Shown: positions 1 through 64,000 of the stretch, one piece after another | Layout of the letters: each line of letters opens with the position of its first letter | Numbering within the stretch: the first letter of the stretch is position 1 | NCBI GenBank assembly: GCA_025963715.1 | Contig: JAOQAG010000048.1 | Coordinates: 5,553-69,552, forward strand | Direction: 5' to 3' | DNA length: 64,000 nt | Source: Bacteroidota bacterium | GTDB taxonomy: Bacteria; Bacteroidota; Bacteroidia; 2-12-FULL-35-15 | Translations under genes and position numbers: made by a program | The notes under the pieces: model-generated | The model's input: only the letters and a program-made list of their open reading frames with translations | Told to the model about the DNA's origin: nothing | The model's database searches: none

Positions 1-1
1 T

Positions 2-1615
2 TATGAAGATCCGCAGCATAATTTGTGGTTTGCAACGGCATACGGACTCAATAAATTTAATCCGAAGACCGAACATTTTGATCATTATTTTGAAAAGGAT
101 GGATTACCCAACGATTATGTGTATTGTGTAATGCCTGATAAACAGGGCTGTTTGTGGATGACCACGAACAAAGGCATTTCAAAATTTAATCCGGCTGTTA
201 AAAATACAGACGGTTCGGCATTCCGCAATTACGATATCAACGATGGTTTGCAGGGAATGGAACACAACCAGGGCGCTTTTTTCTGCAGCAAGAGCGGCGA
301 AATGTTTGTGGGCGGTGTGAACGGCTTCAATACATTTATTCCTGAAAAAATAACCGACAATAAAAATGTTCCGCCGGTACGCATTACTTCTTATAAACGC
401 TTTGGGAAAGAAGTGGAGCTGGATACGCTGATCTTCAATAAAACACATTTAGAGCTTTCGTGGTGGCAGAATTTCTTTTCCTTTGATTTTGTGGCGCTGG
501 ATTACCAGATGCCGGGAAAAAATAAATATTCGTACAAGCTGGAAGGTGTGGATGAAGATTGGTCACCGGCCGGATCGCAGCGTTACGCCAGCTATACCGA
601 GCTGCATGGTGGTGATTATGTGTTTCGTGTGCGTGCCGCTAACAGCGATGGCATCTGGAATGATGAAGGTGTAACGCTTTATATTCGGATCAATCCGCCG
701 TTCTGGCAAACAAAATGGTTTTATGCTTTGTGTGTGATCCTTATTGTTGCGGCTTTCTGGGGCTTTTTAAAATACAGGACCTCTTCGATCAAGCGCGAAA
801 ATAAAGTACTGGAAGAAAAAGTGGAAGAGCGTACCCAGGAGCTGGCGCAGAAAAACAAAGACATTACCAGCAGCATCCAGTATGCAAAACGGATTCAGCT
901 GGCCATTCTTCCACCGCTGGAACAGATCTTCAAATATTTTCCGCAATCGTTTTTGCTGTATAAGCCCAAAGATATTGTCAGTGGCGACTTTTACTGGTTT
1001 GGGATCAAAGACGGAAAAAAAATAATAGCAGTGGTGGATTGTACCGGTCACGGTGTACCGGGTGCATTTATGAGCATGATCGGGCATAACCTGTTGAACC
1101 AGATCATCAGTGAAAACGGTATTACAGAACCGGATCAGATCCTGGATGCTTTACACAAAGGCGTGCAGTCGGCGCTGAAACAAGGCACCAGCGTGGTGGA
1201 TACGAGCGATGGAATGGATGTGGCGCTGTGTACGATCAATGCCGACAATACGGAATTGCAGTATGCGGGTGCTTTCAGGCCATTGTTTATCATTAACGGA
1301 AACAAATTCGATAAAATAGAAGCGGATAAGATCCCGATCGGCGGTTCACAAACAGATGCGCAACGGAAATACAATTGTCATGCGATCAAAATAAATAAAG
1401 GCGATACGTTTTACATGACTTCCGATGGTTATGCCGATCAGTTTGGCGGCGACAAAGGAAAAAAATTCATGGTGAAGCGTTTTAATGAATTACTGTTATC
1501 CATCCAGGAGCTGCCAATGGAAAAACAGGGTGCTGTGCTGGAAGATGCATTTGAAAAATGGAAAGGCGGTTATCAGCAGGTGGATGATATTTTGGTTATG
1601 GGCATTCGTTTTTAA
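2..1615 (+). CDS. Sensor protein, 5'-partial: two-component-regulator propeller / Y_Y_Y repeats, one TM helix, C-terminal PP2C (SpoIIE/RsbU-type) serine phosphatase
   Basis: Open frame runs from the window edge. 'NLWFATAYGLNKFNP'-type propeller repeats, then a TM segment (FYALCVILIVAAFWGF), then PP2C motifs 'SGDFYWF' and 'DCTGHGVPGAFMSM'. Confidence 0.75.
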   Translation, partial: YEDPQHNLWFATAYGLNKFNPKTEHFDHYFEKDGLPNDYVYCVMPDKQGCLWMTTNKGISKFNPAVKNTDGSAFRNYDINDGLQGMEHNQGAFFCSKSGEMFVGGVNGFNTFIPEKITDNKNVPPVRITSYKRFGKEVELDTLIFNKTHLELSWWQNFFSFDFVALDYQMPGKNKYSYKLEGVDEDWSPAGSQRYASYTELHGGDYVFRVRAANSDGIWNDEGVTLYIRINPPFWQTKWFYALCVILIVAAFWGFLKYRTSSIKRENKVLEEKVEERTQELAQKNKDITSSIQYAKRIQLAILPPLEQIFKYFPQSFLLYKPKDIVSGDFYWFGIKDGKKIIAVVDCTGHGVPGAFMSMIGHNLLNQIISENGITEPDQILDALHKGVQSALKQGTSVVDTSDGMDVALCTINADNTELQYAGAFRPLFIINGNKFDKIEADKIPIGGSQTDAQRKYNCHAIKINKGDTFYMTSDGYADQFGGDKGKKFMVKRFNELLLSIQELPMEKQGAVLEDAFEKWKGGYQQVDDILVMGIRF

Positions 1616-2009
1616 AAAGAATAGTTCAAAGTTCAAAAGTTTAAAGTTCAAAGTTAGCTGTGTACGTGTAGGCGCTAGGCTCTGCCTAGTGACATTTAGT
1701 TTGTCACTAGGCAGAGCCTAGCGCCTACGATCACTCAATTCAAAGTTAGCTGTGTTTGCTACAAAAGAAATCAATTAATAAATTTAAAGATTTCAACGCT
1801 CAACTGTATTGTGTTTTCAGGCTTCGCCTTATGTGTTTCTTTGTACCTTATGTGATAGAAATTTTCGTACACAGCTTGCATGTAGTTTCGTTATCTGTAT
1901 TTTTTATTATCTTTGTTTTTGGATAAACAGAATACTAAATCAGAATACTAAAATTCACAAACTCCTGGTTTGTGCGTCATACTCTTACAAAACTTTTAAA
2001 CCAAAACTC

Positions 2010-2834
2010 ATGAAACGTATTTTTCTAGCTTCAGCCATCCTTATCACGGTCATGTCTGTAACATTTACATCGTGTAAAAAAACAGAACCGGATACGGAAA
2101 CCCAATCTGCAACGGATAATGATATCTGTGAAACAGAATTTACAAAATCTATGACTACTGTGAACAGCTTCGCGATCAAAGAAAACGGGATCAAAAGCAT
2201 GATGGACAGACAAAACCTTCGTTCCGGCGGCGGACCAACAATTACCGTTGACCCTGCGGATACACTGGATGGTTTTCCGGTAACGATGACCATTGATTAC
2301 GGAACAACCGGCATTATGGACAGTATTGACGGTAAATTCCGTAAAGGACAGGTGATTTGTGTGTTTTACAACAGCTGGCACATTGTTGGGGCTTCTGTTA
2401 AGGTTAACCTTGTTAATTACTCTGTGAACGGGATTACCTATGCCTGCGACAGTATGAGGATCACGCACAGTTCAACCAACGGATTTACACATCAAACCTT
2501 TAAAGGAAAATGTATGAATTCGGAGTGGAACCTACAATGGGAAGCCTTGCGTACTTACACGCAAACGGCCGGTGCAGGCGACCTGAATCCATTGAATGAC
2601 GTATTCAGCCTTACAGGAAATGCAAGCGGCGTTAACCGCGAAGGAAAATCGTATACGGTAAACATTACACAGCCGATCGTGAAAAGAAACTCCTGCAGCT
2701 GGATCGAATCGGGCCGTATGGACTTAACACCAGAGGGGCTGGCAGTACGTACGGTTGATTTTGGTACAGGAAATTGCGACAATAAAGCAACGCTGACGAT
2801 CAATGGCAACGTATTTACGTTTTCGATGAATTAA
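2010..2834 (+). CDS. Hypothetical lipoprotein
   Basis: Internal ATG at 2010 gives 'MKRIFLASAILITVMSVTFTSCKK', a signal peptide plus lipobox. The upstream part of the ORF lies in repeat sequence. Confidence 0.55.
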   Translation: MKRIFLASAILITVMSVTFTSCKKTEPDTETQSATDNDICETEFTKSMTTVNSFAIKENGIKSMMDRQNLRSGGGPTITVDPADTLDGFPVTMTIDYGTTGIMDSIDGKFRKGQVICVFYNSWHIVGASVKVNLVNYSVNGITYACDSMRITHSSTNGFTHQTFKGKCMNSEWNLQWEALRTYTQTAGAGDLNPLNDVFSLTGNASGVNREGKSYTVNITQPIVKRNSCSWIESGRMDLTPEGLAVRTVDFGTGNCDNKATLTINGNVFTFSMN

Positions 2835-2986
2835 TAGCGCTGAAACCGATTGTTTATCAGCGTTTTCCGGTGAAAAAGAATAAGTTTAAGAAAAATGCAA
2901 AATTCGCTTGTTTAATAAAACTTATTTCTATATTTGCTTAATTAATAATCAGAATAGTGAGCTTAATCGAATAAATTAGCGTTTTT

Positions 2987-3532
2987 ATGATGTTAGATAT
3001 TTACGATTTTTACGATAAAATGGAGCGTAATAATATTATGCTTTCTTTTAAGGGCGACATTACTTCTGAATTATTAACATCCATCCTGCAAATCATGGAA
3101 TCCAAACTGGATAATCTGCAGGAAGAGCCAAAGATCAAAAAGAAGGTTTATAATGTGTTGGTAGAGTGCCTGCAGAATTTATATCACCACATGGATGAGG
3201 TGGCGCCGGAACAAAATGACAAGATCCGCTCAGCGATCTTTATGATCGGAAAACTGGATAATCAATACAACATTATTACAGGAAATTATATCAAGAACGA
3301 AAACGTGGCTGGTTTGAAAAAACGCCTGGAAGATATAAACCTGCTTACAAAAGAAGAATTAAAGGAATATTACAAAGCAGTATTGAATAACGGCGAAATG
3401 TCGCTGAAAGGTGGCGGCGGATTAGGGATGATCGATATTGCACGTAAGACCGGTGAAAAATTAAATTTTAACTTTGCACCCGTAGACAATACATTTTCAT
3501 TTTTTACATTAAATATTAAAATTTCACAATAA
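2987..3532 (+). CDS. SiaB-like partner-switching kinase-like protein (DUF6272/GHKL-like)
   Basis: 181 aa with a glycine-rich 'GGGGLGMIDIARK' ATP-lid-like motif. It sits 15 bp upstream of a DUF1987 gene, matching SiaB-SiaC arrangements. Confidence 0.5.
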   Translation: MMLDIYDFYDKMERNNIMLSFKGDITSELLTSILQIMESKLDNLQEEPKIKKKVYNVLVECLQNLYHHMDEVAPEQNDKIRSAIFMIGKLDNQYNIITGNYIKNENVAGLKKRLEDINLLTKEELKEYYKAVLNNGEMSLKGGGGLGMIDIARKTGEKLNFNFAPVDNTFSFFTLNIKISQ

Positions 3533-3547
3533 AAAAATAAGCGTAGT

Positions 3548-3928
3548 ATGGAAACAATTTCAATTGAAGGAACACCAAAAACCCCGACCATTACTTTTAA
3601 CACAGGTAGTGGATTTTTAGAGATCAAAGGACGTTCAATACCTGAAAACTCAATTGAGTTTTATAAACCGTTGGTGGATTGGCTGGAAAAATATGCTGCA
3701 AAGCCTCAACCGACTACCAATGTAAATATTCAGTTAGAATATTTTAACACCAGCTCTTCTAAATGTATCCTGGATGTATTCAAAAAACTGGAAGCGATCA
3801 ACAAAGGCGGAAGCAAAGTAACCATTAACTGGCATTACGAAGAAGATGATGAAGATATGTTGGAAGCCGGAGAAGATTACCAGGCGATCATCAACGTACC
3901 TTTTAAAATGGTACAGGTAGAAGAATAA
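3548..3928 (+). CDS. DUF1987 (SiaC-like) protein
   Basis: 126 aa, 'ISIEGTPKTPTITFNTGSGFLEIKGRSIPENS...LEYFNTSSSKCI', an acidic C-terminus, and the size and architecture typical of SiaC/DUF1987. Confidence 0.6.
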   Translation: METISIEGTPKTPTITFNTGSGFLEIKGRSIPENSIEFYKPLVDWLEKYAAKPQPTTNVNIQLEYFNTSSSKCILDVFKKLEAINKGGSKVTINWHYEEDDEDMLEAGEDYQAIINVPFKMVQVEE

Positions 3929-3954
3929 GATCAGAAGCTTATTATCATATAAAA

Positions 3955-3986
3955 AAGAACGCATTCGTGAGAATGCGTTTTTTTGT
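3955..3986 (+). terminator. Rho-independent terminator
   Basis: Stem 'gaacgcattc gtga gaatgcgtt' followed by a T7 run, immediately after the DUF1987 stop. Confidence 0.7.
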
Positions 3987-4065
3987 TTAAGATTTTCCCC
4001 GTTCTGATAATTGTCTGAACCTATTTATATGGTAGGCAGATGATATTGATAAAGAGATTTTTTAG

Positions 4066-4183
4066 CCACAGATTCACAGATGAAAAAAACAATAAAAGAA
4101 TTTTCACAGATCATTTCAAATCGCTTTGCGATTTATGCATCTGTGAAATTTTAATCCAAATAAAAAATCTGTGAATCTGTGGC
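4066..4183. repeat. MITE-like element (~118 bp) with 16-bp terminal inverted repeats 'ccacagattcacagat'
   Basis: Left end 'gccacagattcacaga', right end 'tctgtgaatctgtggc'. The interior is the reverse complement of the second copy at 14101-14216. Confidence 0.8.
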
Positions 4184-4338
4184 AAAGATTTTGTTTTCTT
4201 TTGTTCCTTTTGTGGTTCAAATTACACGTTGGTATTCACAGTTTGCCTTATGTGTTTCTTTGTACCTTATGTGGTGAAAAAAACCTGCTGCTAAAAAATA
4301 AAAGAGTTTGATACAAACTTTCCGATAGTCATTTGATA

Positions 4339-4380
4339 AAAAAAAGAGTGCCTTCCGACACTCTTTTTTATTTTATAAAA
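4339..4380. terminator. Bidirectional terminator
   Basis: A-run, hairpin 'agagtg ccttccga cactct', then T-run. It lies downstream of the minus-strand ABC gene. Confidence 0.65.
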
Positions 4381-4388
4381 CGTTTTAT

Positions 4389-7300
4389 TTAATTCGCTTT
4401 TTTCCTTCTTCTGCCAAACAATCCGAAGATCCGTTCCAGCAGATTGATGAATTTTTTCAGTACATCAAAATACAATGTAATTGCCAGTAACAGCGACATT
4501 CCCCAGATCACCGAAATGTTTACCCAGAACGTGTCGTAATACGTGCCGAAGATCTTTTTACGCGGTGCAAAGAAATGCGCCCTGCCTAAATCCGAACTGG
4601 TAGGATCCTGGTATACCGGCTCAATTTTCTGAACATATTCGCCATTCAGGTCAAGAATGCGGTAAGGTGTGGTACGGTTAGTCACCAAATCGTGCAAACT
4701 TTCATTTTCGTAATCATCTTTGTCTTTCAAATATTGCTTGCGCGATACGCTGTCTTTTGTGAGATCGCTTACCTGTTTGTCTTTTTGTTCCGTTGCATTT
4801 TTAAAATTACGCAGGTAATTTTGTTTCAGGTTATCCAAACAAGTACGAACTTCATTGGCAACTGTCGGGCTGAAACGATCTACAGTAAGATCGGACATAC
4901 CGGTACAAATAATTTTGCCATTGCTTTTTACTTTCAATTCTTTTTCCAGTTCATTTTTGATCATCGTCAATGCTGCTGAAACTTCGGCACGGCTTTCCGG
5001 CTTTTTGTAATTGGCTTCGGCGCCTTCCAGTTTTTTGTACATTTCCGTCAGCCAGTAATCTTTTTTATACGTGGCAATGCTGATGGCTTTATCGAATTTG
5101 TATAAGTCCCTATTGAATTTATTATCCTTGAATTGTTTCACTGCCAATGCTTCAAACGCCCAGCGGGATGTCATGATCTCGCCGGAGAACGGAACATAGC
5201 TTTGTGATGTAATAGCAGGATTTAACTTATCGAATTTCACGATCACGCCGCTTAATAATAATTGCGGAATGATCAGAAATGGAATTAAAATGTAAATGGT
5301 TACTGCCGAGTTAAAGCTCGCCGAAATATTTAATCCCAGCATGTTTGCAAAGCAGGAAGTGGTAAACAGCACCAGCCAGTAGGATAAATTCATTCCGTGA
5401 ATTTCCAGCACGTAATTTCCAACGATGATGAACATAAATGTTTGGATTGCCGACAATACAAACATGATGATGATCTTGCTCCACAAATAACTTCCTTTAC
5501 TCAGGTTCAGGAACGACTCGCGTTTTTGAATTTTACGATCGCGGATAATTTCCTCGGCACTCACGGTAAGCCCGATGAACAAGGCAACTACAACGGACAT
5601 AAATAGATACGCCGGTAAATTTTCGTTTTCACGGAAAATGTATCCTACTTTATTGGAAAGGTCGGTGTTGTAAAATTTAATTAAGTACGACAGGATAAAA
5701 GCCAGCACCGGCGCTTCCAGCAGGTTGATGGATAAATATTGTTTGTTTGTTAATTTGGATAATACATCGCGTGTGATGAATACTTTGAACTGGTTAAATT
5801 TATTCGGGCGCTTGAACGTACTTTCCGGGATCTCGGTATAGTTGTCGGTCTCCTCGATTTTTTTCTCGATCTTATCTTTGTAAAAATTATTCCATTCGGA
5901 TGGAGACGTTTTTCTGTTCAGCGTTAAGTTCCCGTACTCATCCAGTACTTTCGATTCGATGATGTTGAATACCTGCTCCGGATTTACGTTACCGCACTCG
6001 ATACATTCGCTTTCGTTACTGTTGGCATGATTTACCACGGTTTTAAAATAGATCACCGAATCCACCGGGTTTCCGTAATAGATCGGGAAACCGCCCACAT
6101 CAAGGATCATCAGCTTATCAAACATTTTAAAAATGTCGGACGACGGCTGATGGATCACTACAAATACCAGCTTGCCTTTTAACGCAAGCTCTTTGAGCAA
6201 GTCCATGATGTTCTCCGAATCGCGGGAAGATAAACCGGAAGTTGGCTCATCCACAAACAAAACAGATGGTTCGCGGATCAGCTCCAATGCAATGTTCAGG
6301 CGTTTACGCTGTCCGCCGGAGATCGTTTTTTCCAGCGGGCTTCCTACTTTCAGGTCACGTGTCTCGATCAGGCCAATATCGGTAAGCACTTTCACCACCA
6401 TGTCGGAAATTTCTTTATCGCCTTTATTGCCGAAGCATAATTTTGCGTTGTAGAATAAATTCTGAAAAACGGTTAATTCCTCGATCAGCAAATCGTCCTG
6501 GGAAACCATCCCGATCACGCCTTCGATCTTATTTTTTTCCGTATGGATATTGATACCGTTAATTTTTACGGAACCGTTGCTTGGAACTTCGTTGCTGTTC
6601 AAAACGTTCAGCAAGGTGGATTTACCGGCACCGGAGCCGCCCATGATCCCGATCAGCTTGCCGGAATCTTCACTGAAATTAATATCGCGCAAGCCAAGCT
6701 TACCACCTTTGAATTTGTATTCGAGGTTTTGCACCACAAAGGATACTTTCGCTTTGGAAGTATCGCTCATGAACGTGCTGAGGATATCGCTGTAATAAAC
6801 CGGTTTTACTTTGGAGCTGCGCAGCGATGATCCCGGTGTGAGGATGTATACTTTACGCGGAATTAAAATTTGTCCGTTCAGCAACAGTTCGCTCTTACCA
6901 AAATAAAGCATGGCGTACATGTTCACGCTGTGGATCCAGAGCACGCGTGCCTGGCCGGTTACGCCTTCGGCATATAAATGTTTTGTTTCTTTAAAATCGT
7001 GTGTTGTTTTATTGTCGATCACCAGTACATTCGGTGAATCGGGGATGCTGGCTTCATTTGCCTGGATAAAGCTCATGCAGCGTTTGTACTCTGCATCTTC
7101 GATGTTAAATGTTTCGGCAACTGTAGTTACAAATTCCAATTCCTGTTCAGAAATTTCCGTATTGGAATTGATAAATTCAATTAAGCGGATGAGTACAACC
7201 ACTTTCTGAACCTGGGTAAGCTCGCTGTTGATCTGGGTACAGATCTTTAAAATTTTAACGGAATTGAGTGAGGTACGTTTGGCGGTACCGTCTTTCTTTT

Positions 7301-7484
7301 TGGTAAGCTGGTGATGTGCTTCCAGGAAATCATCAAAGATCGCGAGGTACTGATCTACTAATTCCTGGTTTAATTGCTGTTTTAAGAATGATTGTACGAT
7401 TAGCCTGCCGTTGTCATTAATTCCGTCGACCCGTGCAATGATCGCAAACATCTGCATCAGGGCTTTTAATATACGTTCACTCAT
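4389..7484 (-). CDS. Multidomain ABC half-transporter: TerB-like N-terminal domain, ABC ATPase, ABC-2 membrane domain, C-terminal extension with an extra TM helix
   Basis: Walker A 'GGSGAGKST', signature 'LSGGQRKRL', Walker B 'VLFVDEPTSG', then about 6 TM helices, in a 1031-aa protein. Confidence 0.8.
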   Translation of the reverse strand: MSERILKALMQMFAIIARVDGINDNGRLIVQSFLKQQLNQELVDQYLAIFDDFLEAHHQLTKKKDGTAKRTSLNSVKILKICTQINSELTQVQKVVVLIRLIEFINSNTEISEQELEFVTTVAETFNIEDAEYKRCMSFIQANEASIPDSPNVLVIDNKTTHDFKETKHLYAEGVTGQARVLWIHSVNMYAMLYFGKSELLLNGQILIPRKVYILTPGSSLRSSKVKPVYYSDILSTFMSDTSKAKVSFVVQNLEYKFKGGKLGLRDINFSEDSGKLIGIMGGSGAGKSTLLNVLNSNEVPSNGSVKINGINIHTEKNKIEGVIGMVSQDDLLIEELTVFQNLFYNAKLCFGNKGDKEISDMVVKVLTDIGLIETRDLKVGSPLEKTISGGQRKRLNIALELIREPSVLFVDEPTSGLSSRDSENIMDLLKELALKGKLVFVVIHQPSSDIFKMFDKLMILDVGGFPIYYGNPVDSVIYFKTVVNHANSNESECIECGNVNPEQVFNIIESKVLDEYGNLTLNRKTSPSEWNNFYKDKIEKKIEETDNYTEIPESTFKRPNKFNQFKVFITRDVLSKLTNKQYLSINLLEAPVLAFILSYLIKFYNTDLSNKVGYIFRENENLPAYLFMSVVVALFIGLTVSAEEIIRDRKIQKRESFLNLSKGSYLWSKIIIMFVLSAIQTFMFIIVGNYVLEIHGMNLSYWLVLFTTSCFANMLGLNISASFNSAVTIYILIPFLIIPQLLLSGVIVKFDKLNPAITSQSYVPFSGEIMTSRWAFEALAVKQFKDNKFNRDLYKFDKAISIATYKKDYWLTEMYKKLEGAEANYKKPESRAEVSAALTMIKNELEKELKVKSNGKIICTGMSDLTVDRFSPTVANEVRTCLDNLKQNYLRNFKNATEQKDKQVSDLTKDSVSRKQYLKDKDDYENESLHDLVTNRTTPYRILDLNGEYVQKIEPVYQDPTSSDLGRAHFFAPRKKIFGTYYDTFWVNISVIWGMSLLLAITLYFDVLKKFINLLERIFGLFGRRRKKAN

Positions 7485-7580
7485 TTGGTTTGGAGATAAT
7501 GTTTAATGCGTGGTTATTTGAAAAAAAAAGACATTAATACCGCAGTAATTAATGCCTTTCAAGCGTTTTGCAATGAATTG

Positions 7581-8015
7581 TTATTTTTGCTGTTTGAAGC
7601 CGATTAATACTACTGCACGGCCGGAACCCTGCGCTGCACCATCTAATTTAGCTTCAATGATACAATCCAATGTGTTTACAATTTTAAAATCCCAGTACGG
7701 TGCATTTTTATAATCACGGTTACTGAATAATAAATTATGTTCTGAATCGTACACGGAAAACACCAGGTTACCATCTGTTAAACCGCTGCAGGCAGCAATG
7801 CGGTATAATGTTCCACCGTAAAGTGTGGTGTGAAATTCTGCCGTTTCATCTGCATTCATCAAGAGTGCACGGTATTGCTGTCCATCGGAAATAAACTGGT
7901 TTTCCAAATGTTTCGCACAGGAGTTGGCAACTGTGTCACTAATTTGAGCAGTAGAAGCATTTGCAATGATAAGTCCACAAATGATAATGCCCAATTTTAA
8001 AAATCCCTTTTTCAT
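7581..8015 (-). CDS. Hypothetical secreted protein
   Basis: N-terminal signal peptide 'MKKGFLKLGIIICGLIIANA'. Confidence 0.5.
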   Translation of the reverse strand: MKKGFLKLGIIICGLIIANASTAQISDTVANSCAKHLENQFISDGQQYRALLMNADETAEFHTTLYGGTLYRIAACSGLTDGNLVFSVYDSEHNLLFSNRDYKNAPYWDFKIVNTLDCIIEAKLDGAAQGSGRAVVLIGFKQQK

Positions 8016-8077
8016 ATTCTATTCTATGTTTTGATAAACGTTGTGTACTGGTTAAAATCTGTCAGGATAAATGCGGT

Positions 8078-8974
8078 TTATCCAACTACCTGGCTTCTGA
8101 TGGATTTGATTTTTAATGTGATCGATTCGATTTGTTCCGGTGTGATCTTTACTTCTGTTTTGCTGTTGATGGTTGTTACTTTTTTATCAGCATCAGTTGT
8201 TGGTTTTTCATATTTGTATTGAAATTCAACGCCGTCAAAAACGGTAGAAAGATCATTCAGATTATCAATAAACTCGGTATACTCAGGCTGACTGTAGTAT
8301 GGAGTTAATAATTTGATAAGACTTTGCAGCGATGATTTTTGTTCTGCAATGCGGTGTTTTACATCTTCGTTCGGTTTTGTTTTGTACACATTGGTAGCAA
8401 AATACAATGTTTCGATCCATCCGCCTGCCAATACCAATCCGCTGACATCGCTGCGGTCGTTGTTTTTCAGGTAAGCATCGCTGGAGCGGTAAGCTGTACC
8501 AACAAGGCCAAGCATGGAATCTTTGGTACCTAAGTTCTTTTGAAAACGTTCTAATAATTTTGTGTCGAATGCGCCGGAAACTCCTAATTCGTCTGCTAAT
8601 TTTTTAGCAGAGTTCAGATAACCGATCGCGTCCTGCGTTTGATCGTAAATAGTTACGTAACCTAAGTCTGCACCATAAATCCCAAGGTTTAACGCTTTGG
8701 AAAAATTAGTGGAATATTGTGAAGATTTACTGGCTGCGTTCAAAATATCTTTGCTGTACGGAGCGCCGCTATTTTTGATCAGGAATGCAGTCTGGATCGG
8801 TGACGGAATACTGAAAATCTCACCATTAACATTTAAAATTGTAGTCTGAGTGCTGTCTACAGGAGCAATTTCGTCCGGATCTTTTGTGGTTCCATTTCCA
8901 CAGCCTGAACTTAAAATGGCAGATGCGGATAATAATAATGCTGCTGCTTTTAACGTATTCGTTTTCAATCTCAT
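8078..8974 (-). CDS. Hypothetical lipoprotein
   Basis: Signal peptide plus lipobox 'LSSGCGNG'. Confidence 0.55.
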   Translation of the reverse strand: MRLKTNTLKAAALLLSASAILSSGCGNGTTKDPDEIAPVDSTQTTILNVNGEIFSIPSPIQTAFLIKNSGAPYSKDILNAASKSSQYSTNFSKALNLGIYGADLGYVTIYDQTQDAIGYLNSAKKLADELGVSGAFDTKLLERFQKNLGTKDSMLGLVGTAYRSSDAYLKNNDRSDVSGLVLAGGWIETLYFATNVYKTKPNEDVKHRIAEQKSSLQSLIKLLTPYYSQPEYTEFIDNLNDLSTVFDGVEFQYKYEKPTTDADKKVTTINSKTEVKITPEQIESITLKIKSIRSQVVG

Positions 8975-9405
8975 TTCAACGTATGTTTTAAAGATGGTTT
9001 TGGTATATAAATGTTTTACTCGAAAATTTTCTAATGAAAGTCCAAAAATAACACTTTATCTAATAAAAATAACAATTCATCTCAAGAATTTTGAAGAAAA
9101 GCTGTTTTTAAATGAAGTGGTGTGAAAGTGACTGATAATGAATGCGTTTGATGCCCGTTAACAGCGCCTGAAAACGGAAAAAGCGGTTTATTTTTTCTGC
9201 GCAAAGCAAATCTGCTATCTGCACACCATTTTCTTTCCATACCAACGTTTGCTATCTACCCCTTCCAGGGGCAAAAAAGCCCTGAAAGGGATTTGTTTTT
9301 TTAACGCTTCAAGTATGGCATCAAAGTATCCGAAGATTTTTTTCTGCGATTGGCAAATTTGCACATCAGAAATCAGAAATCTGCAATCAATTTCGCGAAA
9401 GCGGA

Positions 9406-10008
9406 CTACTCGCGGTAAAAAAGTGTATGCGTTTGGCGGTCCTCAAAACCAAGAATGCCGTATTGCTTGTTGTAGTAGCTTTTCCAGACCATCAGGCCCG
9501 GTGAGGTAAGCGTATCCTGTTGCCCGGCATACACATCCGAGTAAGTAGTGCCGCCAAGTGTGAGGGAGCTGTAAACCTGCGCGGTCATGTACTGGTTGGG
9601 TACGATGGTGTTTGTTCCGTTGATGCTAAACGAACCAAAGCCGTCGAGGATCACATAGTAGATCCCTTCGTTGGGGCCGCCATCGGTATTACCGGTAGAT
9701 ATACTGAGCTGGAATTTATGATTGCGGGAAGAGTCGCTGTTGGCCGTAGCACCAGCATTGGCATAGCAGGGTTTGCAGTAATAGCTGTTGCCCGATTCCT
9801 TTTCACAGTCTTCGCTATAGGATGCCGACTGGCCTTTTATATTCACAACAAAAGAGATCTTCGTGTTATTGGCATTGGTAAAACGGATGGTATCGTTGTT
9901 ATTGTAAACCATCCAGGAAAGATCCCTTAATGCCGGACAATCCTTGGTATGTGAGCCGCAGGAAGCAAAAATGGTAATGAGGGCAAATGCGTACAGTAGA
10001 TATTTCAT
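9406..10008 (-). CDS. Hypothetical Cys-rich lipoprotein (paralog A)
   Basis: 'IFASCGSH' lipobox and a conserved C-terminus '...YYNKQYGILGFEDRQTHTLFYRE' shared with the next gene. Confidence 0.6.
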   Translation of the reverse strand: MKYLLYAFALITIFASCGSHTKDCPALRDLSWMVYNNNDTIRFTNANNTKISFVVNIKGQSASYSEDCEKESGNSYYCKPCYANAGATANSDSSRNHKFQLSISTGNTDGGPNEGIYYVILDGFGSFSINGTNTIVPNQYMTAQVYSSLTLGGTTYSDVYAGQQDTLTSPGLMVWKSYYNKQYGILGFEDRQTHTLFYRE

Positions 10009-10032
10009 GTTCTGATTTTCGTGTAAGGGTGC

Positions 10033-10623
10033 TTATTCCCGGTAAAAAAGCGAATGCGATGTGCGGTCGTAAAAGCCCAGCACTCCGTATTGTTTGTTGT
10101 AATATATTTTGGAAACAAATACGTTGGAGTGATGTGTCGTATCTGTTTCGGCCGAATAAACATCCTGGTACGTCGTTCCGCCCAGTACAAGTGTTGGTAA
10201 TACGGTGGCTCCCTGCGGCAGATGCGTTTGGTAATCAAAGGATAAAATGCCGGTAATGTCAAACACTTCAAAGTACATGCTGCCGGGTTCGCGCTCTTCT
10301 CCTTTGTGCATTCCCATGGACAAGTGTTTGGTATTTCCTCTCATGGTATCGCTGCTTCCGTAGATGTTTGCGTCTACGCTGCAGGGTTTGCAATAAGTAC
10401 CCATTGGTTCGCCTCTGCCGCATTCTTCGGTATAGGAAGGATCGATGGAAGGGGCGCTCATTACAAAGGATATTTTACTGCCTGCGGCATTGATAAATTT
10501 TGCGGTATCTCCGTTGTGATATGCAGCGATCCAGGAAGCGTCTTCGCCAACAAACCCCGGACAATCCTGGGAATGTTTACAGGCTGACAGAAGAAGGACT
10601 GCAAAGAGAAGATTACGGTACAT
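10033..10623 (-). CDS. Hypothetical Cys-rich lipoprotein (paralog B)
   Basis: Start taken at the internal Met 'MYRNLLFAVLLLSACK'. Shares the 'YCKPC' and 'NKQYGVLGFYDRTSHSLFYRE' motifs with paralog A. Confidence 0.6.
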   Translation of the reverse strand: MYRNLLFAVLLLSACKHSQDCPGFVGEDASWIAAYHNGDTAKFINAAGSKISFVMSAPSIDPSYTEECGRGEPMGTYCKPCSVDANIYGSSDTMRGNTKHLSMGMHKGEEREPGSMYFEVFDITGILSFDYQTHLPQGATVLPTLVLGGTTYQDVYSAETDTTHHSNVFVSKIYYNKQYGVLGFYDRTSHSLFYRE

Positions 10624-10689
10624 TTTCAATAATATCAAGGTTAACAAAAACAAAATGAATACTTTTGTAAAAATACTAAATATCATAAC

Positions 10690-11871
10690 GTGGAGCAAGA
10701 GAAGGATTTTAAAATGATTGCCAAAACTATTTTTGGTTTGGAGGAAACGCTGTCGACCGAGCTATTGCGGCTGGGTGCAAAAAATGTGGAGATCCATAAC
10801 CGTGCGGTAAGCTTTGAAGGCGATACGGGCTTTATGTACAAAGCCAATTTGTGTTTGCGCACGGCATTGCGCATTCTTGTTCCGTTTGAAACGTTTAAAG
10901 TAACGGATGAAAAATCGCTGTATGCTTCCATGCAAAAAATCGATTGGGAAAAATACATGGATGTGACAGATACGCTGGCGATTGATACGGTGATCAATTC
11001 GGAATTGTTTACGCATTCACAATACATTTCGCAAAAATCAAAGGATGCTATTGTGGATCAGTTTCGTGCCAGGCATGGCGAGCGTCCGTCCGTAGATCTG
11101 GATAAACCAACCATTCGCATCAACATTCATATTTACAATGATACGTGCACGGTAGCGCTGGATAGCTCCGGAGAATCGCTGCACAAGCGTGGCTACCGCG
11201 ATAAAACCAATCTGGCACCGATCAACGAAGTGCTGGCTGCAGGTTTGGTATTGCTAAGCGGCTGGGACAAGCGTACCAATTTTATTGATCCGATGTGCGG
11301 TTCAGGAACAATTGTGATCGAAGCGGCATTGATCGCCAATAATATTCCGGCAGGTTATTTTCGTGAAGATTTCGGGTTTCAGCGCTGGCATAAATTTATG
11401 CCGTATAATGAGGAATTGTGGGACCTGATCTTTGATTCGGCGGTAAACAAAATTACAGATCATCAGCAAACCATTATCGGTGGTGAGCTTTCGAGCAACG
11501 TGGCAAAAAAAGCAAAAGAAAATGTGAAGCTGGCAAAGGTGGATGATGTGGTGGTGATCAAAAATGTGGACATGAAAGATTTTGAAGTGCCACCGGGAAG
11601 AGGCGTGGTTATTATCAATCCGCCGTATGGCGAACGGATGGTAAAAGATAATATTGATGAGCTTTATAAAATGATGGGGGATACATTCAAGAAAAATTTT
11701 TCAGGATACGATTGCTGGATCTTAAGTTCCAACCTGGATGCTTTGAAGAATGTAGGTTTGCGTCCGTCGAGGAAAATATCATTGTTCAACGGTCAGCTGG
11801 AATGTAAATTCATGAAATATGAAATGTACCAGGGGACGAAGAAGATTCATAAGTTGGAAAATAAGGAATAG
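10690..11871 (+). CDS. THUMP-domain class I SAM-dependent RNA methyltransferase (RlmL/COG0116-like)
   Basis: THUMP-like N-terminus, SAM-binding region 'DPMCGSGT', catalytic 'NPPYGER'. The start could instead be at 10714. Confidence 0.8.
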   Translation: MEQEKDFKMIAKTIFGLEETLSTELLRLGAKNVEIHNRAVSFEGDTGFMYKANLCLRTALRILVPFETFKVTDEKSLYASMQKIDWEKYMDVTDTLAIDTVINSELFTHSQYISQKSKDAIVDQFRARHGERPSVDLDKPTIRINIHIYNDTCTVALDSSGESLHKRGYRDKTNLAPINEVLAAGLVLLSGWDKRTNFIDPMCGSGTIVIEAALIANNIPAGYFREDFGFQRWHKFMPYNEELWDLIFDSAVNKITDHQQTIIGGELSSNVAKKAKENVKLAKVDDVVVIKNVDMKDFEVPPGRGVVIINPPYGERMVKDNIDELYKMMGDTFKKNFSGYDCWILSSNLDALKNVGLRPSRKISLFNGQLECKFMKYEMYQGTKKIHKLENKE

Positions 11872-12187
11872 TTTAAAGTTCAAGGTTTGAAAGTTTAAAG
11901 TTTGCTGTGTGGCTCCTGCGGAGCGGTTTTTACCACTAAGGCACTTAGGGCACTGAGAAAAAAAAAGAGAAAAAGAGATTTTGATGTGTGGATCGCTTAC
12001 GCGATTATTTTTTACCACGAAGCCGCAAAGAAAAATTGAAGCGTGTTTTTGTTTTTTTAATGTTTGGTCACAAACTGATACACATAATTCACACACAGAT
12101 TCGTTATTCGTTTAATTCGCTATTCGTTGTACACAGATTGGTATATTAGTATAAATTAGTATTTAGCAGATTCATAGAGTAGATTAT

Positions 12188-13156
12188 ATGAAAAAAATTG
12201 CCGTATTAACATCCGGAGGCGATTCGCCGGGAATGAATGCTTGTTTAAGAGCTGTTGTGCGAACTGCTGTTTATCATAAAATAGAGGTGATGGGCATCAT
12301 GCATGGTTACAATGGGATGATCAAGGATGAGTTTATAAAAATGGATGCAAAATCGGTGGCGAGTATTATTAACCGTGGCGGCACCATTTTAAAAACAGCG
12401 CGGAGCACCGAATTTATGACGACTGAAGGCCGCGATAAAGCATTGACGAATTTAAAAAAACACGGGATCGAAGGCGTGGTGATCATTGGCGGCGACGGTT
12501 CTTTTAAAGGCGCGTTGGAATTCAGTACTATGTGCGATATACCGTTTGTGGGCTGTCCGGGTACCATTGATAATGATTTGCAGGGAACTGATTTTACGAT
12601 CGGTTATGACACTGCGATCAACACGGTGGTGGAAGCGGTGGATAAAATCAGGGATACAGCAGAAAGTCACGATCGTTTATTTTTTGTGGAGGTGATGGGC
12701 CGCGATGCCGGATTAATTGCATTGCGTGCGGGAATTGGCGTGGGAGCAGAAAGTATTTTGATCCCGGAAACAAAAACTGATATTGATGATCTCGTTGTTC
12801 GTTTGAAGAATAAACGCAAGAGTAAAACTTCCAAAATAATTATTGTGGCGGAGGGCGATGAAGCGGGTGGCGCTTTTAAAATTGCGCAAGAAGTAAAAAA
12901 ACAATTACCGGAATACGATACACGTGTAACTATTTTAGGTCACATTCAGCGTGGCGGAAATCCAAGTGCGATGGATCGTGTAAATAGCAGCAGGATGGGA
13001 TTTGCGGCGGTGGAAGCATTAATGCAGGGCAAAAAGAACTGCATGGTGGGGATCATCAATAAAAAAATAGAATACACACCGTTTGAAAATGCAGTAAAAC
13101 ATAATCCGGAGCTGGATCCCGATCTGATGCGCATGGTAAATATTTTGTCGATGTAA
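12188..13156 (+). CDS. pfkA: ATP-dependent 6-phosphofructokinase
   Basis: 'KIAVLTSGGDSPGMNA', 'GGDGS', 'PGTIDND', and the 'RGG' substrate motif. Confidence 0.92.
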   Translation: MKKIAVLTSGGDSPGMNACLRAVVRTAVYHKIEVMGIMHGYNGMIKDEFIKMDAKSVASIINRGGTILKTARSTEFMTTEGRDKALTNLKKHGIEGVVIIGGDGSFKGALEFSTMCDIPFVGCPGTIDNDLQGTDFTIGYDTAINTVVEAVDKIRDTAESHDRLFFVEVMGRDAGLIALRAGIGVGAESILIPETKTDIDDLVVRLKNKRKSKTSKIIIVAEGDEAGGAFKIAQEVKKQLPEYDTRVTILGHIQRGGNPSAMDRVNSSRMGFAAVEALMQGKKNCMVGIINKKIEYTPFENAVKHNPELDPDLMRMVNILSM

Positions 13157-13205
13157 ATCAAAACATTTTCATTTATCGTATGTTATCAGGTAAATAAACT
13201 GCATC

Positions 13206-13865
13206 ATGAGGTTACATAAATTAAAAATCCCGTTTTTCTTTCTGCTGGTGTTCATTACCGTTTCCGGATGTACGTTCTTTCGTCCCAGCCCCAATAAATT
13301 ATTCCGGCGCGCTTTAAAAAACGAACCGTATGATGTGATCATTGTGCCGGGCGTTCCCTTCGATGGAAATACCTGGAGCGTAGCGATGAAGGGACGCGTG
13401 ATCTGGGCGGTGTACCTGATGAAGCAAGGCATTGCAAAAAATGTGATCTTCTCCGGCGGCTCTGTTTATTCGCCGTATGTGGAAGGTAAAATAATGGCTT
13501 TGTATGCCGAAAAAATGGGTGTGGATTCCAGCCATGTTTTTGTGGAAGATAAAGCACAACACAGCACCGAAAATATTTATTATTCGTACTGGATGGCGAA
13601 AAAATTAGGCTTTAGTAAAATTGCCGTTGCTTCCGATCCATTCCAGTCCAATTTACTGATGCGTTTTACCAAACGTCGGTTCAAACTGCCGATCGCGCAC
13701 ATTCCGTATGTGATCGATACGCTGGCGAAAATTGATGATGTGCACCCGGTCATTGATCCTTCTTCCGCTCATGTGGAGAATTTTAAATCCATCGAGGAAA
13801 CGCAAACCATGCGTCAGCGCCTTAGAGGCACGCGGGGGAAGAATATTAAGTATATTAAAGAATAA
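13206..13865 (+). CDS. YdcF/ElyC-family (DUF218) protein
   Basis: Signal peptide, then 'VIIVPG...VIFSGG', typical of the DUF218 fold. Confidence 0.65.
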   Translation: MRLHKLKIPFFFLLVFITVSGCTFFRPSPNKLFRRALKNEPYDVIIVPGVPFDGNTWSVAMKGRVIWAVYLMKQGIAKNVIFSGGSVYSPYVEGKIMALYAEKMGVDSSHVFVEDKAQHSTENIYYSYWMAKKLGFSKIAVASDPFQSNLLMRFTKRRFKLPIAHIPYVIDTLAKIDDVHPVIDPSSAHVENFKSIEETQTMRQRLRGTRGKNIKYIKE

Positions 13866-14100
13866 GGTACGGATAACGCCCGCCTGAACGATTCGGGCAG
13901 GAACAGGAACGAAAAACGAATCTGAGGATCTACTAAATACCAATTATTACTAATATACCAATCTGTGTATTTGCTGTGTACAAATGTTTCTTTGGATCGT
14001 TACCATCTTACGAAGCTGTCATTCCGGGCCTGACCCGGGATCTCATAAATGTTTGCAGCGTTAATTCTTCGGCCTGTCTTGCTGATGCTACTGATCTTTG

Positions 14101-14216
14101 CCACAGATTCACAGATTTTTTATTTGGATTAAAATTTCACAGATGCATAAATCGCAAAGCGATTTGGAAGTATCCGCGTGAATTTTTGATTTCCTTTTTA
14201 ATCTGTGAATCTGTGG
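14101..14216. repeat. Second copy of the MITE-like 'ccacagattcacagat' TIR element (inverted orientation)
   Basis: 'ccacagattcacagat' at 14101 and 'atctgtgaatctgtgg' at 14201-14216. The interior matches the reverse complement of 4082-4167. Confidence 0.8.
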
Positions 14217-14333
14217 CTTCATTTTCTAACGATGCGTTGTCCTTCGGTATTCGTTGTAACTTCCTTCCGGAAATTTTTCCACAGCTTGATTTATCAATCA
14301 ATTTAAAGCGCCATTTGTGTGTATATTTGCACA

Positions 14334-16979
14334 ATGAGTCGCACCACCCTTTTTGTTGATGTAATTTTACCTTTAGCGGTTCCGAATTTATATACCTATC
14401 GCGTTCCATTCGACTGGAACGAGTCGGTAATTGTCGGGCAGCGCGTGATCGTACAATTCGGAAAAGGAAAATTATATTCGGCGCTGGTGCGCAGAGTTCA
14501 TGAACAACCTCCCAAAATTTACGAAGCAAAATACATTGATTCCATTTTGGATGAGTATCCGATTGTGAACGAAACACAATTTGCGTTATGGGAATGGATC
14601 AGCCAGTATTATATGTGTACGATCGGTGAAGTGATGCAGGCGGCATTACCCGGCGGATTGCGGCTGGCAAGCGAAACAAAGATCATTCTTAATCCCTCGT
14701 TTAATAATCAATCGGAAACGGAGCGCCCGCAGATCTTGATTTCCGATAAGGAATATTTGATCATGGATGCGCTGGAGATCCGGCAGGTATTAAGCATCAG
14801 CGATGTGTCGGAAATCCTTGATCAGAAAACAGTATATCCTGTGATCAAAAACATGATCGAAAAAGGAATTGTACTGATCCAGGAAGAGCTGAAAGAAAAA
14901 TACAAACCGAAGATCGAAAGCTTCGTCCGCTTTACGGAGCATGCAGAGCAGGAGGAAAATTTAAAAACCATTTTTGATTCGCTGGAAAAAAAAGCATCCA
15001 AACAGCTGGATGTGGTAATGGCGTTTATCAAACTTTCCGGCAGGTATTCCAAACAGATCAACGAAGTAAAAAAATCGGAGATTGTAAAATTGGTGGAAGG
15101 CGCCGATGCAGCAATAAAAGGATTGGCTAAAAAAAATATTTTTGAAATATACGAACGTGAAGTGGGGCGATTTGCTGCATACACCGGCGAATCAAGGGAT
15201 ACGCATCTGAATGAAATTCAGCAGCAGGTTTTTGATTCGATTAATGCGCAGTTTTTTACCGGACAAAAAGAGCAAGCTGCTAAGGATGTTGTTTTATTAC
15301 ACGGTGTTACATCATCCGGTAAAACCGAAATTTACATCAAGCTGATCGAGCAGGCCATTGCGCAGGGAAAACAAGTGTTGTACCTGTTGCCGGAAATTGC
15401 GCTGACAACACAGATCATCAATCGCCTGCGAAAATATTTTGGCGATGTGGTGGGTGTGTATCATAGTAAGTTTAATGAAAATGAAAGAGTAGAAGTATGG
15501 AACAATGTATTAAAAAGTTCCAATGCGGAAGTTCCAATGCGGAAGTTGGATGAGCTAAATGCAGAAAAAAAAGTTCAAAGTTCAAAGTTCAAAGTTGACG
15601 AACTAAACGCAGAAAAAAATACAGGATCAAACACAGAAACTTTAAAGGTTGAACTTTCCAACTTTAAACTTGTTGTTGGTGCGCGTTCCGCATTGTTTTT
15701 GCCATTCAGTAATTTAGGATTGGTGATCGTGGATGAGGAACATGATTCGTCGTACAAACAATACGATCCGGCGCCGCGCTACAATGCCCGTGATGGCGCA
15801 ATTTACCTGGCGCATCTGCACAAAGCAAAAACATTATTGGGATCGGCAACGCCCAGCATCGAAAGTTATTTTAATGCGCTGGAAGGCAAATACGGTTTTG
15901 CCGAAATGACCAAGCGTTTTGGTGGAATCCAGATGCCGGAGATCTTAATTTCAGATGTAAAAGAAGCGACGAAAAGGAAACAGATGAAATCGCATTTTTC
16001 GCCGATGCTGCTCGATCATGTGACTGCTGCGCTGGAAAATAAAGAGCAGGTGATTTTATTTCAAAACCGCAGAGGATTTGCACCGCAGCTGGAATGCAAT
16101 ACCTGCGCATGGGTGCCGCAATGTGTGAATTGCGATGTGAGCTTAACGTATCACAAAGCAAGCAATCAGCTGCGTTGTCATTATTGCGGATATACTTCCA
16201 AACCACCTGTAAAATGTGCCGCCTGCGGCGATACAGAATTAAAAATGAAAGGTTTTGGTACGGAAAAAATAGAAGAAGAATTGTCGATCTTTTATCCTAA
16301 AGCAAAAATTATGCGGATGGATCTGGATACCACGCGCAGTAAATTTGCGCACCAGCATATCATCCAGGATTTTGAAGATGGTAACATCGATATTTTGGTG
16401 GGAACGCAAATGGTAACCAAAGGATTGGATTTTGATAACGTGAGTTTGGTCGGAATTTTAAATGCGGACGGGATGCTTAATTTTCCTGACTTCCGTGCAT
16501 ACGAGCGCAGTTACCAGCTGATGGCGCAGGTATCGGGCAGGGCAGGGCGAAAAAATAAACGGGGGAAAGTAATTATCCAAACACAAAATCCGGATCACAG
16601 CATTATTCAGGATGTGTGGAACAATAATTATTTATCCATGTATACCAATGAATTGCTCGACAGGCGGAATTTTAATTATCCGCCTTATTTCCGGATCATT
16701 GAGATCACGCTGATCCATCGCGATGTGAACATGGTGAATGAATCGGCAAAATATTTTGCCAATGAATTAAAACATCATTTCGGTAAACGTGTGCTGGGCC
16801 CCGAATTTCCTATTGTTGCACGCGTTCGTAATTTATACCATAAAAATATTTTATTGAAGATCGAGCGGGATGCTTCTGCCTTGCAGGCGAAAAAAATTGT
16901 AGCAGACCTGCTGGTAAAATTCAAAGTGAATCCGGATTTTAAATCGGTAAGAGTGCAAATGGATGTGGATCCAATGTAG
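14334..16979 (+). CDS. priA: Primosomal protein N' (PriA helicase) carrying an in-frame ~50-aa repeat-derived insertion
   Basis: Walker A 'GVTSSGKTE', 'DEEH' box, Cys-rich zinc-binding region 'CNTCAWVPQCVNCDVSLTYH...CHYCGY...CAACG'. The ORF opens with GTG at 14319, and the likely ATG is at 14334. Confidence 0.9.
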   Translation: MSRTTLFVDVILPLAVPNLYTYRVPFDWNESVIVGQRVIVQFGKGKLYSALVRRVHEQPPKIYEAKYIDSILDEYPIVNETQFALWEWISQYYMCTIGEVMQAALPGGLRLASETKIILNPSFNNQSETERPQILISDKEYLIMDALEIRQVLSISDVSEILDQKTVYPVIKNMIEKGIVLIQEELKEKYKPKIESFVRFTEHAEQEENLKTIFDSLEKKASKQLDVVMAFIKLSGRYSKQINEVKKSEIVKLVEGADAAIKGLAKKNIFEIYEREVGRFAAYTGESRDTHLNEIQQQVFDSINAQFFTGQKEQAAKDVVLLHGVTSSGKTEIYIKLIEQAIAQGKQVLYLLPEIALTTQIINRLRKYFGDVVGVYHSKFNENERVEVWNNVLKSSNAEVPMRKLDELNAEKKVQSSKFKVDELNAEKNTGSNTETLKVELSNFKLVVGARSALFLPFSNLGLVIVDEEHDSSYKQYDPAPRYNARDGAIYLAHLHKAKTLLGSATPSIESYFNALEGKYGFAEMTKRFGGIQMPEILISDVKEATKRKQMKSHFSPMLLDHVTAALENKEQVILFQNRRGFAPQLECNTCAWVPQCVNCDVSLTYHKASNQLRCHYCGYTSKPPVKCAACGDTELKMKGFGTEKIEEELSIFYPKAKIMRMDLDTTRSKFAHQHIIQDFEDGNIDILVGTQMVTKGLDFDNVSLVGILNADGMLNFPDFRAYERSYQLMAQVSGRAGRKNKRGKVIIQTQNPDHSIIQDVWNNNYLSMYTNELLDRRNFNYPPYFRIIEITLIHRDVNMVNESAKYFANELKHHFGKRVLGPEFPIVARVRNLYHKNILLKIERDASALQAKKIVADLLVKFKVNPDFKSVRVQMDVDPM
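15514..15672 (+). repeat. Repeat-derived in-frame insertion within priA (direct repeats 'gaagttccaatgcg' x2, 'gagctaaatgcagaaaaaaa' x2, 'aaagttcaaagttcaaagttcaaagtt')
   Basis: Sequence composition matches the intergenic 'aaagttcaaagtt' repeat family. It translates to 'SSNAEVPMRKLDELNAEKKVQSSKFKVDELNAEK...' between conserved helicase blocks. Confidence 0.7.
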
Positions 16980-17082
16980 GGTATGGATCGTACGAATCTG
17001 TATCTACTAAATACCAATTTATACTAATATACCAATCTGTGTGTATGTTGTGTTTGATCCGGGGTGGGATTTATTCCTCGTC

Positions 17083-17180
17083 TTGTCATCCCGGACCTGA
17101 CCCGGGATCCGTCAATTAAAAACTAAAATCATCATCCTGCAAGCATTCATGAGATCCCGGGTCAGGCCCGGGATGACAGT
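17083..17180. repeat. Inverted-repeat hairpin element 'ctgtcatcccgg(a/g)cctgacccgggatc...gatcccgggtcaggcccgggatgacag'
   Basis: Two ~30-bp arms are reverse complements of each other around a ~40-bp spacer. A second full copy lies at 27388-27486, and half-copies at 14016-14057 and 30183-30226. Confidence 0.8.
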
Positions 17181-17356
17181 TTTTATAGTGATGTTATTTT
17201 AAGCAAACATCCAGCATCCACACAGATTAGTACATTCGTATTTATTCGTAATTCGTAACCATTCAGATTCGTAGTTTCGTTTCTGTTCGTTATTCGTAAC
17301 AAAAAAACGGAGCAGCTCCAACAGCCGCTCCGCACTCACAAACCACCACCCAAATT

Positions 17357-18922
17357 TTAATTTATTTTTACAGTCATCGGATTTATTTTTACCGGCAAGC
17401 CATCCGGCCCCACCGCGTATATATTTTCAAAATAAACCCTGTCATTTCTTTTTAGCTTGCCAAATGCATCTTTAGCTGATTGTGGAATGATATTGCCTTT
17501 TATCTTATCTGTTACAATAATTCCTTTTACAGGGTAGCTCACATCAAATGAAATTATTTTACAATGTGCCTCATACACAAAATCTTCATAATTGGCGATC
17601 GGTCCTAATATTGTTGTTAGCTTGTCCCTGCTCATGCTGCCGTCGCCAACCACATCACCAATTTTAGCAGTTGGTTTCGGAATGCGTTTTACACGGAAGG
17701 TCATCACACCCATACTTCTTCTTTCTCCGTTTTCCATTATTGCTGAAACAGTGATATCCGTTTTTGCCCCATCTTTTACATTTAACAAATATTTACCGCT
17801 GCCATCGGGTTTTAACGTTCCATTGTTGATGGAAACACTTAATTTTTCATTTGGGATTCCCGGAACAGAAACTGAAATTGGATTGTCCAGCCCGATGTAC
17901 ACGACATTCATCTTTTCAGCAGAAACAGTGAGCGCAGGCCTTGCCACAATGTATTCGGATTTGAACGGGAATATCATTGGCTTGTTTTGCGGCGACATCA
18001 TTTTAATTGTTCCCGAATAGGTCACAATTCCTTCCTTGCTTGTCTTCACATTGTATTTTCCAAGTCCGCGTTCCACATCAATCGGACTTGTATTTCCATC
18101 GATGGTGATCTCCGGATTTTTTGTTTTGTTAAAAGCAGCAATAAACAGATCGGCTTTGTATTCCTCACCCAGCAATACATAATTACTTTGCGGGATCACT
18201 TTTGCAGCCACGGTATCAAATTTTAAATTCATGGCATCCGTTGCTTTTAACAAATAATCCACGGTTGCCGCTTCTGCATTTTTTACATCATTTTTCATTT
18301 TCGAAAGGATGGTCATGCTGGCAACAATAGGGCGATGGAAAAAATTATACATTTCCCAGTTCTCATTATTTTCGCTGTGTTCCGGATCTTTTGTGTCGAT
18401 GTCGATCCTGATGGATTTTCGATCCGCCGGTTCAATATAATTGGTCAGCAGCGTTCTGTAGTCATTCAATTTGTTTTTCAGCTTCAGGGATTCCCCTCCC
18501 GATCCATCTTCCGAATCACCGATCATCAGGTTGGTTACAGCATCGTAACTGTCCTTGCCGTTGATATTTTCCATTTGCAGTGTATCTGCAATGCTTTGGG
18601 AAACACCTTCCGATTTTACGATCATTTGTTTTTGCAGCCCGTCGATGTAAGCAACAAGCTCTGTCGATTGTTTTTTTATCTGCTGCGCTTTTTCCCAATT
18701 GGGTTTTACCTTTACGGGATCAACGCTTTTTGCCAGATCGAATGCCGAATAGAGCAAATCATTGTGTTCCGAAAAGTTGGTGTTCGTATTTTCTAATCCT
18801 TTGTTTACAACAACAAATGCATCTAAAATATCTTTAGAAACATTCAGTGCCAGCAATGCGGTTAGTACGAGGTACATCATTCCGATCATTTTCTGACGTG
18901 GTGATTCTTTTCCTGAAGCCAT
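17357..18922 (-). CDS. gldM: Gliding motility / T9SS protein GldM (PorM family)
   Basis: N-terminus 'SPRQKMIGMMYLVLTALLALNVSKDILDAF', a single TM helix, and ~520 aa length match the GldM family. Confidence 0.8.
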   Translation of the reverse strand: MASGKESPRQKMIGMMYLVLTALLALNVSKDILDAFVVVNKGLENTNTNFSEHNDLLYSAFDLAKSVDPVKVKPNWEKAQQIKKQSTELVAYIDGLQKQMIVKSEGVSQSIADTLQMENINGKDSYDAVTNLMIGDSEDGSGGESLKLKNKLNDYRTLLTNYIEPADRKSIRIDIDTKDPEHSENNENWEMYNFFHRPIVASMTILSKMKNDVKNAEAATVDYLLKATDAMNLKFDTVAAKVIPQSNYVLLGEEYKADLFIAAFNKTKNPEITIDGNTSPIDVERGLGKYNVKTSKEGIVTYSGTIKMMSPQNKPMIFPFKSEYIVARPALTVSAEKMNVVYIGLDNPISVSVPGIPNEKLSVSINNGTLKPDGSGKYLLNVKDGAKTDITVSAIMENGERRSMGVMTFRVKRIPKPTAKIGDVVGDGSMSRDKLTTILGPIANYEDFVYEAHCKIISFDVSYPVKGIIVTDKIKGNIIPQSAKDAFGKLKRNDRVYFENIYAVGPDGLPVKINPMTVKIN

Positions 18923-19093
18923 GGTATGAGAGTTTAAGAGGGTGAATGAACAATTACTTTTTTGTAAACCGGTTTGTCCTCCTAATGCAGTTGCTTTAAA
19001 AAAGATACAGAAAAAAATAAAAAAAGCGCTTTCCCTTTCGGAGAAGCGCTTCTAAGATGAATTACTGATGTGCAGATTTTAACTATATAAGCC

Positions 19094-19240
19094 TTTGCGC
19101 TCTCTGCGCCTCTGCGGGAAAATGCACACAGCATTTCACACACACAGCTCAGCGTTCTCAGCGTCTCTGCGAGAAATGTATATCATTTCACACGCAGCTT
19201 TGCGAACTTTGCGTCTTTGCGGGAAAATGTACGCAGCTAA
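19094..19240. repeat. Degenerate tandem repeats (~50 bp x3) 'ttgcgc(t)ctctgcg...gaaaatg.a.a.agcatttcacac'
   Basis: Three successive related units lie between the gldM start and the upstream gene. Confidence 0.6.
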
Positions 19241-20124
19241 TAAATTTCAAAAATAATATCGTATGTATCGTTCCCGGATTTGATTGTTTTTAAACAAACC
19301 TTATCCTGTACATGCGCTTGTTTGTGAAAGAGATTGAATTCGTATTTATAATCGCCTTTTCTTGTGTAGGTAATTTCCTCCAGCTTTCCCGGGCCTTTTG
19401 CAGTTTCTTCAATTGTCCAGTCATCATTCATGCATTTACGCAATTGATCATCCACCTGCTTCATGATCATTTTGGAACTTTCCAGCCCAATGTCCACCGA
19501 ATAAACCACGCGGTACGTCCGTGGCCCATCTGCATTTTTTAATCCTTCGATCACGGCAGGCGCTTCAAAAAATAAATTGCAGTATACTACTTTTCCTGCA
19601 TCAGGATAGGTGTGATTGACATTTACAGGCACAAACTCAAAATTGGTATGACTTAGTTTTAATAAAAAATCCAGTTTCTGGCAGCTGGTCCACAAGGGAT
19701 CAATGCGTATTTTTTTATCATGCGCCCAAAAAAGCTGCACCGTTGCATTTCCTTTTTCATGCGGCTTTTGTGTTGTAAAATAAAATTCATAAAGTCCTTC
19801 TTCTCCCGCTGTAAAAGTAAAATCATAAGAGGCAAAGGGCAGGGTGGAAGCATTATTATTGCTCACATTTTGTATGTGGCCGTTCGGATCTTTTACATAA
19901 GCAGCAGTTGTGAATGTTCCCGACTGATAACTGATAAAAAATTTGTCGCCGGGTTGTAAATTCTTGCTGATGCATTCATACAAGCATCCTTTTTTATCCT
20001 GCAGGGAAGTGGATTTTAATTCAATGTCATGCTGTTCATACCAGATCATGCTATCAATGCCCTGCGATTTTAATTGCGGGCACAGCTGAAAAATAAAAGC
20101 CAGGAGGATCACCAGATGTTTCAT
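19237..20124 (-). CDS. Hypothetical secreted protein
   Basis: Signal peptide 'MKHLVILLAFIFQLCPQLKSQG'. Confidence 0.5.
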   Translation of the reverse strand: MKHLVILLAFIFQLCPQLKSQGIDSMIWYEQHDIELKSTSLQDKKGCLYECISKNLQPGDKFFISYQSGTFTTAAYVKDPNGHIQNVSNNNASTLPFASYDFTFTAGEEGLYEFYFTTQKPHEKGNATVQLFWAHDKKIRIDPLWTSCQKLDFLLKLSHTNFEFVPVNVNHTYPDAGKVVYCNLFFEAPAVIEGLKNADGPRTYRVVYSVDIGLESSKMIMKQVDDQLRKCMNDDWTIEETAKGPGKLEEITYTRKGDYKYEFNLFHKQAHVQDKVCLKTIKSGNDTYDIIFEIY

Positions 20125-20126
20125 GC

Positions 20127-21425
20127 TTATTGTTTATTGAGTTGAATATAATTTAAAACCCCCTGAAAGTAGGCTTCTGCCACCTGCTGCACGCGTCCGT
20201 TTTTTGTTTTGTCCGTTTCCATACTCAGTAATTTTAATTCGCTGAGATTGTCCTGGAACAATGTTTCGCCGTATACAAGTGGCGAGTGGATGTATCGCGT
20301 TAACTGTAAGTTCCGGCAATACACGCCTTTTGTTTTTGTGGGTAAACAACCTTCTTTTAAATAATTGGCATCGGTAATACCAGCAGTCGGCACATTCAAT
20401 TTTTTTTCAAAACTATTGACAACACAGGTACTCAACCCGATTGATTTTTCCAGGTCGTCGGTAATTAATAAACGCAAAAACTCAAATCTTTTTTCCAGAC
20501 TTACCAAATCATTTTTCATAAACGCGCCTCCAACAAACGTCATGTCAAAATCACGATCGCCTGGCTTTTCCCATTCCTTGTTGGTTTCATCCACATTGTA
20601 ATGAATAATAATGGTAAGATCCGGTTTGTAATTATTGATGATCTCCGCGCGTTTTGCCAATTCCAGATCTTTAAAAATGATCCTGAAAATATCACGGTCC
20701 TGTGCTTTTGCACTTAATAAATATTGTTTTTGATTTGCTTTTAATTCTCCGATCTTATACAAACTATCCACTGCATTTTTCAGATCCTCTTTTTTCCATT
20801 GTGCGTAGGTTTTCCCAAATGCGGTGTTGCCGTTTTTGCGTGTTAAAAATACTTCCGCGCCTTCTTTTTCTAATTTTTCTTTTAGTAATTGTGCCGTTGC
20901 GTATGTTAGCATCCCTTCCGCGATCTCCATCGAATCAAGCAATCCGGCTGCCGTATCCGCTTTCATTTTAATGTGCTTTTTTTCGAGATCACCCATTTCA
21001 AAATCGTAGGCTATGTGCCCGGGATCAATCGCGATCTTTAAATGCTGCAGTTTTTTTATCCCGGAAGGATCGCCCGGTGGGGGTGGTGAGATCAGGAACA
21101 TACATGGAGCCGGTGCATCGTATATTTTGTTTTGATAGGTATTGAATGCAACGTCGGCCGGACAGTTTTTTAATTCAAATTTCAGTTCCGGTAAATCTTT
21201 CCAGCTAATCGTAAATTCAGCTTGCTGCATACTTTTATTTTGTGCAGATGCATACATTTTTATTCCATCCTTATCAATGGAATAAAAACCCGACAATGCT
21301 TTTTCCTTGTCTAAATACGTTTGTGCTTTTTCTGTATAATATTTAATGTTGGCTTGCACATCATTTATTTGTGCAAAAGAGGAAATGCTGATAAATAAGA
21401 AAAGAAAATGAATTCTGAATTTCAT
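20127..21425 (-). CDS. Secreted protein with a putative N-acetylmuramoyl-L-alanine amidase (Amidase_3-like) domain
   Basis: Signal peptide. 'IAIDPGH' and '...EGAEVFLTR' resemble the Zn-amidase motifs DxGHGG and V.LTR. Confidence 0.45.
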   Translation of the reverse strand: MKFRIHFLFLFISISSFAQINDVQANIKYYTEKAQTYLDKEKALSGFYSIDKDGIKMYASAQNKSMQQAEFTISWKDLPELKFELKNCPADVAFNTYQNKIYDAPAPCMFLISPPPPGDPSGIKKLQHLKIAIDPGHIAYDFEMGDLEKKHIKMKADTAAGLLDSMEIAEGMLTYATAQLLKEKLEKEGAEVFLTRKNGNTAFGKTYAQWKKEDLKNAVDSLYKIGELKANQKQYLLSAKAQDRDIFRIIFKDLELAKRAEIINNYKPDLTIIIHYNVDETNKEWEKPGDRDFDMTFVGGAFMKNDLVSLEKRFEFLRLLITDDLEKSIGLSTCVVNSFEKKLNVPTAGITDANYLKEGCLPTKTKGVYCRNLQLTRYIHSPLVYGETLFQDNLSELKLLSMETDKTKNGRVQQVAEAYFQGVLNYIQLNKQ

Positions 21426-21516
21426 AATGGAAGTATTCGTTTTGACGTTGAGATAAAAACGCTATCAAAAATAACGAAATTACAGATGAAGTAGTATTTA
21501 TGCTTAATTTTGTTTT

Positions 21517-21921
21517 ATGAACATCAAAGGAATTATTTTTAACCCCGAATTTACGTTTAAGGTGAGTAGGAGCGGTGGAGCAGGCGGACAAAATGTAAAT
21601 AAAGTTTCTACGAAAGTGGAGCTGGATTTTGATGTGGTCAATTCCCAATTGCTTGACGAAGAGCAAAAACAAATCATTTTAAACAAGCTTACCAACAAGA
21701 TCAGCAAGGAAGGCATCCTGCAGATCATTTCTCAAACCGAGCGGAATCAGCTTGGAAATAAGGAAATTGTGATCAAAAAGTTTTATGAACTGATCCAGAA
21801 ATGTTTTGTGGTTCAAAAAAAACGCAGGCCTACCAAACCTTCCAAATCAGCAAAGGAAAAACGTTTGACAACCAAAAAACGCGACGGGGAAATCAAAAAA
21901 ATGAGAAAAAAAGACTGGTAG
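21517..21921 (+). CDS. arfB: Alternative ribosome-rescue factor ArfB (peptidyl-tRNA hydrolase, RF-1 domain)
   Basis: 'GAGGQNVNKVSTKVEL' GGQ motif, a basic C-terminal tail, 134 aa. Confidence 0.8.
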   Translation: MNIKGIIFNPEFTFKVSRSGGAGGQNVNKVSTKVELDFDVVNSQLLDEEQKQIILNKLTNKISKEGILQIISQTERNQLGNKEIVIKKFYELIQKCFVVQKKRRPTKPSKSAKEKRLTTKKRDGEIKKMRKKDW

Positions 21922-21998
21922 ATTGGATGTTGGATTTTAGATGTTGGACGCTGTGTGTTGCTATTGGTGAAGCATTCAATTGTAGAATTTTGCTGCTG

Positions 21999-22131
21999 GC
22001 GCGAGCGTCCCGCTCGTGCCAACTATTTGATGGCGTCCCGCCATCTTACATATAATACTATCTGTCAAGTTTTATTACTAACGCGAGCGTCCCGCTCGTG
22101 CCGATTATTTGATGGCGTCCCGCCATCTTAT
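21999..22131. repeat. Two tandem copies of a double-hairpin element 'gcgagcgtcccgctcgtgcc...gatggcgtcccgccatc'
   Basis: Copies at 21999-22050 and 22081-22131, lying between the convergent arfB and rluA-family genes. Confidence 0.75.
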
Positions 22132-22141
22132 CTTAATATAA

Positions 22142-22831
22142 TTAACCCACTCTTTTCACAAACTCATTCCACAGCACTTCATTTGGCGGCGGAGCAACGA
22201 TCGTTACCGGTTCTTTTTTTACAGGATGTACAAATTCGATCCTGCGCGCATGCAAATGTATAGAGGCATCTTTGTTGCTCCGGTCGAAACCGTATTTTAA
22301 ATCGCCTTTGATCGGGCAGCCCATGCTGGCCAGCTGTACGCGGATCTGGTGATGGCGCCCGGTATGTGGCGTGATCTGCAATAAATGATAATTATCCGAG
22401 CTGCAGATCAGTTCATAATCCAGCTCCGAGCGCAATGCTCCCGGCGTTTCATTTGCGTATGCTTTCGACATGTTTTTTGCTTCATTCTTTTTTAAATAAT
22501 GAATGAGCTTTCCGCTTTCCTTTGCCGGTTTATTTTTCACCACCGCCCAATACGTTTTTTGGATCTCTTTGGTTTGAAACATTTGATTGAGCCTTGCGAG
22601 CGCTTTGCTTGTGCGTGCAAAAAGTACAATGCCGCTAACCGGCCGGTCGATCCGGTGAACCGTACCAATAAACACTTCGCCGGGTTTGTCGTATTTTTCC
22701 TTTACGTATTTTTTTACGAAATCACTCAATGGAGTATCACCCGTTTTATCGCCCTGTACAAGATCCGATGGCCGCTTGTTCACAGCAATAATGTGATTGT
22801 CTTCGTATAATACCTGTAATTGTTTTTCCAT
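22142..22831 (-). CDS. RluA-family pseudouridine synthase
   Basis: 'HRIDRPVSGIVLFARTSKA' catalytic Asp motif. Confidence 0.8.
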   Translation of the reverse strand: MEKQLQVLYEDNHIIAVNKRPSDLVQGDKTGDTPLSDFVKKYVKEKYDKPGEVFIGTVHRIDRPVSGIVLFARTSKALARLNQMFQTKEIQKTYWAVVKNKPAKESGKLIHYLKKNEAKNMSKAYANETPGALRSELDYELICSSDNYHLLQITPHTGRHHQIRVQLASMGCPIKGDLKYGFDRSNKDASIHLHARRIEFVHPVKKEPVTIVAPPPNEVLWNEFVKRVG

Positions 22832-22870
22832 AAATTCAACATCTGTATAGCAGATTCTAATTGAGTAAAA

Positions 22871-22934
22871 GTAGGCGCCAGGCTCTGCCTAGTGACACTC
22901 TAAATTTTGTCACTAGGCAGAGCCTAGCGCCTAC
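22871..22934. repeat. ~62-bp palindromic element 'gtaggcgc(c/t)aggctctgcctagtgaca...tgtcactaggcagagcctagcgcctac'
   Basis: Near-perfect long hairpin. Other copies at 1668-1728 and 33423-33485. Confidence 0.85.
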
Positions 22935-23126
22935 ATCGAAATAGCAAATTTAAAATTAGTTTTCTAATAAACAGATCCCGTGTCGTAGCACGGGATGACG
23001 ATCTGCGATAATGATTTGATTTCTTATTTAGCAACCGCAGCGTCTGCGCCCAGCAAACTTTTGAACCTTGAACTTTGAACTTTTTTGCACACAGCAAAAC
23101 TTTAAACTTTTGAACTTTAAACTCCC

Positions 23127-23942
23127 TTAATATTGTTCGGAGGAATTCGGAAAGTCTTTCGATTTAATATCCTTGATGTATTGCCCGACAGCGCCGGTAA
23201 TATCATCGTATAAATTCAGGTAACGTCTTAAAAAACGCGGATTAAATTCGTTATTCAAACCCACCATGTCGTGGAAAACCAATACCTGCCCGTCAACACC
23301 GCCGCCAGCACCAATTCCGATCACCGGAATAGTGATCGATTTTGCAACCTGTTCAGCTAATTTTGCCGGGATTTTTTCCAGCACCAGTGCAAAACAACCT
23401 GCCTGCTCCAGTATTTTGGCATCTTCCATCAGTTTGATCGCTTCCACTTCCTCTTTTGCACGCACATTGTAAGTCCCGAATTTATAAATGCTTTGCGGGG
23501 TAAGCCCCAAATGTCCCATTACCGGGATGCCTGCGGTTAAGATCCGCTCGATCGATTCTCTTACTTCGCGGCCACCTTCCAGCTTTACCGCATGCGCACC
23601 GCTTTCTTTCATGATCTTGATGGAAGAATTCAACGCTTCCTTCGAGTTGCCCTGGTAGCTTCCAAATGGCAGATCGACTACGATCAGCGCCCTGTCAACC
23701 GCACGCACCACCGAAGATGCATGATAGATCATCTGGTCCAGCGTGATCGGCAGCGTGGTTTCGTGCCCGGCCATTACGTTAGAGGCGCTATCGCCTACCA
23801 AAATCACATCAATACCGGCATGATCCACTATTTTTGCCATGGTGTAATCATAGGCGGTAAGCATGGATATTTTTTCCCCTCCGTTTTTCATTTCCTGTAA
23901 AACGTTGGTGGTTACTTTTTTTACTTCTTTATGTACTGACAT
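23127..23942 (-). CDS. panB: 3-methyl-2-oxobutanoate hydroxymethyltransferase
   Basis: '[17 protein letters not shown]', 'VVDLPFGSY', 'AHAVKLEGG'. Confidence 0.9.
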
Positions 23943-24167
23943 AGCTTTAGATGTTGAAGGTTAGAACGGATCCGGTCCGGAATGAACGAAGAAATAAACA
24001 GTCAGTTTTTGCTTTTTCCGGTGCCCCGGTTATTTTATACAAAGTTACGAATTGTTTTCAGATAGGAAATGCCTCCGCTCATCAGCAAAAGGCTGCCACT
24101 TAAACAATTATTTGGGTAAAAATCAAATAAATTGATACATTTGTGACTATTCAAAAAAACGCTCAAA

Positions 24168-25217
24168 GTGAAAAATAAATTCTATATTTTAATATTCGCG
24201 TCAGCTATCCTGCTTTCCGCATGCAGTACGGATTTTCAGGTAACAGGCGACTGGAAGGAAACAATGGTAGTGTACGGTTTGCTGGACCAGTCGCAACCCA
24301 AACAATACATCAAAATAAATAAAGCATTTTTAGGCGAAGGAAATGCTTTTACCTATGCACAGGTAAAGGATTCTGTTCAGTATGCCAATGCACTTAGCGT
24401 GACGTTGCAACGGATCAGAAACGGAACGAACATTGGGTTGCCGATCGTTTTAAGCCGCGATGGCTCTATTCCAAAGGACCCCGGTATTTTTTATTCCGAC
24501 GATCAGGCCAATGCCATTTATTCGTTTAACTCTACCGGTATTAATGCATTGCAGGACGACAGCCAGTATAAAATCATAGTAAGAAATTCTGATACAGGCG
24601 TGGAAGTATACTCACAAACCGGTTTGGTAAAGGATTTCGGAGCATTAAGCTCGCCATCTCCTGCTGCACCATCTTATTCACTGATCTCATCCGGAAATGA
24701 TAACTACAAGTTTATCATTAAATTCAATAGTGGCGTAAATGCACGTTTATACCAGGTAATGATCCGTTTGCATTATACCGATTCTACTGCTACCGGAACG
24801 GTTAAGGATAGTCTCGACTGGACATTTGCACAACAAACCACCAGTGGACTCGGCGGTGGCGAAGTAATGGATTTTGGCTTTGTAGGGCAGGATTTCATGA
24901 GATACGTTGGTCACAACTTAAATGATTACCCTGCTTTGATCCAGCGTACTGCCGGAAAGCTTGATATTTTTGTGATCGGAGCGGCGGATGAATTAAATAC
25001 ATTTATCAATGTGAATAAGCCTTCTACGAGCATTAACCAGGACAAACCGGAATATACCAATATCACCAACGGTTTGGGAATATTTTCCTCACGCTATTAT
25101 AAAGCACCTGTATCAAAAGTATTGAGCGGAATAACGCTGGATACCTTATCCCAGGGCTACAATACCTGTCACCTGAAGTTTGGTGATGCTGCCGGTGTTT
25201 GGCATGGCTGTAATTAG
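24168..25217 (+). CDS. Hypothetical lipoprotein (possibly DUF4249-like)
   Basis: 'ILLSACSTDF' lipobox. Confidence 0.5.
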   Translation: MKNKFYILIFASAILLSACSTDFQVTGDWKETMVVYGLLDQSQPKQYIKINKAFLGEGNAFTYAQVKDSVQYANALSVTLQRIRNGTNIGLPIVLSRDGSIPKDPGIFYSDDQANAIYSFNSTGINALQDDSQYKIIVRNSDTGVEVYSQTGLVKDFGALSSPSPAAPSYSLISSGNDNYKFIIKFNSGVNARLYQVMIRLHYTDSTATGTVKDSLDWTFAQQTTSGLGGGEVMDFGFVGQDFMRYVGHNLNDYPALIQRTAGKLDIFVIGAADELNTFINVNKPSTSINQDKPEYTNITNGLGIFSSRYYKAPVSKVLSGITLDTLSQGYNTCHLKFGDAAGVWHGCN

Positions 25218-25251
25218 GCCTGTCGCTTTGTCAGTTATTATTCAGCGCTCT

Positions 25252-25273
25252 TCCCCGGAAGGGCGCTTTTTTT
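25252..25273 (+). terminator. Rho-independent terminator
   Basis: 'agcgctcttccccggaagggcgc' followed by a T7 run. Confidence 0.55.
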
Positions 25274-25367
25274 ATGCCATTTTTTCCCCTAAATTCCAAT
25301 GGCATAATGATTGAAAAAGGCAGAATGTAAAAATTAAAACAAGTAACAACTAAACCCAACATAAATT

Positions 25368-27284
25368 ATGAGTAAAATAATAGGCATCGATTTAGGAACA
25401 ACAAACTCTTGTGTATCTGTAATGGAAGGTAACGAGCCGGTAGTGATTCCTAACAGCGAAGGAAAAAGAACAACTCCTTCAGTTGTAGCTTTTGTAGAAA
25501 ACGGCGAACGTAAAGTAGGTGATCCTGCAAAACGCCAGGCGATCACAAATCCTACAAAAACAGTTTATTCCATTAAACGTTTTATGGGACACACTTTTGA
25601 CGAAGTAACGACAGAAGCAAGCCGTGTTCCATACAAAGTAGTAAAAGGCGATAATAATACGCCACGTGTATTGATCGACGACCGGAAATACACACCACAG
25701 GAGATCTCTGCGATCATTTTGCAAAAAATGAAAAAAACAGCGGAAGATTATCTTGGACATGAAGTAACTGAAGCGGTTATTACCGTTCCTGCATATTTTA
25801 ACGACTCGCAACGCCAGGCAACCAAAGAAGCCGGAGAAATTGCGGGATTGAAAGTAAAACGGATCATCAACGAGCCTACTGCAGCTGCATTGGCTTACGG
25901 CCTTGATAAAAAACACGACATGAAAATTGTGGTGTTCGATTGCGGTGGTGGTACACATGACGTATCCGTACTGGAGCTTGGTGATGGCGTGTTTGAAGTA
26001 AAATCTACTGACGGTGATACACACTTAGGTGGTGATGACTTTGACCAAAAGATCATTGACTGGCTGGTTGCTGAATTTAAATCGGAGAACGGTGGTTTGG
26101 ATCTGTCAAAAGATCCAATGGCATTGCAACGTTTGAAAGAAGCTGCTGAGAAAGCAAAAATTGAGTTATCAAGCACTGCTTCTTCTGAGATCAACCTGCC
26201 TTACATTATGCCTGTTGACGGGATCCCAAAACACTTGGTACGTACCTTAACAAAAGCAAAATTTGAGCAATTGGTGGATGACCTGGTAAAACGTACTATT
26301 GAGCCTTGTAAATCAGCATTGAAAAATGCAGGTTTGAGCACAACAGATATTAACGAGATCATTTTAGTAGGTGGTTCCACACGGATTCCTGCTGTTCAGG
26401 AAGCGGTACAAAAATTCTTCGGAAAAGCACCTTCCAAAGGTGTAAACCCGGATGAAGTAGTTGCCGTTGGTGCTGCAATTCAGGGTGGTGTATTAACCGG
26501 CGAAGTAAAAGATGTATTGTTGCTGGATGTAACGCCTCTTTCTTTAGGTATTGAAACGATGGGTGGTGTATTCACTAAATTAATTGAAGCGAATACAACG
26601 ATCCCTACTAAAAAATCGGAAACATTCTCTACCGCGAGTGACAACCAGCCTTCCGTACAAATTCACGTATTACAAGGTGAGCGTCCGATGGCAAAAGATA
26701 ACCGTACGATCGGACAATTTAACCTGGACGGAATTCCACCGGCACCACGCGGTGTACCTCAGATCGAAGTAACATTTGATATTGATGCAAACGGGATCAT
26801 CCAGGTTTCTTCAAAAGATAAAGCAACCGGTAAATCACAACAGATCCGTATTGAAGCGGGATCGGGCTTATCAAAAGAAGACATCGAAAAAATGAAACGC
26901 GAAGCAGAAGCAAATGCCGATTCGGATAAAAAAGCGAAAGAAGAAGTAGAAAAAGTAAATGCTGCCGATTCAATGATTTTCCAAACAGAAAAACAATTGA
27001 AAGAATACGGCGAGAAAATTCCGGCTGAGAAAAAATCAGTCATTGAAGCTGCGTTAACTGAATTAAAATCAGCACACGGTTCAAGAGACATCACAGCGAT
27101 TGATGCAGCAATGGAAAAAATAAACGCTGCATGGCAGGCTGCTTCACAGGATATGTACAATGCACAGCAACAACCAGGCGCTGATGCAACTGCAAATCCT
27201 CAGGGCGATGCAGGAGCAAATGCTTCAGCTGATTCGGAAGTTACGGATGTAGATTTCGAAGAAGTAAAAGACGATAAAAAATAA
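25368..27284 (+). CDS. dnaK: Molecular chaperone DnaK (Hsp70)
   Basis: '[12 protein letters not shown]', 'DLGGGTFD'-type motif '[16 protein letters not shown]', C-terminal lid, 638 aa. Confidence 0.97.
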
Positions 27285-27305
27285 TTTTCATTTGGTTTGT
27301 GATTT

Positions 27306-27343
27306 GCAGGCGTTCCGCATTCGTGTGGGGCGCCTGTTTTTTT
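27306..27343 (+). terminator. Rho-independent terminator after dnaK
   Basis: 'gcaggcgttccgca ttcg tgtggggcgcctg' followed by a T7 run. Confidence 0.7.
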
Positions 27344-27387
27344 GTGATGTGACGTGAAGCTTAATGTGGAACAATTCTTTCTTTATA

Positions 27388-27486
27388 CTGTCATCCCAGG
27401 CTTGACCCGCCGGGATCTGTTAATTAAGAACTATTAATAAAACTCTGCAAACATTTATGAGATCCCGGGTCAAGCCCGGGATGACA
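27388..27486. repeat. Second full copy of the 'ctgtcatccc...gggatgacag' inverted-repeat element
   Basis: Arms 'ctgtcatcccaggcttgacccgccgggatc' and 'gatcccgggtcaagcccgggatgaca'. Confidence 0.8.
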
Positions 27487-27571
27487 TTTTGGGAAGGAGA
27501 TAATTAAAGATTAGCAAAAAAAATCCCGGAGCAATAATTTTGCCCCGGGATTTTTTTGTTTGAAAAAGATC

Positions 27572-28417
27572 TTAGTACAAATAAATAGTATAGGTTGTGC
27601 CGTTTAAAAGTGCTGTAGCCGTTGCATCGCAGGTTCCTGCACCGTAATCAAATACGATAGGGTAAGTTGGGTAATCTGCCATTGTTAAAGTAAATGAGCC
27701 GCTTACGATCCAAGGGCAGCCAACGTTCACACGCAATGGAGAGTTGGTAACAATGGTGTATGCTTCACCGCTTGAAGAAACGCCGTTTGCATTTCCGGTG
27801 ATCAGGTATACATCATCAAAAATATTGAAGTTGGTGTTGTATCCCGCAGCAAATTCGCGGTTTTGATTGGTATTCCATGTGCTGTGTGCCGTTCCTGCAG
27901 GATTTGTAACAGTTGCACCGGATACGATCACATTAAACACCAAATGTCCGGCTGAATTATGGCCCATGTTTTTGATGGTTTGTGTTCCTTCCACATGGTA
28001 ATCATTGTGGTAATAATTGCTAAGTGTAACAGTGATCACGGTAGCTGAATCCTGGTAAGGACCGCTGAATACTGCCGTAATTGTTCCTCTTCTGTTCACG
28101 CCGTCTGATCCCAGGCAATTGGTAGTTGCAGTTCCAAATGTCATCACTACTGTTTTTGGCCATGTCGTAAGGTCAAAAGGAGTAATGCTTGCCGTAGAGC
28201 AGCCGGAAGAAGCCGTAGAACGCAATGTGTTGGAGCTATCCGTTACCGTGCTGATCTGTTTCCAGATACCGGCAAATGCATTGTCGGCATTGGCATTATC
28301 CGTTGCAGAAGAATAATCGGTTGGTTTTTTTTCTTCCTTCTTACACCCTGTATAAAGGAACGTTGCGAATGCAAGAAGTGCAAGTGCTGAAAATAATTTA
28401 ATGCTATTTTTTTTCAT
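27572..28417 (-). CDS. Hypothetical lipoprotein
   Basis: 'FLYTGCKKEEKK' lipobox, Thr/Asn-rich. Confidence 0.5.
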   Translation of the reverse strand: MKKNSIKLFSALALLAFATFLYTGCKKEEKKPTDYSSATDNANADNAFAGIWKQISTVTDSSNTLRSTASSGCSTASITPFDLTTWPKTVVMTFGTATTNCLGSDGVNRRGTITAVFSGPYQDSATVITVTLSNYYHNDYHVEGTQTIKNMGHNSAGHLVFNVIVSGATVTNPAGTAHSTWNTNQNREFAAGYNTNFNIFDDVYLITGNANGVSSSGEAYTIVTNSPLRVNVGCPWIVSGSFTLTMADYPTYPIVFDYGAGTCDATATALLNGTTYTIYLY

Positions 28418-28453
28418 TTTTGGAGTATTTGTTTTAGCGTTTATAGATCAAAT

Positions 28454-28954
28454 TTAACCAATTTTATCTAATGTAATGTAATCGTGCGCAAATTTGTTCT
28501 TTTCGTCCACAATCCCTTTTGTACGTTGCGTTTCTTTCCATTCGGACGGATCTAAATCCGGAAAAAAAGTATCTCCCTCAAATGTGTGATAGATCTTTGT
28601 CAGGTAAACCCGGTCGGTATATTTTAAGGATTGTTTAAAAATCTCGCCACCACCAATAATAAAAATCTCGGGATCGCCGGTTTGTTTTGCTTTTTCAATT
28701 GCTTCTTCAATGGAGCTAACTACAATTGCTCCCGGTGCAGAATAGTCTTTTTGCCGCGTGATCACAATATTGGTGCGGTTGGGGAGCGGCCGGAATTTTT
28801 CCGGAATGGATTCATAATTTTTTCGCCCGGTAATAATGCAATGTCCGTTTGTTTTCTCTTTAAAGAATTTCATATCGGCAGGTAAATGCCAGATTAAGGT
28901 ATTGTCTTTTCCTATTACATTGTTTTCGGATGTCGCAACGATTATTGAGATCAT
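28454..28954 (-). CDS. folA: Dihydrofolate reductase
   Basis: 'MISIIVATSENNVIGKDNTLIWHLPADMKFFKEKT...IMGRKTYESIP'-type DHFR signature. Confidence 0.9.
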   Translation of the reverse strand: MISIIVATSENNVIGKDNTLIWHLPADMKFFKEKTNGHCIITGRKNYESIPEKFRPLPNRTNIVITRQKDYSAPGAIVVSSIEEAIEKAKQTGDPEIFIIGGGEIFKQSLKYTDRVYLTKIYHTFEGDTFFPDLDPSEWKETQRTKGIVDEKNKFAHDYITLDKIG

Positions 28955-29256
28955 ATCTACTAAATACTAATTAATACTAATATACCAATCTGTGTACAAC
29001 GAATAGCGAATTAAACGAATAACGAATCTGTGTGTGAATTATGTGTATCAGTTTGTGACCAAACATTAAAAAAACAAAAATCTATTTTACCTTCTTCGCG
29101 CCTTCGCGCCTTCGTGGTAAAAAATAATCGCGTAAGCGATATACACAGCAAAAACTCTTTTTTCTTCTTTCCTTCTCAGTGCCTTAGTGGTAAAAACCGC
29201 TCCGAAGGAGCACACACAGCAAACTTTGAACTTTAAACTTTAAACTTTGAACTTAT

Positions 29257-30051
29257 TTACACCGCTACAGCAGCCTTAATATGCGGATGCGGATCATATC
29301 CTTCCAATGTAAAATCTTCGAATTTAAATCCGAAAAGATCTTTTACTTCCGGGTTGATCTTTAAGGTAGGAAGCTTGCGGAAATCGCGTGATAACTGCAG
29401 CTTCGCCTGTTCGATGTGATTGGAGTAGAGGTGAGCATCACCTAAGGTGTGAATAAATTCTCCGGCTTTTAAGCCGCAAACCTGCGCTACCATCATGGTT
29501 AAAATTGCGTACGAAGCAATGTTGAACGGTACGCCTAAAAATATATCGGCGCTGCGTTGGTAGAGCTGACAACTCAATTTCCCATCGGCGACATAAAACT
29601 GAAAAAAAGCATGGCAGGGAGGTAATTTCATTTTATCAATTTCCCCCACATTCCAGGCGCTCACAATCATTCTGCGGCTATCCGGATTGGTCTTGATCTG
29701 GTTGATCACCTGTGTGATCTGGTCGATGTGCCTTCCGTCGGCAGCAGGCCAGCTGCGCCATTGCGAGCCGTATACAGGCCCGAGGTTGCCGTTTTCATCT
29801 GCCCATTCATCCCAGATGCTTACGCCGTTATCCTTTAAATATTTGATGTTTGTATCGCCTTTTAAAAACCAAAGCAGCTCATGCAAAATGGATTTCATGT
29901 GTACTTTTTTGGTGGTCATCATCGGGAAACCTTCCTGCAGATCAAAACGCATCTGGTATCCGAAAACACTGATGGTTCCTGTTCCTGTACGGTCGGTTTT
30001 GGTGGCGCCTTTGTCAAGGACATGCTGCATTAAATCGTGGTACTGTTTCAT
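29257..30051 (-). CDS. thyA: Thymidylate synthase
   Basis: '[15 protein letters not shown]...DRTGTGT', '[12 protein letters not shown]' active-site Cys region, 264 aa. Confidence 0.95.
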
Positions 30052-30251
30052 ATCTACTAAATACTAATTTTTACTAATGTACTAATCTGTGGGTACGGAT
30101 AACGAACAGGAACGAAATTACGAATCCGGGTGTTTACTGTGTGTGTAGGTGTTATGTTTTTCAATACTAATTTTTTTAAGAACTGTCATTCCGGGCTTGA
30201 CCCGGGATCTCATAAATGTTTGCAGGATCCGGTCTCAGCAAACATCCAACT

Positions 30252-31028
30252 CTAATCCACCTTTTTCAACTGATAAAGCATTTCGCCCAATTTCAGGTCA
30301 ATGCATACTTTATCGGTTGTATCAAAGTCCGTGCATGTTGTTTTATAAAGGATCAAACTATCATTTATAAACTTAAAACCCATTTTCAGCACGAATTGTT
30401 TATCGTTTAAAAAATCAATTGTGTTAAAATGGGGAACGCCTTCATAATCTGAGTAATCAATTTTCGGTTTGTAAGAATTTAACATCGGGAAACCAATCAA
30501 ATCACCGTTTTCTTTAAACTCCACCGTTTTATTTCCCATCATGTATTTTCCTTTGAACAGGAATTTTTCTAAGATTTTATAATCGTTTTGCTGATCCTGT
30601 TTTCCTGCAAAAATAAAAATGTTTGTATCGATCTTTATTTTGTTCGTGTCCGGCATTTCAATTTTTAAATTTTGTGAATAACCGGTCGCACTTTTTGTCG
30701 CACTTTTTAAATAATAATCGTTTGCATTTTTTGTAAGGACCAATCCTTCAGCACCGTCATAAAAACCATAAACAAACCAGGTTGTATCTCCTGTTTTTTC
30801 AGGAATGTAAATACAACTCCGGTCGGCAATAAATTGTGCATCTATCGGCGAACGGTCTTTACTGATCGCATCCACATATTTTTTATTTACCCAAAGTCCC
30901 GGAAGTAAAATGCCTCCGGTTGTGTTTACAATACTGTCTTTTGCCGCTATTTGTTGCCCGCCGTTATTTGGCGCGCTGCAAGAGCAGATCAGTAATGTAC
31001 CCAAAAATGCAAACGAAAATAATCTCAT
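30252..31028 (-). CDS. Hypothetical lipoprotein
   Basis: 'LLICSCSAP' lipobox. Confidence 0.5.
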   Translation of the reverse strand: MRLFSFAFLGTLLICSCSAPNNGGQQIAAKDSIVNTTGGILLPGLWVNKKYVDAISKDRSPIDAQFIADRSCIYIPEKTGDTTWFVYGFYDGAEGLVLTKNANDYYLKSATKSATGYSQNLKIEMPDTNKIKIDTNIFIFAGKQDQQNDYKILEKFLFKGKYMMGNKTVEFKENGDLIGFPMLNSYKPKIDYSDYEGVPHFNTIDFLNDKQFVLKMGFKFINDSLILYKTTCTDFDTTDKVCIDLKLGEMLYQLKKVD

Positions 31029-32972
31029 TTATTTTTTAATATCGCCGTTTGGGTTATTGTCTTTTTTCGGTTCCGCTCCATCATTCTTTTTTGTTGCGTC
31101 GATCATCTCCATCAGTTTCAATCCCAGCAAACCATTCATTGGATTGGCTTCGCCACCGTTTCCGTTGATCAATACATCCGGAATGATTTTGATCTTGCCT
31201 TTTCCGATCTCTTCCGTGATCTTGTATTTTGTAAAGTTATCGCCGCCCATTGCACCAACTGCTAATTGATATGCTTCCGCAGTGGATTTACCGATCGCTA
31301 AAATTTTTCCCGCTTCGGCATTTCCGGTTACTGCAATTTTTTCTGCGTCTGCATTCGCAATTAATTTGGTTGCTTCTGCATCGGCTTGTGCTTTGTAACG
31401 TGTAGCTTCTGCAGATGCATTGGCGCGCATCTTGATCGTTTCAGCTTCAGCCTGTACCTGTAATTTGATACTGGTTGCATCACCTTCCGCTTTCTTAACA
31501 GTAGCATTGGCAGTACGTTCAGCGATCTCCACACTTTGCTGTGCTTTTACGATCTCTTTCTGCATATCGGCAATTGCCGTTTCTTTTTCTACACCCTGGC
31601 GTTTTTCCTGCGCTTTTTTCTGTGTTTCAAATGTCAGTTCTTCTTCCTGCGCAATTTTACGATCCGTTAATGTTTTCATCAGCGATGCAGGTGGAACAAT
31701 GTCGCCGATCAGCGTATCCACTGCATTTACATTGTATTCCTGCAATACTTTGCTGATGTGCTCTTTTGCCGATTGCTGGCGCTCTTTACGCGATCCAAGG
31801 AAAGAGATCACATCACTGTCCTGTGCCGAGTTACGGAAATAGTTACCAATAGTAGGTTCCAGCACCTGCGATACTAAATTGTTCATATTCCCGAAACGCG
31901 CAATTACTTTTGGCGCTTCCGTAGATGGAATGTGAATGATCTGCGCCACATCCAGGTTGAACGGGAAACCGTCTTTGGAACGTACCGTGATCGTGGATAA
32001 ATTTTTATCCAGGCTGTGCGATTCGCTGCGTGCATTTGCCCAGTTCAATACTAGATTGGTGGTAGGTACCAATTCCACTTTCATGATGTATTTGTTCAGC
32101 GGATATTTTCCCGGACCGTAAGGCTCGTTCCATACCCCTTTGTGTCCTTTTTCATAAATATTACCGTGCTTAAATTCCAGCCCGCTGGTATCTGTTCCTT
32201 CTAAACCAATGTAGGAAATTACCACGCCCACATGCCCGATCGGAATCTCCGTCATCGGTGTTTCTTCAATTTGTACCGCCCATGGATTGATGTTGTATGA
32301 ACCTGCCAGGATAATCTGCGGCTGCAAACCCCTGTTTCCGCCATTGCTCAGGAAAAAGTCGAAATCCTGGAAATTATTATGTCCTTCAATTGTTTTACCG
32401 GCAATCTGTCCGCCTTCAATGGGTGTCCCATCCAGCGTGGTTACAATCCCCACCATACTTTCGTGGATCTGAATCATGTCCACTTCGTTTACCGTAAATA
32501 AAAATGTATTGATCCTGTACGATCCTGCTGTAATGTATGCCGACTGGCGGCCTTTTTGTCCGCCGTTATTTAAAAATTTTTCAGCATCCTGAAAATTTTC
32601 ACAATCCACTTTACGGCCTAAAATGGCACCGGTTGGGATAGAATTTCCATCTTTTGAAAGCACCAAACCGATTTTTCCCTGCGGAATAATAATGAAGGGT
32701 TGGCGCATCACTTCGTATTGCCATACCCACATTCCGAAATACAATCCCGGCGCAAGTGTTTTTGCCTGGAAACCTGCTTCACCACCGGTAGCGATGATGC
32801 GGCTGTCGGATAATTGCCTGTTGAGGCCGAAGAGCGCAAACTTTTTTGTTACCAGTCCGATCCGGTCTTCCGGAATGATTACCATTCCGCAAAGGATGCG
32901 GAGAATAACTTTGTAAAGTGCAATCATGAGGATCAATAAAATGATCCACCAGTAGCTTGATAAAAATGCCAT
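31029..32972 (-). CDS. Flotillin-like SPFH/band-7 family protein
   Basis: N-terminal TM helix, SPFH domain, a long coiled-coil ('EKRQGVEKETAIADMQKEIVKAQQSVEIAER...') and an Ala/Glu-rich repeat region. Confidence 0.8.
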   Translation of the reverse strand: MAFLSSYWWIILLILMIALYKVILRILCGMVIIPEDRIGLVTKKFALFGLNRQLSDSRIIATGGEAGFQAKTLAPGLYFGMWVWQYEVMRQPFIIIPQGKIGLVLSKDGNSIPTGAILGRKVDCENFQDAEKFLNNGGQKGRQSAYITAGSYRINTFLFTVNEVDMIQIHESMVGIVTTLDGTPIEGGQIAGKTIEGHNNFQDFDFFLSNGGNRGLQPQIILAGSYNINPWAVQIEETPMTEIPIGHVGVVISYIGLEGTDTSGLEFKHGNIYEKGHKGVWNEPYGPGKYPLNKYIMKVELVPTTNLVLNWANARSESHSLDKNLSTITVRSKDGFPFNLDVAQIIHIPSTEAPKVIARFGNMNNLVSQVLEPTIGNYFRNSAQDSDVISFLGSRKERQQSAKEHISKVLQEYNVNAVDTLIGDIVPPASLMKTLTDRKIAQEEELTFETQKKAQEKRQGVEKETAIADMQKEIVKAQQSVEIAERTANATVKKAEGDATSIKLQVQAEAETIKMRANASAEATRYKAQADAEATKLIANADAEKIAVTGNAEAGKILAIGKSTAEAYQLAVGAMGGDNFTKYKITEEIGKGKIKIIPDVLINGNGGEANPMNGLLGLKLMEMIDATKKNDGAEPKKDNNPNGDIKK

Positions 32973-33422
32973 AAGAGAATTGTTTGGTTAGTGTAAGATC
33001 TGCTTTAAAAACGCCACAGGGCGCAATTAATCGCAATCGAGTGCACAAAGATACTGCGAATTTTAACGGCGCGGCAGAAAGCAGGGCGTGATAATATTCA
33101 CAACATATTAACTAAAAATAGTTCAAAGTTTAAAGTTCAAAAGTTTAATTTTGCTGTGCGGATAACGCCCGCCTGAACGATTCGGGCAGGAACAGGAACG
33201 AATATTACGAATCTGTGGATCTACTAAATACCAATTTGTACTAATATACTAATCTGTGTGGTATGGATAACGAACAGGAACAAAACTTCGAATCTGTGGA
33301 TCTACTAAATACCAATTTGTACTAATATACTAATCTGTGTGTTATACAGATAGCGAACAGAAATGAATATTACGAATCCGTGTGATACTGTGTGTGATTA
33401 ATTTAAAATTTGTTGTGTACAT

Positions 33423-33485
33423 GTAGTTGCCAGGCTCTGCCTGGTGACAAATATCGAATGTCACCAGGCAGAGCCTGGCGCCTGC
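33423..33485. repeat. Third copy of the ~62-bp palindromic element
   Basis: 'gttgccaggctctgcctggtgacaaatatcgaatgtcaccaggcagagcctggcgcctgc'. Confidence 0.8.
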
Positions 33486-33524
33486 TTAAAAACTTTGAGA
33501 TTAAAATTTTGAATTATAAAACGC

Positions 33525-34766
33525 TTAGTGGCTGATATTTTCCAGCGCCTTTGGATCGTGTTTGTATTTGAAAACAAAAGGGAAAATAAGGCCCAGAACC
33601 AGCACGTATGCCGAAAATGTAAGCCAGATGCTTTGCCAGTCGCGCACATCGCCGCTGGTAAAATGATCGACGATGAGGCCGCTGCAATAACCGCCTGCCA
33701 TCGCGCCAAGCCCGTTGGTCATGAACATGAACAGGCCTTGTGCGCTTGCACGGATATTGGAAGGCGTTTCTTTTTCCACGAATAAAGATCCGGAAATGTT
33801 GAAAAAATCGAAAGCCATACCGTAAATGATCATGGAAAGTACCAATAAGGGCAACCTGCTGCCGGGATCACCGAAAGCGAATAATCCGAAGCGGAATACC
33901 CAGGCAAAGATGCTGATGAGCATTACTCTTTTAATGCCGAAACGGCGCAAAAAGAAAGGAATGGTAAGGATAAAAAGTGTTTCTGAGATCTGGGAAACGG
34001 ACAATAAAAGGTTGGAATGTTTTACGCCGAATGAATCGGGAAGTGTAGTTTTAAAGCTTTCAAGGAAAGAGCCGCCGAATGCGTTGGTGATTTGCAATGC
34101 CGCGCCTAAGAACATGGCGAATAAAAAGAAAACGAACATTTTGCGTTGTTTGAACAATACAAATGCATCGAGCCCCAGCGTTGAAAAAAGCGAGCTGCCT
34201 TTGGTTGCTTTTATGGGCGGACATTTAGCCAGTGTAAAGGCATAAATCCCCAGTACAAATGCAGAAGCAGCGCTAAAAATGAGCTGCATGGAGCTGGACG
34301 TCCAGCCGCACAGATCAACCACCCACATAGCCACTACAAAACCAATGGTGCCCCATACACGGATCGGCGGGAACTCTTTTACAATGTCATGTCCTTTTTG
34401 CTCAAGAATGGTATAGGAAACGCTATTGTTCAATGCAATGGTAGGCATGTAAAACATGGAATTGAGCAGCATTACCCAGAAAAAAGCATTGGGATCGGAG
34501 ATGGTGGAAGCGTACAATAAAAGTGCGCCGCCGATGATGTGGCAAGCACCCAGAACACGTTCGGCGTTGATCCATTTATCGGCTACAATACCCATTAACG
34601 TTGGCATAAACAGGGAGGCAATTCCCAGTGTGGAAAATACGGCGCCAATTTGCGAGCCGCTGAAATGCAGCGTGCCACCCAAATAATTACCGATAGAGAT
34701 TAACCAGGATCCCCATACGAAAAACTGCAGGAAATTTAAAAGAACAAGACGATTTTTAATTCCCAT
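33525..34766 (-). CDS. MFS nucleoside:H+ symporter family permease (NupG/XapB-like)
   Basis: 12 predicted TM helices; N-terminus 'LNFLQFFVWGSWLISIGNYL' is typical of nucleoside permeases. Confidence 0.7.
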   Translation of the reverse strand: MGIKNRLVLLNFLQFFVWGSWLISIGNYLGGTLHFSGSQIGAVFSTLGIASLFMPTLMGIVADKWINAERVLGACHIIGGALLLYASTISDPNAFFWVMLLNSMFYMPTIALNNSVSYTILEQKGHDIVKEFPPIRVWGTIGFVVAMWVVDLCGWTSSSMQLIFSAASAFVLGIYAFTLAKCPPIKATKGSSLFSTLGLDAFVLFKQRKMFVFFLFAMFLGAALQITNAFGGSFLESFKTTLPDSFGVKHSNLLLSVSQISETLFILTIPFFLRRFGIKRVMLISIFAWVFRFGLFAFGDPGSRLPLLVLSMIIYGMAFDFFNISGSLFVEKETPSNIRASAQGLFMFMTNGLGAMAGGYCSGLIVDHFTSGDVRDWQSIWLTFSAYVLVLGLIFPFVFKYKHDPKALENISH

Positions 34767-34816
34767 TGATCAAGGTATTGATGATTGGTTTGGATGTAAA
34801 AAGAAGATGTTTGAGC

Positions 34817-35467
34817 TTACGATTTTTTACGATTGTTCAATTCGTCACGGATGCGCGATGCTTTTTCATAATCTTCGTCAGACAATGCAGCATCTAATAA
34901 TTGCTTTAATTCCTCCGTTGATTTTTTTAAATAATCGTTCACATCAGCTTCCACCAGGTCGTCAATGTTTTCGGTCTCTCCGGTGGCATGTATCGCTTCG
35001 TCATCAAGGATGATCCCGGCTTGTGATAAAATAAATTCGTAAGTATTGATAGGGCAGTTAAACCGAACGGCAATGGCAATGGCATCGGAGGTCCGTGCAT
35101 CGATCTCCACATTTTTTTCGCTGTTGTTGCAAATGATCTTGGCAAAGAAAATACCTTCCACCAGGTTATAGATCAGTACTTCGCTTACGCTGATATCAAA
35201 ACCTTCTGCAAAGCTTTTAAATAAATCATGTGTAAGCGGGCGGCTTGGTGTCATTTTTTCCAGCTCAATGGCAATGGCCTGCGCTTCAAAGCCGCCAATA
35301 ATGATCGGCAGTCGGCGTTTACCTTTGGCCTCGCCCAATACCAGTGCATAAGCGCCGGTTTGTGTCTGGCTGTATGAGAGTCCTACGATTTCTAATTTAA
35401 CTTTTTTCACTTTCCAGTTTTTTACCGCCCTTGTTTGTCTTTCAACATTTTGCGCGGGGATTTCCAC
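34817..35467 (-). CDS. Bifunctional nuclease (DUF151/BFN) with C-terminal UVR motif
   Basis: 'LPIIIGGFEAQAIAIELE...RPLTHDL', C-terminal 'DEDYEKASRIRDELN' (UvrB/C-like). Confidence 0.7.
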   Translation of the reverse strand: MEIPAQNVERQTRAVKNWKVKKVKLEIVGLSYSQTQTGAYALVLGEAKGKRRLPIIIGGFEAQAIAIELEKMTPSRPLTHDLFKSFAEGFDISVSEVLIYNLVEGIFFAKIICNNSEKNVEIDARTSDAIAIAVRFNCPINTYEFILSQAGIILDDEAIHATGETENIDDLVEADVNDYLKKSTEELKQLLDAALSDEDYEKASRIRDELNNRKKS

Positions 35468-35537
35468 AGTGTGTGCAGAAGTAAATATAAAAAATATTCT
35501 GCTTTATTTAAACATCACAATACTTGTAAGCAGTGAT

Positions 35538-36509
35538 TTAGTGATGATTTGCCTTGAACTCTTTCACTGCTGTAATTAATTTTGGTACGATCTCAAATGC
35601 ATCGCCCACAATACCATAATCAGCAGATTTAAAAAACGGTGCTTCTTTATCGGAATTGATCACGACAATGGTTTTGCTTCCGTTTACGCCAGCTAAATGC
35701 TGGATAGCGCCGGAAATCCCGATCGCGATGTATAAGTTTGGACGGATAGCAACGCCTGTTTGGCCCACATGCTCGTGGTGCGGACGCCAGTGCATATCTG
35801 CTACCGGGCGCGAACATGCAGTTGCAGCGCCTAATTCATGTGCTAATTCTTCGATCATTCCCCAGTTTTCAGGGCCTTTTAATCCGCGTCCTGCAGAAAC
35901 AACCAGTTCGGCATCCGGTAAATTCAATTCGGTAGTCACTTTTTTCACTTCTTTTACTTTTACAGGAGAGTTCACCGCATCTAAATTTACAGGAAAATCA
36001 ACTGCTTCCGCGGTTCCGTCGGTTAATGCTACCGGAAATGAATTGGGTAATAATGAAATAATTTTTACAGCAGAATTGATGCTGTACATGGCGGTTGCTT
36101 TTCCGGAGAACACATTTTTCTTAACGGAAAAAGCATCGCCTGAAATAACCGGATTATCAACCGCACCGGCAACAATGCCTGCTTTTAATTTAGCAGCCAG
36201 GCGTGGTGCAATTTCTTTTCCTGTAAAATCGTGGGAGAAGATGATGATCTTTGCGTCTTCGGATTTTACAGCCTGCTCAATGGCAGCGGTTAAATACATT
36301 CCGTCGAGGTTGGCTAACTTATCGTTTTTTAATTTCAATACTTTTTTTGCACCTGCTTTACCAAGGTCGGTAAGATCGGCATCACCGGCGATCACAGCCG
36401 TTGCAGTAGTGTTTAATTGTGCAGCAATGCGGCTTCCATAATTAATGGCTTCCAACGATGATTTTTTGACTTTGCCTTTTGCTATTTCTGTGTAAATGAG
36501 AACTGACAT
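35538..36509 (-). CDS. etfA: Electron transfer flavoprotein subunit alpha
   Basis: FAD-binding C-terminal domain 'IVAINKDKEAPIF'-like ('VINSDKEAPFFKSADYGIVGD'). Confidence 0.9.
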   Translation of the reverse strand: MSVLIYTEIAKGKVKKSSLEAINYGSRIAAQLNTTATAVIAGDADLTDLGKAGAKKVLKLKNDKLANLDGMYLTAAIEQAVKSEDAKIIIFSHDFTGKEIAPRLAAKLKAGIVAGAVDNPVISGDAFSVKKNVFSGKATAMYSINSAVKIISLLPNSFPVALTDGTAEAVDFPVNLDAVNSPVKVKEVKKVTTELNLPDAELVVSAGRGLKGPENWGMIEELAHELGAATACSRPVADMHWRPHHEHVGQTGVAIRPNLYIAIGISGAIQHLAGVNGSKTIVVINSDKEAPFFKSADYGIVGDAFEIVPKLITAVKEFKANHH

Positions 36510-36597
36510 GTTATAAATTTTAGATTTTTTGAATTTTAAATTTTTTGAATGTGTGCAAATTGAAAATAATTACCCTGATTTTTGAATTGTATTAAAT

Positions 36598-36987
36598 TTA
36601 AGAATGTCTGTAGTTATTCCTGGCTGTTGCAATTGATTTTGCTACTATTTTTAAAATTTCTTCACTTTCTTGTTTTAATTGCGTCAGTTGTTCTGCTTTG
36701 TAATCCAGATCTTCTATTACTTCAAGCCAGAATACTGTTTCATCTGCTTCTTCATTAACAATTCCAAGCTTTGCTATGAAATCGGCTTTTGATTTTCCCC
36801 TACAAGCTGCTCTGTAATTCGCTGCCGTGGAAGTTGCTGATTTTATAAGCTGATGTTTAATCACCAGCATTTCCTCATTTGATTTTATAGTTTTTAAATA
36901 CTTTATAATTGATACCGCTTGTTTTTTTGTTCTGGCTTTAAATGCATCAGCAAAAGCTGTATTTATTTTATTTTCCTCTATCTCCAC
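36598..36987 (-). CDS. Four-helix-bundle protein (TIGR02436 / '23S rRNA intervening-sequence protein' family)
   Basis: 'KSATSTAANYRAACRGKSKADFIAKLGIVNEEADETVFWLEV', the hallmark of this family. Confidence 0.75.
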   Translation of the reverse strand: MEIEENKINTAFADAFKARTKKQAVSIIKYLKTIKSNEEMLVIKHQLIKSATSTAANYRAACRGKSKADFIAKLGIVNEEADETVFWLEVIEDLDYKAEQLTQLKQESEEILKIVAKSIATARNNYRHS

Positions 36988-37021
36988 AATTCTAAAATTC
37001 TATAAATCAAAAATTCAAAAA

Positions 37022-37762
37022 TTAAATCACCTTAGCTTCGTTGTGCAGCAATTCGATCAGCTGCTCCGGATGAGCGGCATCAATATATTTGCAATCTGTG
37101 CGGCCTGCTGATAAGGTGTAAGAAGCAATGCTTGTTAATTTATCTGCAGCAGCAGCCGGTACTACCAGTAATGGTTTTGTACGTGCGCTCATGATTCCTT
37201 TCATGTTCGGGATGCGTTGTTCCGCCATTCCTTTGTTTGCAGAAAGCACTAATGGCAGCGGACATTCAACCACTTCGGTGCCGCCGTCAATATCATGCTC
37301 GATGGTAGCCACATTGTTTGTCACTTCCAGCTTGGTAGCTAAGGAAATATATGGGAGGCTCATCAATTCGGCAAGCATTGCGCCCACCATTGAACCGTTG
37401 TAATTGATCGTTTCTTTACCGGCCATGATCAGGTCAAAGCCTTTGTCTTTCGCGTAAGCGGCAATTTGCTCAGCCACGGCAAATGCATCATTTGCTTCCG
37501 CATCAATGCGTACAGCATCATCAGCACCAATTGCCAATCCTTTGCGGATGGTAGCTTCGCTATCGGCAGCGCCTACGTGGATAATGGTAACATTTCCTCC
37601 TTGTGCTTCCTTTAATTCCAGGGCACGCACCAAAGCATACCATTCGTCGTACGGGTTGATCACAAACTGAACGCCTGCAGTATTAAAGGTGGTATTGTCC
37701 GGGGAAAAAGTAATTTTAGTAGTAGTGTCGGGCACATTACTGATACAAACTAATATTTTCAT
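37022..37762 (-). CDS. etfB: Electron transfer flavoprotein subunit beta
   Basis: 'MKILVCISNVPDTTTKI...NPYDEWYALV'. Confidence 0.9.
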   Translation of the reverse strand: MKILVCISNVPDTTTKITFSPDNTTFNTAGVQFVINPYDEWYALVRALELKEAQGGNVTIIHVGAADSEATIRKGLAIGADDAVRIDAEANDAFAVAEQIAAYAKDKGFDLIMAGKETINYNGSMVGAMLAELMSLPYISLATKLEVTNNVATIEHDIDGGTEVVECPLPLVLSANKGMAEQRIPNMKGIMSARTKPLLVVPAAAADKLTSIASYTLSAGRTDCKYIDAAHPEQLIELLHNEAKVI

Positions 37763-37871
37763 ATAGTATATTGATTTATGTGATTTTTTTAAACGAAGCG
37801 CAAATTTAACAAATTAAGCTGTATAAAAAAAATGGAATTTTCGGGCTGTTTTCAGGTTGAAAAACAGGGTG

Positions 37872-38687
37872 TTAGAATTTAAACCCGATGGAAAGGGAAG
37901 AGCTGAAAGATGCGAATTGGATATTGTGAGAAAAGGAGTCGTTAATCAAATTAGCGCTGGCGCCTTTTTGAGTATAGGCATACGAAATACGATTGTAATA
38001 ATCGGCCTGCAACTCGGTAAAAAATGAAAGTGAGTGAATGGTAAAGTTATATCCTACAATCAATCCGCCTCCGGCAACAACTTTGCTTTGGTGGTTTTTA
38101 ACATGAGTGATCGTGGTTTCTGAAGTGGGAGCATAAGAAATTCTTGTATCTGTTGTTCTGATGGAGGTGGTATCGGTAGCAGCAGATACAAAAACGATGT
38201 GCAGCAAATTAAATTTAGGCTCCGCATACAGGTGTTTTCCATGGAATTCGAGCCCCAGGCTGTAGGTCATGTTATGGGAAATAATCTCAAAATGTTGCAC
38301 CTGGTCTTTCGTATAACTGGAACTCCAGTAAGGCGGTGATGTATGGTATCCTATGCTAAAATAACTGTAATAAGCTGCATACGCCAGCTTGTTGTAATTG
38401 TAATCAAAATTGAAACAAAAATTAAGGTGTTTTTTCAGTTTTACGCCTATGTATACTTTTATGATGGGTGAAAAACCGGTTGTATCATTACTGTATTTTA
38501 TGGACTGCGTTTCTGCATTAAAATGGCCGTATGAGTTTGCAAGGCGAATATCGTAATGAGGCCTTAAAACGTTATAATTAATACCAGCAGAAACTTTAAA
38601 TGAAAATATGCTATCGCCTGCAAAGCAATAATAAGGTATTGCTTGTAAAAAAATAAATATAAATGCAATGCAATATTTCCGTTTCAT
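37872..38687 (-). CDS. Hypothetical outer-membrane beta-barrel-like protein
   Basis: Signal peptide, alternating aromatic/hydrophilic pattern, C-terminal 'SLSIGFKF'. Confidence 0.5.
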   Translation of the reverse strand: MKRKYCIAFIFIFLQAIPYYCFAGDSIFSFKVSAGINYNVLRPHYDIRLANSYGHFNAETQSIKYSNDTTGFSPIIKVYIGVKLKKHLNFCFNFDYNYNKLAYAAYYSYFSIGYHTSPPYWSSSYTKDQVQHFEIISHNMTYSLGLEFHGKHLYAEPKFNLLHIVFVSAATDTTSIRTTDTRISYAPTSETTITHVKNHQSKVVAGGGLIVGYNFTIHSLSFFTELQADYYNRISYAYTQKGASANLINDSFSHNIQFASFSSSLSIGFKF

Positions 38688-38951
38688 ACAGCGCAGGATT
38701 GTAGCGGTTATTTTATATCTGTAAATGTAAGCAAAGAAAGCAATTGGTTAATTGCCGTTTGTGAAGTCATATCAGCCGTTTCTGAATTTTATTGACCAAA
38801 ATAAAATTTTTAATCCAAAACAAGTCATTTGATCTGCTTGAGTAGTTTGGATAAAAAAATACCAGAGGATCCTGCTGGTTGAATTCCAATAAAATGATTA
38901 CCTTTGAGGACTCAATTATTATTGAAGATACCACCAACCAATATAGATCAG

Positions 38952-39671
38952 ATGGAATACAATACTGCTCTGCCAAAAATGATTATCCCCGAATATGGCA
39001 GAAACATTCAAAAAATGATCGATTTTGCAATTACAGTTGCTGATCGTGAAGAACGTAATAAAGTGGCACGCGCCATTATTGATGTAATGGGTCAGTTGAA
39101 CCCGCATTTGCGCGATGTGACTGATTTTAAACACAAGCTGTGGGATCACTTGTTCATCATTTCCGATTTTCAGCTCGATGTGGATTCGCCATACCCGAAA
39201 CCAACCCGTGAAACGTTCCAGACAAAACCCGAGATCCTGAAATACCCGAGCAACGATATCCGTTACAAACATTACGGAAAAACGGTGGAGCACATCATCG
39301 CGAAAGCAAAAGAATACCCTGAAGGAGAAGAGCGCAACGAGCTGGTGAATCAAATTGCCAACCTGATGAAACGCTCGTATTTAAACTGGAACAGGGATAG
39401 TGTGAACGATGAGGTGATCCTGAAACAACTGACTGAATTATCGAAAGGACAGTTGGTTTTGGCGGATGCCAATGCATTGCGCAGCACACAAACATTTGTT
39501 CCGCGCAACAATAATGCAAGCAGCAATACCAGCAGCAGCAACCAGCACCGCGATAAAAAGAAACAAAACAATAACGGTGGTAAGCAGAATAATAATAACA
39601 ACAATAACGGGCACCGCCATCATAAAAATAATAACAACAACAATCCTAATTTTAAACGCAAGCCGTTTTAA
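38952..39671 (+). CDS. DUF4290-family protein with Asn/Lys/His-rich low-complexity C-terminal tail
   Basis: 'MEYNTALPKMIIPEYGRNIQKMIDFA' matches the conserved DUF4290 N-terminus. Tail is 'NNNNNNNGHRHHKNNNNNN'. Confidence 0.65.
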   Translation: MEYNTALPKMIIPEYGRNIQKMIDFAITVADREERNKVARAIIDVMGQLNPHLRDVTDFKHKLWDHLFIISDFQLDVDSPYPKPTRETFQTKPEILKYPSNDIRYKHYGKTVEHIIAKAKEYPEGEERNELVNQIANLMKRSYLNWNRDSVNDEVILKQLTELSKGQLVLADANALRSTQTFVPRNNNASSNTSSSNQHRDKKKQNNNGGKQNNNNNNNGHRHHKNNNNNNPNFKRKPF

Positions 39672-40130
39672 ATAATTGATTGTTTCAATTTTTTGAAAGC
39701 ACTTTTCTCTAAGGAAAGTGCTTTTTCTTTTTAAAGAAGTTCAAAGTTTAAAGTTCAAAAGTTTAATTTTGCTGTACGGATAACGCCCGCCTGAACGATT
39801 CGGGCAGGAACAGGAACGAATATTACGAATCTGTATATCTACTATACTAATATTTACCAATATACTAATCGGTGTGTATTATCCGCTTTGCGTTTTTCTT
39901 TGCGCCTTCTTTGCGTTTTTGGCGTTTAGCTTTTTCTGCGTTTAGCGAACTTTGAACTTTAAACTTTTGAACTTTAAACTTATTTAGCTATTAACAATCT
40001 TTAGTTCGTAAAAACCGCTTTTCCAGCTTCGGCTTTTACCATTTTAACTCTTACTTCGTAAAGCCGGTTTGGCAACTTTGATCCCGATAGCTATCGGGAT
40101 TAAACTTTTGAACTTTAAACTAAAGAAAAG

Positions 40131-41435
40131 ATGAGTGTATTTGAAATTATAGGCGGAACAAAATTAAAAGGGGAGATCAGTCCACAAGGCGCAAAAAATG
40201 AAGCATTGCAGATTATTTGTGCAGTTTTGCTCACACCCGAAAAAGTAGTGATTCAAAACATTCCGGACATTGTGGATGTGAATAAGCTGATTGACCTGCT
40301 GCGCGATTTGGGCGTAAAAGTGGAGAAAACAGGCTATGAAGAATATACCTTCCAGGCAGATGATGTGAATGTGGATTACCTGAATTCGGAGGAATTTAAA
40401 AGGAAAGGCGGCAGTTTGCGCGGTTCTATCATGATCGTGGGGCCATTGCTGTCGCGATACGGAAAAGGCTACATCCCGCGTCCGGGTGGCGATAAGATCG
40501 GTCGCCGCCGTTTGGATACACACTTTATCGGGTTTCAGAACCTGGGCGCCAAATTTATTTACGACGAAGGAAATGATTTTTATAAAGTAGAAGCCAGTAG
40601 CTTAAAAGGATGTTACATGCTGCTGGATGAAGCATCCGTGACCGGTACTGCCAATATTATCATGGCAGCTGTTTTGGCCGAAGGTAGAACCACTATTTAT
40701 AATGCTGCCTGTGAGCCGTACATCCAGCAATTGTGCAAAATGCTGAACAGCATGGGCGCAAAAATAACGGGGATCGGTTCCAATTTACTGTTTATTGACG
40801 GGGTGGAGAAAATGAGCGGCTGCACGCACCGTATGCTGCCCGATATGATCGAGATTGGTAGCTTTATTGGCATGGCAGCCATGACCCAATCTGAGATCAC
40901 TATCAAAAATGTGGCGTATGACGAGCTGGGAATTATTCCGAATACCTTCCAGCGCCTGGGAATTAAAATGGAACGCCGCGGCGATGATATTTTTATCCCG
41001 GAGCAGGATCATTACGAGATCGATACGTTTATCGACGGCTCGATTTTGACCATCGCAGATGCCATCTGGCCGGGCTTAACGCCCGATCTGTTAAGCATTA
41101 TACTGGTAGTGGCAACACAGGCAAAAGGCACCGTGCTGATCCACCAGAAAATGTTTGAAAGCCGTTTATTTTTTGTGGATAAGCTCATCGACATGGGTGC
41201 GCAGATCATCCTGTGCGATCCGCACCGCGCTACCGTTATCGGGCTTAACCACGAACACCGCCTGAAGGGAATTTCGATGACCTCGCCGGATATCCGCGCC
41301 GGTGTATCGCTTTTAATTGCAGCGCTTTCCGCGAACGGCAAAAGCACAATTCATAATATTGAGCAGATCGACAGGGGCTATCAGAACATTGACGCCCGTT
41401 TACAGAAACTTGGCGCACAAATTGTTAGGAAATAG
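40131..41435 (+). CDS. murA: UDP-N-acetylglucosamine 1-carboxyvinyltransferase
   Basis: 'FEIIGGTKLKGEI...GAKNEAL', active-site region 'RPGGDKIGRRRLDTH', 434 aa. Confidence 0.95.
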   Translation: MSVFEIIGGTKLKGEISPQGAKNEALQIICAVLLTPEKVVIQNIPDIVDVNKLIDLLRDLGVKVEKTGYEEYTFQADDVNVDYLNSEEFKRKGGSLRGSIMIVGPLLSRYGKGYIPRPGGDKIGRRRLDTHFIGFQNLGAKFIYDEGNDFYKVEASSLKGCYMLLDEASVTGTANIIMAAVLAEGRTTIYNAACEPYIQQLCKMLNSMGAKITGIGSNLLFIDGVEKMSGCTHRMLPDMIEIGSFIGMAAMTQSEITIKNVAYDELGIIPNTFQRLGIKMERRGDDIFIPEQDHYEIDTFIDGSILTIADAIWPGLTPDLLSIILVVATQAKGTVLIHQKMFESRLFFVDKLIDMGAQIILCDPHRATVIGLNHEHRLKGISMTSPDIRAGVSLLIAALSANGKSTIHNIEQIDRGYQNIDARLQKLGAQIVRK

Positions 41436-41459
41436 CCGAAAATTTGTAAATTTGTAATT

Positions 41460-42014
41460 ATGAAAAAAATAAACATCCTTTTGATCCTTGCCGCAACATC
41501 TGTGCTGGCGTTTGGATTTATTGCTAAAAATAACACCATTCAGTCGGGTGCCGTTGAAGGAACAAATGTGGGAAACATTGCTCCGGAGTTAAAATTCAAA
41601 AATCCACAGGACAAAGAGATCGCACTTTCTTCGCTGAGAGGAAAAATTGTGCTGGTAGATTTTTGGGCATCCTGGTGCGGTCCATGCCGCAGGGAAAATC
41701 CAAATGTGGTAATTGCTTACAACAAATACAAAGACACGAAATTTAATAAAAAAGCAAAAGGATTTACCATCTATAGTGTTTCCCTGGATAATGCAAAAGA
41801 TCCATGGGTGAATGCCATTGCAAAGGACGGTTTGGTTTGGGAAAACCACGTATGTGATTTTGGCGGATGGCAATCAATGGCAGGTGCAAAATACGGCATC
41901 AACTCCATTCCTGCCGGATTTTTACTGGACGAGAACGGTGTGATCGTGGCAAAAGGTGATGATTTACGTAACGGTGGGCTGGAAACACAGCTTGAAAAAC
42001 TGATCAAAAAATAA
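41460..42014 (+). CDS. TlpA-like thiol-disulfide oxidoreductase (thioredoxin fold)
   Basis: Signal peptide plus 'FWASWCGPCR'. Confidence 0.8.
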   Translation: MKKINILLILAATSVLAFGFIAKNNTIQSGAVEGTNVGNIAPELKFKNPQDKEIALSSLRGKIVLVDFWASWCGPCRRENPNVVIAYNKYKDTKFNKKAKGFTIYSVSLDNAKDPWVNAIAKDGLVWENHVCDFGGWQSMAGAKYGINSIPAGFLLDENGVIVAKGDDLRNGGLETQLEKLIKK

Positions 42015-42036
42015 GGATCAGCAACGATATTTTTTA

Positions 42037-42069
42037 AAACAGAACTCGAAAGAGTTCTGTTTTTTTTTG
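42037..42069 (+). terminator. Rho-independent terminator
   Basis: 'aacagaactc gaaa gagttctgtt' followed by a T9 run. Confidence 0.8.
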
Positions 42070-42115
42070 CAGCTACATCGCGTTTTTTTCTAGCTTTGAC
42101 ATAAATAATGATCAG

Positions 42116-43672
42116 ATGAAAAAGATAATTTTATTTATTTTTCTATTGGGCTCCTTCACTGCTTTTTCGCAAAAAGAAAAGTCACCTGTTCATTTAGGAT
42201 GTTATTCAGACGGCGATACGTTGACCGTAGCCGCTGTTAAAACCGTTAAAGCAGTTAATTTACTGGGATATAGCTCCGACAATCCTTACTCGCTGAAGCA
42301 ATGGAACCTTTCCGTTACGCTGAAGAATAAAAAAACATACATTTTTAAGTCGGACCCTAAATTTCCGGAACTGCTTACCGATAAAATGCGGGATGTGCTG
42401 CTTGACCGATTTAAAGTGGTGACGAGTGTAATGATCCGGGATGTGGTGATCACCAATGGATTCGAAAATGGGAATCTTGACCCGGTTACATTTTACCTGG
42501 ATGATAAAGCAGTTAAACGCTGCGATGAAAAAACGGCGCTGGCAAAAGACGATCTGTTATTGAAATTTTCCTGCTTTAAAAGCGGCGATTTTGCAACGGT
42601 AAAAGACCTGCTGCATTTCCCTACATTCTCCATCGTGAATTACAATCCGAAGGTGGATGTTAAAATTATTTCCTTCAATTTAGTAGTGCCTAAAATGGAC
42701 CAGCACCGCAATCCACAGGCGCTGGAAAGTATTACAAATACAGGCATCGAGTTGAATGCACTGAGTTTCGACATGGCAAAAAGGCTGCAGGCGGGTGAAG
42801 ATTTTGTATTGGATAATATTGTTGTGGAATTCAGTAACCGCAAAACAAAAACAAAAGAAACCGTTACGCTGCCAGCTTTCCGGGTGAAGATCGCTAAAAA
42901 GAGTATCAGCGAATGCGGGGATCCGGGTTCCGATTCGCTTTTTGTACTGGAATATGCCGGAAAATTATTGACAGGAAAAGACAGGAATCAACCGTTGGTA
43001 GGACAAAAAGTATTTTTGAAAAATGGGAAGGATACCGTGGTGCAGATCACGGTAACCAATAGTTACGGGGATTTTACATTCCGGAATTTAAGAGCGGATG
43101 AAGCTTACAAGATCAGCGTACCGGTGGACGATAATCCCAAATTGAAGGATCAGCAATTGTATCTTGCCAAAGTGGATGGAACGATCGTGAAAAGTTTTGA
43201 ACGATCAGGCAATTCATTTATTTACTCGGTGTTGCCAACCGAATTATTTTCGCTTTCCAAAGAAGTGGAAGAGGATACGGAATTGAAGATCAAAAACTTT
43301 GGTACTTCGGCACAAAAGGAGCTGACGGTGATCGAAAATATTTATTATGCGCCAAACTCGGCGGAGATCAACGATGAATCGCAGGCGAACCTGAACAAGA
43401 TCATCAATGCCATGAAGCTAAATCCGGCATTAAAACTGTCGATTTCCAGCCATACAGATGCCATTGGCGACGATGCTTACAATATGACATTATCCGAAAA
43501 ACGGGCAAAAACGGTGATGGATTATATCCTTTCGAAAGGCATTGCCAAAGAGCGGTTATCTGCAAAAGGATACGGCGAAACACAGATCAAGAACAGGTGT
43601 AAAAATGGCGTGGATTGTTCGGAACTGGAGCACGAGCTGAACCGGAGGACGGAATTTAAATTTACAAAATAA
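42116..43672 (+). CDS. OmpA-family protein (C-terminal OmpA/MotB peptidoglycan-binding domain)
   Basis: Signal peptide. C-terminus 'YYAPNSAEINDESQANLNKII...SHTDAIGDDAYNMTLSEKRAKTV'. Confidence 0.8.
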   Translation: MKKIILFIFLLGSFTAFSQKEKSPVHLGCYSDGDTLTVAAVKTVKAVNLLGYSSDNPYSLKQWNLSVTLKNKKTYIFKSDPKFPELLTDKMRDVLLDRFKVVTSVMIRDVVITNGFENGNLDPVTFYLDDKAVKRCDEKTALAKDDLLLKFSCFKSGDFATVKDLLHFPTFSIVNYNPKVDVKIISFNLVVPKMDQHRNPQALESITNTGIELNALSFDMAKRLQAGEDFVLDNIVVEFSNRKTKTKETVTLPAFRVKIAKKSISECGDPGSDSLFVLEYAGKLLTGKDRNQPLVGQKVFLKNGKDTVVQITVTNSYGDFTFRNLRADEAYKISVPVDDNPKLKDQQLYLAKVDGTIVKSFERSGNSFIYSVLPTELFSLSKEVEEDTELKIKNFGTSAQKELTVIENIYYAPNSAEINDESQANLNKIINAMKLNPALKLSISSHTDAIGDDAYNMTLSEKRAKTVMDYILSKGIAKERLSAKGYGETQIKNRCKNGVDCSELEHELNRRTEFKFTK

Positions 43673-43693
43673 GATCGGTTTTTCTATACCGGG

Positions 43694-43726
43694 GACAGGG
43701 CGGCTTTCGTTCTGTCTTTTTTATTT
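43694..43726 (+). terminator. Rho-independent terminator
   Basis: 'gacagggcggctttcgttctgtc' followed by a T6 run. Confidence 0.65.
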
Positions 43727-43801
43727 GCCCGAAATTATGTCAAAATGTCTTATTATCTTTGTTGGCAGGTATTTTGAATACAATGGAGACCTGAAAAACG
43801 A

Positions 43802-44368
43802 ATGAAAAACATTAAAAATATTTTTAAAAAAATGAGCACACAAGAGAACGAAACTGTGAACGAACAGAACGAGGAACAACAGGAAAGTACAGAGCAGGAA
43901 ACTGTTGATCCGAAAGATCAGCAGATTGCGGAGCTGCAGCAAAAAACAAACGAGCTGAATGATAAATACCTGCGTTTGTACTCGGAGTTTGATAATTTCA
44001 GAAAACGTACAGCAAAAGAAAAAGTGGAGCTGATCCAAAGCGGTGGTGAAGATGTATTTAAAAGCATTTTGCCCGTAATGGATGATTTTGAACGTGCCAT
44101 TAAATCCAATTCTGAAACCACGGATGTAAAAGCGGTGAACGACGGGGTAAACCTGATCTACAACAAGCTGAAATCAACACTGACGCAGAAAGGCCTGGAA
44201 GAAATGAAATCGGCGGGAGAACCTTTTAATGCGGATATTCACGAGGCGATCACCAATGTGCCTGCTCCTTCTGAAGACCTGAAAGGGAAAGTAATTGACG
44301 AGCTGGAAAAAGGATACATGCTGAACGGAAAGATCATTCGTTTTGCAAAAGTGATCATCGGACAATAA
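43802..44368 (+). CDS. grpE: Nucleotide exchange factor GrpE
   Basis: 'YLRLYSEFDNFRKRTAKE', 'VLPVMDDFERA', 'GEPFNADIHEAI'. Confidence 0.9.
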   Translation: MKNIKNIFKKMSTQENETVNEQNEEQQESTEQETVDPKDQQIAELQQKTNELNDKYLRLYSEFDNFRKRTAKEKVELIQSGGEDVFKSILPVMDDFERAIKSNSETTDVKAVNDGVNLIYNKLKSTLTQKGLEEMKSAGEPFNADIHEAITNVPAPSEDLKGKVIDELEKGYMLNGKIIRFAKVIIGQ

Positions 44369-44435
44369 AATAAAGAATCAAGGAAGCTAACCCTTGCCTT
44401 TTGTGGATACAAACGGGCATGAAAAATATCTGAAC

Positions 44436-45581
44436 ATGAGTAAACGTGATTATTACGAAATACTGGAAATTACCAGGAGTGCCAATGCCGACGAAATAAA
44501 GAAAGCATACCGCAAGATGGCGATCAAATTCCATCCGGATAAAAACCCGGGCGATAAGGCTTCGGAAGAAAAATTTAAAGAAGCGGCAGAGGCGTATGAG
44601 ATCCTGAGCAACGGCGATAAAAAAACGCGTTACGATCAGTATGGCCATGCGGGCCTGGGTAACAATGGCGGCTTTGGCGGTGGAGGCGGAGCAGGTGGCT
44701 TTAACATGGATGATATTTTCAGCCAGTTCGGCGATATTTTCGGCGGACATTTTGGCGGCGGGAGAGGTGGCAGCCGCGGACGGCGCGTGAATCGCGGATC
44801 AGACCTGCGTGTGAAAGTAAAATTAACGCTGGAAGAAATTGCGAACGGCGTAGAGAAAAAAATAAAAGTAAATAAGTTTGTGAGCTGTAAACCCTGCAGG
44901 GGAACCGGCGCACAGGATGGATCGGCGATGAATACCTGCGCTACCTGCCGTGGAACCGGGCAAGTGGTGCGCATGACGCAAACCATACTGGGCACGATGC
45001 AAACAGCCAGCACCTGCCCAAGCTGTGGAGGCGAAGGGCAAACCATTACTGACAAATGTAAATCCTGCCATGGCGAAGGAATTGTGCGTGAAGAAGAGGT
45101 GATCAGCATTAATATCCCCGCAGGCGTGGCGCAAGGCATGCAATTATCCGTTGCCGGAAGAGGAAATATGGGTGCGCGTGGAGGTGTTGCAGGCGATTTA
45201 ATTGTGGTGGTGGAAGAAACCGAACATGAATATCTGAAACGCGACGGGCTGCATTTATTTTACGATCATTACATCAGCTTTACAGATGCTGCGTTGGGAA
45301 TACAGGTGGAAGTGCCTACGATTGACGGAAAAGCGAAAATAAAAATTGACCCGGGTACGCAAAGCGGAAAAGTATTGCGCTTAAAAGGCAAAGGCTTGCC
45401 GGATATTAACAGTTATTCGCGCGGCGATATTTTGGTGAACATTAACGTATGGACGCCGCAGCAATTAACAAAAGAGGAGAAAAAAATACTGGAAGACCTG
45501 CGTGGTGCGGAAAACTTTAAACCGCATCCGGGGAAAAAAGACAAAGGTTTTTTCGAACGCATGAAAGAGTATTTTGAGTAA
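44436..45581 (+). CDS. dnaJ: Molecular chaperone DnaJ
   Basis: J-domain with the 'HPDKN' motif, G/F-rich linker, four CxxCxGxG zinc-finger repeats. Start at ATG 44436 ('[12 protein letters not shown]'). Confidence 0.95.
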
Positions 45582-45612
45582 TGCATTTTACAAAGAAAAA
45601 GAAATATAACGC

Positions 45613-45690
45613 AGAGCGTCATTGCGAGCGGTAGCGAAGCAATCTCATTCCAGTAAATAGCTGGAATTACTTCGTTCTTAGCAATGACGT
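45613..45690. repeat. Imperfect inverted-repeat element 'cgtcattgcgagcg...gaagcaatctca' (related copy at 53759-53856)
   Basis: Shares 'gtcattgcgag' and 'gaagcaatctca' arms with the 53759-53856 palindrome. Confidence 0.6.
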
Positions 45691-45726
45691 ACTTAACAAG
45701 CGTTAAATTAAAATACAAAGCAATCT

Positions 45727-45757
45727 CTATTTAGAGATTGCTTTTTTCGTAAGTTTA
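45727..45757 (+). terminator. Rho-independent terminator after dnaJ
   Basis: 'gcaatctcta tt tagagattgc' followed by a T6 run. Confidence 0.8.
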
Positions 45758-45791
45758 GAATTCCAAACACTCATTCTGGCGGAGCATAAAA

Positions 45792-46232
45792 ATGAAAAAA
45801 AATTTCTTTACACTGTTTGTAATTCTGTTGCTTTGCAATGTTGCACTGGCGCAGGATACAGTGCACGTGAGAAGAGAGGGGCGTATGGATGATGAAGCAT
45901 CCTGCGGGCCGGAGATCTACGCAAGTGGCAGCAGTTTTACGGATACTATTCCGCAAAGCCTGGTAACAGGCGGAAATAACCTGGAACTGCGGATCAATGC
46001 AGATTGCCCGGTAAAGAAAAAATCGGATGTGTTTATTGTTTCTTTTGAAATTGTGGTAGATGCAGGTGCGGGCATAAAATTTTCTTCTGCAGAAAGTTCG
46101 TTTTTTACAGACCGGCAAAAGAAGCTGATCCAAAAACTAAAACCGGGTGATTCTTTTACGATCAGAAATATTGTGGTGCATGCACCGGATGGATTCAAAA
46201 AAATAGATAACTTTAAAGTCACGCTTAACTAA
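45792..46232 (+). CDS. Hypothetical secreted protein
   Basis: Signal peptide 'MKKNFFTLFVILLLCNVALA'. Confidence 0.5.
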   Translation: MKKNFFTLFVILLLCNVALAQDTVHVRREGRMDDEASCGPEIYASGSSFTDTIPQSLVTGGNNLELRINADCPVKKKSDVFIVSFEIVVDAGAGIKFSSAESSFFTDRQKKLIQKLKPGDSFTIRNIVVHAPDGFKKIDNFKVTLN

Positions 46233-46237
46233 TTAAT

Positions 46238-47188
46238 ATGCAACACATTTTATCTGCAAAAAATATTGTTAAACGGTATGCCTCGCATACTGCTTTGGAC
46301 GATGTAACTCTTGAAATTCCAACACAAAGCATTTATGGATTGCTTGGTCCGAACGGTGCCGGAAAAACGTCACTCATCCGGATCATCAACCAGATCACCG
46401 GTCCCGACAGTGGAACTGTTTTATTTGAAGGCCAGCCGCTTTCGCCGAAACACATTGAGAACATCGGTTATCTGCCGGAAGAACGCGGTTTGTATAAAAA
46501 AATGGAGGTAGGCGAACAGGCTTTGTACCTGGCGCAATTGAAGGGAATGAAAAAAGCGGAAGCGAAACAGAAATTAAAATACTGGTTCGAAAAATTCGAC
46601 ATGGGTGCATGGTGGAATAAAAAAGTGGAAGAACTGTCGAAAGGAATGCAGCAAAAAGTACAGTTTATTGTAACGGTGCTGCATGAACCAAAATTACTGA
46701 TCCTGGATGAACCGTTCAGCGGTTTCGATCCGATCAATGCCAATTTGATCCGTAATGAGATCTTACATTTGAAGGAACAAGGCTCTACTATTTTATTTTC
46801 CACACACAACATGGGATCGGTAGAAGAGCTGTGCGATTACATTGCATTGATCAACAAATCAAAAAAGATTTTGGATGGATCGGTAAAAGAGATCCGCAAA
46901 CAAAATAAATCGAACACGCTGGAAATTGAATTTACAGGCAATATGATGGGTTTTACCAATTCGTTATGGACATTCGGAAAATTGGGCGAGCACAAAGTGG
47001 AAGGCGAGCTATGCAAAGCGCAGGTGGCGCTTACGCCGGGAAGCACCTCCAATCAATTGATTGAATCGGTTTTAAAAGCAGTGGAAATTCATTCGTTCCG
47101 CGAACTGATCCCGAGCATGAATGATATTTTTATTTCAAAAGTAAATGCGGAAAATCCACTGGGAACGCAGAGTAATTTTACGGAGTAA
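46238..47188 (+). CDS. ABC transporter ATP-binding protein (with ~90-aa C-terminal extension)
   Basis: 'GLLGPNGAGKTS', 'LSKGMQQKV', 'LILDEPFSG'. Confidence 0.9.
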   Translation: MQHILSAKNIVKRYASHTALDDVTLEIPTQSIYGLLGPNGAGKTSLIRIINQITGPDSGTVLFEGQPLSPKHIENIGYLPEERGLYKKMEVGEQALYLAQLKGMKKAEAKQKLKYWFEKFDMGAWWNKKVEELSKGMQQKVQFIVTVLHEPKLLILDEPFSGFDPINANLIRNEILHLKEQGSTILFSTHNMGSVEELCDYIALINKSKKILDGSVKEIRKQNKSNTLEIEFTGNMMGFTNSLWTFGKLGEHKVEGELCKAQVALTPGSTSNQLIESVLKAVEIHSFRELIPSMNDIFISKVNAENPLGTQSNFTE

Positions 47189-47189
47189 T

Positions 47190-47531
47190 AAAATAGTTCA
47201 AAGTTTAAAGTTCAAAAGTTTAATCCCGATAGCTATCGGGATTGCTGGGTGGCTCCTTCGGAGCGTTTTTTACCACTAAGGCACTGAGAAAATACTAAGA
47301 AGGAAAAGAAGAAAAAGAGCTTTGCTGTACGTGTTCCTTCGGAACGTTTTTTACCACGAAGGCGCTAAGACGCGAAGGAAAGCAAAAAGATAATAAGTTT
47401 TTAACAGGCTTTGGTCACAAACTAAAAAAGCATAGTTCACACACAGATTGGTATATTAGTACTAATTAGTATTTAGTAGATCAGATCACACAGATTAGTA
47501 TATTGGTATAAATTAGTATTTAGTAGATATT
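47190..47531. repeat. Composite repeat mosaic separating the ABC ATPase and permease genes
   Basis: In order it contains 'aaagttcaaagtttaaagttcaaaagtttaa', the palindrome 'atcccgatagctatcgggat', two 'ggagcgttttttaccac.aaggc' units, the 'ggtcacaaactaaaaaagcatagttcacacacagattgg' module, and three 'cagattagtatattggtataaattagtatttagtaga' units. Confidence 0.8.
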
Positions 47532-48872
47532 ATGAATAAGATCCTTCTCATCATCAAGCGCGAGTACCTTTCGAGGGTAAAGAAAAAATCGTTCATCATC
47601 ATGACCATTTTGGGTCCTGTATTAATGGCGGGCATCATGGTTGTTCCGATCTGGCTGTCGATGCAGAAAGCAGAAAAGCAAAAAGTGGAAGTGATCGACG
47701 ATAGTGGATTGTTCAAAGGACTGATCCCGGAAAAAGACGGCATTGTTCATTTTGATTATCCGCCGATTACACTGGACCAGGCCACAAAAGGTTTTTACGA
47801 TACGGACTATGATGCGATCCTGTGGATGCCAAAAAATATTATAGAAGGCGGACAGGCGATCAAAATATTTTATAAAAAGCAGCTGGGAATTAACACCGAA
47901 GAGTACATGGGAACGGAGATCAGCCAGATGTTGAAAAATACGATCCTTGCATTCAATAAAGTAAACATCAATGTGATCAAAGATGCGGAAGAACATTCCA
48001 AGCTCAAAGTGATCACAGAAAAATTGGAAACATCCGGCAAAAGTGAAAAAACGAATACAGGATTATTCATGGGAATTGGCCTCGGAGCAGGCGTTTTGAT
48101 CTACCTGTTTATTTTTCTTTACGGCGTGCAGGTAATGCGCGGCGTGATGGAAGAAAAAACAAACCGCATTGTGGAAGTAATTCTTTCCTCCGTAAAACCT
48201 TTTCAGCTGATGATGGGAAAAATTGTAGGTGTGGCATTGGTGGGCTTAACGCAATTTGTATTGTGGATCATCCTTACCACCACATTGTACAGCATTGCAG
48301 CCGTTACGGTTTTAAAAGATGTGGATATGAAACAGATCCAGCAAAAGGAGCAAACTTATACTACCGGCGCTGATCTGAGATATACGGAAATGAAAAAGAT
48401 CCAAAAGCCGAATGCTGTTACGGAAGTGCTCAATGATTTTAAATCGGTGGATGTAAAAGCAATTGTGCTGTGCTTTTTATTTTATTTCCTTGGCGGATAT
48501 TTAATGTACAGCGCGCTGTTTGCAGCGGTGGGCGCGGCGGTTGACAATGAAGCGGACACACAGCAATTTATGCTGCCGATCACGATCCCGCTTGTATTCT
48601 CGTTTTTTATTGCGCAGGCAATTATTCAAAATCCGGAAAGCCCAATGGCATTCTGGTTTTCCATCATTCCGTTTACATCACCGATCGTGATGATGGTGCG
48701 TTTGCCTTTTGGTGTTCCCGGCTGGCAGATAGCATTATCTATGGGTTTGCTGGTGCTTGGCTTTTTATTCACTACCTGGATCGCAGGGCGGATCTACCGC
48801 ACCGGAATTTTAATGTATGGTAAAAAAGTAACCTGGAAAGAACTGGGAAAATGGCTTTTTTATAAAGGATAA
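47532..48872 (+). CDS. ABC-2 family transporter permease
   Basis: N-terminal TM helix, a large extracytoplasmic loop, and 5 C-terminal TM helices, as in NatB/YhaP-type permeases. Confidence 0.8.
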   Translation: MNKILLIIKREYLSRVKKKSFIIMTILGPVLMAGIMVVPIWLSMQKAEKQKVEVIDDSGLFKGLIPEKDGIVHFDYPPITLDQATKGFYDTDYDAILWMPKNIIEGGQAIKIFYKKQLGINTEEYMGTEISQMLKNTILAFNKVNINVIKDAEEHSKLKVITEKLETSGKSEKTNTGLFMGIGLGAGVLIYLFIFLYGVQVMRGVMEEKTNRIVEVILSSVKPFQLMMGKIVGVALVGLTQFVLWIILTTTLYSIAAVTVLKDVDMKQIQQKEQTYTTGADLRYTEMKKIQKPNAVTEVLNDFKSVDVKAIVLCFLFYFLGGYLMYSALFAAVGAAVDNEADTQQFMLPITIPLVFSFFIAQAIIQNPESPMAFWFSIIPFTSPIVMMVRLPFGVPGWQIALSMGLLVLGFLFTTWIAGRIYRTGILMYGKKVTWKELGKWLFYKG

Positions 48873-48943
48873 AAATAAAAATCCGGGAACCGGTAAGTAT
48901 AAAGATCGTGTATCTCCTGCATGATGAAACCTGACGCTGTTAT

Positions 48944-49867
48944 ATGAGAATTGCAATCATTGATCTTGGTACCAATACATTCAACATTTTAATTGTTGAG
49001 ATAAAAGAAGATAAATCCTATCACACAATATTTCAAACCAAACTTCCCGTTAAATTAGGCGAAGGCGGGATCAACGATCACCTGATCCGGCCGGTTCCGT
49101 TCCAGCGCGGGATCGATGCATTAAAACAGCATCAGAAAACCATTGAAAAATACGATGTGCACCAGGTATATCCCTTTGCTACATCGGCAGTGCGGGAAGC
49201 GGTGAACGGACAGGAATTTGTAGAAAAATTAAAGCTGGAAACGGGGTATGATGTGCGGACGATCAGCGGTGAGAAAGAAGCGGAGCTGATCTATTACGGT
49301 GTGCGGGAAGCGGTAAAAATGACGGATGAATTATCGCTGATCATTGATATTGGCGGCGGGAGCACTGAATTTATAATTGCCAACAAAGAAAAAATATTCT
49401 GGAAAGAAAGCTTTTTATTGGGCGCGGCCCGTTTGCTTGAAAAATTTAATCCTTCGGATCCCATTACGGACGGGCAGATCAGGGAAGTTGAGGAGTACCT
49501 GAAACAGGAATTACAACCGCTTTTTGATGCGGTAAAAAAATACCCGATCACAGAGCTGATCGGTTCTTCCGGTTCTTTTGATTCGCTGGCGGAAATGATC
49601 GCGCACCGGTTTTACTCTCCTGATATTTTAAATGATACTACAGAATATGATTTTCGCATGAGCGATTTTGAAACGCTTTACGATACCATTTTAAAATCCA
49701 CCAAAGAAGAGCGCCTGCAGATAGAAGGGCTCGTGGAGATGCGCGTGGACATGATCGTGATCTCGAGTGTGTTGGTACACTTCATTCTTAGCGCTTTTAG
49801 CATCCAAAAAATGAGATTATCGACCTTCTCCTTAAAAGAGGGTATTTTGTACGAATTGTTGAAGTAG
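48944..49867 (+). CDS. Ppx/GppA-family phosphatase (N-terminal domain only)
   Basis: 'MRIAIIDLGTNTFNILIVE', 'DIGGGSTEF', the actin-like ATPase fold of Ppx/GppA. Confidence 0.8.
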   Translation: MRIAIIDLGTNTFNILIVEIKEDKSYHTIFQTKLPVKLGEGGINDHLIRPVPFQRGIDALKQHQKTIEKYDVHQVYPFATSAVREAVNGQEFVEKLKLETGYDVRTISGEKEAELIYYGVREAVKMTDELSLIIDIGGGSTEFIIANKEKIFWKESFLLGAARLLEKFNPSDPITDGQIREVEEYLKQELQPLFDAVKKYPITELIGSSGSFDSLAEMIAHRFYSPDILNDTTEYDFRMSDFETLYDTILKSTKEERLQIEGLVEMRVDMIVISSVLVHFILSAFSIQKMRLSTFSLKEGILYELLK

Positions 49868-49923
49868 TGTGGTTGTTTTTTGGTAAAAAGATATACTTTT
49901 GGCCAAATCATAAAAACAACAAA

Positions 49924-50517
49924 ATGAAACTACTCAAACTACTCGTATTTGCAGGTGTGTTAACTACCCTTGCATTGTCCGGTGGATGCCGTAAAAAAAC
50001 AGAGGCTGAAATGGACATGGCTACCAAGCCGCTGCATTGTTACAATGAAGAAATGGATGCGGATGAAACTTTGCCGGATTTCGGCGGAAGCTGCGGAACA
50101 GGCTCTGCAGCAGTATCACTGACAAGTGATTGTTCAATGACAAACAATACAGCTGATCTCACTACCAGCTTTGGTTCTACGGTGAACTATACAGTATCCA
50201 GCTGCGTAAAAACGGTTTCCGGTGGATATTTTACCTATAACCTTACCTTATCCGGCGGCAACTACATTCATGTTAAGACTACTTCTGCAGTTTTAGTGAA
50301 TCATGAGCTTACATTAACAACAAGCACTCCTGCTGCATCCGATGAATGCGAAATTGATTTTTACATGAGCGGTATTGCTGCTTCCTGCAGCAGCAGCGGA
50401 ATAGGTACGCATGTGAGCATTAAATACAACGGAACAAATTATGCGATCAATATTTGTAATGCTCCATGGTATGCCAGTTCCTACGGTGGCATCGATGCAT
50501 ATGCAATGGTTAACTAA
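49924..50517 (+). CDS. Hypothetical lipoprotein
   Basis: 'LALSGGCRKK' lipobox at an internal Met, Cys-rich. Confidence 0.5.
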   Translation: MKLLKLLVFAGVLTTLALSGGCRKKTEAEMDMATKPLHCYNEEMDADETLPDFGGSCGTGSAAVSLTSDCSMTNNTADLTTSFGSTVNYTVSSCVKTVSGGYFTYNLTLSGGNYIHVKTTSAVLVNHELTLTTSTPAASDECEIDFYMSGIAASCSSSGIGTHVSIKYNGTNYAINICNAPWYASSYGGIDAYAMVN

Positions 50518-50536
50518 TAACTAAACAATAATCCTT

Positions 50537-51523
50537 ATGAAAAAAATAACAATCATATTAGGGCTTATCAGTGTAGTTACTGTCAAGTCGTATGCACAAA
50601 AATCCCTTGGCGGATCTTCTGATTCTCCGGTAACGGTAACGATGACGGATGAAAATACAAATCCCGATTATATTGAAGGACACATTCCTTTTTTAGAGCT
50701 GGATTTTGCGAAGTCGAATTCTACACTGTTTGCCGATTTCGGAGGTAAATTAAAGATCAAACGCTTTTATGCGGATCTTGATTTTCATGTGAGCTATGCA
50801 AACGGTTTGGATGAATTTTATTACACAGAGCCCATCATTACTGCTAATTCGGTGTATGCTTACAAAGCGTCGAAGGATTTCAGGGCGATGCTGGGTTTTG
50901 TACTGGTTCAAAAAGAAGTAGCAACAACGGTTAAGTTCCATTTAAAATCGGTTGGACAAACCTCGTATGTTACAAAGGTGCCGACTAAAAAAACATTTTT
51001 TGTAATGGCGGACCTGGGTTTCAGAAAAGGATTTACATGGGTATATGGCGGTGGAAAAGACCTTACGTTTACAAATGTGAATTCGCCGGAAGGCTTTACA
51101 CCACCGGATCCTACCGTTACCCGTACCATGATGGATTATACAATGCTACAGGTTGGCGTTTCTACAGGATCGCTTGGTTTTTACAAAGCAAACATCAGCG
51201 GATACGGCGATCGCAGAGCGGAACAATCGGTGCGTTATTATCTTGACATGTTGGTTTTATTGGGTTCAAAGATTGATGATGTGTATCAGAAAAACGATTT
51301 GGGCGGCAACCTGGACAATACGCTTTATACGCGTTACGGACTGAATGACAGCAAGCGCTCGAAAGTTGGTTTTTGCCTGGGCGCTCAGTTGGATAACATT
51401 AGCCGGTTTGGAATTGCAGGCGGAGTGGAAACAGGATATATCCCGGGAATAAAAGGAAATTTTGGAAGTAACTTCTGCTTCTCAATCAAAAGCTCTTTAT
51501 CCTTAGCGAAAATATTGAATTAG
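50537..51523 (+). CDS. Hypothetical outer-membrane protein
   Basis: Signal peptide 'VKSYAQ', beta-strand-rich. Confidence 0.45.
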   Translation: MKKITIILGLISVVTVKSYAQKSLGGSSDSPVTVTMTDENTNPDYIEGHIPFLELDFAKSNSTLFADFGGKLKIKRFYADLDFHVSYANGLDEFYYTEPIITANSVYAYKASKDFRAMLGFVLVQKEVATTVKFHLKSVGQTSYVTKVPTKKTFFVMADLGFRKGFTWVYGGGKDLTFTNVNSPEGFTPPDPTVTRTMMDYTMLQVGVSTGSLGFYKANISGYGDRRAEQSVRYYLDMLVLLGSKIDDVYQKNDLGGNLDNTLYTRYGLNDSKRSKVGFCLGAQLDNISRFGIAGGVETGYIPGIKGNFGSNFCFSIKSSLSLAKILN

Positions 51524-51631
51524 TAAATCATTATTGGCATAGGATTTTTAACATTATTGCATACAAATGACGATTTTTTTGTACATTTGTATTAGAATTT
51601 TGATTAGCAGAAATGCAGATCAACAAATTAA

Positions 51632-52233
51632 ATTGGCTTTACAACTTCGATAGCAATTGCAGCTTTCCTACTTGTTTAAGCCAATTTTTTATTTTGTCCC
51701 TGTCAACATATCCGATCTCATTTATTGAAAGTGCTATTTTCAATAAATCTTCTAATTGATTATGAGAACGGGTATGAATAGTTACAATTACGTTTGACTT
51801 TGTACGGCCAACCTGGGCATCAGTTCGGAACTATTACGGTTTCTCTTTTTGCATCTTTTATTTCAGTAAAAAGTACTTTTGAATTAGGTTGGGTAATACT
51901 TTCAATAATAATAACAGGATTTTGAACCGCAAAAGGCAAAGTCGTTAAATGTGCGCATTTTACCTCATGAGCAGCATCTTGTTTGTGCTTTATGTTACCG
52001 ATAGCTTTATTTACGACTACTTGTGTAAGGATAATAGGTAAATCAGGAATCCCGGCATCTAGTAATTTTTGAGAAGGCTTACCAATATAAAATATCTGCG
52101 ACCTGTTTGCAAATACAAATCCATTGGTTTCAAATTCTTTTAGTTCCCTGAGAAATTTATCTTCAATACTTTCAACAATTTCTATCTTTTTTTGATTTTC
52201 TGTTTTTCCTTTTTCAGGCTCCCGCTCTTCCAC
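51632..52233 (-). pseudogene. Hypothetical gene apparently split by a frameshift at about 51820
   Basis: The 137-aa ORF 51820-52233 ends at TGA. A 64-aa open frame 'AQVGRTKSNVIVTIHTRSHNQLEDLLKIALSINEIGYVDRDKIKNWLKQVGKLQLLSKL' continues directly downstream in the -1 frame. Confidence 0.4.
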
Positions 52234-52300
52234 ATCAATTAATTTGCATAATTATAATGATGTTTACTCACATGACAATACTATTTATAAATTAATTTTT

Positions 52301-52320
52301 AAACTGAACATATTCAGTTT
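52301..52320. promoter_or_regulatory. Perfect 20-bp palindrome 'aaactgaacatattcagttt' in a divergent promoter region
   Basis: It lies between the minus-strand gene start (52233) and the plus-strand sigma-54 activator start (52471). Confidence 0.4.
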
Positions 52321-52470
52321 GTTCAATGCAGATAAAAAAATATTTAATTACACAATGTAATGTTTTTGGATCTTAGGATCTTAAACATAGATTTACGTAA
52401 TTAAGATCATTCGGAGCTTTTTTTATGTAAATTCGTTTTGATAAAATAACCAATTATTTTTTTAAAACAG

Positions 52471-53637
52471 ATGGCAAAGATCTTAATCATTGACGACGAA
52501 AAAAGTATCCGTAAAACATTGCGTGAGATTTTGGAATATGAAAAATACCAGGTGGATGAAGCGGCAGATGGAGTGGAAGGACTTGCGCTGATCCAAAAGG
52601 AAAAATACGACATTGTACTTTGCGATATTAAAATGCCGAAGATGGATGGCATTGAGGTGCTGGATAAGATCATGCAGCTTTCGGCAGATCTTCCGGTGGT
52701 GATGGTATCCGGGCACGGGAATATAGAAACAGCTGTGGAAGCAGTAAAAAAAGGCGCGTTTGATTTTATTGCAAAACCGCTGGATCTGAACCGCCTGTTG
52801 GTTACGATCCGCAATGCAATGGATAAATCCACACTGGTGACGGAAACAAAGGTGCTGAAGAAAAAAGTGAGCAAAACATTTGACATGGTGGGCGAATCAA
52901 AAGCCATCATGCAGATCCAGGAAATGATAGAGCGTGTGGCGCCAACGGATGCACGGGTGCTGATCACAGGAGGGAATGGCAGCGGGAAAGAGCTGGTGGC
53001 ACGCTGGCTGCATGAAAAAAGTAACCGTGCGGCTGCGCCGTTGATCGAGGTAAATTGTGCTGCGATCCCGAGCGAGCTGATCGAAAGTGAATTATTCGGG
53101 CACGAGAAAGGCGCGTTTACATCGGCGATCAACCAACGTAAAGGAAAATTTGAGCAGGCAGAAGGCGGAACGCTTTTTATGGATGAGATCGGCGACATGA
53201 GCTTATCTGCGCAAGCAAAAGTATTGCGTGCCCTGCAGGAAAATAAAATTACACGGGTTGGCGGCGAAAAAGAAATAAAAGTAAATGTACGTGTGGTTGC
53301 TGCTACCAATAAAGATCTGCAAAAAGAAATTGCAGCTGGAAATTTCCGGGAGGATCTGTATCATCGCCTGAGCGTGATCCTGATCCATGTGCCATCGCTG
53401 AACGAGCGCAAGGAAGATATTCCGCTGCTGGCCGAACATTTTCTGAAAATGATCTGCGAGGATCATGGCATGCCGGCAAAAACATTTTCGAAGGATGCGA
53501 TTAAAGAATTGCAAAAAATAAACTGGACCGGAAATATCCGTGAGTTCAGGAATGTGGTGGAACGGCTGATCATCCTGTGTGATAAAACGATCACGGATAA
53601 AGATGTGATCGCGTATGCACGGCCGCTGAAGAATTAA
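52471..53637 (+). CDS. Sigma-54-dependent response regulator (REC + AAA+ sigma-54 activator) lacking a C-terminal HTH
   Basis: REC with 'IIDDE...D' phospho-acceptor 'LCDIKMPKMDG'. Walker A 'GGNGSGKE', 'GAFTSA' (variant of GAFTGA), 'LFMDEIGDM', R-finger 'REDLYHRL'. Ends about 20 aa after the AAA+ domain. Confidence 0.85.
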   Translation: MAKILIIDDEKSIRKTLREILEYEKYQVDEAADGVEGLALIQKEKYDIVLCDIKMPKMDGIEVLDKIMQLSADLPVVMVSGHGNIETAVEAVKKGAFDFIAKPLDLNRLLVTIRNAMDKSTLVTETKVLKKKVSKTFDMVGESKAIMQIQEMIERVAPTDARVLITGGNGSGKELVARWLHEKSNRAAAPLIEVNCAAIPSELIESELFGHEKGAFTSAINQRKGKFEQAEGGTLFMDEIGDMSLSAQAKVLRALQENKITRVGGEKEIKVNVRVVAATNKDLQKEIAAGNFREDLYHRLSVILIHVPSLNERKEDIPLLAEHFLKMICEDHGMPAKTFSKDAIKELQKINWTGNIREFRNVVERLIILCDKTITDKDVIAYARPLKN

Positions 53638-53658
53638 CACAGAGGGCACAGAAAAAGA

Positions 53659-53692
53659 AGAGCTTCACAGGAATTGTGAAGCTTTTTTATTT
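53659..53692 (+). terminator. Rho-independent terminator
   Basis: 'agcttcaca ggaat tgtgaagc' followed by 'ttttttattt'. Confidence 0.75.
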
Positions 53693-53758
53693 AATGGACA
53701 ATGATTATCGGAAAGTTTATACCAGGCTATTTTATTTTATTGAAAAAAAATTTGATCA

Positions 53759-53856
53759 ACGCGTCATTGCGAGGGCTTTTCGCCCGAAGCAATCTCACAC
53801 CAGCGTATAAAGCCAGAATGAGATTGCTTCGGGCGAAAAGCCCTCGCAATGACGTT
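53759..53856. repeat. Near-perfect 38-bp-arm palindrome 'acgcgtcattgcgagggcttttcgcccgaagcaatctca ... tgagattgcttcgggcgaaaagccctcgcaatgacgt'
   Basis: The arms are exact reverse complements with a ~22-nt loop, and each arm contains a nested 'gggcttttcgccc' hairpin. Confidence 0.85.
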
Positions 53857-54000
53857 CTTAAAGTAAATTGTTTTATGGTACAAAGTTCCGGATACTTATT
53901 TAATGGATGTTCCCAACTGCTTGCGTATGCCTGCCTGATGAAAAGCTGATACAATATTTTTGCTGATCCTTCGTTCTTCATTGTCTAAAAAAAAACTACG

Positions 54001-54675
54001 ATGAAGCTATCCACTACTTTCGTTTGCGCAATTACGTTACTGTTCACGTTCAATGCCTGTAAAAGGGATAAGGATGAAACGCCTGTCCCTGCTGCTACAA
54101 CAGCTACATACGATAATTATTCAAACCTTAAGGTCGGGAATTACTGGATCTACCAAACGTACAACCTGGATACGATTGGAAATGTTGTTGGAATTGGTGA
54201 GATAGATAGCTGTTATGTGGAAAAAGATTCAATATTTAACGGACACACATTTCAGAAAATTGTGGATGTAACCTTCACTGGAACATCGACCCCTCCTGCT
54301 TCTTATTTTTATTTGCTGCGCGATTCACTTTCATATACGGTGGATGCCCTGGGGAAAGTAGTTTTTTCTTCTACTGATTTCAGCAGCTCGTTCAACCATT
54401 ATTTTTCTATGACCGTACCACTGGATACTTTTGCAGAAATACACAGTAATATGTTACCGGGCATGGAATCGAAAGTGGTACCTGCGGGATTTTTTAATAC
54501 GCTGGATTTTAGAACAACGTACGATATGTATCCTCATTATTCTTATGGTACAGGAATCCGGTATGCGTATTCGTGGTATGCTAAAAATATAGGTTTGGTA
54601 GCCAGGAGGGATCCTGCAGCTTATCAAATCACTGCATCGAATGAAAAGCGACTGATCCGTTATCACCTGAATTAA
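54001..54675 (+). CDS. Hypothetical lipoprotein
   Basis: 'LLFTFNACKRD' lipobox. Confidence 0.5.
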   Translation: MKLSTTFVCAITLLFTFNACKRDKDETPVPAATTATYDNYSNLKVGNYWIYQTYNLDTIGNVVGIGEIDSCYVEKDSIFNGHTFQKIVDVTFTGTSTPPASYFYLLRDSLSYTVDALGKVVFSSTDFSSSFNHYFSMTVPLDTFAEIHSNMLPGMESKVVPAGFFNTLDFRTTYDMYPHYSYGTGIRYAYSWYAKNIGLVARRDPAAYQITASNEKRLIRYHLN

Positions 54676-54712
54676 CACAGGGTGCGCGGAGAAAAAAGAG
54701 TTTCACAGGGAA

Positions 54713-54748
54713 AAAAGAGCTTTACGTTTCATCGTAAAGCTCTTTTTT
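54713..54748 (+). terminator. Rho-independent terminator
   Basis: 'aagagctttacg tttcat cgtaaagctctt' followed by a T6 run. Confidence 0.75.
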
Positions 54749-54769
54749 ATGAATAATTTTTTGTGCTGC

Positions 54770-55519
54770 TTACAATGTATTGTTGAGCAGTTTACCGCTC
54801 CCGATCAATTGCTGCAAATGGGGTTCGTACACTACTTCTTTCATCAGGTTAATGTGCCCCATGTGATGACAATCAGTGCCAAGGAAAGAGATCATGTTTT
54901 GTTCGATCATTTTTTCTGCCACTTTTTTTGTAGGCATGGAATAATAACCGGTAAGTGAATTGATGTTCATTTGCAGGAGCACGCCTTTATCAATAAAATC
55001 CTGGTATTTTTCAAATTCCATGTGCCAGAAATTGTACCGCTCCGGGTGCGCCAATACGGGGATGTAGCCCTGCAGCTGCATTTTAAAAATAACGTGGTAT
55101 AAATTATCAGGTGGATTTAAATAGGACACTTCAAACAATACATATTTTTTTTCGCCGAAGGTCAGTAATTTTTCATTTTCTATCTTACGTTCAAAATCAA
55201 AATCTACATAATATTCAGCAGCAGCGGATAGATCCAGGTTATTGTTGCTCTCTTTCAACGCAGCTTTTATGGGTTCCAGTCCTCCTAAAATAGTTTCGGG
55301 TGTGTTGCGGTAACCGTCGCTCATGATGTGCGGCGTGGTAATAATTTTTGAATAACCCATTGCCTGTAGCTCAGCAATCATACTAAGGCTGTCGTCCAGT
55401 CCTTTTGATCCATCATCCACATTGGGAACCAAATGAGAATGCACATCGCATTTTAATACCGATAGATCTACCGGAGTTTGAAGGCGTTTGTTTCTTTTGA
55501 AAATATCAAAAATTCCCAT
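54770..55519 (-). CDS. PHP-family tyrosine-protein phosphatase (CpsB/CapC-type)
   Basis: 'DVHSHLVPNVDDGSK', 'TPHI' His motifs of the PHP domain, 249 aa. Confidence 0.8.
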   Translation of the reverse strand: MGIFDIFKRNKRLQTPVDLSVLKCDVHSHLVPNVDDGSKGLDDSLSMIAELQAMGYSKIITTPHIMSDGYRNTPETILGGLEPIKAALKESNNNLDLSAAAEYYVDFDFERKIENEKLLTFGEKKYVLFEVSYLNPPDNLYHVIFKMQLQGYIPVLAHPERYNFWHMEFEKYQDFIDKGVLLQMNINSLTGYYSMPTKKVAEKMIEQNMISFLGTDCHHMGHINLMKEVVYEPHLQQLIGSGKLLNNTL

Positions 55520-55560
55520 TGTTTGTTTTTATTGGAGTAGTGAGTAAAAAAAGAATCAAG

Positions 55561-55693
55561 ATGCAAGAATCAAGACTTTGCGTGTATGCTGTGTTTGTTA
55601 TTGTTAGAATCAAGATGCAAGAATCAAGATGCTGTGTACATGCTGTGTTTAACACACCCCTGGCCCCTCTCAAGAGGGGAATTGATCCTGCTA
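55561..55693. repeat. Two ~50-bp tandem units 'agaatcaagatgcaagaatcaaga...gctgtgtttgtt' followed by the 'acacacccctggcccctctcaagaggggaattgatcctgcta' hairpin module
   Basis: Direct repetition is visible at 55561-55609 and 55613-55655. The hairpin is 'cccctctcaagagggg'. Confidence 0.75.
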
Positions 55694-55775
55694 ATGTTTA
55701 AATTCTAGTCCTTATTTGTAATTTTTTTAACAAGCACAGCAGACTTTAAACTGTTGATCCCGATAGCTATCGGAA

Positions 55776-56771
55776 TTAAACTTTGAACTTCCCTCTATTA
55801 AACCATTCGAGTGTATATTTTAATCCTTCCTCGATTTTTATTGCCGGGGCATATCCCAACATATTTTTTGCTTTGGAAATATCTGCGAGTGAATCGCGGA
55901 TATCGCCTGCACGCTCAGCGCGATAGGTTGGATTTACTGCTGATCCGGTCAGATCTTTTAACGTATTGATCAATTTGTTCAATGAAATGCGATCACCGAC
56001 AGCGATGTTAAAAATATCGCCCTGCGTATTTGCAATTGGTGTAAGCATTGCTTTAACATTGGCTTGTACGGCATTGGCAACAAAAGTAAAATCGCGTGTT
56101 TGTTCGCCGTCGCCGTTAATTGCCGGTGCCTGGTCATTTAACAATGCGTTTATGAATAACGGGATCGCGGCAGCGTATTCGCCTTTCGGATTTTGTCGCG
56201 GCCCGAAAATATTAAAATAACGCAAGCCTACAATTTCCATGTTGTAAGTTTTGGCGAAAATTTCGCCGTACAGTTCATTCGTCATTTTTGAAACGGCATA
56301 GGGCGAAAGCAAGCGTCCCACCTGGTGTTCCACTTTCGGAAGAATAGGACTATCGCCGTAAACGGAAGATGAGCTGGCATACACTACACGTTTTACTTTT
56401 GCATCGCGTGCAGCGATAAGCATGTTTACAAAACCGGTTGCATTTACATTGTGTGTGGCAATCGGATTTAAAATAGAGCGGGGCACAGAACCCAATGCTG
56501 CCTGGTGAAACACATAATCCACACCGGCGCATGCTTTGCTGCAATCATCCGGGTTACAAATGTCGCCTTTGATGAATTGAAAATTTGGTAATGACAAAAA
56601 AGGCTGAATGTTATCTTCAAAGCCGGTGGAAAGATTATCGAGCACCACTACTTTTCCGGCTTTGTATTTAAACAGATATTCCACAATGTTGGAGCCGATA
56701 AAACCGGCACCACCCGTTACTAAAAACGTTTTGCCGGTAAGGTCTGCTGTATGAAATGGAGTAGTATACAT
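55776..56771 (-). CDS. NAD-dependent nucleotide-sugar 4-epimerase (WbpP/TviC/CapI-like)
   Basis: 'GGAGFIGSN' Rossmann motif, the catalytic 'YAVSK' YxxxK motif, 331 aa. Confidence 0.75.
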   Translation of the reverse strand: MYTTPFHTADLTGKTFLVTGGAGFIGSNIVEYLFKYKAGKVVVLDNLSTGFEDNIQPFLSLPNFQFIKGDICNPDDCSKACAGVDYVFHQAALGSVPRSILNPIATHNVNATGFVNMLIAARDAKVKRVVYASSSSVYGDSPILPKVEHQVGRLLSPYAVSKMTNELYGEIFAKTYNMEIVGLRYFNIFGPRQNPKGEYAAAIPLFINALLNDQAPAINGDGEQTRDFTFVANAVQANVKAMLTPIANTQGDIFNIAVGDRISLNKLINTLKDLTGSAVNPTYRAERAGDIRDSLADISKAKNMLGYAPAIKIEEGLKYTLEWFNRGKFKV

Positions 56772-56786
56772 GTCCGTTAAATTGAA

Positions 56787-57836
56787 TTATCGTTTGGTGT
56801 ATTGTTGTTCGTAATACTTTTTATAATCACCGGAAGTTACATTGTTCAGCCATTCTTCATTCTGAAGATACCATTCCACTGTTTTTTCCAATCCTTCTTC
56901 AAACTGCAATGATGGAGTCCAGCCCAATTCTTTTTGCAGTTTTGTAGAATCGATCGCGTAACGCAAATCGTGTCCGGCACGGTCTTTCACAAATGTGATG
57001 AGTTTTGCGGATTCTCCTTGTGCACGGTTTAATTTCTTGTCCATTATTTTACATAACAACCGGATCAGGTCGATGTTGGTCCATTCATTATGCCCGCCGA
57101 TGTTATACGTTGTTCCGGTTTTTGCGTTGTGAAAGATCACATCGATGGCGCGTGCATGATCTTCTACAAACAGCCAATCGCGAACGTTTTCGCCTTTTCC
57201 GTAGATCGGGATGGATTTATTGTTCTTGATATTGTAAATAGAAAGCGGAATTAATTTTTCCGGAAAATGGTAACTGCCGTAATTATTGGAGCAGTTGGAG
57301 ATCACTACATCCATGCCGTATGTATCGTGGTAGGCTCTTACAAAATGGTCGGAGCTGGCTTTTGATGCGGAGTAGGGACTGTGCGGATCGTATGCGGTTG
57401 TTTCGGTAAACATGCCGGTTTCGCCTAATGTTCCATATACTTCATCTGTGGAAACGTGGTAAAAACGGTTGTTTGGAGCAGCAGTCCAATTTGCTTTTGC
57501 TGCATTTAATAAATTCACGGTACCGATCACGTTGGTCATTACAAATTCCAATGGATTGGAAATGCTTCTGTCTACGTGGCTTTCGGCGGCAAGGTGAATG
57601 ACTGCATCAAATTTATGCGTGGCAAATAAATCGCTGATAAATGCTGCATCCACAATATCGCCTTTTACAAATGTGTAATTGGATTTGTTTTCGATGTCTT
57701 TTAAATTCGCAAGATTGCCTGCGTAGGTTAGCTTATCCAGGTTTACGACCTGGTAATCCGGGTATTTATTTACAAATAACCGTACTACGTGTGATCCGAT
57801 GAATCCGGCGCCGCCGGTGATTAAAATCTTTTTCAT
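56787..57836 (-). CDS. rfbB: dTDP-glucose 4,6-dehydratase
   Basis: 'MKKILITGGAGFIGSHVV', 'HVSTDEVYG', 'YSASKASSDHFVRAY', 349 aa. Confidence 0.85.
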   Translation of the reverse strand: MKKILITGGAGFIGSHVVRLFVNKYPDYQVVNLDKLTYAGNLANLKDIENKSNYTFVKGDIVDAAFISDLFATHKFDAVIHLAAESHVDRSISNPLEFVMTNVIGTVNLLNAAKANWTAAPNNRFYHVSTDEVYGTLGETGMFTETTAYDPHSPYSASKASSDHFVRAYHDTYGMDVVISNCSNNYGSYHFPEKLIPLSIYNIKNNKSIPIYGKGENVRDWLFVEDHARAIDVIFHNAKTGTTYNIGGHNEWTNIDLIRLLCKIMDKKLNRAQGESAKLITFVKDRAGHDLRYAIDSTKLQKELGWTPSLQFEEGLEKTVEWYLQNEEWLNNVTSGDYKKYYEQQYTKR

Positions 57837-57870
57837 TAATGTATCTGCTAAATACTAATTATTACTAATA

Positions 57871-58170
57871 TACTAATCTGTGTTGTCTACTAAATACGAA
57901 TTATTACTAATGTACCAATCTGTGTGTAACACACCCCTGGCCCCTCTCAAGAGGGGAATTGATCCTGCTATACTAATCTGTGTTGTCTACTAAATACGAA
58001 TTACTACTAATGTACCAATCTGTGTGTAACACACCCCTAGCCCCTCTCAAGAGGGGAATTGATCCTGCTATACTAATCTGTGTTGTCTACTAAATACGAA
58101 TTATTACTAATGTACCAATCTGTGTGTAACACACCCCTAGCCCCTCTCAAGAGGGGAATTGATCCTGCTA
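57871..58170. repeat. Tandem array: 3 copies of a 100-bp unit ('tactaatctgtgttgtctactaaatacgaatta.tactaatgtaccaatctgtgtgtaacacacccct.gcccctctcaagaggggaattgatcctgcta')
   Basis: Units start at 57871, 57971 and 58071 with 1-2 substitutions per copy. Each ends in the 'cccctctcaagagggg' hairpin. Confidence 0.9.
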
Positions 58171-58254
58171 ATGTTTAAATTTTAGTGCTTATTATAATTT
58201 CTTTTTTAACAAACACAGCAAACTTTGAACTTTAAACTTTTGAACTTTGAACTA

Positions 58255-59544
58255 TTACAGGCTCCAGTAATTCAAATTTTTAATTTTCCCTTTTAAAATT
58301 CCTTTAATGTCTACTAAAATTCCACCTTCCGAAAGGATGGAGGTATAATATTTTTCATCCAGTGTTAAATAATCTTTGTGATTTACGGCAACCACCACCG
58401 CATCGTAACCTTTGCCAACGCTGGCTGCCAGCCCGAAACCGTATTCGTGATTTAATTCTGCTGAATCTGCATACGGATCAACAATATCCACATGTACGCC
58501 GAATGATTTAAATTCCTTGATCACATCCGCTACTTTTGAATTACGGATATCGCTTACATTTTCTTTGAAAGTGGCACCCATCACCAATACACGTGATTCG
58601 GAAATATTTTTCTTAGCTGCAATTATTTTTTTAACGGTTTGTTTCGCTACGTAAAATCCCATAGAGTCGTTTACGTAACGGCCCGAATTGATCACGCGTG
58701 CATGATATCCCAGCTCTTCCGCTTTATACGTTAAATAATACGGGTCTACGCCGATGCAATGGCCGCCTACCAAACCCGGCGAGAATTTAAGAAAATTCCA
58801 TTTTGTTCCTGCAGCTTCCAGTACATCATAGGTGTTGATACCGATGCGGCTGAAAATAATGGAAAGCTCGTTCATCAATGCAATGTTAACATCGCGCTGT
58901 GTGTTCTCAATAATTTTCGCAGCTTCTGCAACTTTGATGGATGCAGCTTTGTACACGCCGGGCTCTACAATTATTTTATAGGTTTCTGCAATTACTTCCA
59001 GTGATTCTTCATCGCAGCCGGAAACAACTTTTAAGATCTTTGTGATCGTATGTTCTTTATCGCCCGGGTTGATGCGCTCCGGCGAATAACCAACTTTAAA
59101 ATCGGTTTTGAATTTTAATCCCGACATTTCTTCTAACACCGGGATACAATCTTCTTCGGTACAACCGGGATACACGGTGGATTCATATACCACGTAATCG
59201 CCTTTTTTCAAAGCTTTACCTACGGAGCGGGATGCGCCCAGCAGCGGTTTCAGATCCGGTAAATTGTGTTCGTCAATAGGAGTTGGAACAGCTACAATAA
59301 AAAAATTGGCTTGTCGCAACACCTCAATGGAAGCGGTAAATTCAATGTCGCAATTCTCAAAATCGGTTGCTTCCAGCTCCTGTGAAGGATCAACGTGATT
59401 CTGCATCATTTTTACACGTTCTTCATTAATGTCGAAGCCGATCACTTTTACTTTTTTCGCAAAAGCCAAAGCAATTGGTAATCCAACGTAACCAAGTCCG
59501 ATGACTGCAATTTTCGCTTCTTTGTTTTTTATTTTATCAATCAT
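58255..59544 (-). CDS. Nucleotide-sugar dehydrogenase (UDP-N-acetyl-D-glucosamine/mannosamine 6-dehydrogenase, WbpA/TviB/WecC-like)
   Basis: 'KIAVIGLGYVGLPIA' at an internal Met (start taken at about 59544), central 'GGHCIG' catalytic Cys region. Confidence 0.8.
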   Translation of the reverse strand: MIDKIKNKEAKIAVIGLGYVGLPIALAFAKKVKVIGFDINEERVKMMQNHVDPSQELEATDFENCDIEFTASIEVLRQANFFIVAVPTPIDEHNLPDLKPLLGASRSVGKALKKGDYVVYESTVYPGCTEEDCIPVLEEMSGLKFKTDFKVGYSPERINPGDKEHTITKILKVVSGCDEESLEVIAETYKIIVEPGVYKAASIKVAEAAKIIENTQRDVNIALMNELSIIFSRIGINTYDVLEAAGTKWNFLKFSPGLVGGHCIGVDPYYLTYKAEELGYHARVINSGRYVNDSMGFYVAKQTVKKIIAAKKNISESRVLVMGATFKENVSDIRNSKVADVIKEFKSFGVHVDIVDPYADSAELNHEYGFGLAASVGKGYDAVVVAVNHKDYLTLDEKYYTSILSEGGILVDIKGILKGKIKNLNYWSL

Positions 59545-59768
59545 AAAGGAGATGTTAGATGTTAGACATGAGATGTTAGATTTGATACTGAACATCTCAG
59601 GATCTTATTCTTTATTTATAATTTTATTTTTGTTTTAAATTTTCTATTCCCGTTATAATAATCAATCAGCATCATTTTCAAATTTTCAAATCAGCACATT
59701 TTCAAATTGCTTTTCATCTGCACATCAGTAATCAATCTTCACCATTTTCAAATTGATTAATTTTCAAA

Positions 59769-60803
59769 TCATCCCTTCCTGTTTTCTTTTCTCAAGGCAT
59801 AAATCCGTTCAATAATGTCCACTACTTTCAGGCCTTCCATCGCATTGGTGGTAATGGCTGTTCTGCCTTTGAGCGTATCAATTACATTTTCAATTACCTG
59901 CGGATGATTATTGGCGGAGCCTTTGTAAGCGCCATAATCATTTGCTTCATTGGTAGGTGCCAGATCCGGCAGCGTATAATCTTTAATGTTGCATTGCTCC
60001 ACCTGGTCCATGTATTGTCCGCCTACTTTTACGCTTCCTTTGCTGCCGATGATCGTGAGGCTGCTTTCCAGGTTGCTGTTCCAAACAGCGGTGGAATAAT
60101 TGATGCTTCCCATGCCGCCATTCGCGAAATTGAAATTCACAAATCCACTGTCCTCAAAATCCGTAAGTGCAGCATGGTTAAAATCATTGAATTTTGCCTG
60201 GATGTCTTTCAGATCGCCAAACAGCCAGTACATAATATCAATGAAATGCGAGAATTGTGTAAAAAGTGTTCCGCCATCCAACTCCTGTGTGCCTTTCCAG
60301 CCACCTTTTTTATAATAACGCTCATCGCGGTTCCAATAGCAATTGAGCTGTACCATGTACACATCGCCAATGATCTTATTTTCCACAATGTTTTTTAACC
60401 AGATGGAAGGTGGTGAAAAACGATTTTGCATCACACAAAACACATTTTTATTGACGCGTAATGCTTTAAAAATAACGGCTTCACAATCAGCTTTACTTAA
60501 AGCCATTGGCTTTTCGCATACAATGTGCTTGTTAGCTTCCAGCGCAGCTAAAGAGTGTTGTGCGTGCAATCCGTTAGGCGTACAAATATTGATCACTTCC
60601 ACTTCCGGATGCGCTGTAAGCATCTCTTCCATGGAAGCATAAAAATCCTCTTTCAATTCCGAAAGCCCCAGTTGTTCTTTGGACGCGACATCGCATACTG
60701 CCACTAATTCTGCTTCCGGGTTTCTGCGGATCATTTCTGCATGGCGCTTACCAATGTGGCCTTGCCCGATGACTGCAAATTTTATTTTATTATTTAAGTT
60801 CAA
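59769..60803 (-). CDS. Gfo/Idh/MocA-family oxidoreductase (WbpB-like UDP-sugar 3-dehydrogenase candidate)
   Basis: 'KFAVIGQGHIGKRH' Rossmann motif. Apparent TTG start at 60803 lies inside an 'aaagtt' repeat block. Confidence 0.7.
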   Translation of the reverse strand: MNLNNKIKFAVIGQGHIGKRHAEMIRRNPEAELVAVCDVASKEQLGLSELKEDFYASMEEMLTAHPEVEVINICTPNGLHAQHSLAALEANKHIVCEKPMALSKADCEAVIFKALRVNKNVFCVMQNRFSPPSIWLKNIVENKIIGDVYMVQLNCYWNRDERYYKKGGWKGTQELDGGTLFTQFSHFIDIMYWLFGDLKDIQAKFNDFNHAALTDFEDSGFVNFNFANGGMGSINYSTAVWNSNLESSLTIIGSKGSVKVGGQYMDQVEQCNIKDYTLPDLAPTNEANDYGAYKGSANNHPQVIENVIDTLKGRTAITTNAMEGLKVVDIIERIYALRKENRKG

Positions 60804-60885
60804 AGTTTAAAGTTTAAAAGTTCAAAGTAAGTTCAAAGTAAGTTCAAAGTTTAAAGTTCAAAAGTTTAATTTTGCTGTGTGTAAA
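60795..60885. repeat. Expanded 'aagttcaaagt/aaagtttaaagttcaaaagtttaa' simple-repeat block
   Basis: 'ttaagttcaaagtttaaagtttaaaagttcaaagtaagttcaaagtaagttcaaagtttaaagttcaaaagtttaattttgctgtgtg'. Confidence 0.85.
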
Positions 60886-60988
60886 ACAAAACATTTTACT
60901 GCAAATTCATTTTTGTTTACTTCTTTCTTTTTACTTTTTTTATTTATCTATTGTCTACTGCCAATTGCCAACTGTTATTCCCAATTCC

Positions 60989-61564
60989 TTAATCAATCAA
61001 TTTCGTGATTTTTCCATTTTCCAATTTATACTTTTCCTTACTTTCTTCGCATTCTGCAATTCCGTTTGCATCAAATTTTAAGCGGTGTCCGTATTCGCTG
61101 ATCCAGCCCATTTGTTTCGCCGGATTGCCAACCCATAATGAATAAGGCTGTACGTTTTTTGTAACCACTGCACCAGCGCCAATAAAAGCATATTCGCCAA
61201 TATCATGTCCGCATACAATAGTAGCGTTTGCACCGATGGATGCACCTTTGCCAACATGTGTTTTTGCATATTCGTTTTTGCGGTTGATAGCGCTGCGCGG
61301 GTTGATCACGTTGGTAAATACCATGGATGGCCCCAGGAACACATCATCATCGCAGGTAACGCCGGTATAAATGGAAACATTGTTTTGCACTTTCACATTT
61401 TTTCCCAACACCACTTCCGGCGAGATCACTACGTTTTGTCCGATGTTGCAATTTTCACCCAGCACACAATTAGGCATGATGTGTGAAAAATGCCAGATCT
61501 TAGTGCCTTTGCCGATGGTACAGCCGGGGTCGATGATCGCGGTTTCGTGTGAAAAATATTCCAT
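60989..61564 (-). CDS. Left-handed beta-helix (hexapeptide) acetyltransferase (WbpD-like UDP-sugar N-acetyltransferase candidate)
   Basis: Hexapeptide repeats ('IGKGTKIW', 'LGENCNIGQNVVI', 'IGANATI'). Start at internal Met 'MEYFSHETAII', because the upstream part of the ORF lies in repeat sequence. Confidence 0.7.
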   Translation of the reverse strand: MEYFSHETAIIDPGCTIGKGTKIWHFSHIMPNCVLGENCNIGQNVVISPEVVLGKNVKVQNNVSIYTGVTCDDDVFLGPSMVFTNVINPRSAINRKNEYAKTHVGKGASIGANATIVCGHDIGEYAFIGAGAVVTKNVQPYSLWVGNPAKQMGWISEYGHRLKFDANGIAECEESKEKYKLENGKITKLID

Positions 61565-61681
61565 TTGTGATGTTGCTAATTTTAATAATTTTTCTTTGGT
61601 ACGGATAACAAACAGGAACGAATATTGCGTCCCGATAGCTATCGGGGCTGTGTGGTTACTGTGTTTTATTTGCTGTGTTTT

Positions 61682-61815
61682 ACACACCCCTGGCCCCTCT
61701 CAAGAGGGGAATGCATCCTGCACCAATTTATTATTAGATTATTATTTCTGATTTTCATTTAAAACTAAAATTCCAAAATTAGTAGTATCAAATTCCCCTC
61801 TTGAGAGGGGTTAGG
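61682..61815. repeat. Inverted pair of the 'acacacccctggcccctctcaagagggg' module flanking a 70-bp AT-rich spacer
   Basis: 61682-61713 and its reverse complement at 61784-61815. Confidence 0.8.
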
Positions 61816-61894
61816 GGTGTGTTCTTGTTTCTTTCTGTTACCAATCAATTTTAATAATCCGTCTACTAACAACCAACTACTAACAACTCCAAAC

Positions 61895-62863
61895 TCAAAA
61901 CTGTCTATGTTCCGTTTTATTCAATTCCTCTTTCGATAACGATTTAAAATAATCGTAGGTGATCTTTAATCCTTCTGCACGGCCAACTTTTGGTTCCCAG
62001 CCTAAAATGGCTTTTGCTTTTGTAATGTCCGGTTTGCGTTGTTTGGGATCATCCTGCGGCAAGGGCAATGAAATTAATTTTTGTTTGGTACCGGTTAATT
62101 TGATGATCTCTTCACCAAATTCTTTGATCGTGATCTCGCTTGGATTACCGATGTTCATTGGCTGCACATAATCACTCATCAACAAGCGGTAAATGCCTTC
62201 CACCAAATCATCTACATAACAGAATGAGCGGGTTTGAGAGCCATCGCCGAACATGGTAAGGTCTTCTCCGCGCAACGCCTGGCCAATAAATGCAGGCAGT
62301 ACACGACCGTCATTCAGGCGCATGCGTGGCCCGTATGTGTTAAAGATCCGGATGATGCGGGTTTCCAGTCCGTGGTGTGTATGATATGCCATGGTTATCG
62401 CTTCCATAAAACGTTTTGCTTCATCGTATACACCGCGTGGGCCAACAGTATTTACATTACCCAGGTATTCTTCTGTTTGCGGGTGTACAAGCGGATCGCC
62501 GTACACTTCGGAAGTAGAGGCAACGAGGATGCGCGCTTTTTTTACACGTGCTAATCCTAATAAATTATGCGTTCCAAGCGAGCTTACTTTCAATGTCTGG
62601 ATCGGAATTTTTAAATAATCAATGGGAGATGCAGGCGATGCAAAATGCAGGATATAATCCAGTTCGCCGGGAACGAATACAAATTTGGAAACATCATGAT
62701 GGTAAAATTCAAAATGTTCCAGCTTCATCAAATGCTCAATATTTTTAAGATCGCCCGTAATTAAATTATCCATGCCGATCACGTGGTATCCTTCTTTGAT
62801 AAAACGGTCGCAAAGATGTGAACCTAAAAAACCTGCAGCACCTGTAATTAAAATTCGTTTCAT
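61895..62863 (-). CDS. UDP-glucuronate decarboxylase (UDP-xylose synthase)
   Basis: '[20 protein letters not shown]', 'YDEAKR' catalytic motif, 322 aa. Confidence 0.85.
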
Positions 62864-62955
62864 AAAATTTGTTCGTTTGTACGTTGTCGTGTTTATAATC
62901 GATCCATAAAAAAACGTCTTTTACAATGTTGATGAAAGTAAAAGACGCTTCATTT

Positions 62956-64000
62956 TTATTTTACATTTTCCCGGCCGATGCTGTAATACGTGTAACCCAG
63001 TTCTTTCATCTGGTCGATGCCGTATAAATTACGTCCGTCGAAGATCACTTTGTTTTTTAACAACCCGCTTACTTTATCAAAATCCGGAGTGCGGAACAAT
63101 CCCCATTCCGTTGCGATCAGCAAAGCATCGGCATCGCGCAAAGCATCGTATTCATCTTTTGCATACGTGATCGCATTGCCTTTCAGTGCCTGCACATTGT
63201 TCATTGCTTCCGGGTCGTAAGCGGTAACGGTTGCACCTGCCTCGATCAGTTCATCGATCAGGTATAAAGCCGGAGCTTCACGAATATCGTCGGTATCCGG
63301 CTTGAACGCCAATCCCCACAATGCTATTTTTTTGCCTTTTAAATCGTTGTTGAAATGTGCTTTGATGCGTGGAATGATGATGGTTTTTTGTTTGTCGTTC
63401 ACATCCATCACTGCATCTAAAATTTTGAAATCGTATTTTGCTTCGGCCGCTGATTTTGCCAATGCCTGCACATCTTTTGGAAAACAGCTACCGCCGTATC
63501 CAATTCCCGGAAACAGGAAACGCTTGCCAATACGGTCGTCGGAGCCAATACCAATGCGAACGGAATCGACATCAGCACCCAACAGCTCGCACAAATTCGC
63601 GATCTCGTTCATGAAGGTGATCTTGGTCGCTAAAAATGCGTTGGCTGCATATTTGGTAAGCTCCGCGGATTTTTCATCCATAAAAATAATTGGATTTCCC
63701 TGGCGTACATACGGTTTGTACAGCTCTTCCATTGTTTTACGCGCTTTTTCGGATGAGGTACCGATCACAACCCTGTCCGGTTTTAAAAAATCATCCACGG
63801 CAAAACCTTCGCGTAAAAATTCAGGATTGGAAACAATATCAAATTCCACTTTCGCATTTTTTGCTACCGCTTCACGCACTTTGTCGGCTGTTCCAACCGG
63901 TACGGTGCTTTTATCCACAATTACTTTATAATCTTTGATGATCTTTCCCAGGTCGTTTGCAACGCCAAGGATGTAGCTCAGGTCGGCAGATCCGTCCTCA
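62956..64000 (-). CDS. ugd: UDP-glucose 6-dehydrogenase, N-terminally truncated by the window edge
   Basis: 'GGSCFPKD' catalytic Cys motif, UDPG_MGDP_dh C-terminal domain. The frame is open through position 64000. Confidence 0.85.
   Translation of the reverse strand, partial: EDGSADLSYILGVANDLGKIIKDYKVIVDKSTVPVGTADKVREAVAKNAKVEFDIVSNPEFLREGFAVDDFLKPDRVVIGTSSEKARKTMEELYKPYVRQGNPIIFMDEKSAELTKYAANAFLATKITFMNEIANLCELLGADVDSVRIGIGSDDRIGKRFLFPGIGYGGSCFPKDVQALAKSAAEAKYDFKILDAVMDVNDKQKTIIIPRIKAHFNNDLKGKKIALWGLAFKPDTDDIREAPALYLIDELIEAGATVTAYDPEAMNNVQALKGNAITYAKDEYDALRDADALLIATEWGLFRTPDFDKVSGLLKNKVIFDGRNLYGIDQMKELGYTYYSIGRENVK

Follow-up and report, generated by a model that had tools for sequence, protein, structure and literature searches.

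A dispersed palindromic repeat in a nucleotide-sugar cluster of a Bacteroidota bacterium, and the DUF559 gene that accompanies this repeat in other genomes

The 64,000-nt stretch of Bacteroidota DNA analysed here (the window) ends in a minus-strand cluster for nucleotide-sugar biosynthesis, and the gene identities proposed for it in a preliminary description, made from the sequence, are upheld by Pfam and NCBIfam. In the direction of transcription, ugd, encoding UDP-glucose 6-dehydrogenase (62956-64000, its 5′ part lying outside the window), is followed by genes for a UDP-xylose-synthase (UXS)/ArnA-like SDR (61895-62863; 322 aa), a WbpD/NeuD-like hexapeptide-repeat acetyltransferase (60989-61564), a Gfo/Idh/MocA oxidoreductase that is WbpB-like by context (59769-60803), a TviB/WbpO-like UDP-GlcNAc 6-dehydrogenase (58255-59544), the dTDP-glucose 4,6-dehydratase RfbB (56787-57836; 349 aa; TIGR01181, 478 bits versus a cut-off of 365), a TviC/WbpP-like NAD-dependent 4-epimerase (55776-56771; 331 aa; NF011728, 331 bits, below the equivalog cut-off) and a cpsB-type PHP phosphatase (54770-55519; 249 aa; PF19567, 9.8e-47). 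The tviB-like gene probably starts at ATG 59544, which gives 429 aa as in relatives; its longest open reading frame extends to 59595. The acetyltransferase starts at ATG 61564 (189-192 aa in relatives), a GTG-started frame that reaches 61687 and overruns repeat copy M5 (see below) being probably spurious, and the TTG start of the oxidoreductase at 60803 is uncertain. The lack of rfbA, rfbC and rfbD, also remarked upon in the preliminary description, is correct for the locus itself. With a canonical intrinsic terminator on the minus strand 5 nt past its stop codon (62906-62951; 14-bp stem plus U7; -16.5 kcal/mol, z -4.1), ugd probably forms a transcription unit of its own. The cluster ends at a second canonical terminator, a bidirectional one (54711-54748; 16-bp perfect arms; -22.8 kcal/mol, z -5.2) that separates cpsB from the convergent gene upstream.

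Six of the seven spacers of the locus are 92-418 nt long, and each spacer had been described as filled with the same hairpin module. The motif itself is confirmed, with six occurrences of CCCCTCTCAAGAGGGG in the 64-kb window (55664, 57941, 58041, 58141, 61694 and, inverted, 61795), all within 55.6-61.8 kb, against a chance expectation of 0.01, and no shuffled window attained 12 strand-matches of it. However, it is present in only 3 of the 7 spacers (tviC/cpsB, tviB/rfbB and uxs/acetyltransferase) and absent from the rfbB/tviC (15 nt), gfo/tviB, acetyltransferase/gfo and ugd/uxs spacers, the module-free spacers being occupied by repeats of other families or by a canonical terminator; a search with the non-hairpin part of the repeat, allowing 2 mismatches, found no further copies in the window. 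The tviC/cpsB spacer contains a singleton, M1 (55651-55683, plus strand; AACACACCCCTGGCCCCTCTCAAGAGGGGAATT), which reads AATTCCCCTCTTGAGAGGGGCCAGGGGTGTGTT on the mRNA (minus) strand. The array reported at 57871-58170, in the tviB/rfbB spacer, is borne out as 3.0 plus-strand copies of a 100-nt unit with 98% identity (57869-58170), each unit consisting of a ACTAATCTGTGT/TACTAAATAC-type repeat and then one hairpin element (M2, 57928-57960; M3, 58028-58060; M4, 58128-58160; units 1, 2 and 3, respectively, all on the plus strand). The inverted pair reported near 61682/61815 likewise stands, as a tail-to-tail doublet in the uxs/acetyltransferase spacer with M5 (61681-61712, plus strand) as the left arm and M6 (61791-61823, minus strand) as the right; the arms (61682-61712 and 61792-61822) are 31 nt long and 94% complementary, with 79 nt between them. 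Taken as a whole, the preliminary observation is partly confirmed.

The clustering of the element within the window is significant (3 of 7 locus spacers versus 0 of 46 outside) and could be read as locus-specific, which would count against an explanation by generic repeats. We would rather attribute it to local copying, because flanks are shared. An extended plus-strand segment of ~110 nt around M1 (55643-55752) has a second copy, at ~90% identity, at 58120-58231, and thus local copying between the M1 spacer and the array spacer appears to have exceeded the repeat core.

Beyond the window, the conserved unit is ~33 nt long, (A)ACACA-CCCCT-NN-CCCCTC-TCAA-GAGGGG-AA(T), and begins with an unpaired ACACA ‘head’ followed by CCCCT; a free linker of ~2 nt then leads to a hairpin whose 6-bp stem is CCCCTC/GAGGGG and whose loop is TCAA or, alternatively, TCGA or TCTA. 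Species-representative genomes scanned for the exact pattern CCCCTNNCCCCTCTCAAGAGGGG yielded at least 116 loci; among the matches listed, most belong to Bacteroidota and at least 16 of 80 to other phyla, including anammox Planctomycetota (the complete genome of Ca. Brocadia pituitae carries the element), Nitrospirota, Patescibacteria, Gammaproteobacteria and others. Outside (A)ACACA...GAGGGGAA(T), the flanks are unrelated between genomes. The stem shows essentially no compensatory changes and it is therefore the sequence, not the fold, that is conserved, to an apparent degree inflated by the selection of the census loci with an exact 21-nt pattern. Among the matches listed, 132 of 145 copies are intergenic, and there is no strong orientation preference relative to genes: between co-directional genes, 45 copies lie in one orientation versus 32 in the other, and a further 20 lie between convergent and 9 between divergent genes. 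The arrangements of 192 copies, again among the matches listed, include 77 solo copies, 32 head-to-head pairs (24 of them without a gene, with gaps of 14-103 nt), 12 tail-to-tail pairs, often with gaps of 17-51 nt, and 21 direct neighbours or arrays. The 148 flanking open reading frames represent, among the matches listed, 193 unrelated Pfam families besides DUF559, which is the sole recurrent neighbour family (9 members).

The gene order of the cluster is kept in relatives, which additionally have a DegT aminotransferase gene upstream of ugd. Three such orthologous loci were examined (L128, L130 and L132), with RfbB ~90% identical and the same gene order as the window; their spacers measure 0-152 nt, and none of the three holds a copy of the element, not even the bare hairpin. 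Given that three same-order relatives are devoid of any copy, the modules are lineage-specific insertions. In near relatives the element sits within housekeeping gene pairs, and in the closest element-bearing relative its neighbours are a Glu/Leu/Phe/Val dehydrogenase gene on one side and a NusB-domain gene on the other.

These comparisons bear on the preliminary proposal that the modules are evolved RNA signals (RNase-processing sites, 3′-end stabilisers or attenuators) for differential expression within the operon. In its favour, five of the six window copies share their orientation relative to transcription, the copies lie between co-transcribed-looking genes, and the inverted pair, folded as 61678-61826, reaches -65 kcal/mol on the minus strand (z -9) and -71 kcal/mol on the plus strand (z -11), such that a read-through transcript would form a ~33-bp duplex, a plausible substrate of RNase III. 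Furthermore, E. coli REP elements stabilise upstream mRNA. GTAG REP arrays also flank EPS genes in Thauera (PMC3733652). However, the single 6-bp hairpin is no stabler than its shuffles (z ~ -1) and has no U-tract, the stem is essentially devoid of compensatory changes, only 3 of 7 spacers contain the module, it is missing from the three orthologues of identical gene order, and the family occurs in both orientations next to 193 unrelated families among the matches listed. The comparative data thus argue against an evolved RNA role, which we consider improbable, and dedicated processing or attenuation sites that tune this operon are not what a generic family in both orientations, missing from three orthologues, amounts to. 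Indeed, besides naming transcript maps, the preliminary description had itself given equal frequency in unrelated loci as the mark of generic repeats, to which the 193 unrelated neighbour families correspond. Its interpretation as a whole is partly supported, in that the nucleotide-sugar cluster with the stated genes is upheld. The window copies do not constitute regulation designed for this operon, and whatever they do to mRNA decay, processing or polarity would be incidental; such an effect at the RNA level is possible, the M5/M6 pair being the best candidate. A role of the module as a terminator was also considered and is ruled out by the missing U-tract and z ~ -1, the real terminators of the window having z of -4 to -5.

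The M5/M6 pair invites two further readings. As in the invertible promoters of Bacteroides capsule loci, 31-nt inverted repeats enclose a short segment (79 nt) that precedes polysaccharide genes of a Bacteroidota member, and the only Bacteroidetes-type -7 box (TAATTTTG) in the locus spacers lies inside it, facing the downstream genes, so that inversion could phase-vary the genes from the acetyltransferase to cpsB. Nevertheless, one TAnnTTTG per ~1.5 kb of AT-rich spacer is about the chance level, and a -33 TTTG at the proper spacing is lacking; no recombinase gene lies nearby, the structure is missing from the orthologous loci of relatives, and the arms are ordinary members of a generic family in which tail-to-tail gaps, often of 17-51 nt, are too short for inversion. 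We regard this reading as exceedingly unlikely. Alternatively, the modules could be MITEs or solo terminal inverted repeats from a conventional insertion sequence with a DDE transposase, given that the inverted doublet (141 bp, 31-nt arms) is MITE-like in anatomy and that short-read assemblies break at the module-bearing spacers. Correia elements of Neisseria and similar MITEs are inverted-repeat intergenic elements that form long duplexes when transcribed, with possible RNase III processing or promoter/terminator activity that is incidental for the neighbour genes; Correia elements have defined terminal inverted repeats, a TA target duplication and a narrow host range. In the present family, by contrast, singletons dominate and, together with direct tandem copies, predominate among the matches listed, the sequences on either side of the doublet (61673-61681 and 61823-61831) show no evident target-site duplication, no DDE transposase is found among recurrent neighbours, and the only gene found between inverted copies encodes the 125-aa DUF559 protein, which makes a MITE origin highly improbable.

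This ~125-aa protein is encoded near the element at 12 loci by ORF clustering and at 17 by tblastn (of at least 116 loci), and it matches PF04480 with E-values of 1e-27 to 1e-31, a Vsr-like PD-(D/E)XK domain, as well as PDB 3hrl (E 7.7e-16); conservation includes the nuclease-type residues D57, E68, D70 and H74. A weak PADLOC match to a homing endonuclease was also recorded. The order is uniform: an inverted copy, the DUF559 gene and a direct copy, with the gene always between two heads, one repeat copy 9-90 nt upstream of its ATG and the other overlapping its stop codon. Accordingly encoded within the repeat, the C-terminus reads ...HTPNPSQEGN or ...THP* in 92 of 120 protein-selected homologues. 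Bracketing by inverted copies is seen at 17 of 116 element-selected loci, among the matches listed, and for at least 77% of the protein-selected homologues; distant DUF559 relatives, at 34-38% identity, are without the repeat. Arenibacter has 1, 2 or 3 tandem copies of the DUF559 unit, always at the same locus, tandem amplification being a habit of this repeat family.

The physical association between DUF559 genes and the repeat can be explained in more than one way. The gene could be that of a free-standing, homing-type endonuclease, targeting head-to-head dimers of a repeat already in place or hitch-hiking in them, the repeats themselves spreading by recombination, replication slippage or some transposase. 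DUF559 shares a PD-(D/E)XK clade with Vsr and with a homing endonuclease from a group I intron (PMC3424549), the PADLOC match points the same way, the gene is always between two heads, and the gene-less head-to-head dimers (24 of 32) could be empty sites; the Arenibacter gene, fixed at one locus, could equally be a passenger or a repeat-targeting homing gene. Conversely, in most homologues the 3′ repeat is fused to the stop codon and C-terminus, with the 5′ copy close to the ATG, which suggests long co-evolution rather than opportunistic insertion, and no other mobilising enzyme is found among the neighbour families. We hold this explanation to be possible, albeit unlikely; it accommodates the same data as the reading favoured below. 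A second alternative, that the elements are ordinary REPs/REPINs moved by a RAYT (an IS200-like Y1/HUH transposase) encoded elsewhere and that the DUF559 link is coincidental, is consistent with their size, extragenic sites, unpaired conserved head, both dimer types and clusters (PMC3733652). It appears very unlikely, though, in view of the ACAC(A) head, which is neither GTAG nor CGTC, the absence of Y1_Tnp or any other transposase from the 25 commonest neighbour families of the 148 flanking open reading frames, and the identity of the gene bracketed by inverted copies, DUF559, at 17 of 116 loci among the matches listed and in at least 77% of homologues.

Thus, we propose that the modules are probably locally amplified copies of a REP-like intergenic palindromic repeat from a DUF559-linked family that spans many phyla. 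The repeat would have arrived in three spacers, long and AT-rich, of a nucleotide-sugar cluster that is conserved in other respects, and would then have been amplified locally into the 3 x 100-nt array, the ~110-nt segment shared by two spacers and one tail-to-tail doublet. As to the route by which copies spread, we infer that the DUF559 protein acts on the repeat and mobilises it: most likely, the nuclease would recognise the repeat sequence or its hairpin and nick or cleave it, and the ensuing host repair, recombination or replication slippage would maintain and multiply the repeats. The copies in the window would be non-autonomous, because the window contains no DUF559 gene.

Among known systems, Vsr, DUF559 and I-Bth0305I form a clade of PD-(D/E)XK nucleases (PMC3424549; PDB 3hrl, 1cw0, 3r3p), to which the repeat-linked protein conforms in its PF04480 and PDB 3hrl matches and its conserved acidic and histidine residues. 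Unlike Vsr, it has no cytosine methyltransferase partner seen beside it and, unlike I-Bth0305I, it is not intron-encoded; its tie to a dispersed repeat also sets it apart, and we found no description of such a pairing in the searchable literature. The CGTC-tagged REPs of Bacteroidetes and other phyla, for which no dedicated transposase is known (PMC3733652), are likewise short palindromic intergenic repeats of Bacteroidetes plus several phyla without a known RAYT partner, but theirs are 8-9-bp stems with a CGTC head, in contrast to the 6-bp CCCCTC stem and ACACA-CCCCT head described here. The closest parallels are with the REP/REPIN elements and RAYTs of Enterobacteria and Pseudomonas, including the GTAG-tagged REPs of Di Nocera et al. 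2013 (PMC3733652): extragenic palindromes of 20-40 nt, one end of which is a short, conserved and unpaired head, singletons, predominant head-to-head dimers, tail-to-tail dimers and tandem clusters, copies between co-directional and convergent genes, and inverted copies on both sides of a small gene that usually occupies a single locus. They differ in the head (ACAC(A) here, GTAG there), in the bracketed gene (a DUF559 PD-(D/E)XK nuclease fold rather than an HUH/Y1 transposase), in a core common to several phyla, REP families being usually lineage-specific, and in a stem without compensatory variation. Unlike the CGTC-tagged REPs, the present family thus has a candidate partner in a nuclease-like gene of unassigned function, and the relation between DUF559 and the repeat may parallel that of RAYT transposases with REP/REPIN elements.

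The minus-strand nucleotide-sugar cluster at 54770-64000 consists, according to Pfam and NCBIfam, of ugd, a UXS/ArnA-like SDR gene, and genes for a hexapeptide acetyltransferase, a Gfo/Idh/MocA protein and a TviB-like UDP-GlcNAc 6-dehydrogenase, followed by rfbB, a TviC-like epimerase gene and cpsB, which is the gene order read earlier from the sequence alone. To judge from comparison with relatives, the acetyltransferase and TviB-like genes probably start at 61564 and 59544, respectively, and the longer ORFs of both, which reach into the repeats, are probably spurious. The minus strand carries a canonical intrinsic terminator at 62906-62951, 5 nt past the ugd stop codon (14-bp stem and U7, z -4.1), which makes co-transcription of ugd with the seven downstream genes unlikely. 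Thus, ugd is probably separate from these genes, and the presumed operon comprises at least two transcription units. Another canonical terminator follows cpsB (54711-54748; 16-bp arms and U6, z -5.2).

Within the window, CCCCTCTCAAGAGGGG has six occurrences, which span 55,664-61,810 (chance expectation, 0.01), and a search of the 64 kb with the non-hairpin part of the element, ACACCCCTNNCCCC, allowing 2 mismatches, recovered the same six sites and no seventh copy. The copies form a singleton (55651-55683), a tandem array of 3.0 units of 100 nt with 98% identity and three element copies inside (57869-58170), and a tail-to-tail inverted pair with arms of 31 nt each (61682-61712 and 61792-61822; 94% complementarity, gap of 79 nt). 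The preliminary description had given correct coordinates and was wrong in stating that every spacer is filled with the hairpin: modules are present in 3 of the 7 spacers of the locus, compared with 0 of 46 elsewhere in the window. The module-free spacers of the locus contain other low-complexity repeats (AAGTTCAAAG, AGATGTT, ATTTTCAA) and, after ugd, the canonical terminator. With a median spacer length of 151 nt, long spacers are normal in this genome, and the GC content of the locus is unremarkable (0.408 vs 0.413). We would attribute the clustering of the element to local copying, because the similarity between the tviC|cpsB and tviB|rfbB spacers (about 90% identity) extends over about 110 nt, far more than the core, and because local clusters and tandem amplification are typical of this repeat family elsewhere. 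The only public contig with the exact RfbB of the window, a 2203-nt Logan contig from SRR13312996 (L117), extends 41 nt beyond rfbB on the upstream side and 101 nt past the epimerase gene, and both of its ends fall inside repeat-bearing spacers; the repeats, therefore, break short-read assemblies of the source organism. The TviB-like protein of the window was absent from the exact-protein look-up.

Other repeats populate the same spacers and the rest of the window. Runs of AGTTCAAAGTTTAA-type 7/15-nt repeats are found in many spacers, often abutting gene starts or stops (1623-1655, 11870-11904, 15570-15596, 23060-23083, 29221-29254, 33120-33148, 39737-39981, 47195-47223, 58220-58253 and 60796-60866), and similar runs occupy spacers of two related MAG loci (L128 and L130), so that these runs are a second, much commoner class of intergenic repeats in this lineage. 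The ACTAATCTGTGT / TACTAAATAC family (17223-17300, 33190-33382 and 57844-57925, with periods of 41, 81 and 42 nt, respectively) makes up that half of each 100-nt array unit which lies outside the hairpin, and also occurs free of the hairpin elsewhere in the window, as well as beside the element in L050, a locus from another genome. A CCCGATAGCTATCGGG palindrome at 55759-55775 and 61630-61648, in two of the three module-bearing spacers, may represent another small palindromic repeat family; a copy of this type interrupts an element in the comparison locus L037 (ACACCCCCTTTCCCGATAGCTATCGGGACTCTCAAGAGGGG).

The closest RfbB homologues, about 90% identical, come from uncultured Bacteroidia. In the long contigs L128, L130 and L132, the gene order is the same as in the window, with a DegT aminotransferase gene upstream of ugd, and neither the element nor a bare hairpin was found in 17 kb. 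The called spacers of these loci measure 0-152 nt, compared with 92-418 nt for six of the seven spacers of the window and 15 nt for the seventh. The lack of modules in three orthologous loci indicates that they are recent lineage-specific additions and that the locus does not depend on them. The spacers of the relatives hold small unrelated ORFs of their own (L128:4324-4677; L130:1540-1854 and 3362-3805): the spacer from uxs to the acetyltransferase gene contains an ORF for a 23S_rRNA_IVP four-helix-bundle protein, and ugd has DUF6036 and DUF7957 ORFs around it. In this conserved cluster, the spacers seem to serve as landing pads for both small accessory genes and repeats.

A single module comprises a 6-bp stem and a 4-nt loop and, folded together with its flanks (20 nt on either side), is no more stable than shuffled sequence (z -0.6 to -1.3). 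An intrinsic terminator was considered and rejected, given that the module has no U-tract on either strand, a z of about -1 and no place in the list from the consensus scan, unlike 62906-62951 and 54711-54748, to which the definition of a terminator does apply. The consensus scan for sigma-70 promoters and terminators yielded counts not above those for shuffled sequence, and none of its hits coincides with a module. Rfam 15 gave no match at the gathering score in the whole window; the sole sub-threshold match, that of a plant miRNA model to the long inverted pair (25.6 bits vs a cut-off of 100), was discarded as spurious. The stem arms are identical (CCCCTC/GAGGGG) in 170 of 197 head-anchored copies, with the remainder being mostly register shifts, and the loop and linker vary. 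Compensatory stem changes are practically nonexistent across these 197 copies, 145 of which were picked by the exact search pattern, so that the sample is biased toward sequence invariance. In this largely pattern-selected sample, conservation appears to be that of the sequence, not of the fold.

The inverted pair is the only strongly structured part (-65 kcal/mol on the mRNA strand, z -9). In a read-through transcript, the pair would fold into a duplex of about 33 bp, so that an RNA-level side effect is mechanistically plausible at this one place, between the UXS-like and acetyltransferase genes. It is improbable that the pair is a Bacteroides-type inverton: inverted repeats are indeed present at 61682-61822, but what speaks for inversion is a single -7-like box, at chance level, and the locus contains no recombinase gene. 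In several other genomes (L010:2812-2850, L011:3417-3455, L040 and others), an ATG follows the end of the element at a distance of 7-14 nt, which puts the GAGGGGAA tail at the Shine-Dalgarno position, perhaps by chance or by exaptation.

Exact matches to CCCCTNNCCCCTCTCAAGAGGGG, sought in one genome per species, were found at at least 116 loci. About four fifths of the 80 loci listed belong to Bacteroidota (Mucilaginibacter, Flavobacterium, Lutibacter, Parabacteroides, Phocaeicola, Chitinophagales), and 16 of the 80 to other phyla, the carriers listed being Ca. Brocadia (including one complete genome), Ca. Jettenia, Nitrospirae, Thermodesulfovibrionia, Patescibacteria, Thiomargarita, Agitococcus, Lysobacterales and Desulfobacterales; among the matches listed, several MAGs contain several loci each. 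Complete genomes with the element include those of Ca. Brocadia pituitae (AP021856.1), Mucilaginibacter sp. E4BP6 (NZ_CP183227.1) and Arenibacter algicola (CP022515.1). Alignment of 145 instances delineates a sharply bounded unit, (A)ACACA-CCCCT-NN-CCCCTC-TCAA-GAGGGG-AA(T), beyond which the flanks are unrelated between genomes. Head-anchored variants have linkers of 1-4 nt and TCAA, TCGA, TCTA or TTAA loops, and in a long variant, about 20 nt are inserted ahead of the hairpin. A Dcm/Vsr reading of the linker (CCTGG to CCTAG to CCTAA) was ruled out, as the linker holds all dinucleotides. A blastn search of plasmid and phage collections with the 34-mer, which the low-complexity filter may have masked, gave no match, and in viral contigs, where the exact pattern matched 10 stretches on 8 contigs, the repeat is rare.

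The element is intergenic in 132 of the 145 instances. Between co-directional genes, it lies in one orientation in 45 cases and in the other in 32, with 20 further instances between convergent gene ends and 9 between divergent starts; the occurrence of both orientations and the mixed gene contexts are, therefore, unlike a strand-specific RNA signal. By arrangement, 192 copies were resolved into 77 solo elements, 32 head-to-head pairs, 12 tail-to-tail pairs and 21 direct neighbours or arrays. The 148 directly flanking ORFs match 193 Pfam families besides DUF559, with only a handful of polysaccharide genes, and no transposase family is found among the 25 commonest. The nearest relative sharing the extended unit of the window, with its CTAATCTGTGT and AATTGATCCTGC flanks, is L050, where the element sits between a Glu/Leu/Phe/Val dehydrogenase gene and a NusB-domain gene, and in Chitinophagales MAGs, elements lie within the znuA-ABC and iscS-nifU pairs. 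The preliminary description had suggested that the hairpins could be RNase-processing or attenuation sites tuning the operon; the unrelated neighbours and the element-free orthologous loci supply that half of the case against such control sites which concerns generic repeats.

Clustered all against all, 768 ORFs from 116 of the matched loci revealed one small protein family encoded directly beside the element in 12 of these loci, or 17 by tblastn. The protein is DUF559 (PF04480; E 1e-27 to 1e-31; 96-107 bits vs a cut-off of 20.6), its only name in curated libraries is 'DUF559 domain-containing protein', and the nearest solved structure is that of a Neisseria 'endonuclease-like protein' (3hrl; E 7.7e-16). 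DUF559 falls within the Vsr/homing-endonuclease clade of PD-(D/E)XK nucleases (PMC3424549). Among aligned DUF559 sequences, D57, E68 and H74 are invariant and D70 is kept in 9 of 10; by its PF04480 match and these catalytic-type residues, the partner is predicted to be a Vsr-like PD-(D/E)XK nuclease. The subfamily is large, with more than 3,600 clusters at E <= 1e-10. Vsr very-short-patch repair is marked by T:G mismatch specificity and by a pairing with a Dcm-type cytosine methyltransferase; no methyltransferase family is found among the 25 commonest families of recurrent neighbours.

The bracketing of the DUF559 gene is constant: the ATG is preceded, at 9-90 nt, by an inverted copy (...GAGGGG-NN-AGGGGTGTGT), and a direct copy (ACACACCCCT...) overlaps the stop codon or lies just past it. 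In 92 of 120 homologues found by protein search alone, the C-terminus reads ...HTPNPSQEGN or ...THP* (ACA CAC CCC TAA), and the 3' repeat copy is part of the gene itself; in other homologues, the repeat follows a few nucleotides downstream or is read in a third frame. A '...DTPLTPLKRG' C-terminus, considered as a variant repeat, proved to be the canonical element in another frame. In Arenibacter and marine metagenomes (L118-L127), an identical DUF559 unit occurs once or as two or three tandem copies, depending on the assembly, always at a fixed site between the housekeeping genes for an MgsA-like AAA ATPase and a rhomboid protein and with each copy bracketed by repeats; this unit amplifies in place, without hopping, its copy number varying by unequal recombination or slippage. 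Three distant DUF559 relatives on viral contigs (34-38% identity) have no repeat beside them; in the plasmid collection, tblastn gave only cyanobacterial matches of 36-38% and no member of the subfamily; and no DUF559 coding remnants were found beside the element copies of the window. In one case (L136:2048-2944), a tyrosine recombinase (Phage_integrase) gene lies directly downstream of a bracketed DUF559 unit, and Phage_int_SAM_5 has two matches among the 148 neighbour ORFs.

Our comparisons demonstrate, at the level of sequence, that the modules of the polysaccharide locus belong to a generic REP-like repeat family present in many phyla, that they are lineage-specific insertions in this locus, and that in other genomes, the family is physically associated with a DUF559 gene. 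The repeats in the locus are best seen as passengers. We infer that the DUF559 nuclease would recognise the repeat and drive or maintain its multiplication, as RAYTs do for REPs and REPINs. The data do not separate this model from one in which DUF559 is a homing-type gene residing between head-to-head repeat dimers and the repeats spread by other means, which we consider unlikely. Derivation from an insertion sequence, as a MITE, was rejected: the inverted doublet accounts for only 1 of 4 occurrences in the window, there is no target-site duplication at its ends, and neither a parent IS nor a DDE transposase was found among the neighbour families.

Open-access papers and bioRxiv yielded no link of the motif or of DUF559 to dispersed repeats. 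We tentatively propose that the 33-nt ACACA-CCCCT-NN-hairpin element represents an undescribed, multi-phylum REP-like superfamily with a dedicated partner, the Vsr-like PD-(D/E)XK protein DUF559, in place of a HUH tyrosine transposase. RAYT transposases are the current explanation of REP-type repeats; if the proposal is correct, there would be a second, mechanistically different route to such repeat populations, and the large DUF559 subfamily would gain its first functional role. A near-identical repeat that brackets a nuclease gene across phyla is, in any case, a testable candidate for a second repeat-enzyme partnership and suggests what a very common domain of unknown function might do. For the locus itself, a tempting over-interpretation is removed, with the hairpins being generic selfish or neutral repeats, not a regulatory code.

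Like REPs and REPINs, the element is a short, repeated extragenic palindrome (33-nt core, 6-bp stem) that forms head-to-head and tail-to-tail dimers and clusters; in REP families, most dimers are head-to-head, tail-to-tail ones are also frequent, and there are clusters (PMC3733652). By definition, REPs carry a tetranucleotide head, GTAG or CGTC, outside the stem, and for the CGTC REPs, no enzyme is known (PMC3733652). By contrast, the head of the element is (A)ACACA followed by CCCCT, and the gene flanked by its inverted copies encodes DUF559, not a RAYT (Y1/HUH, PF01797), and the 25 families most common in the 148 neighbouring ORFs include no Y1 transposase. Because both the head and the partner differ in this way, we place the element outside the REP-RAYT family and regard it as REP-like in its way of working only.
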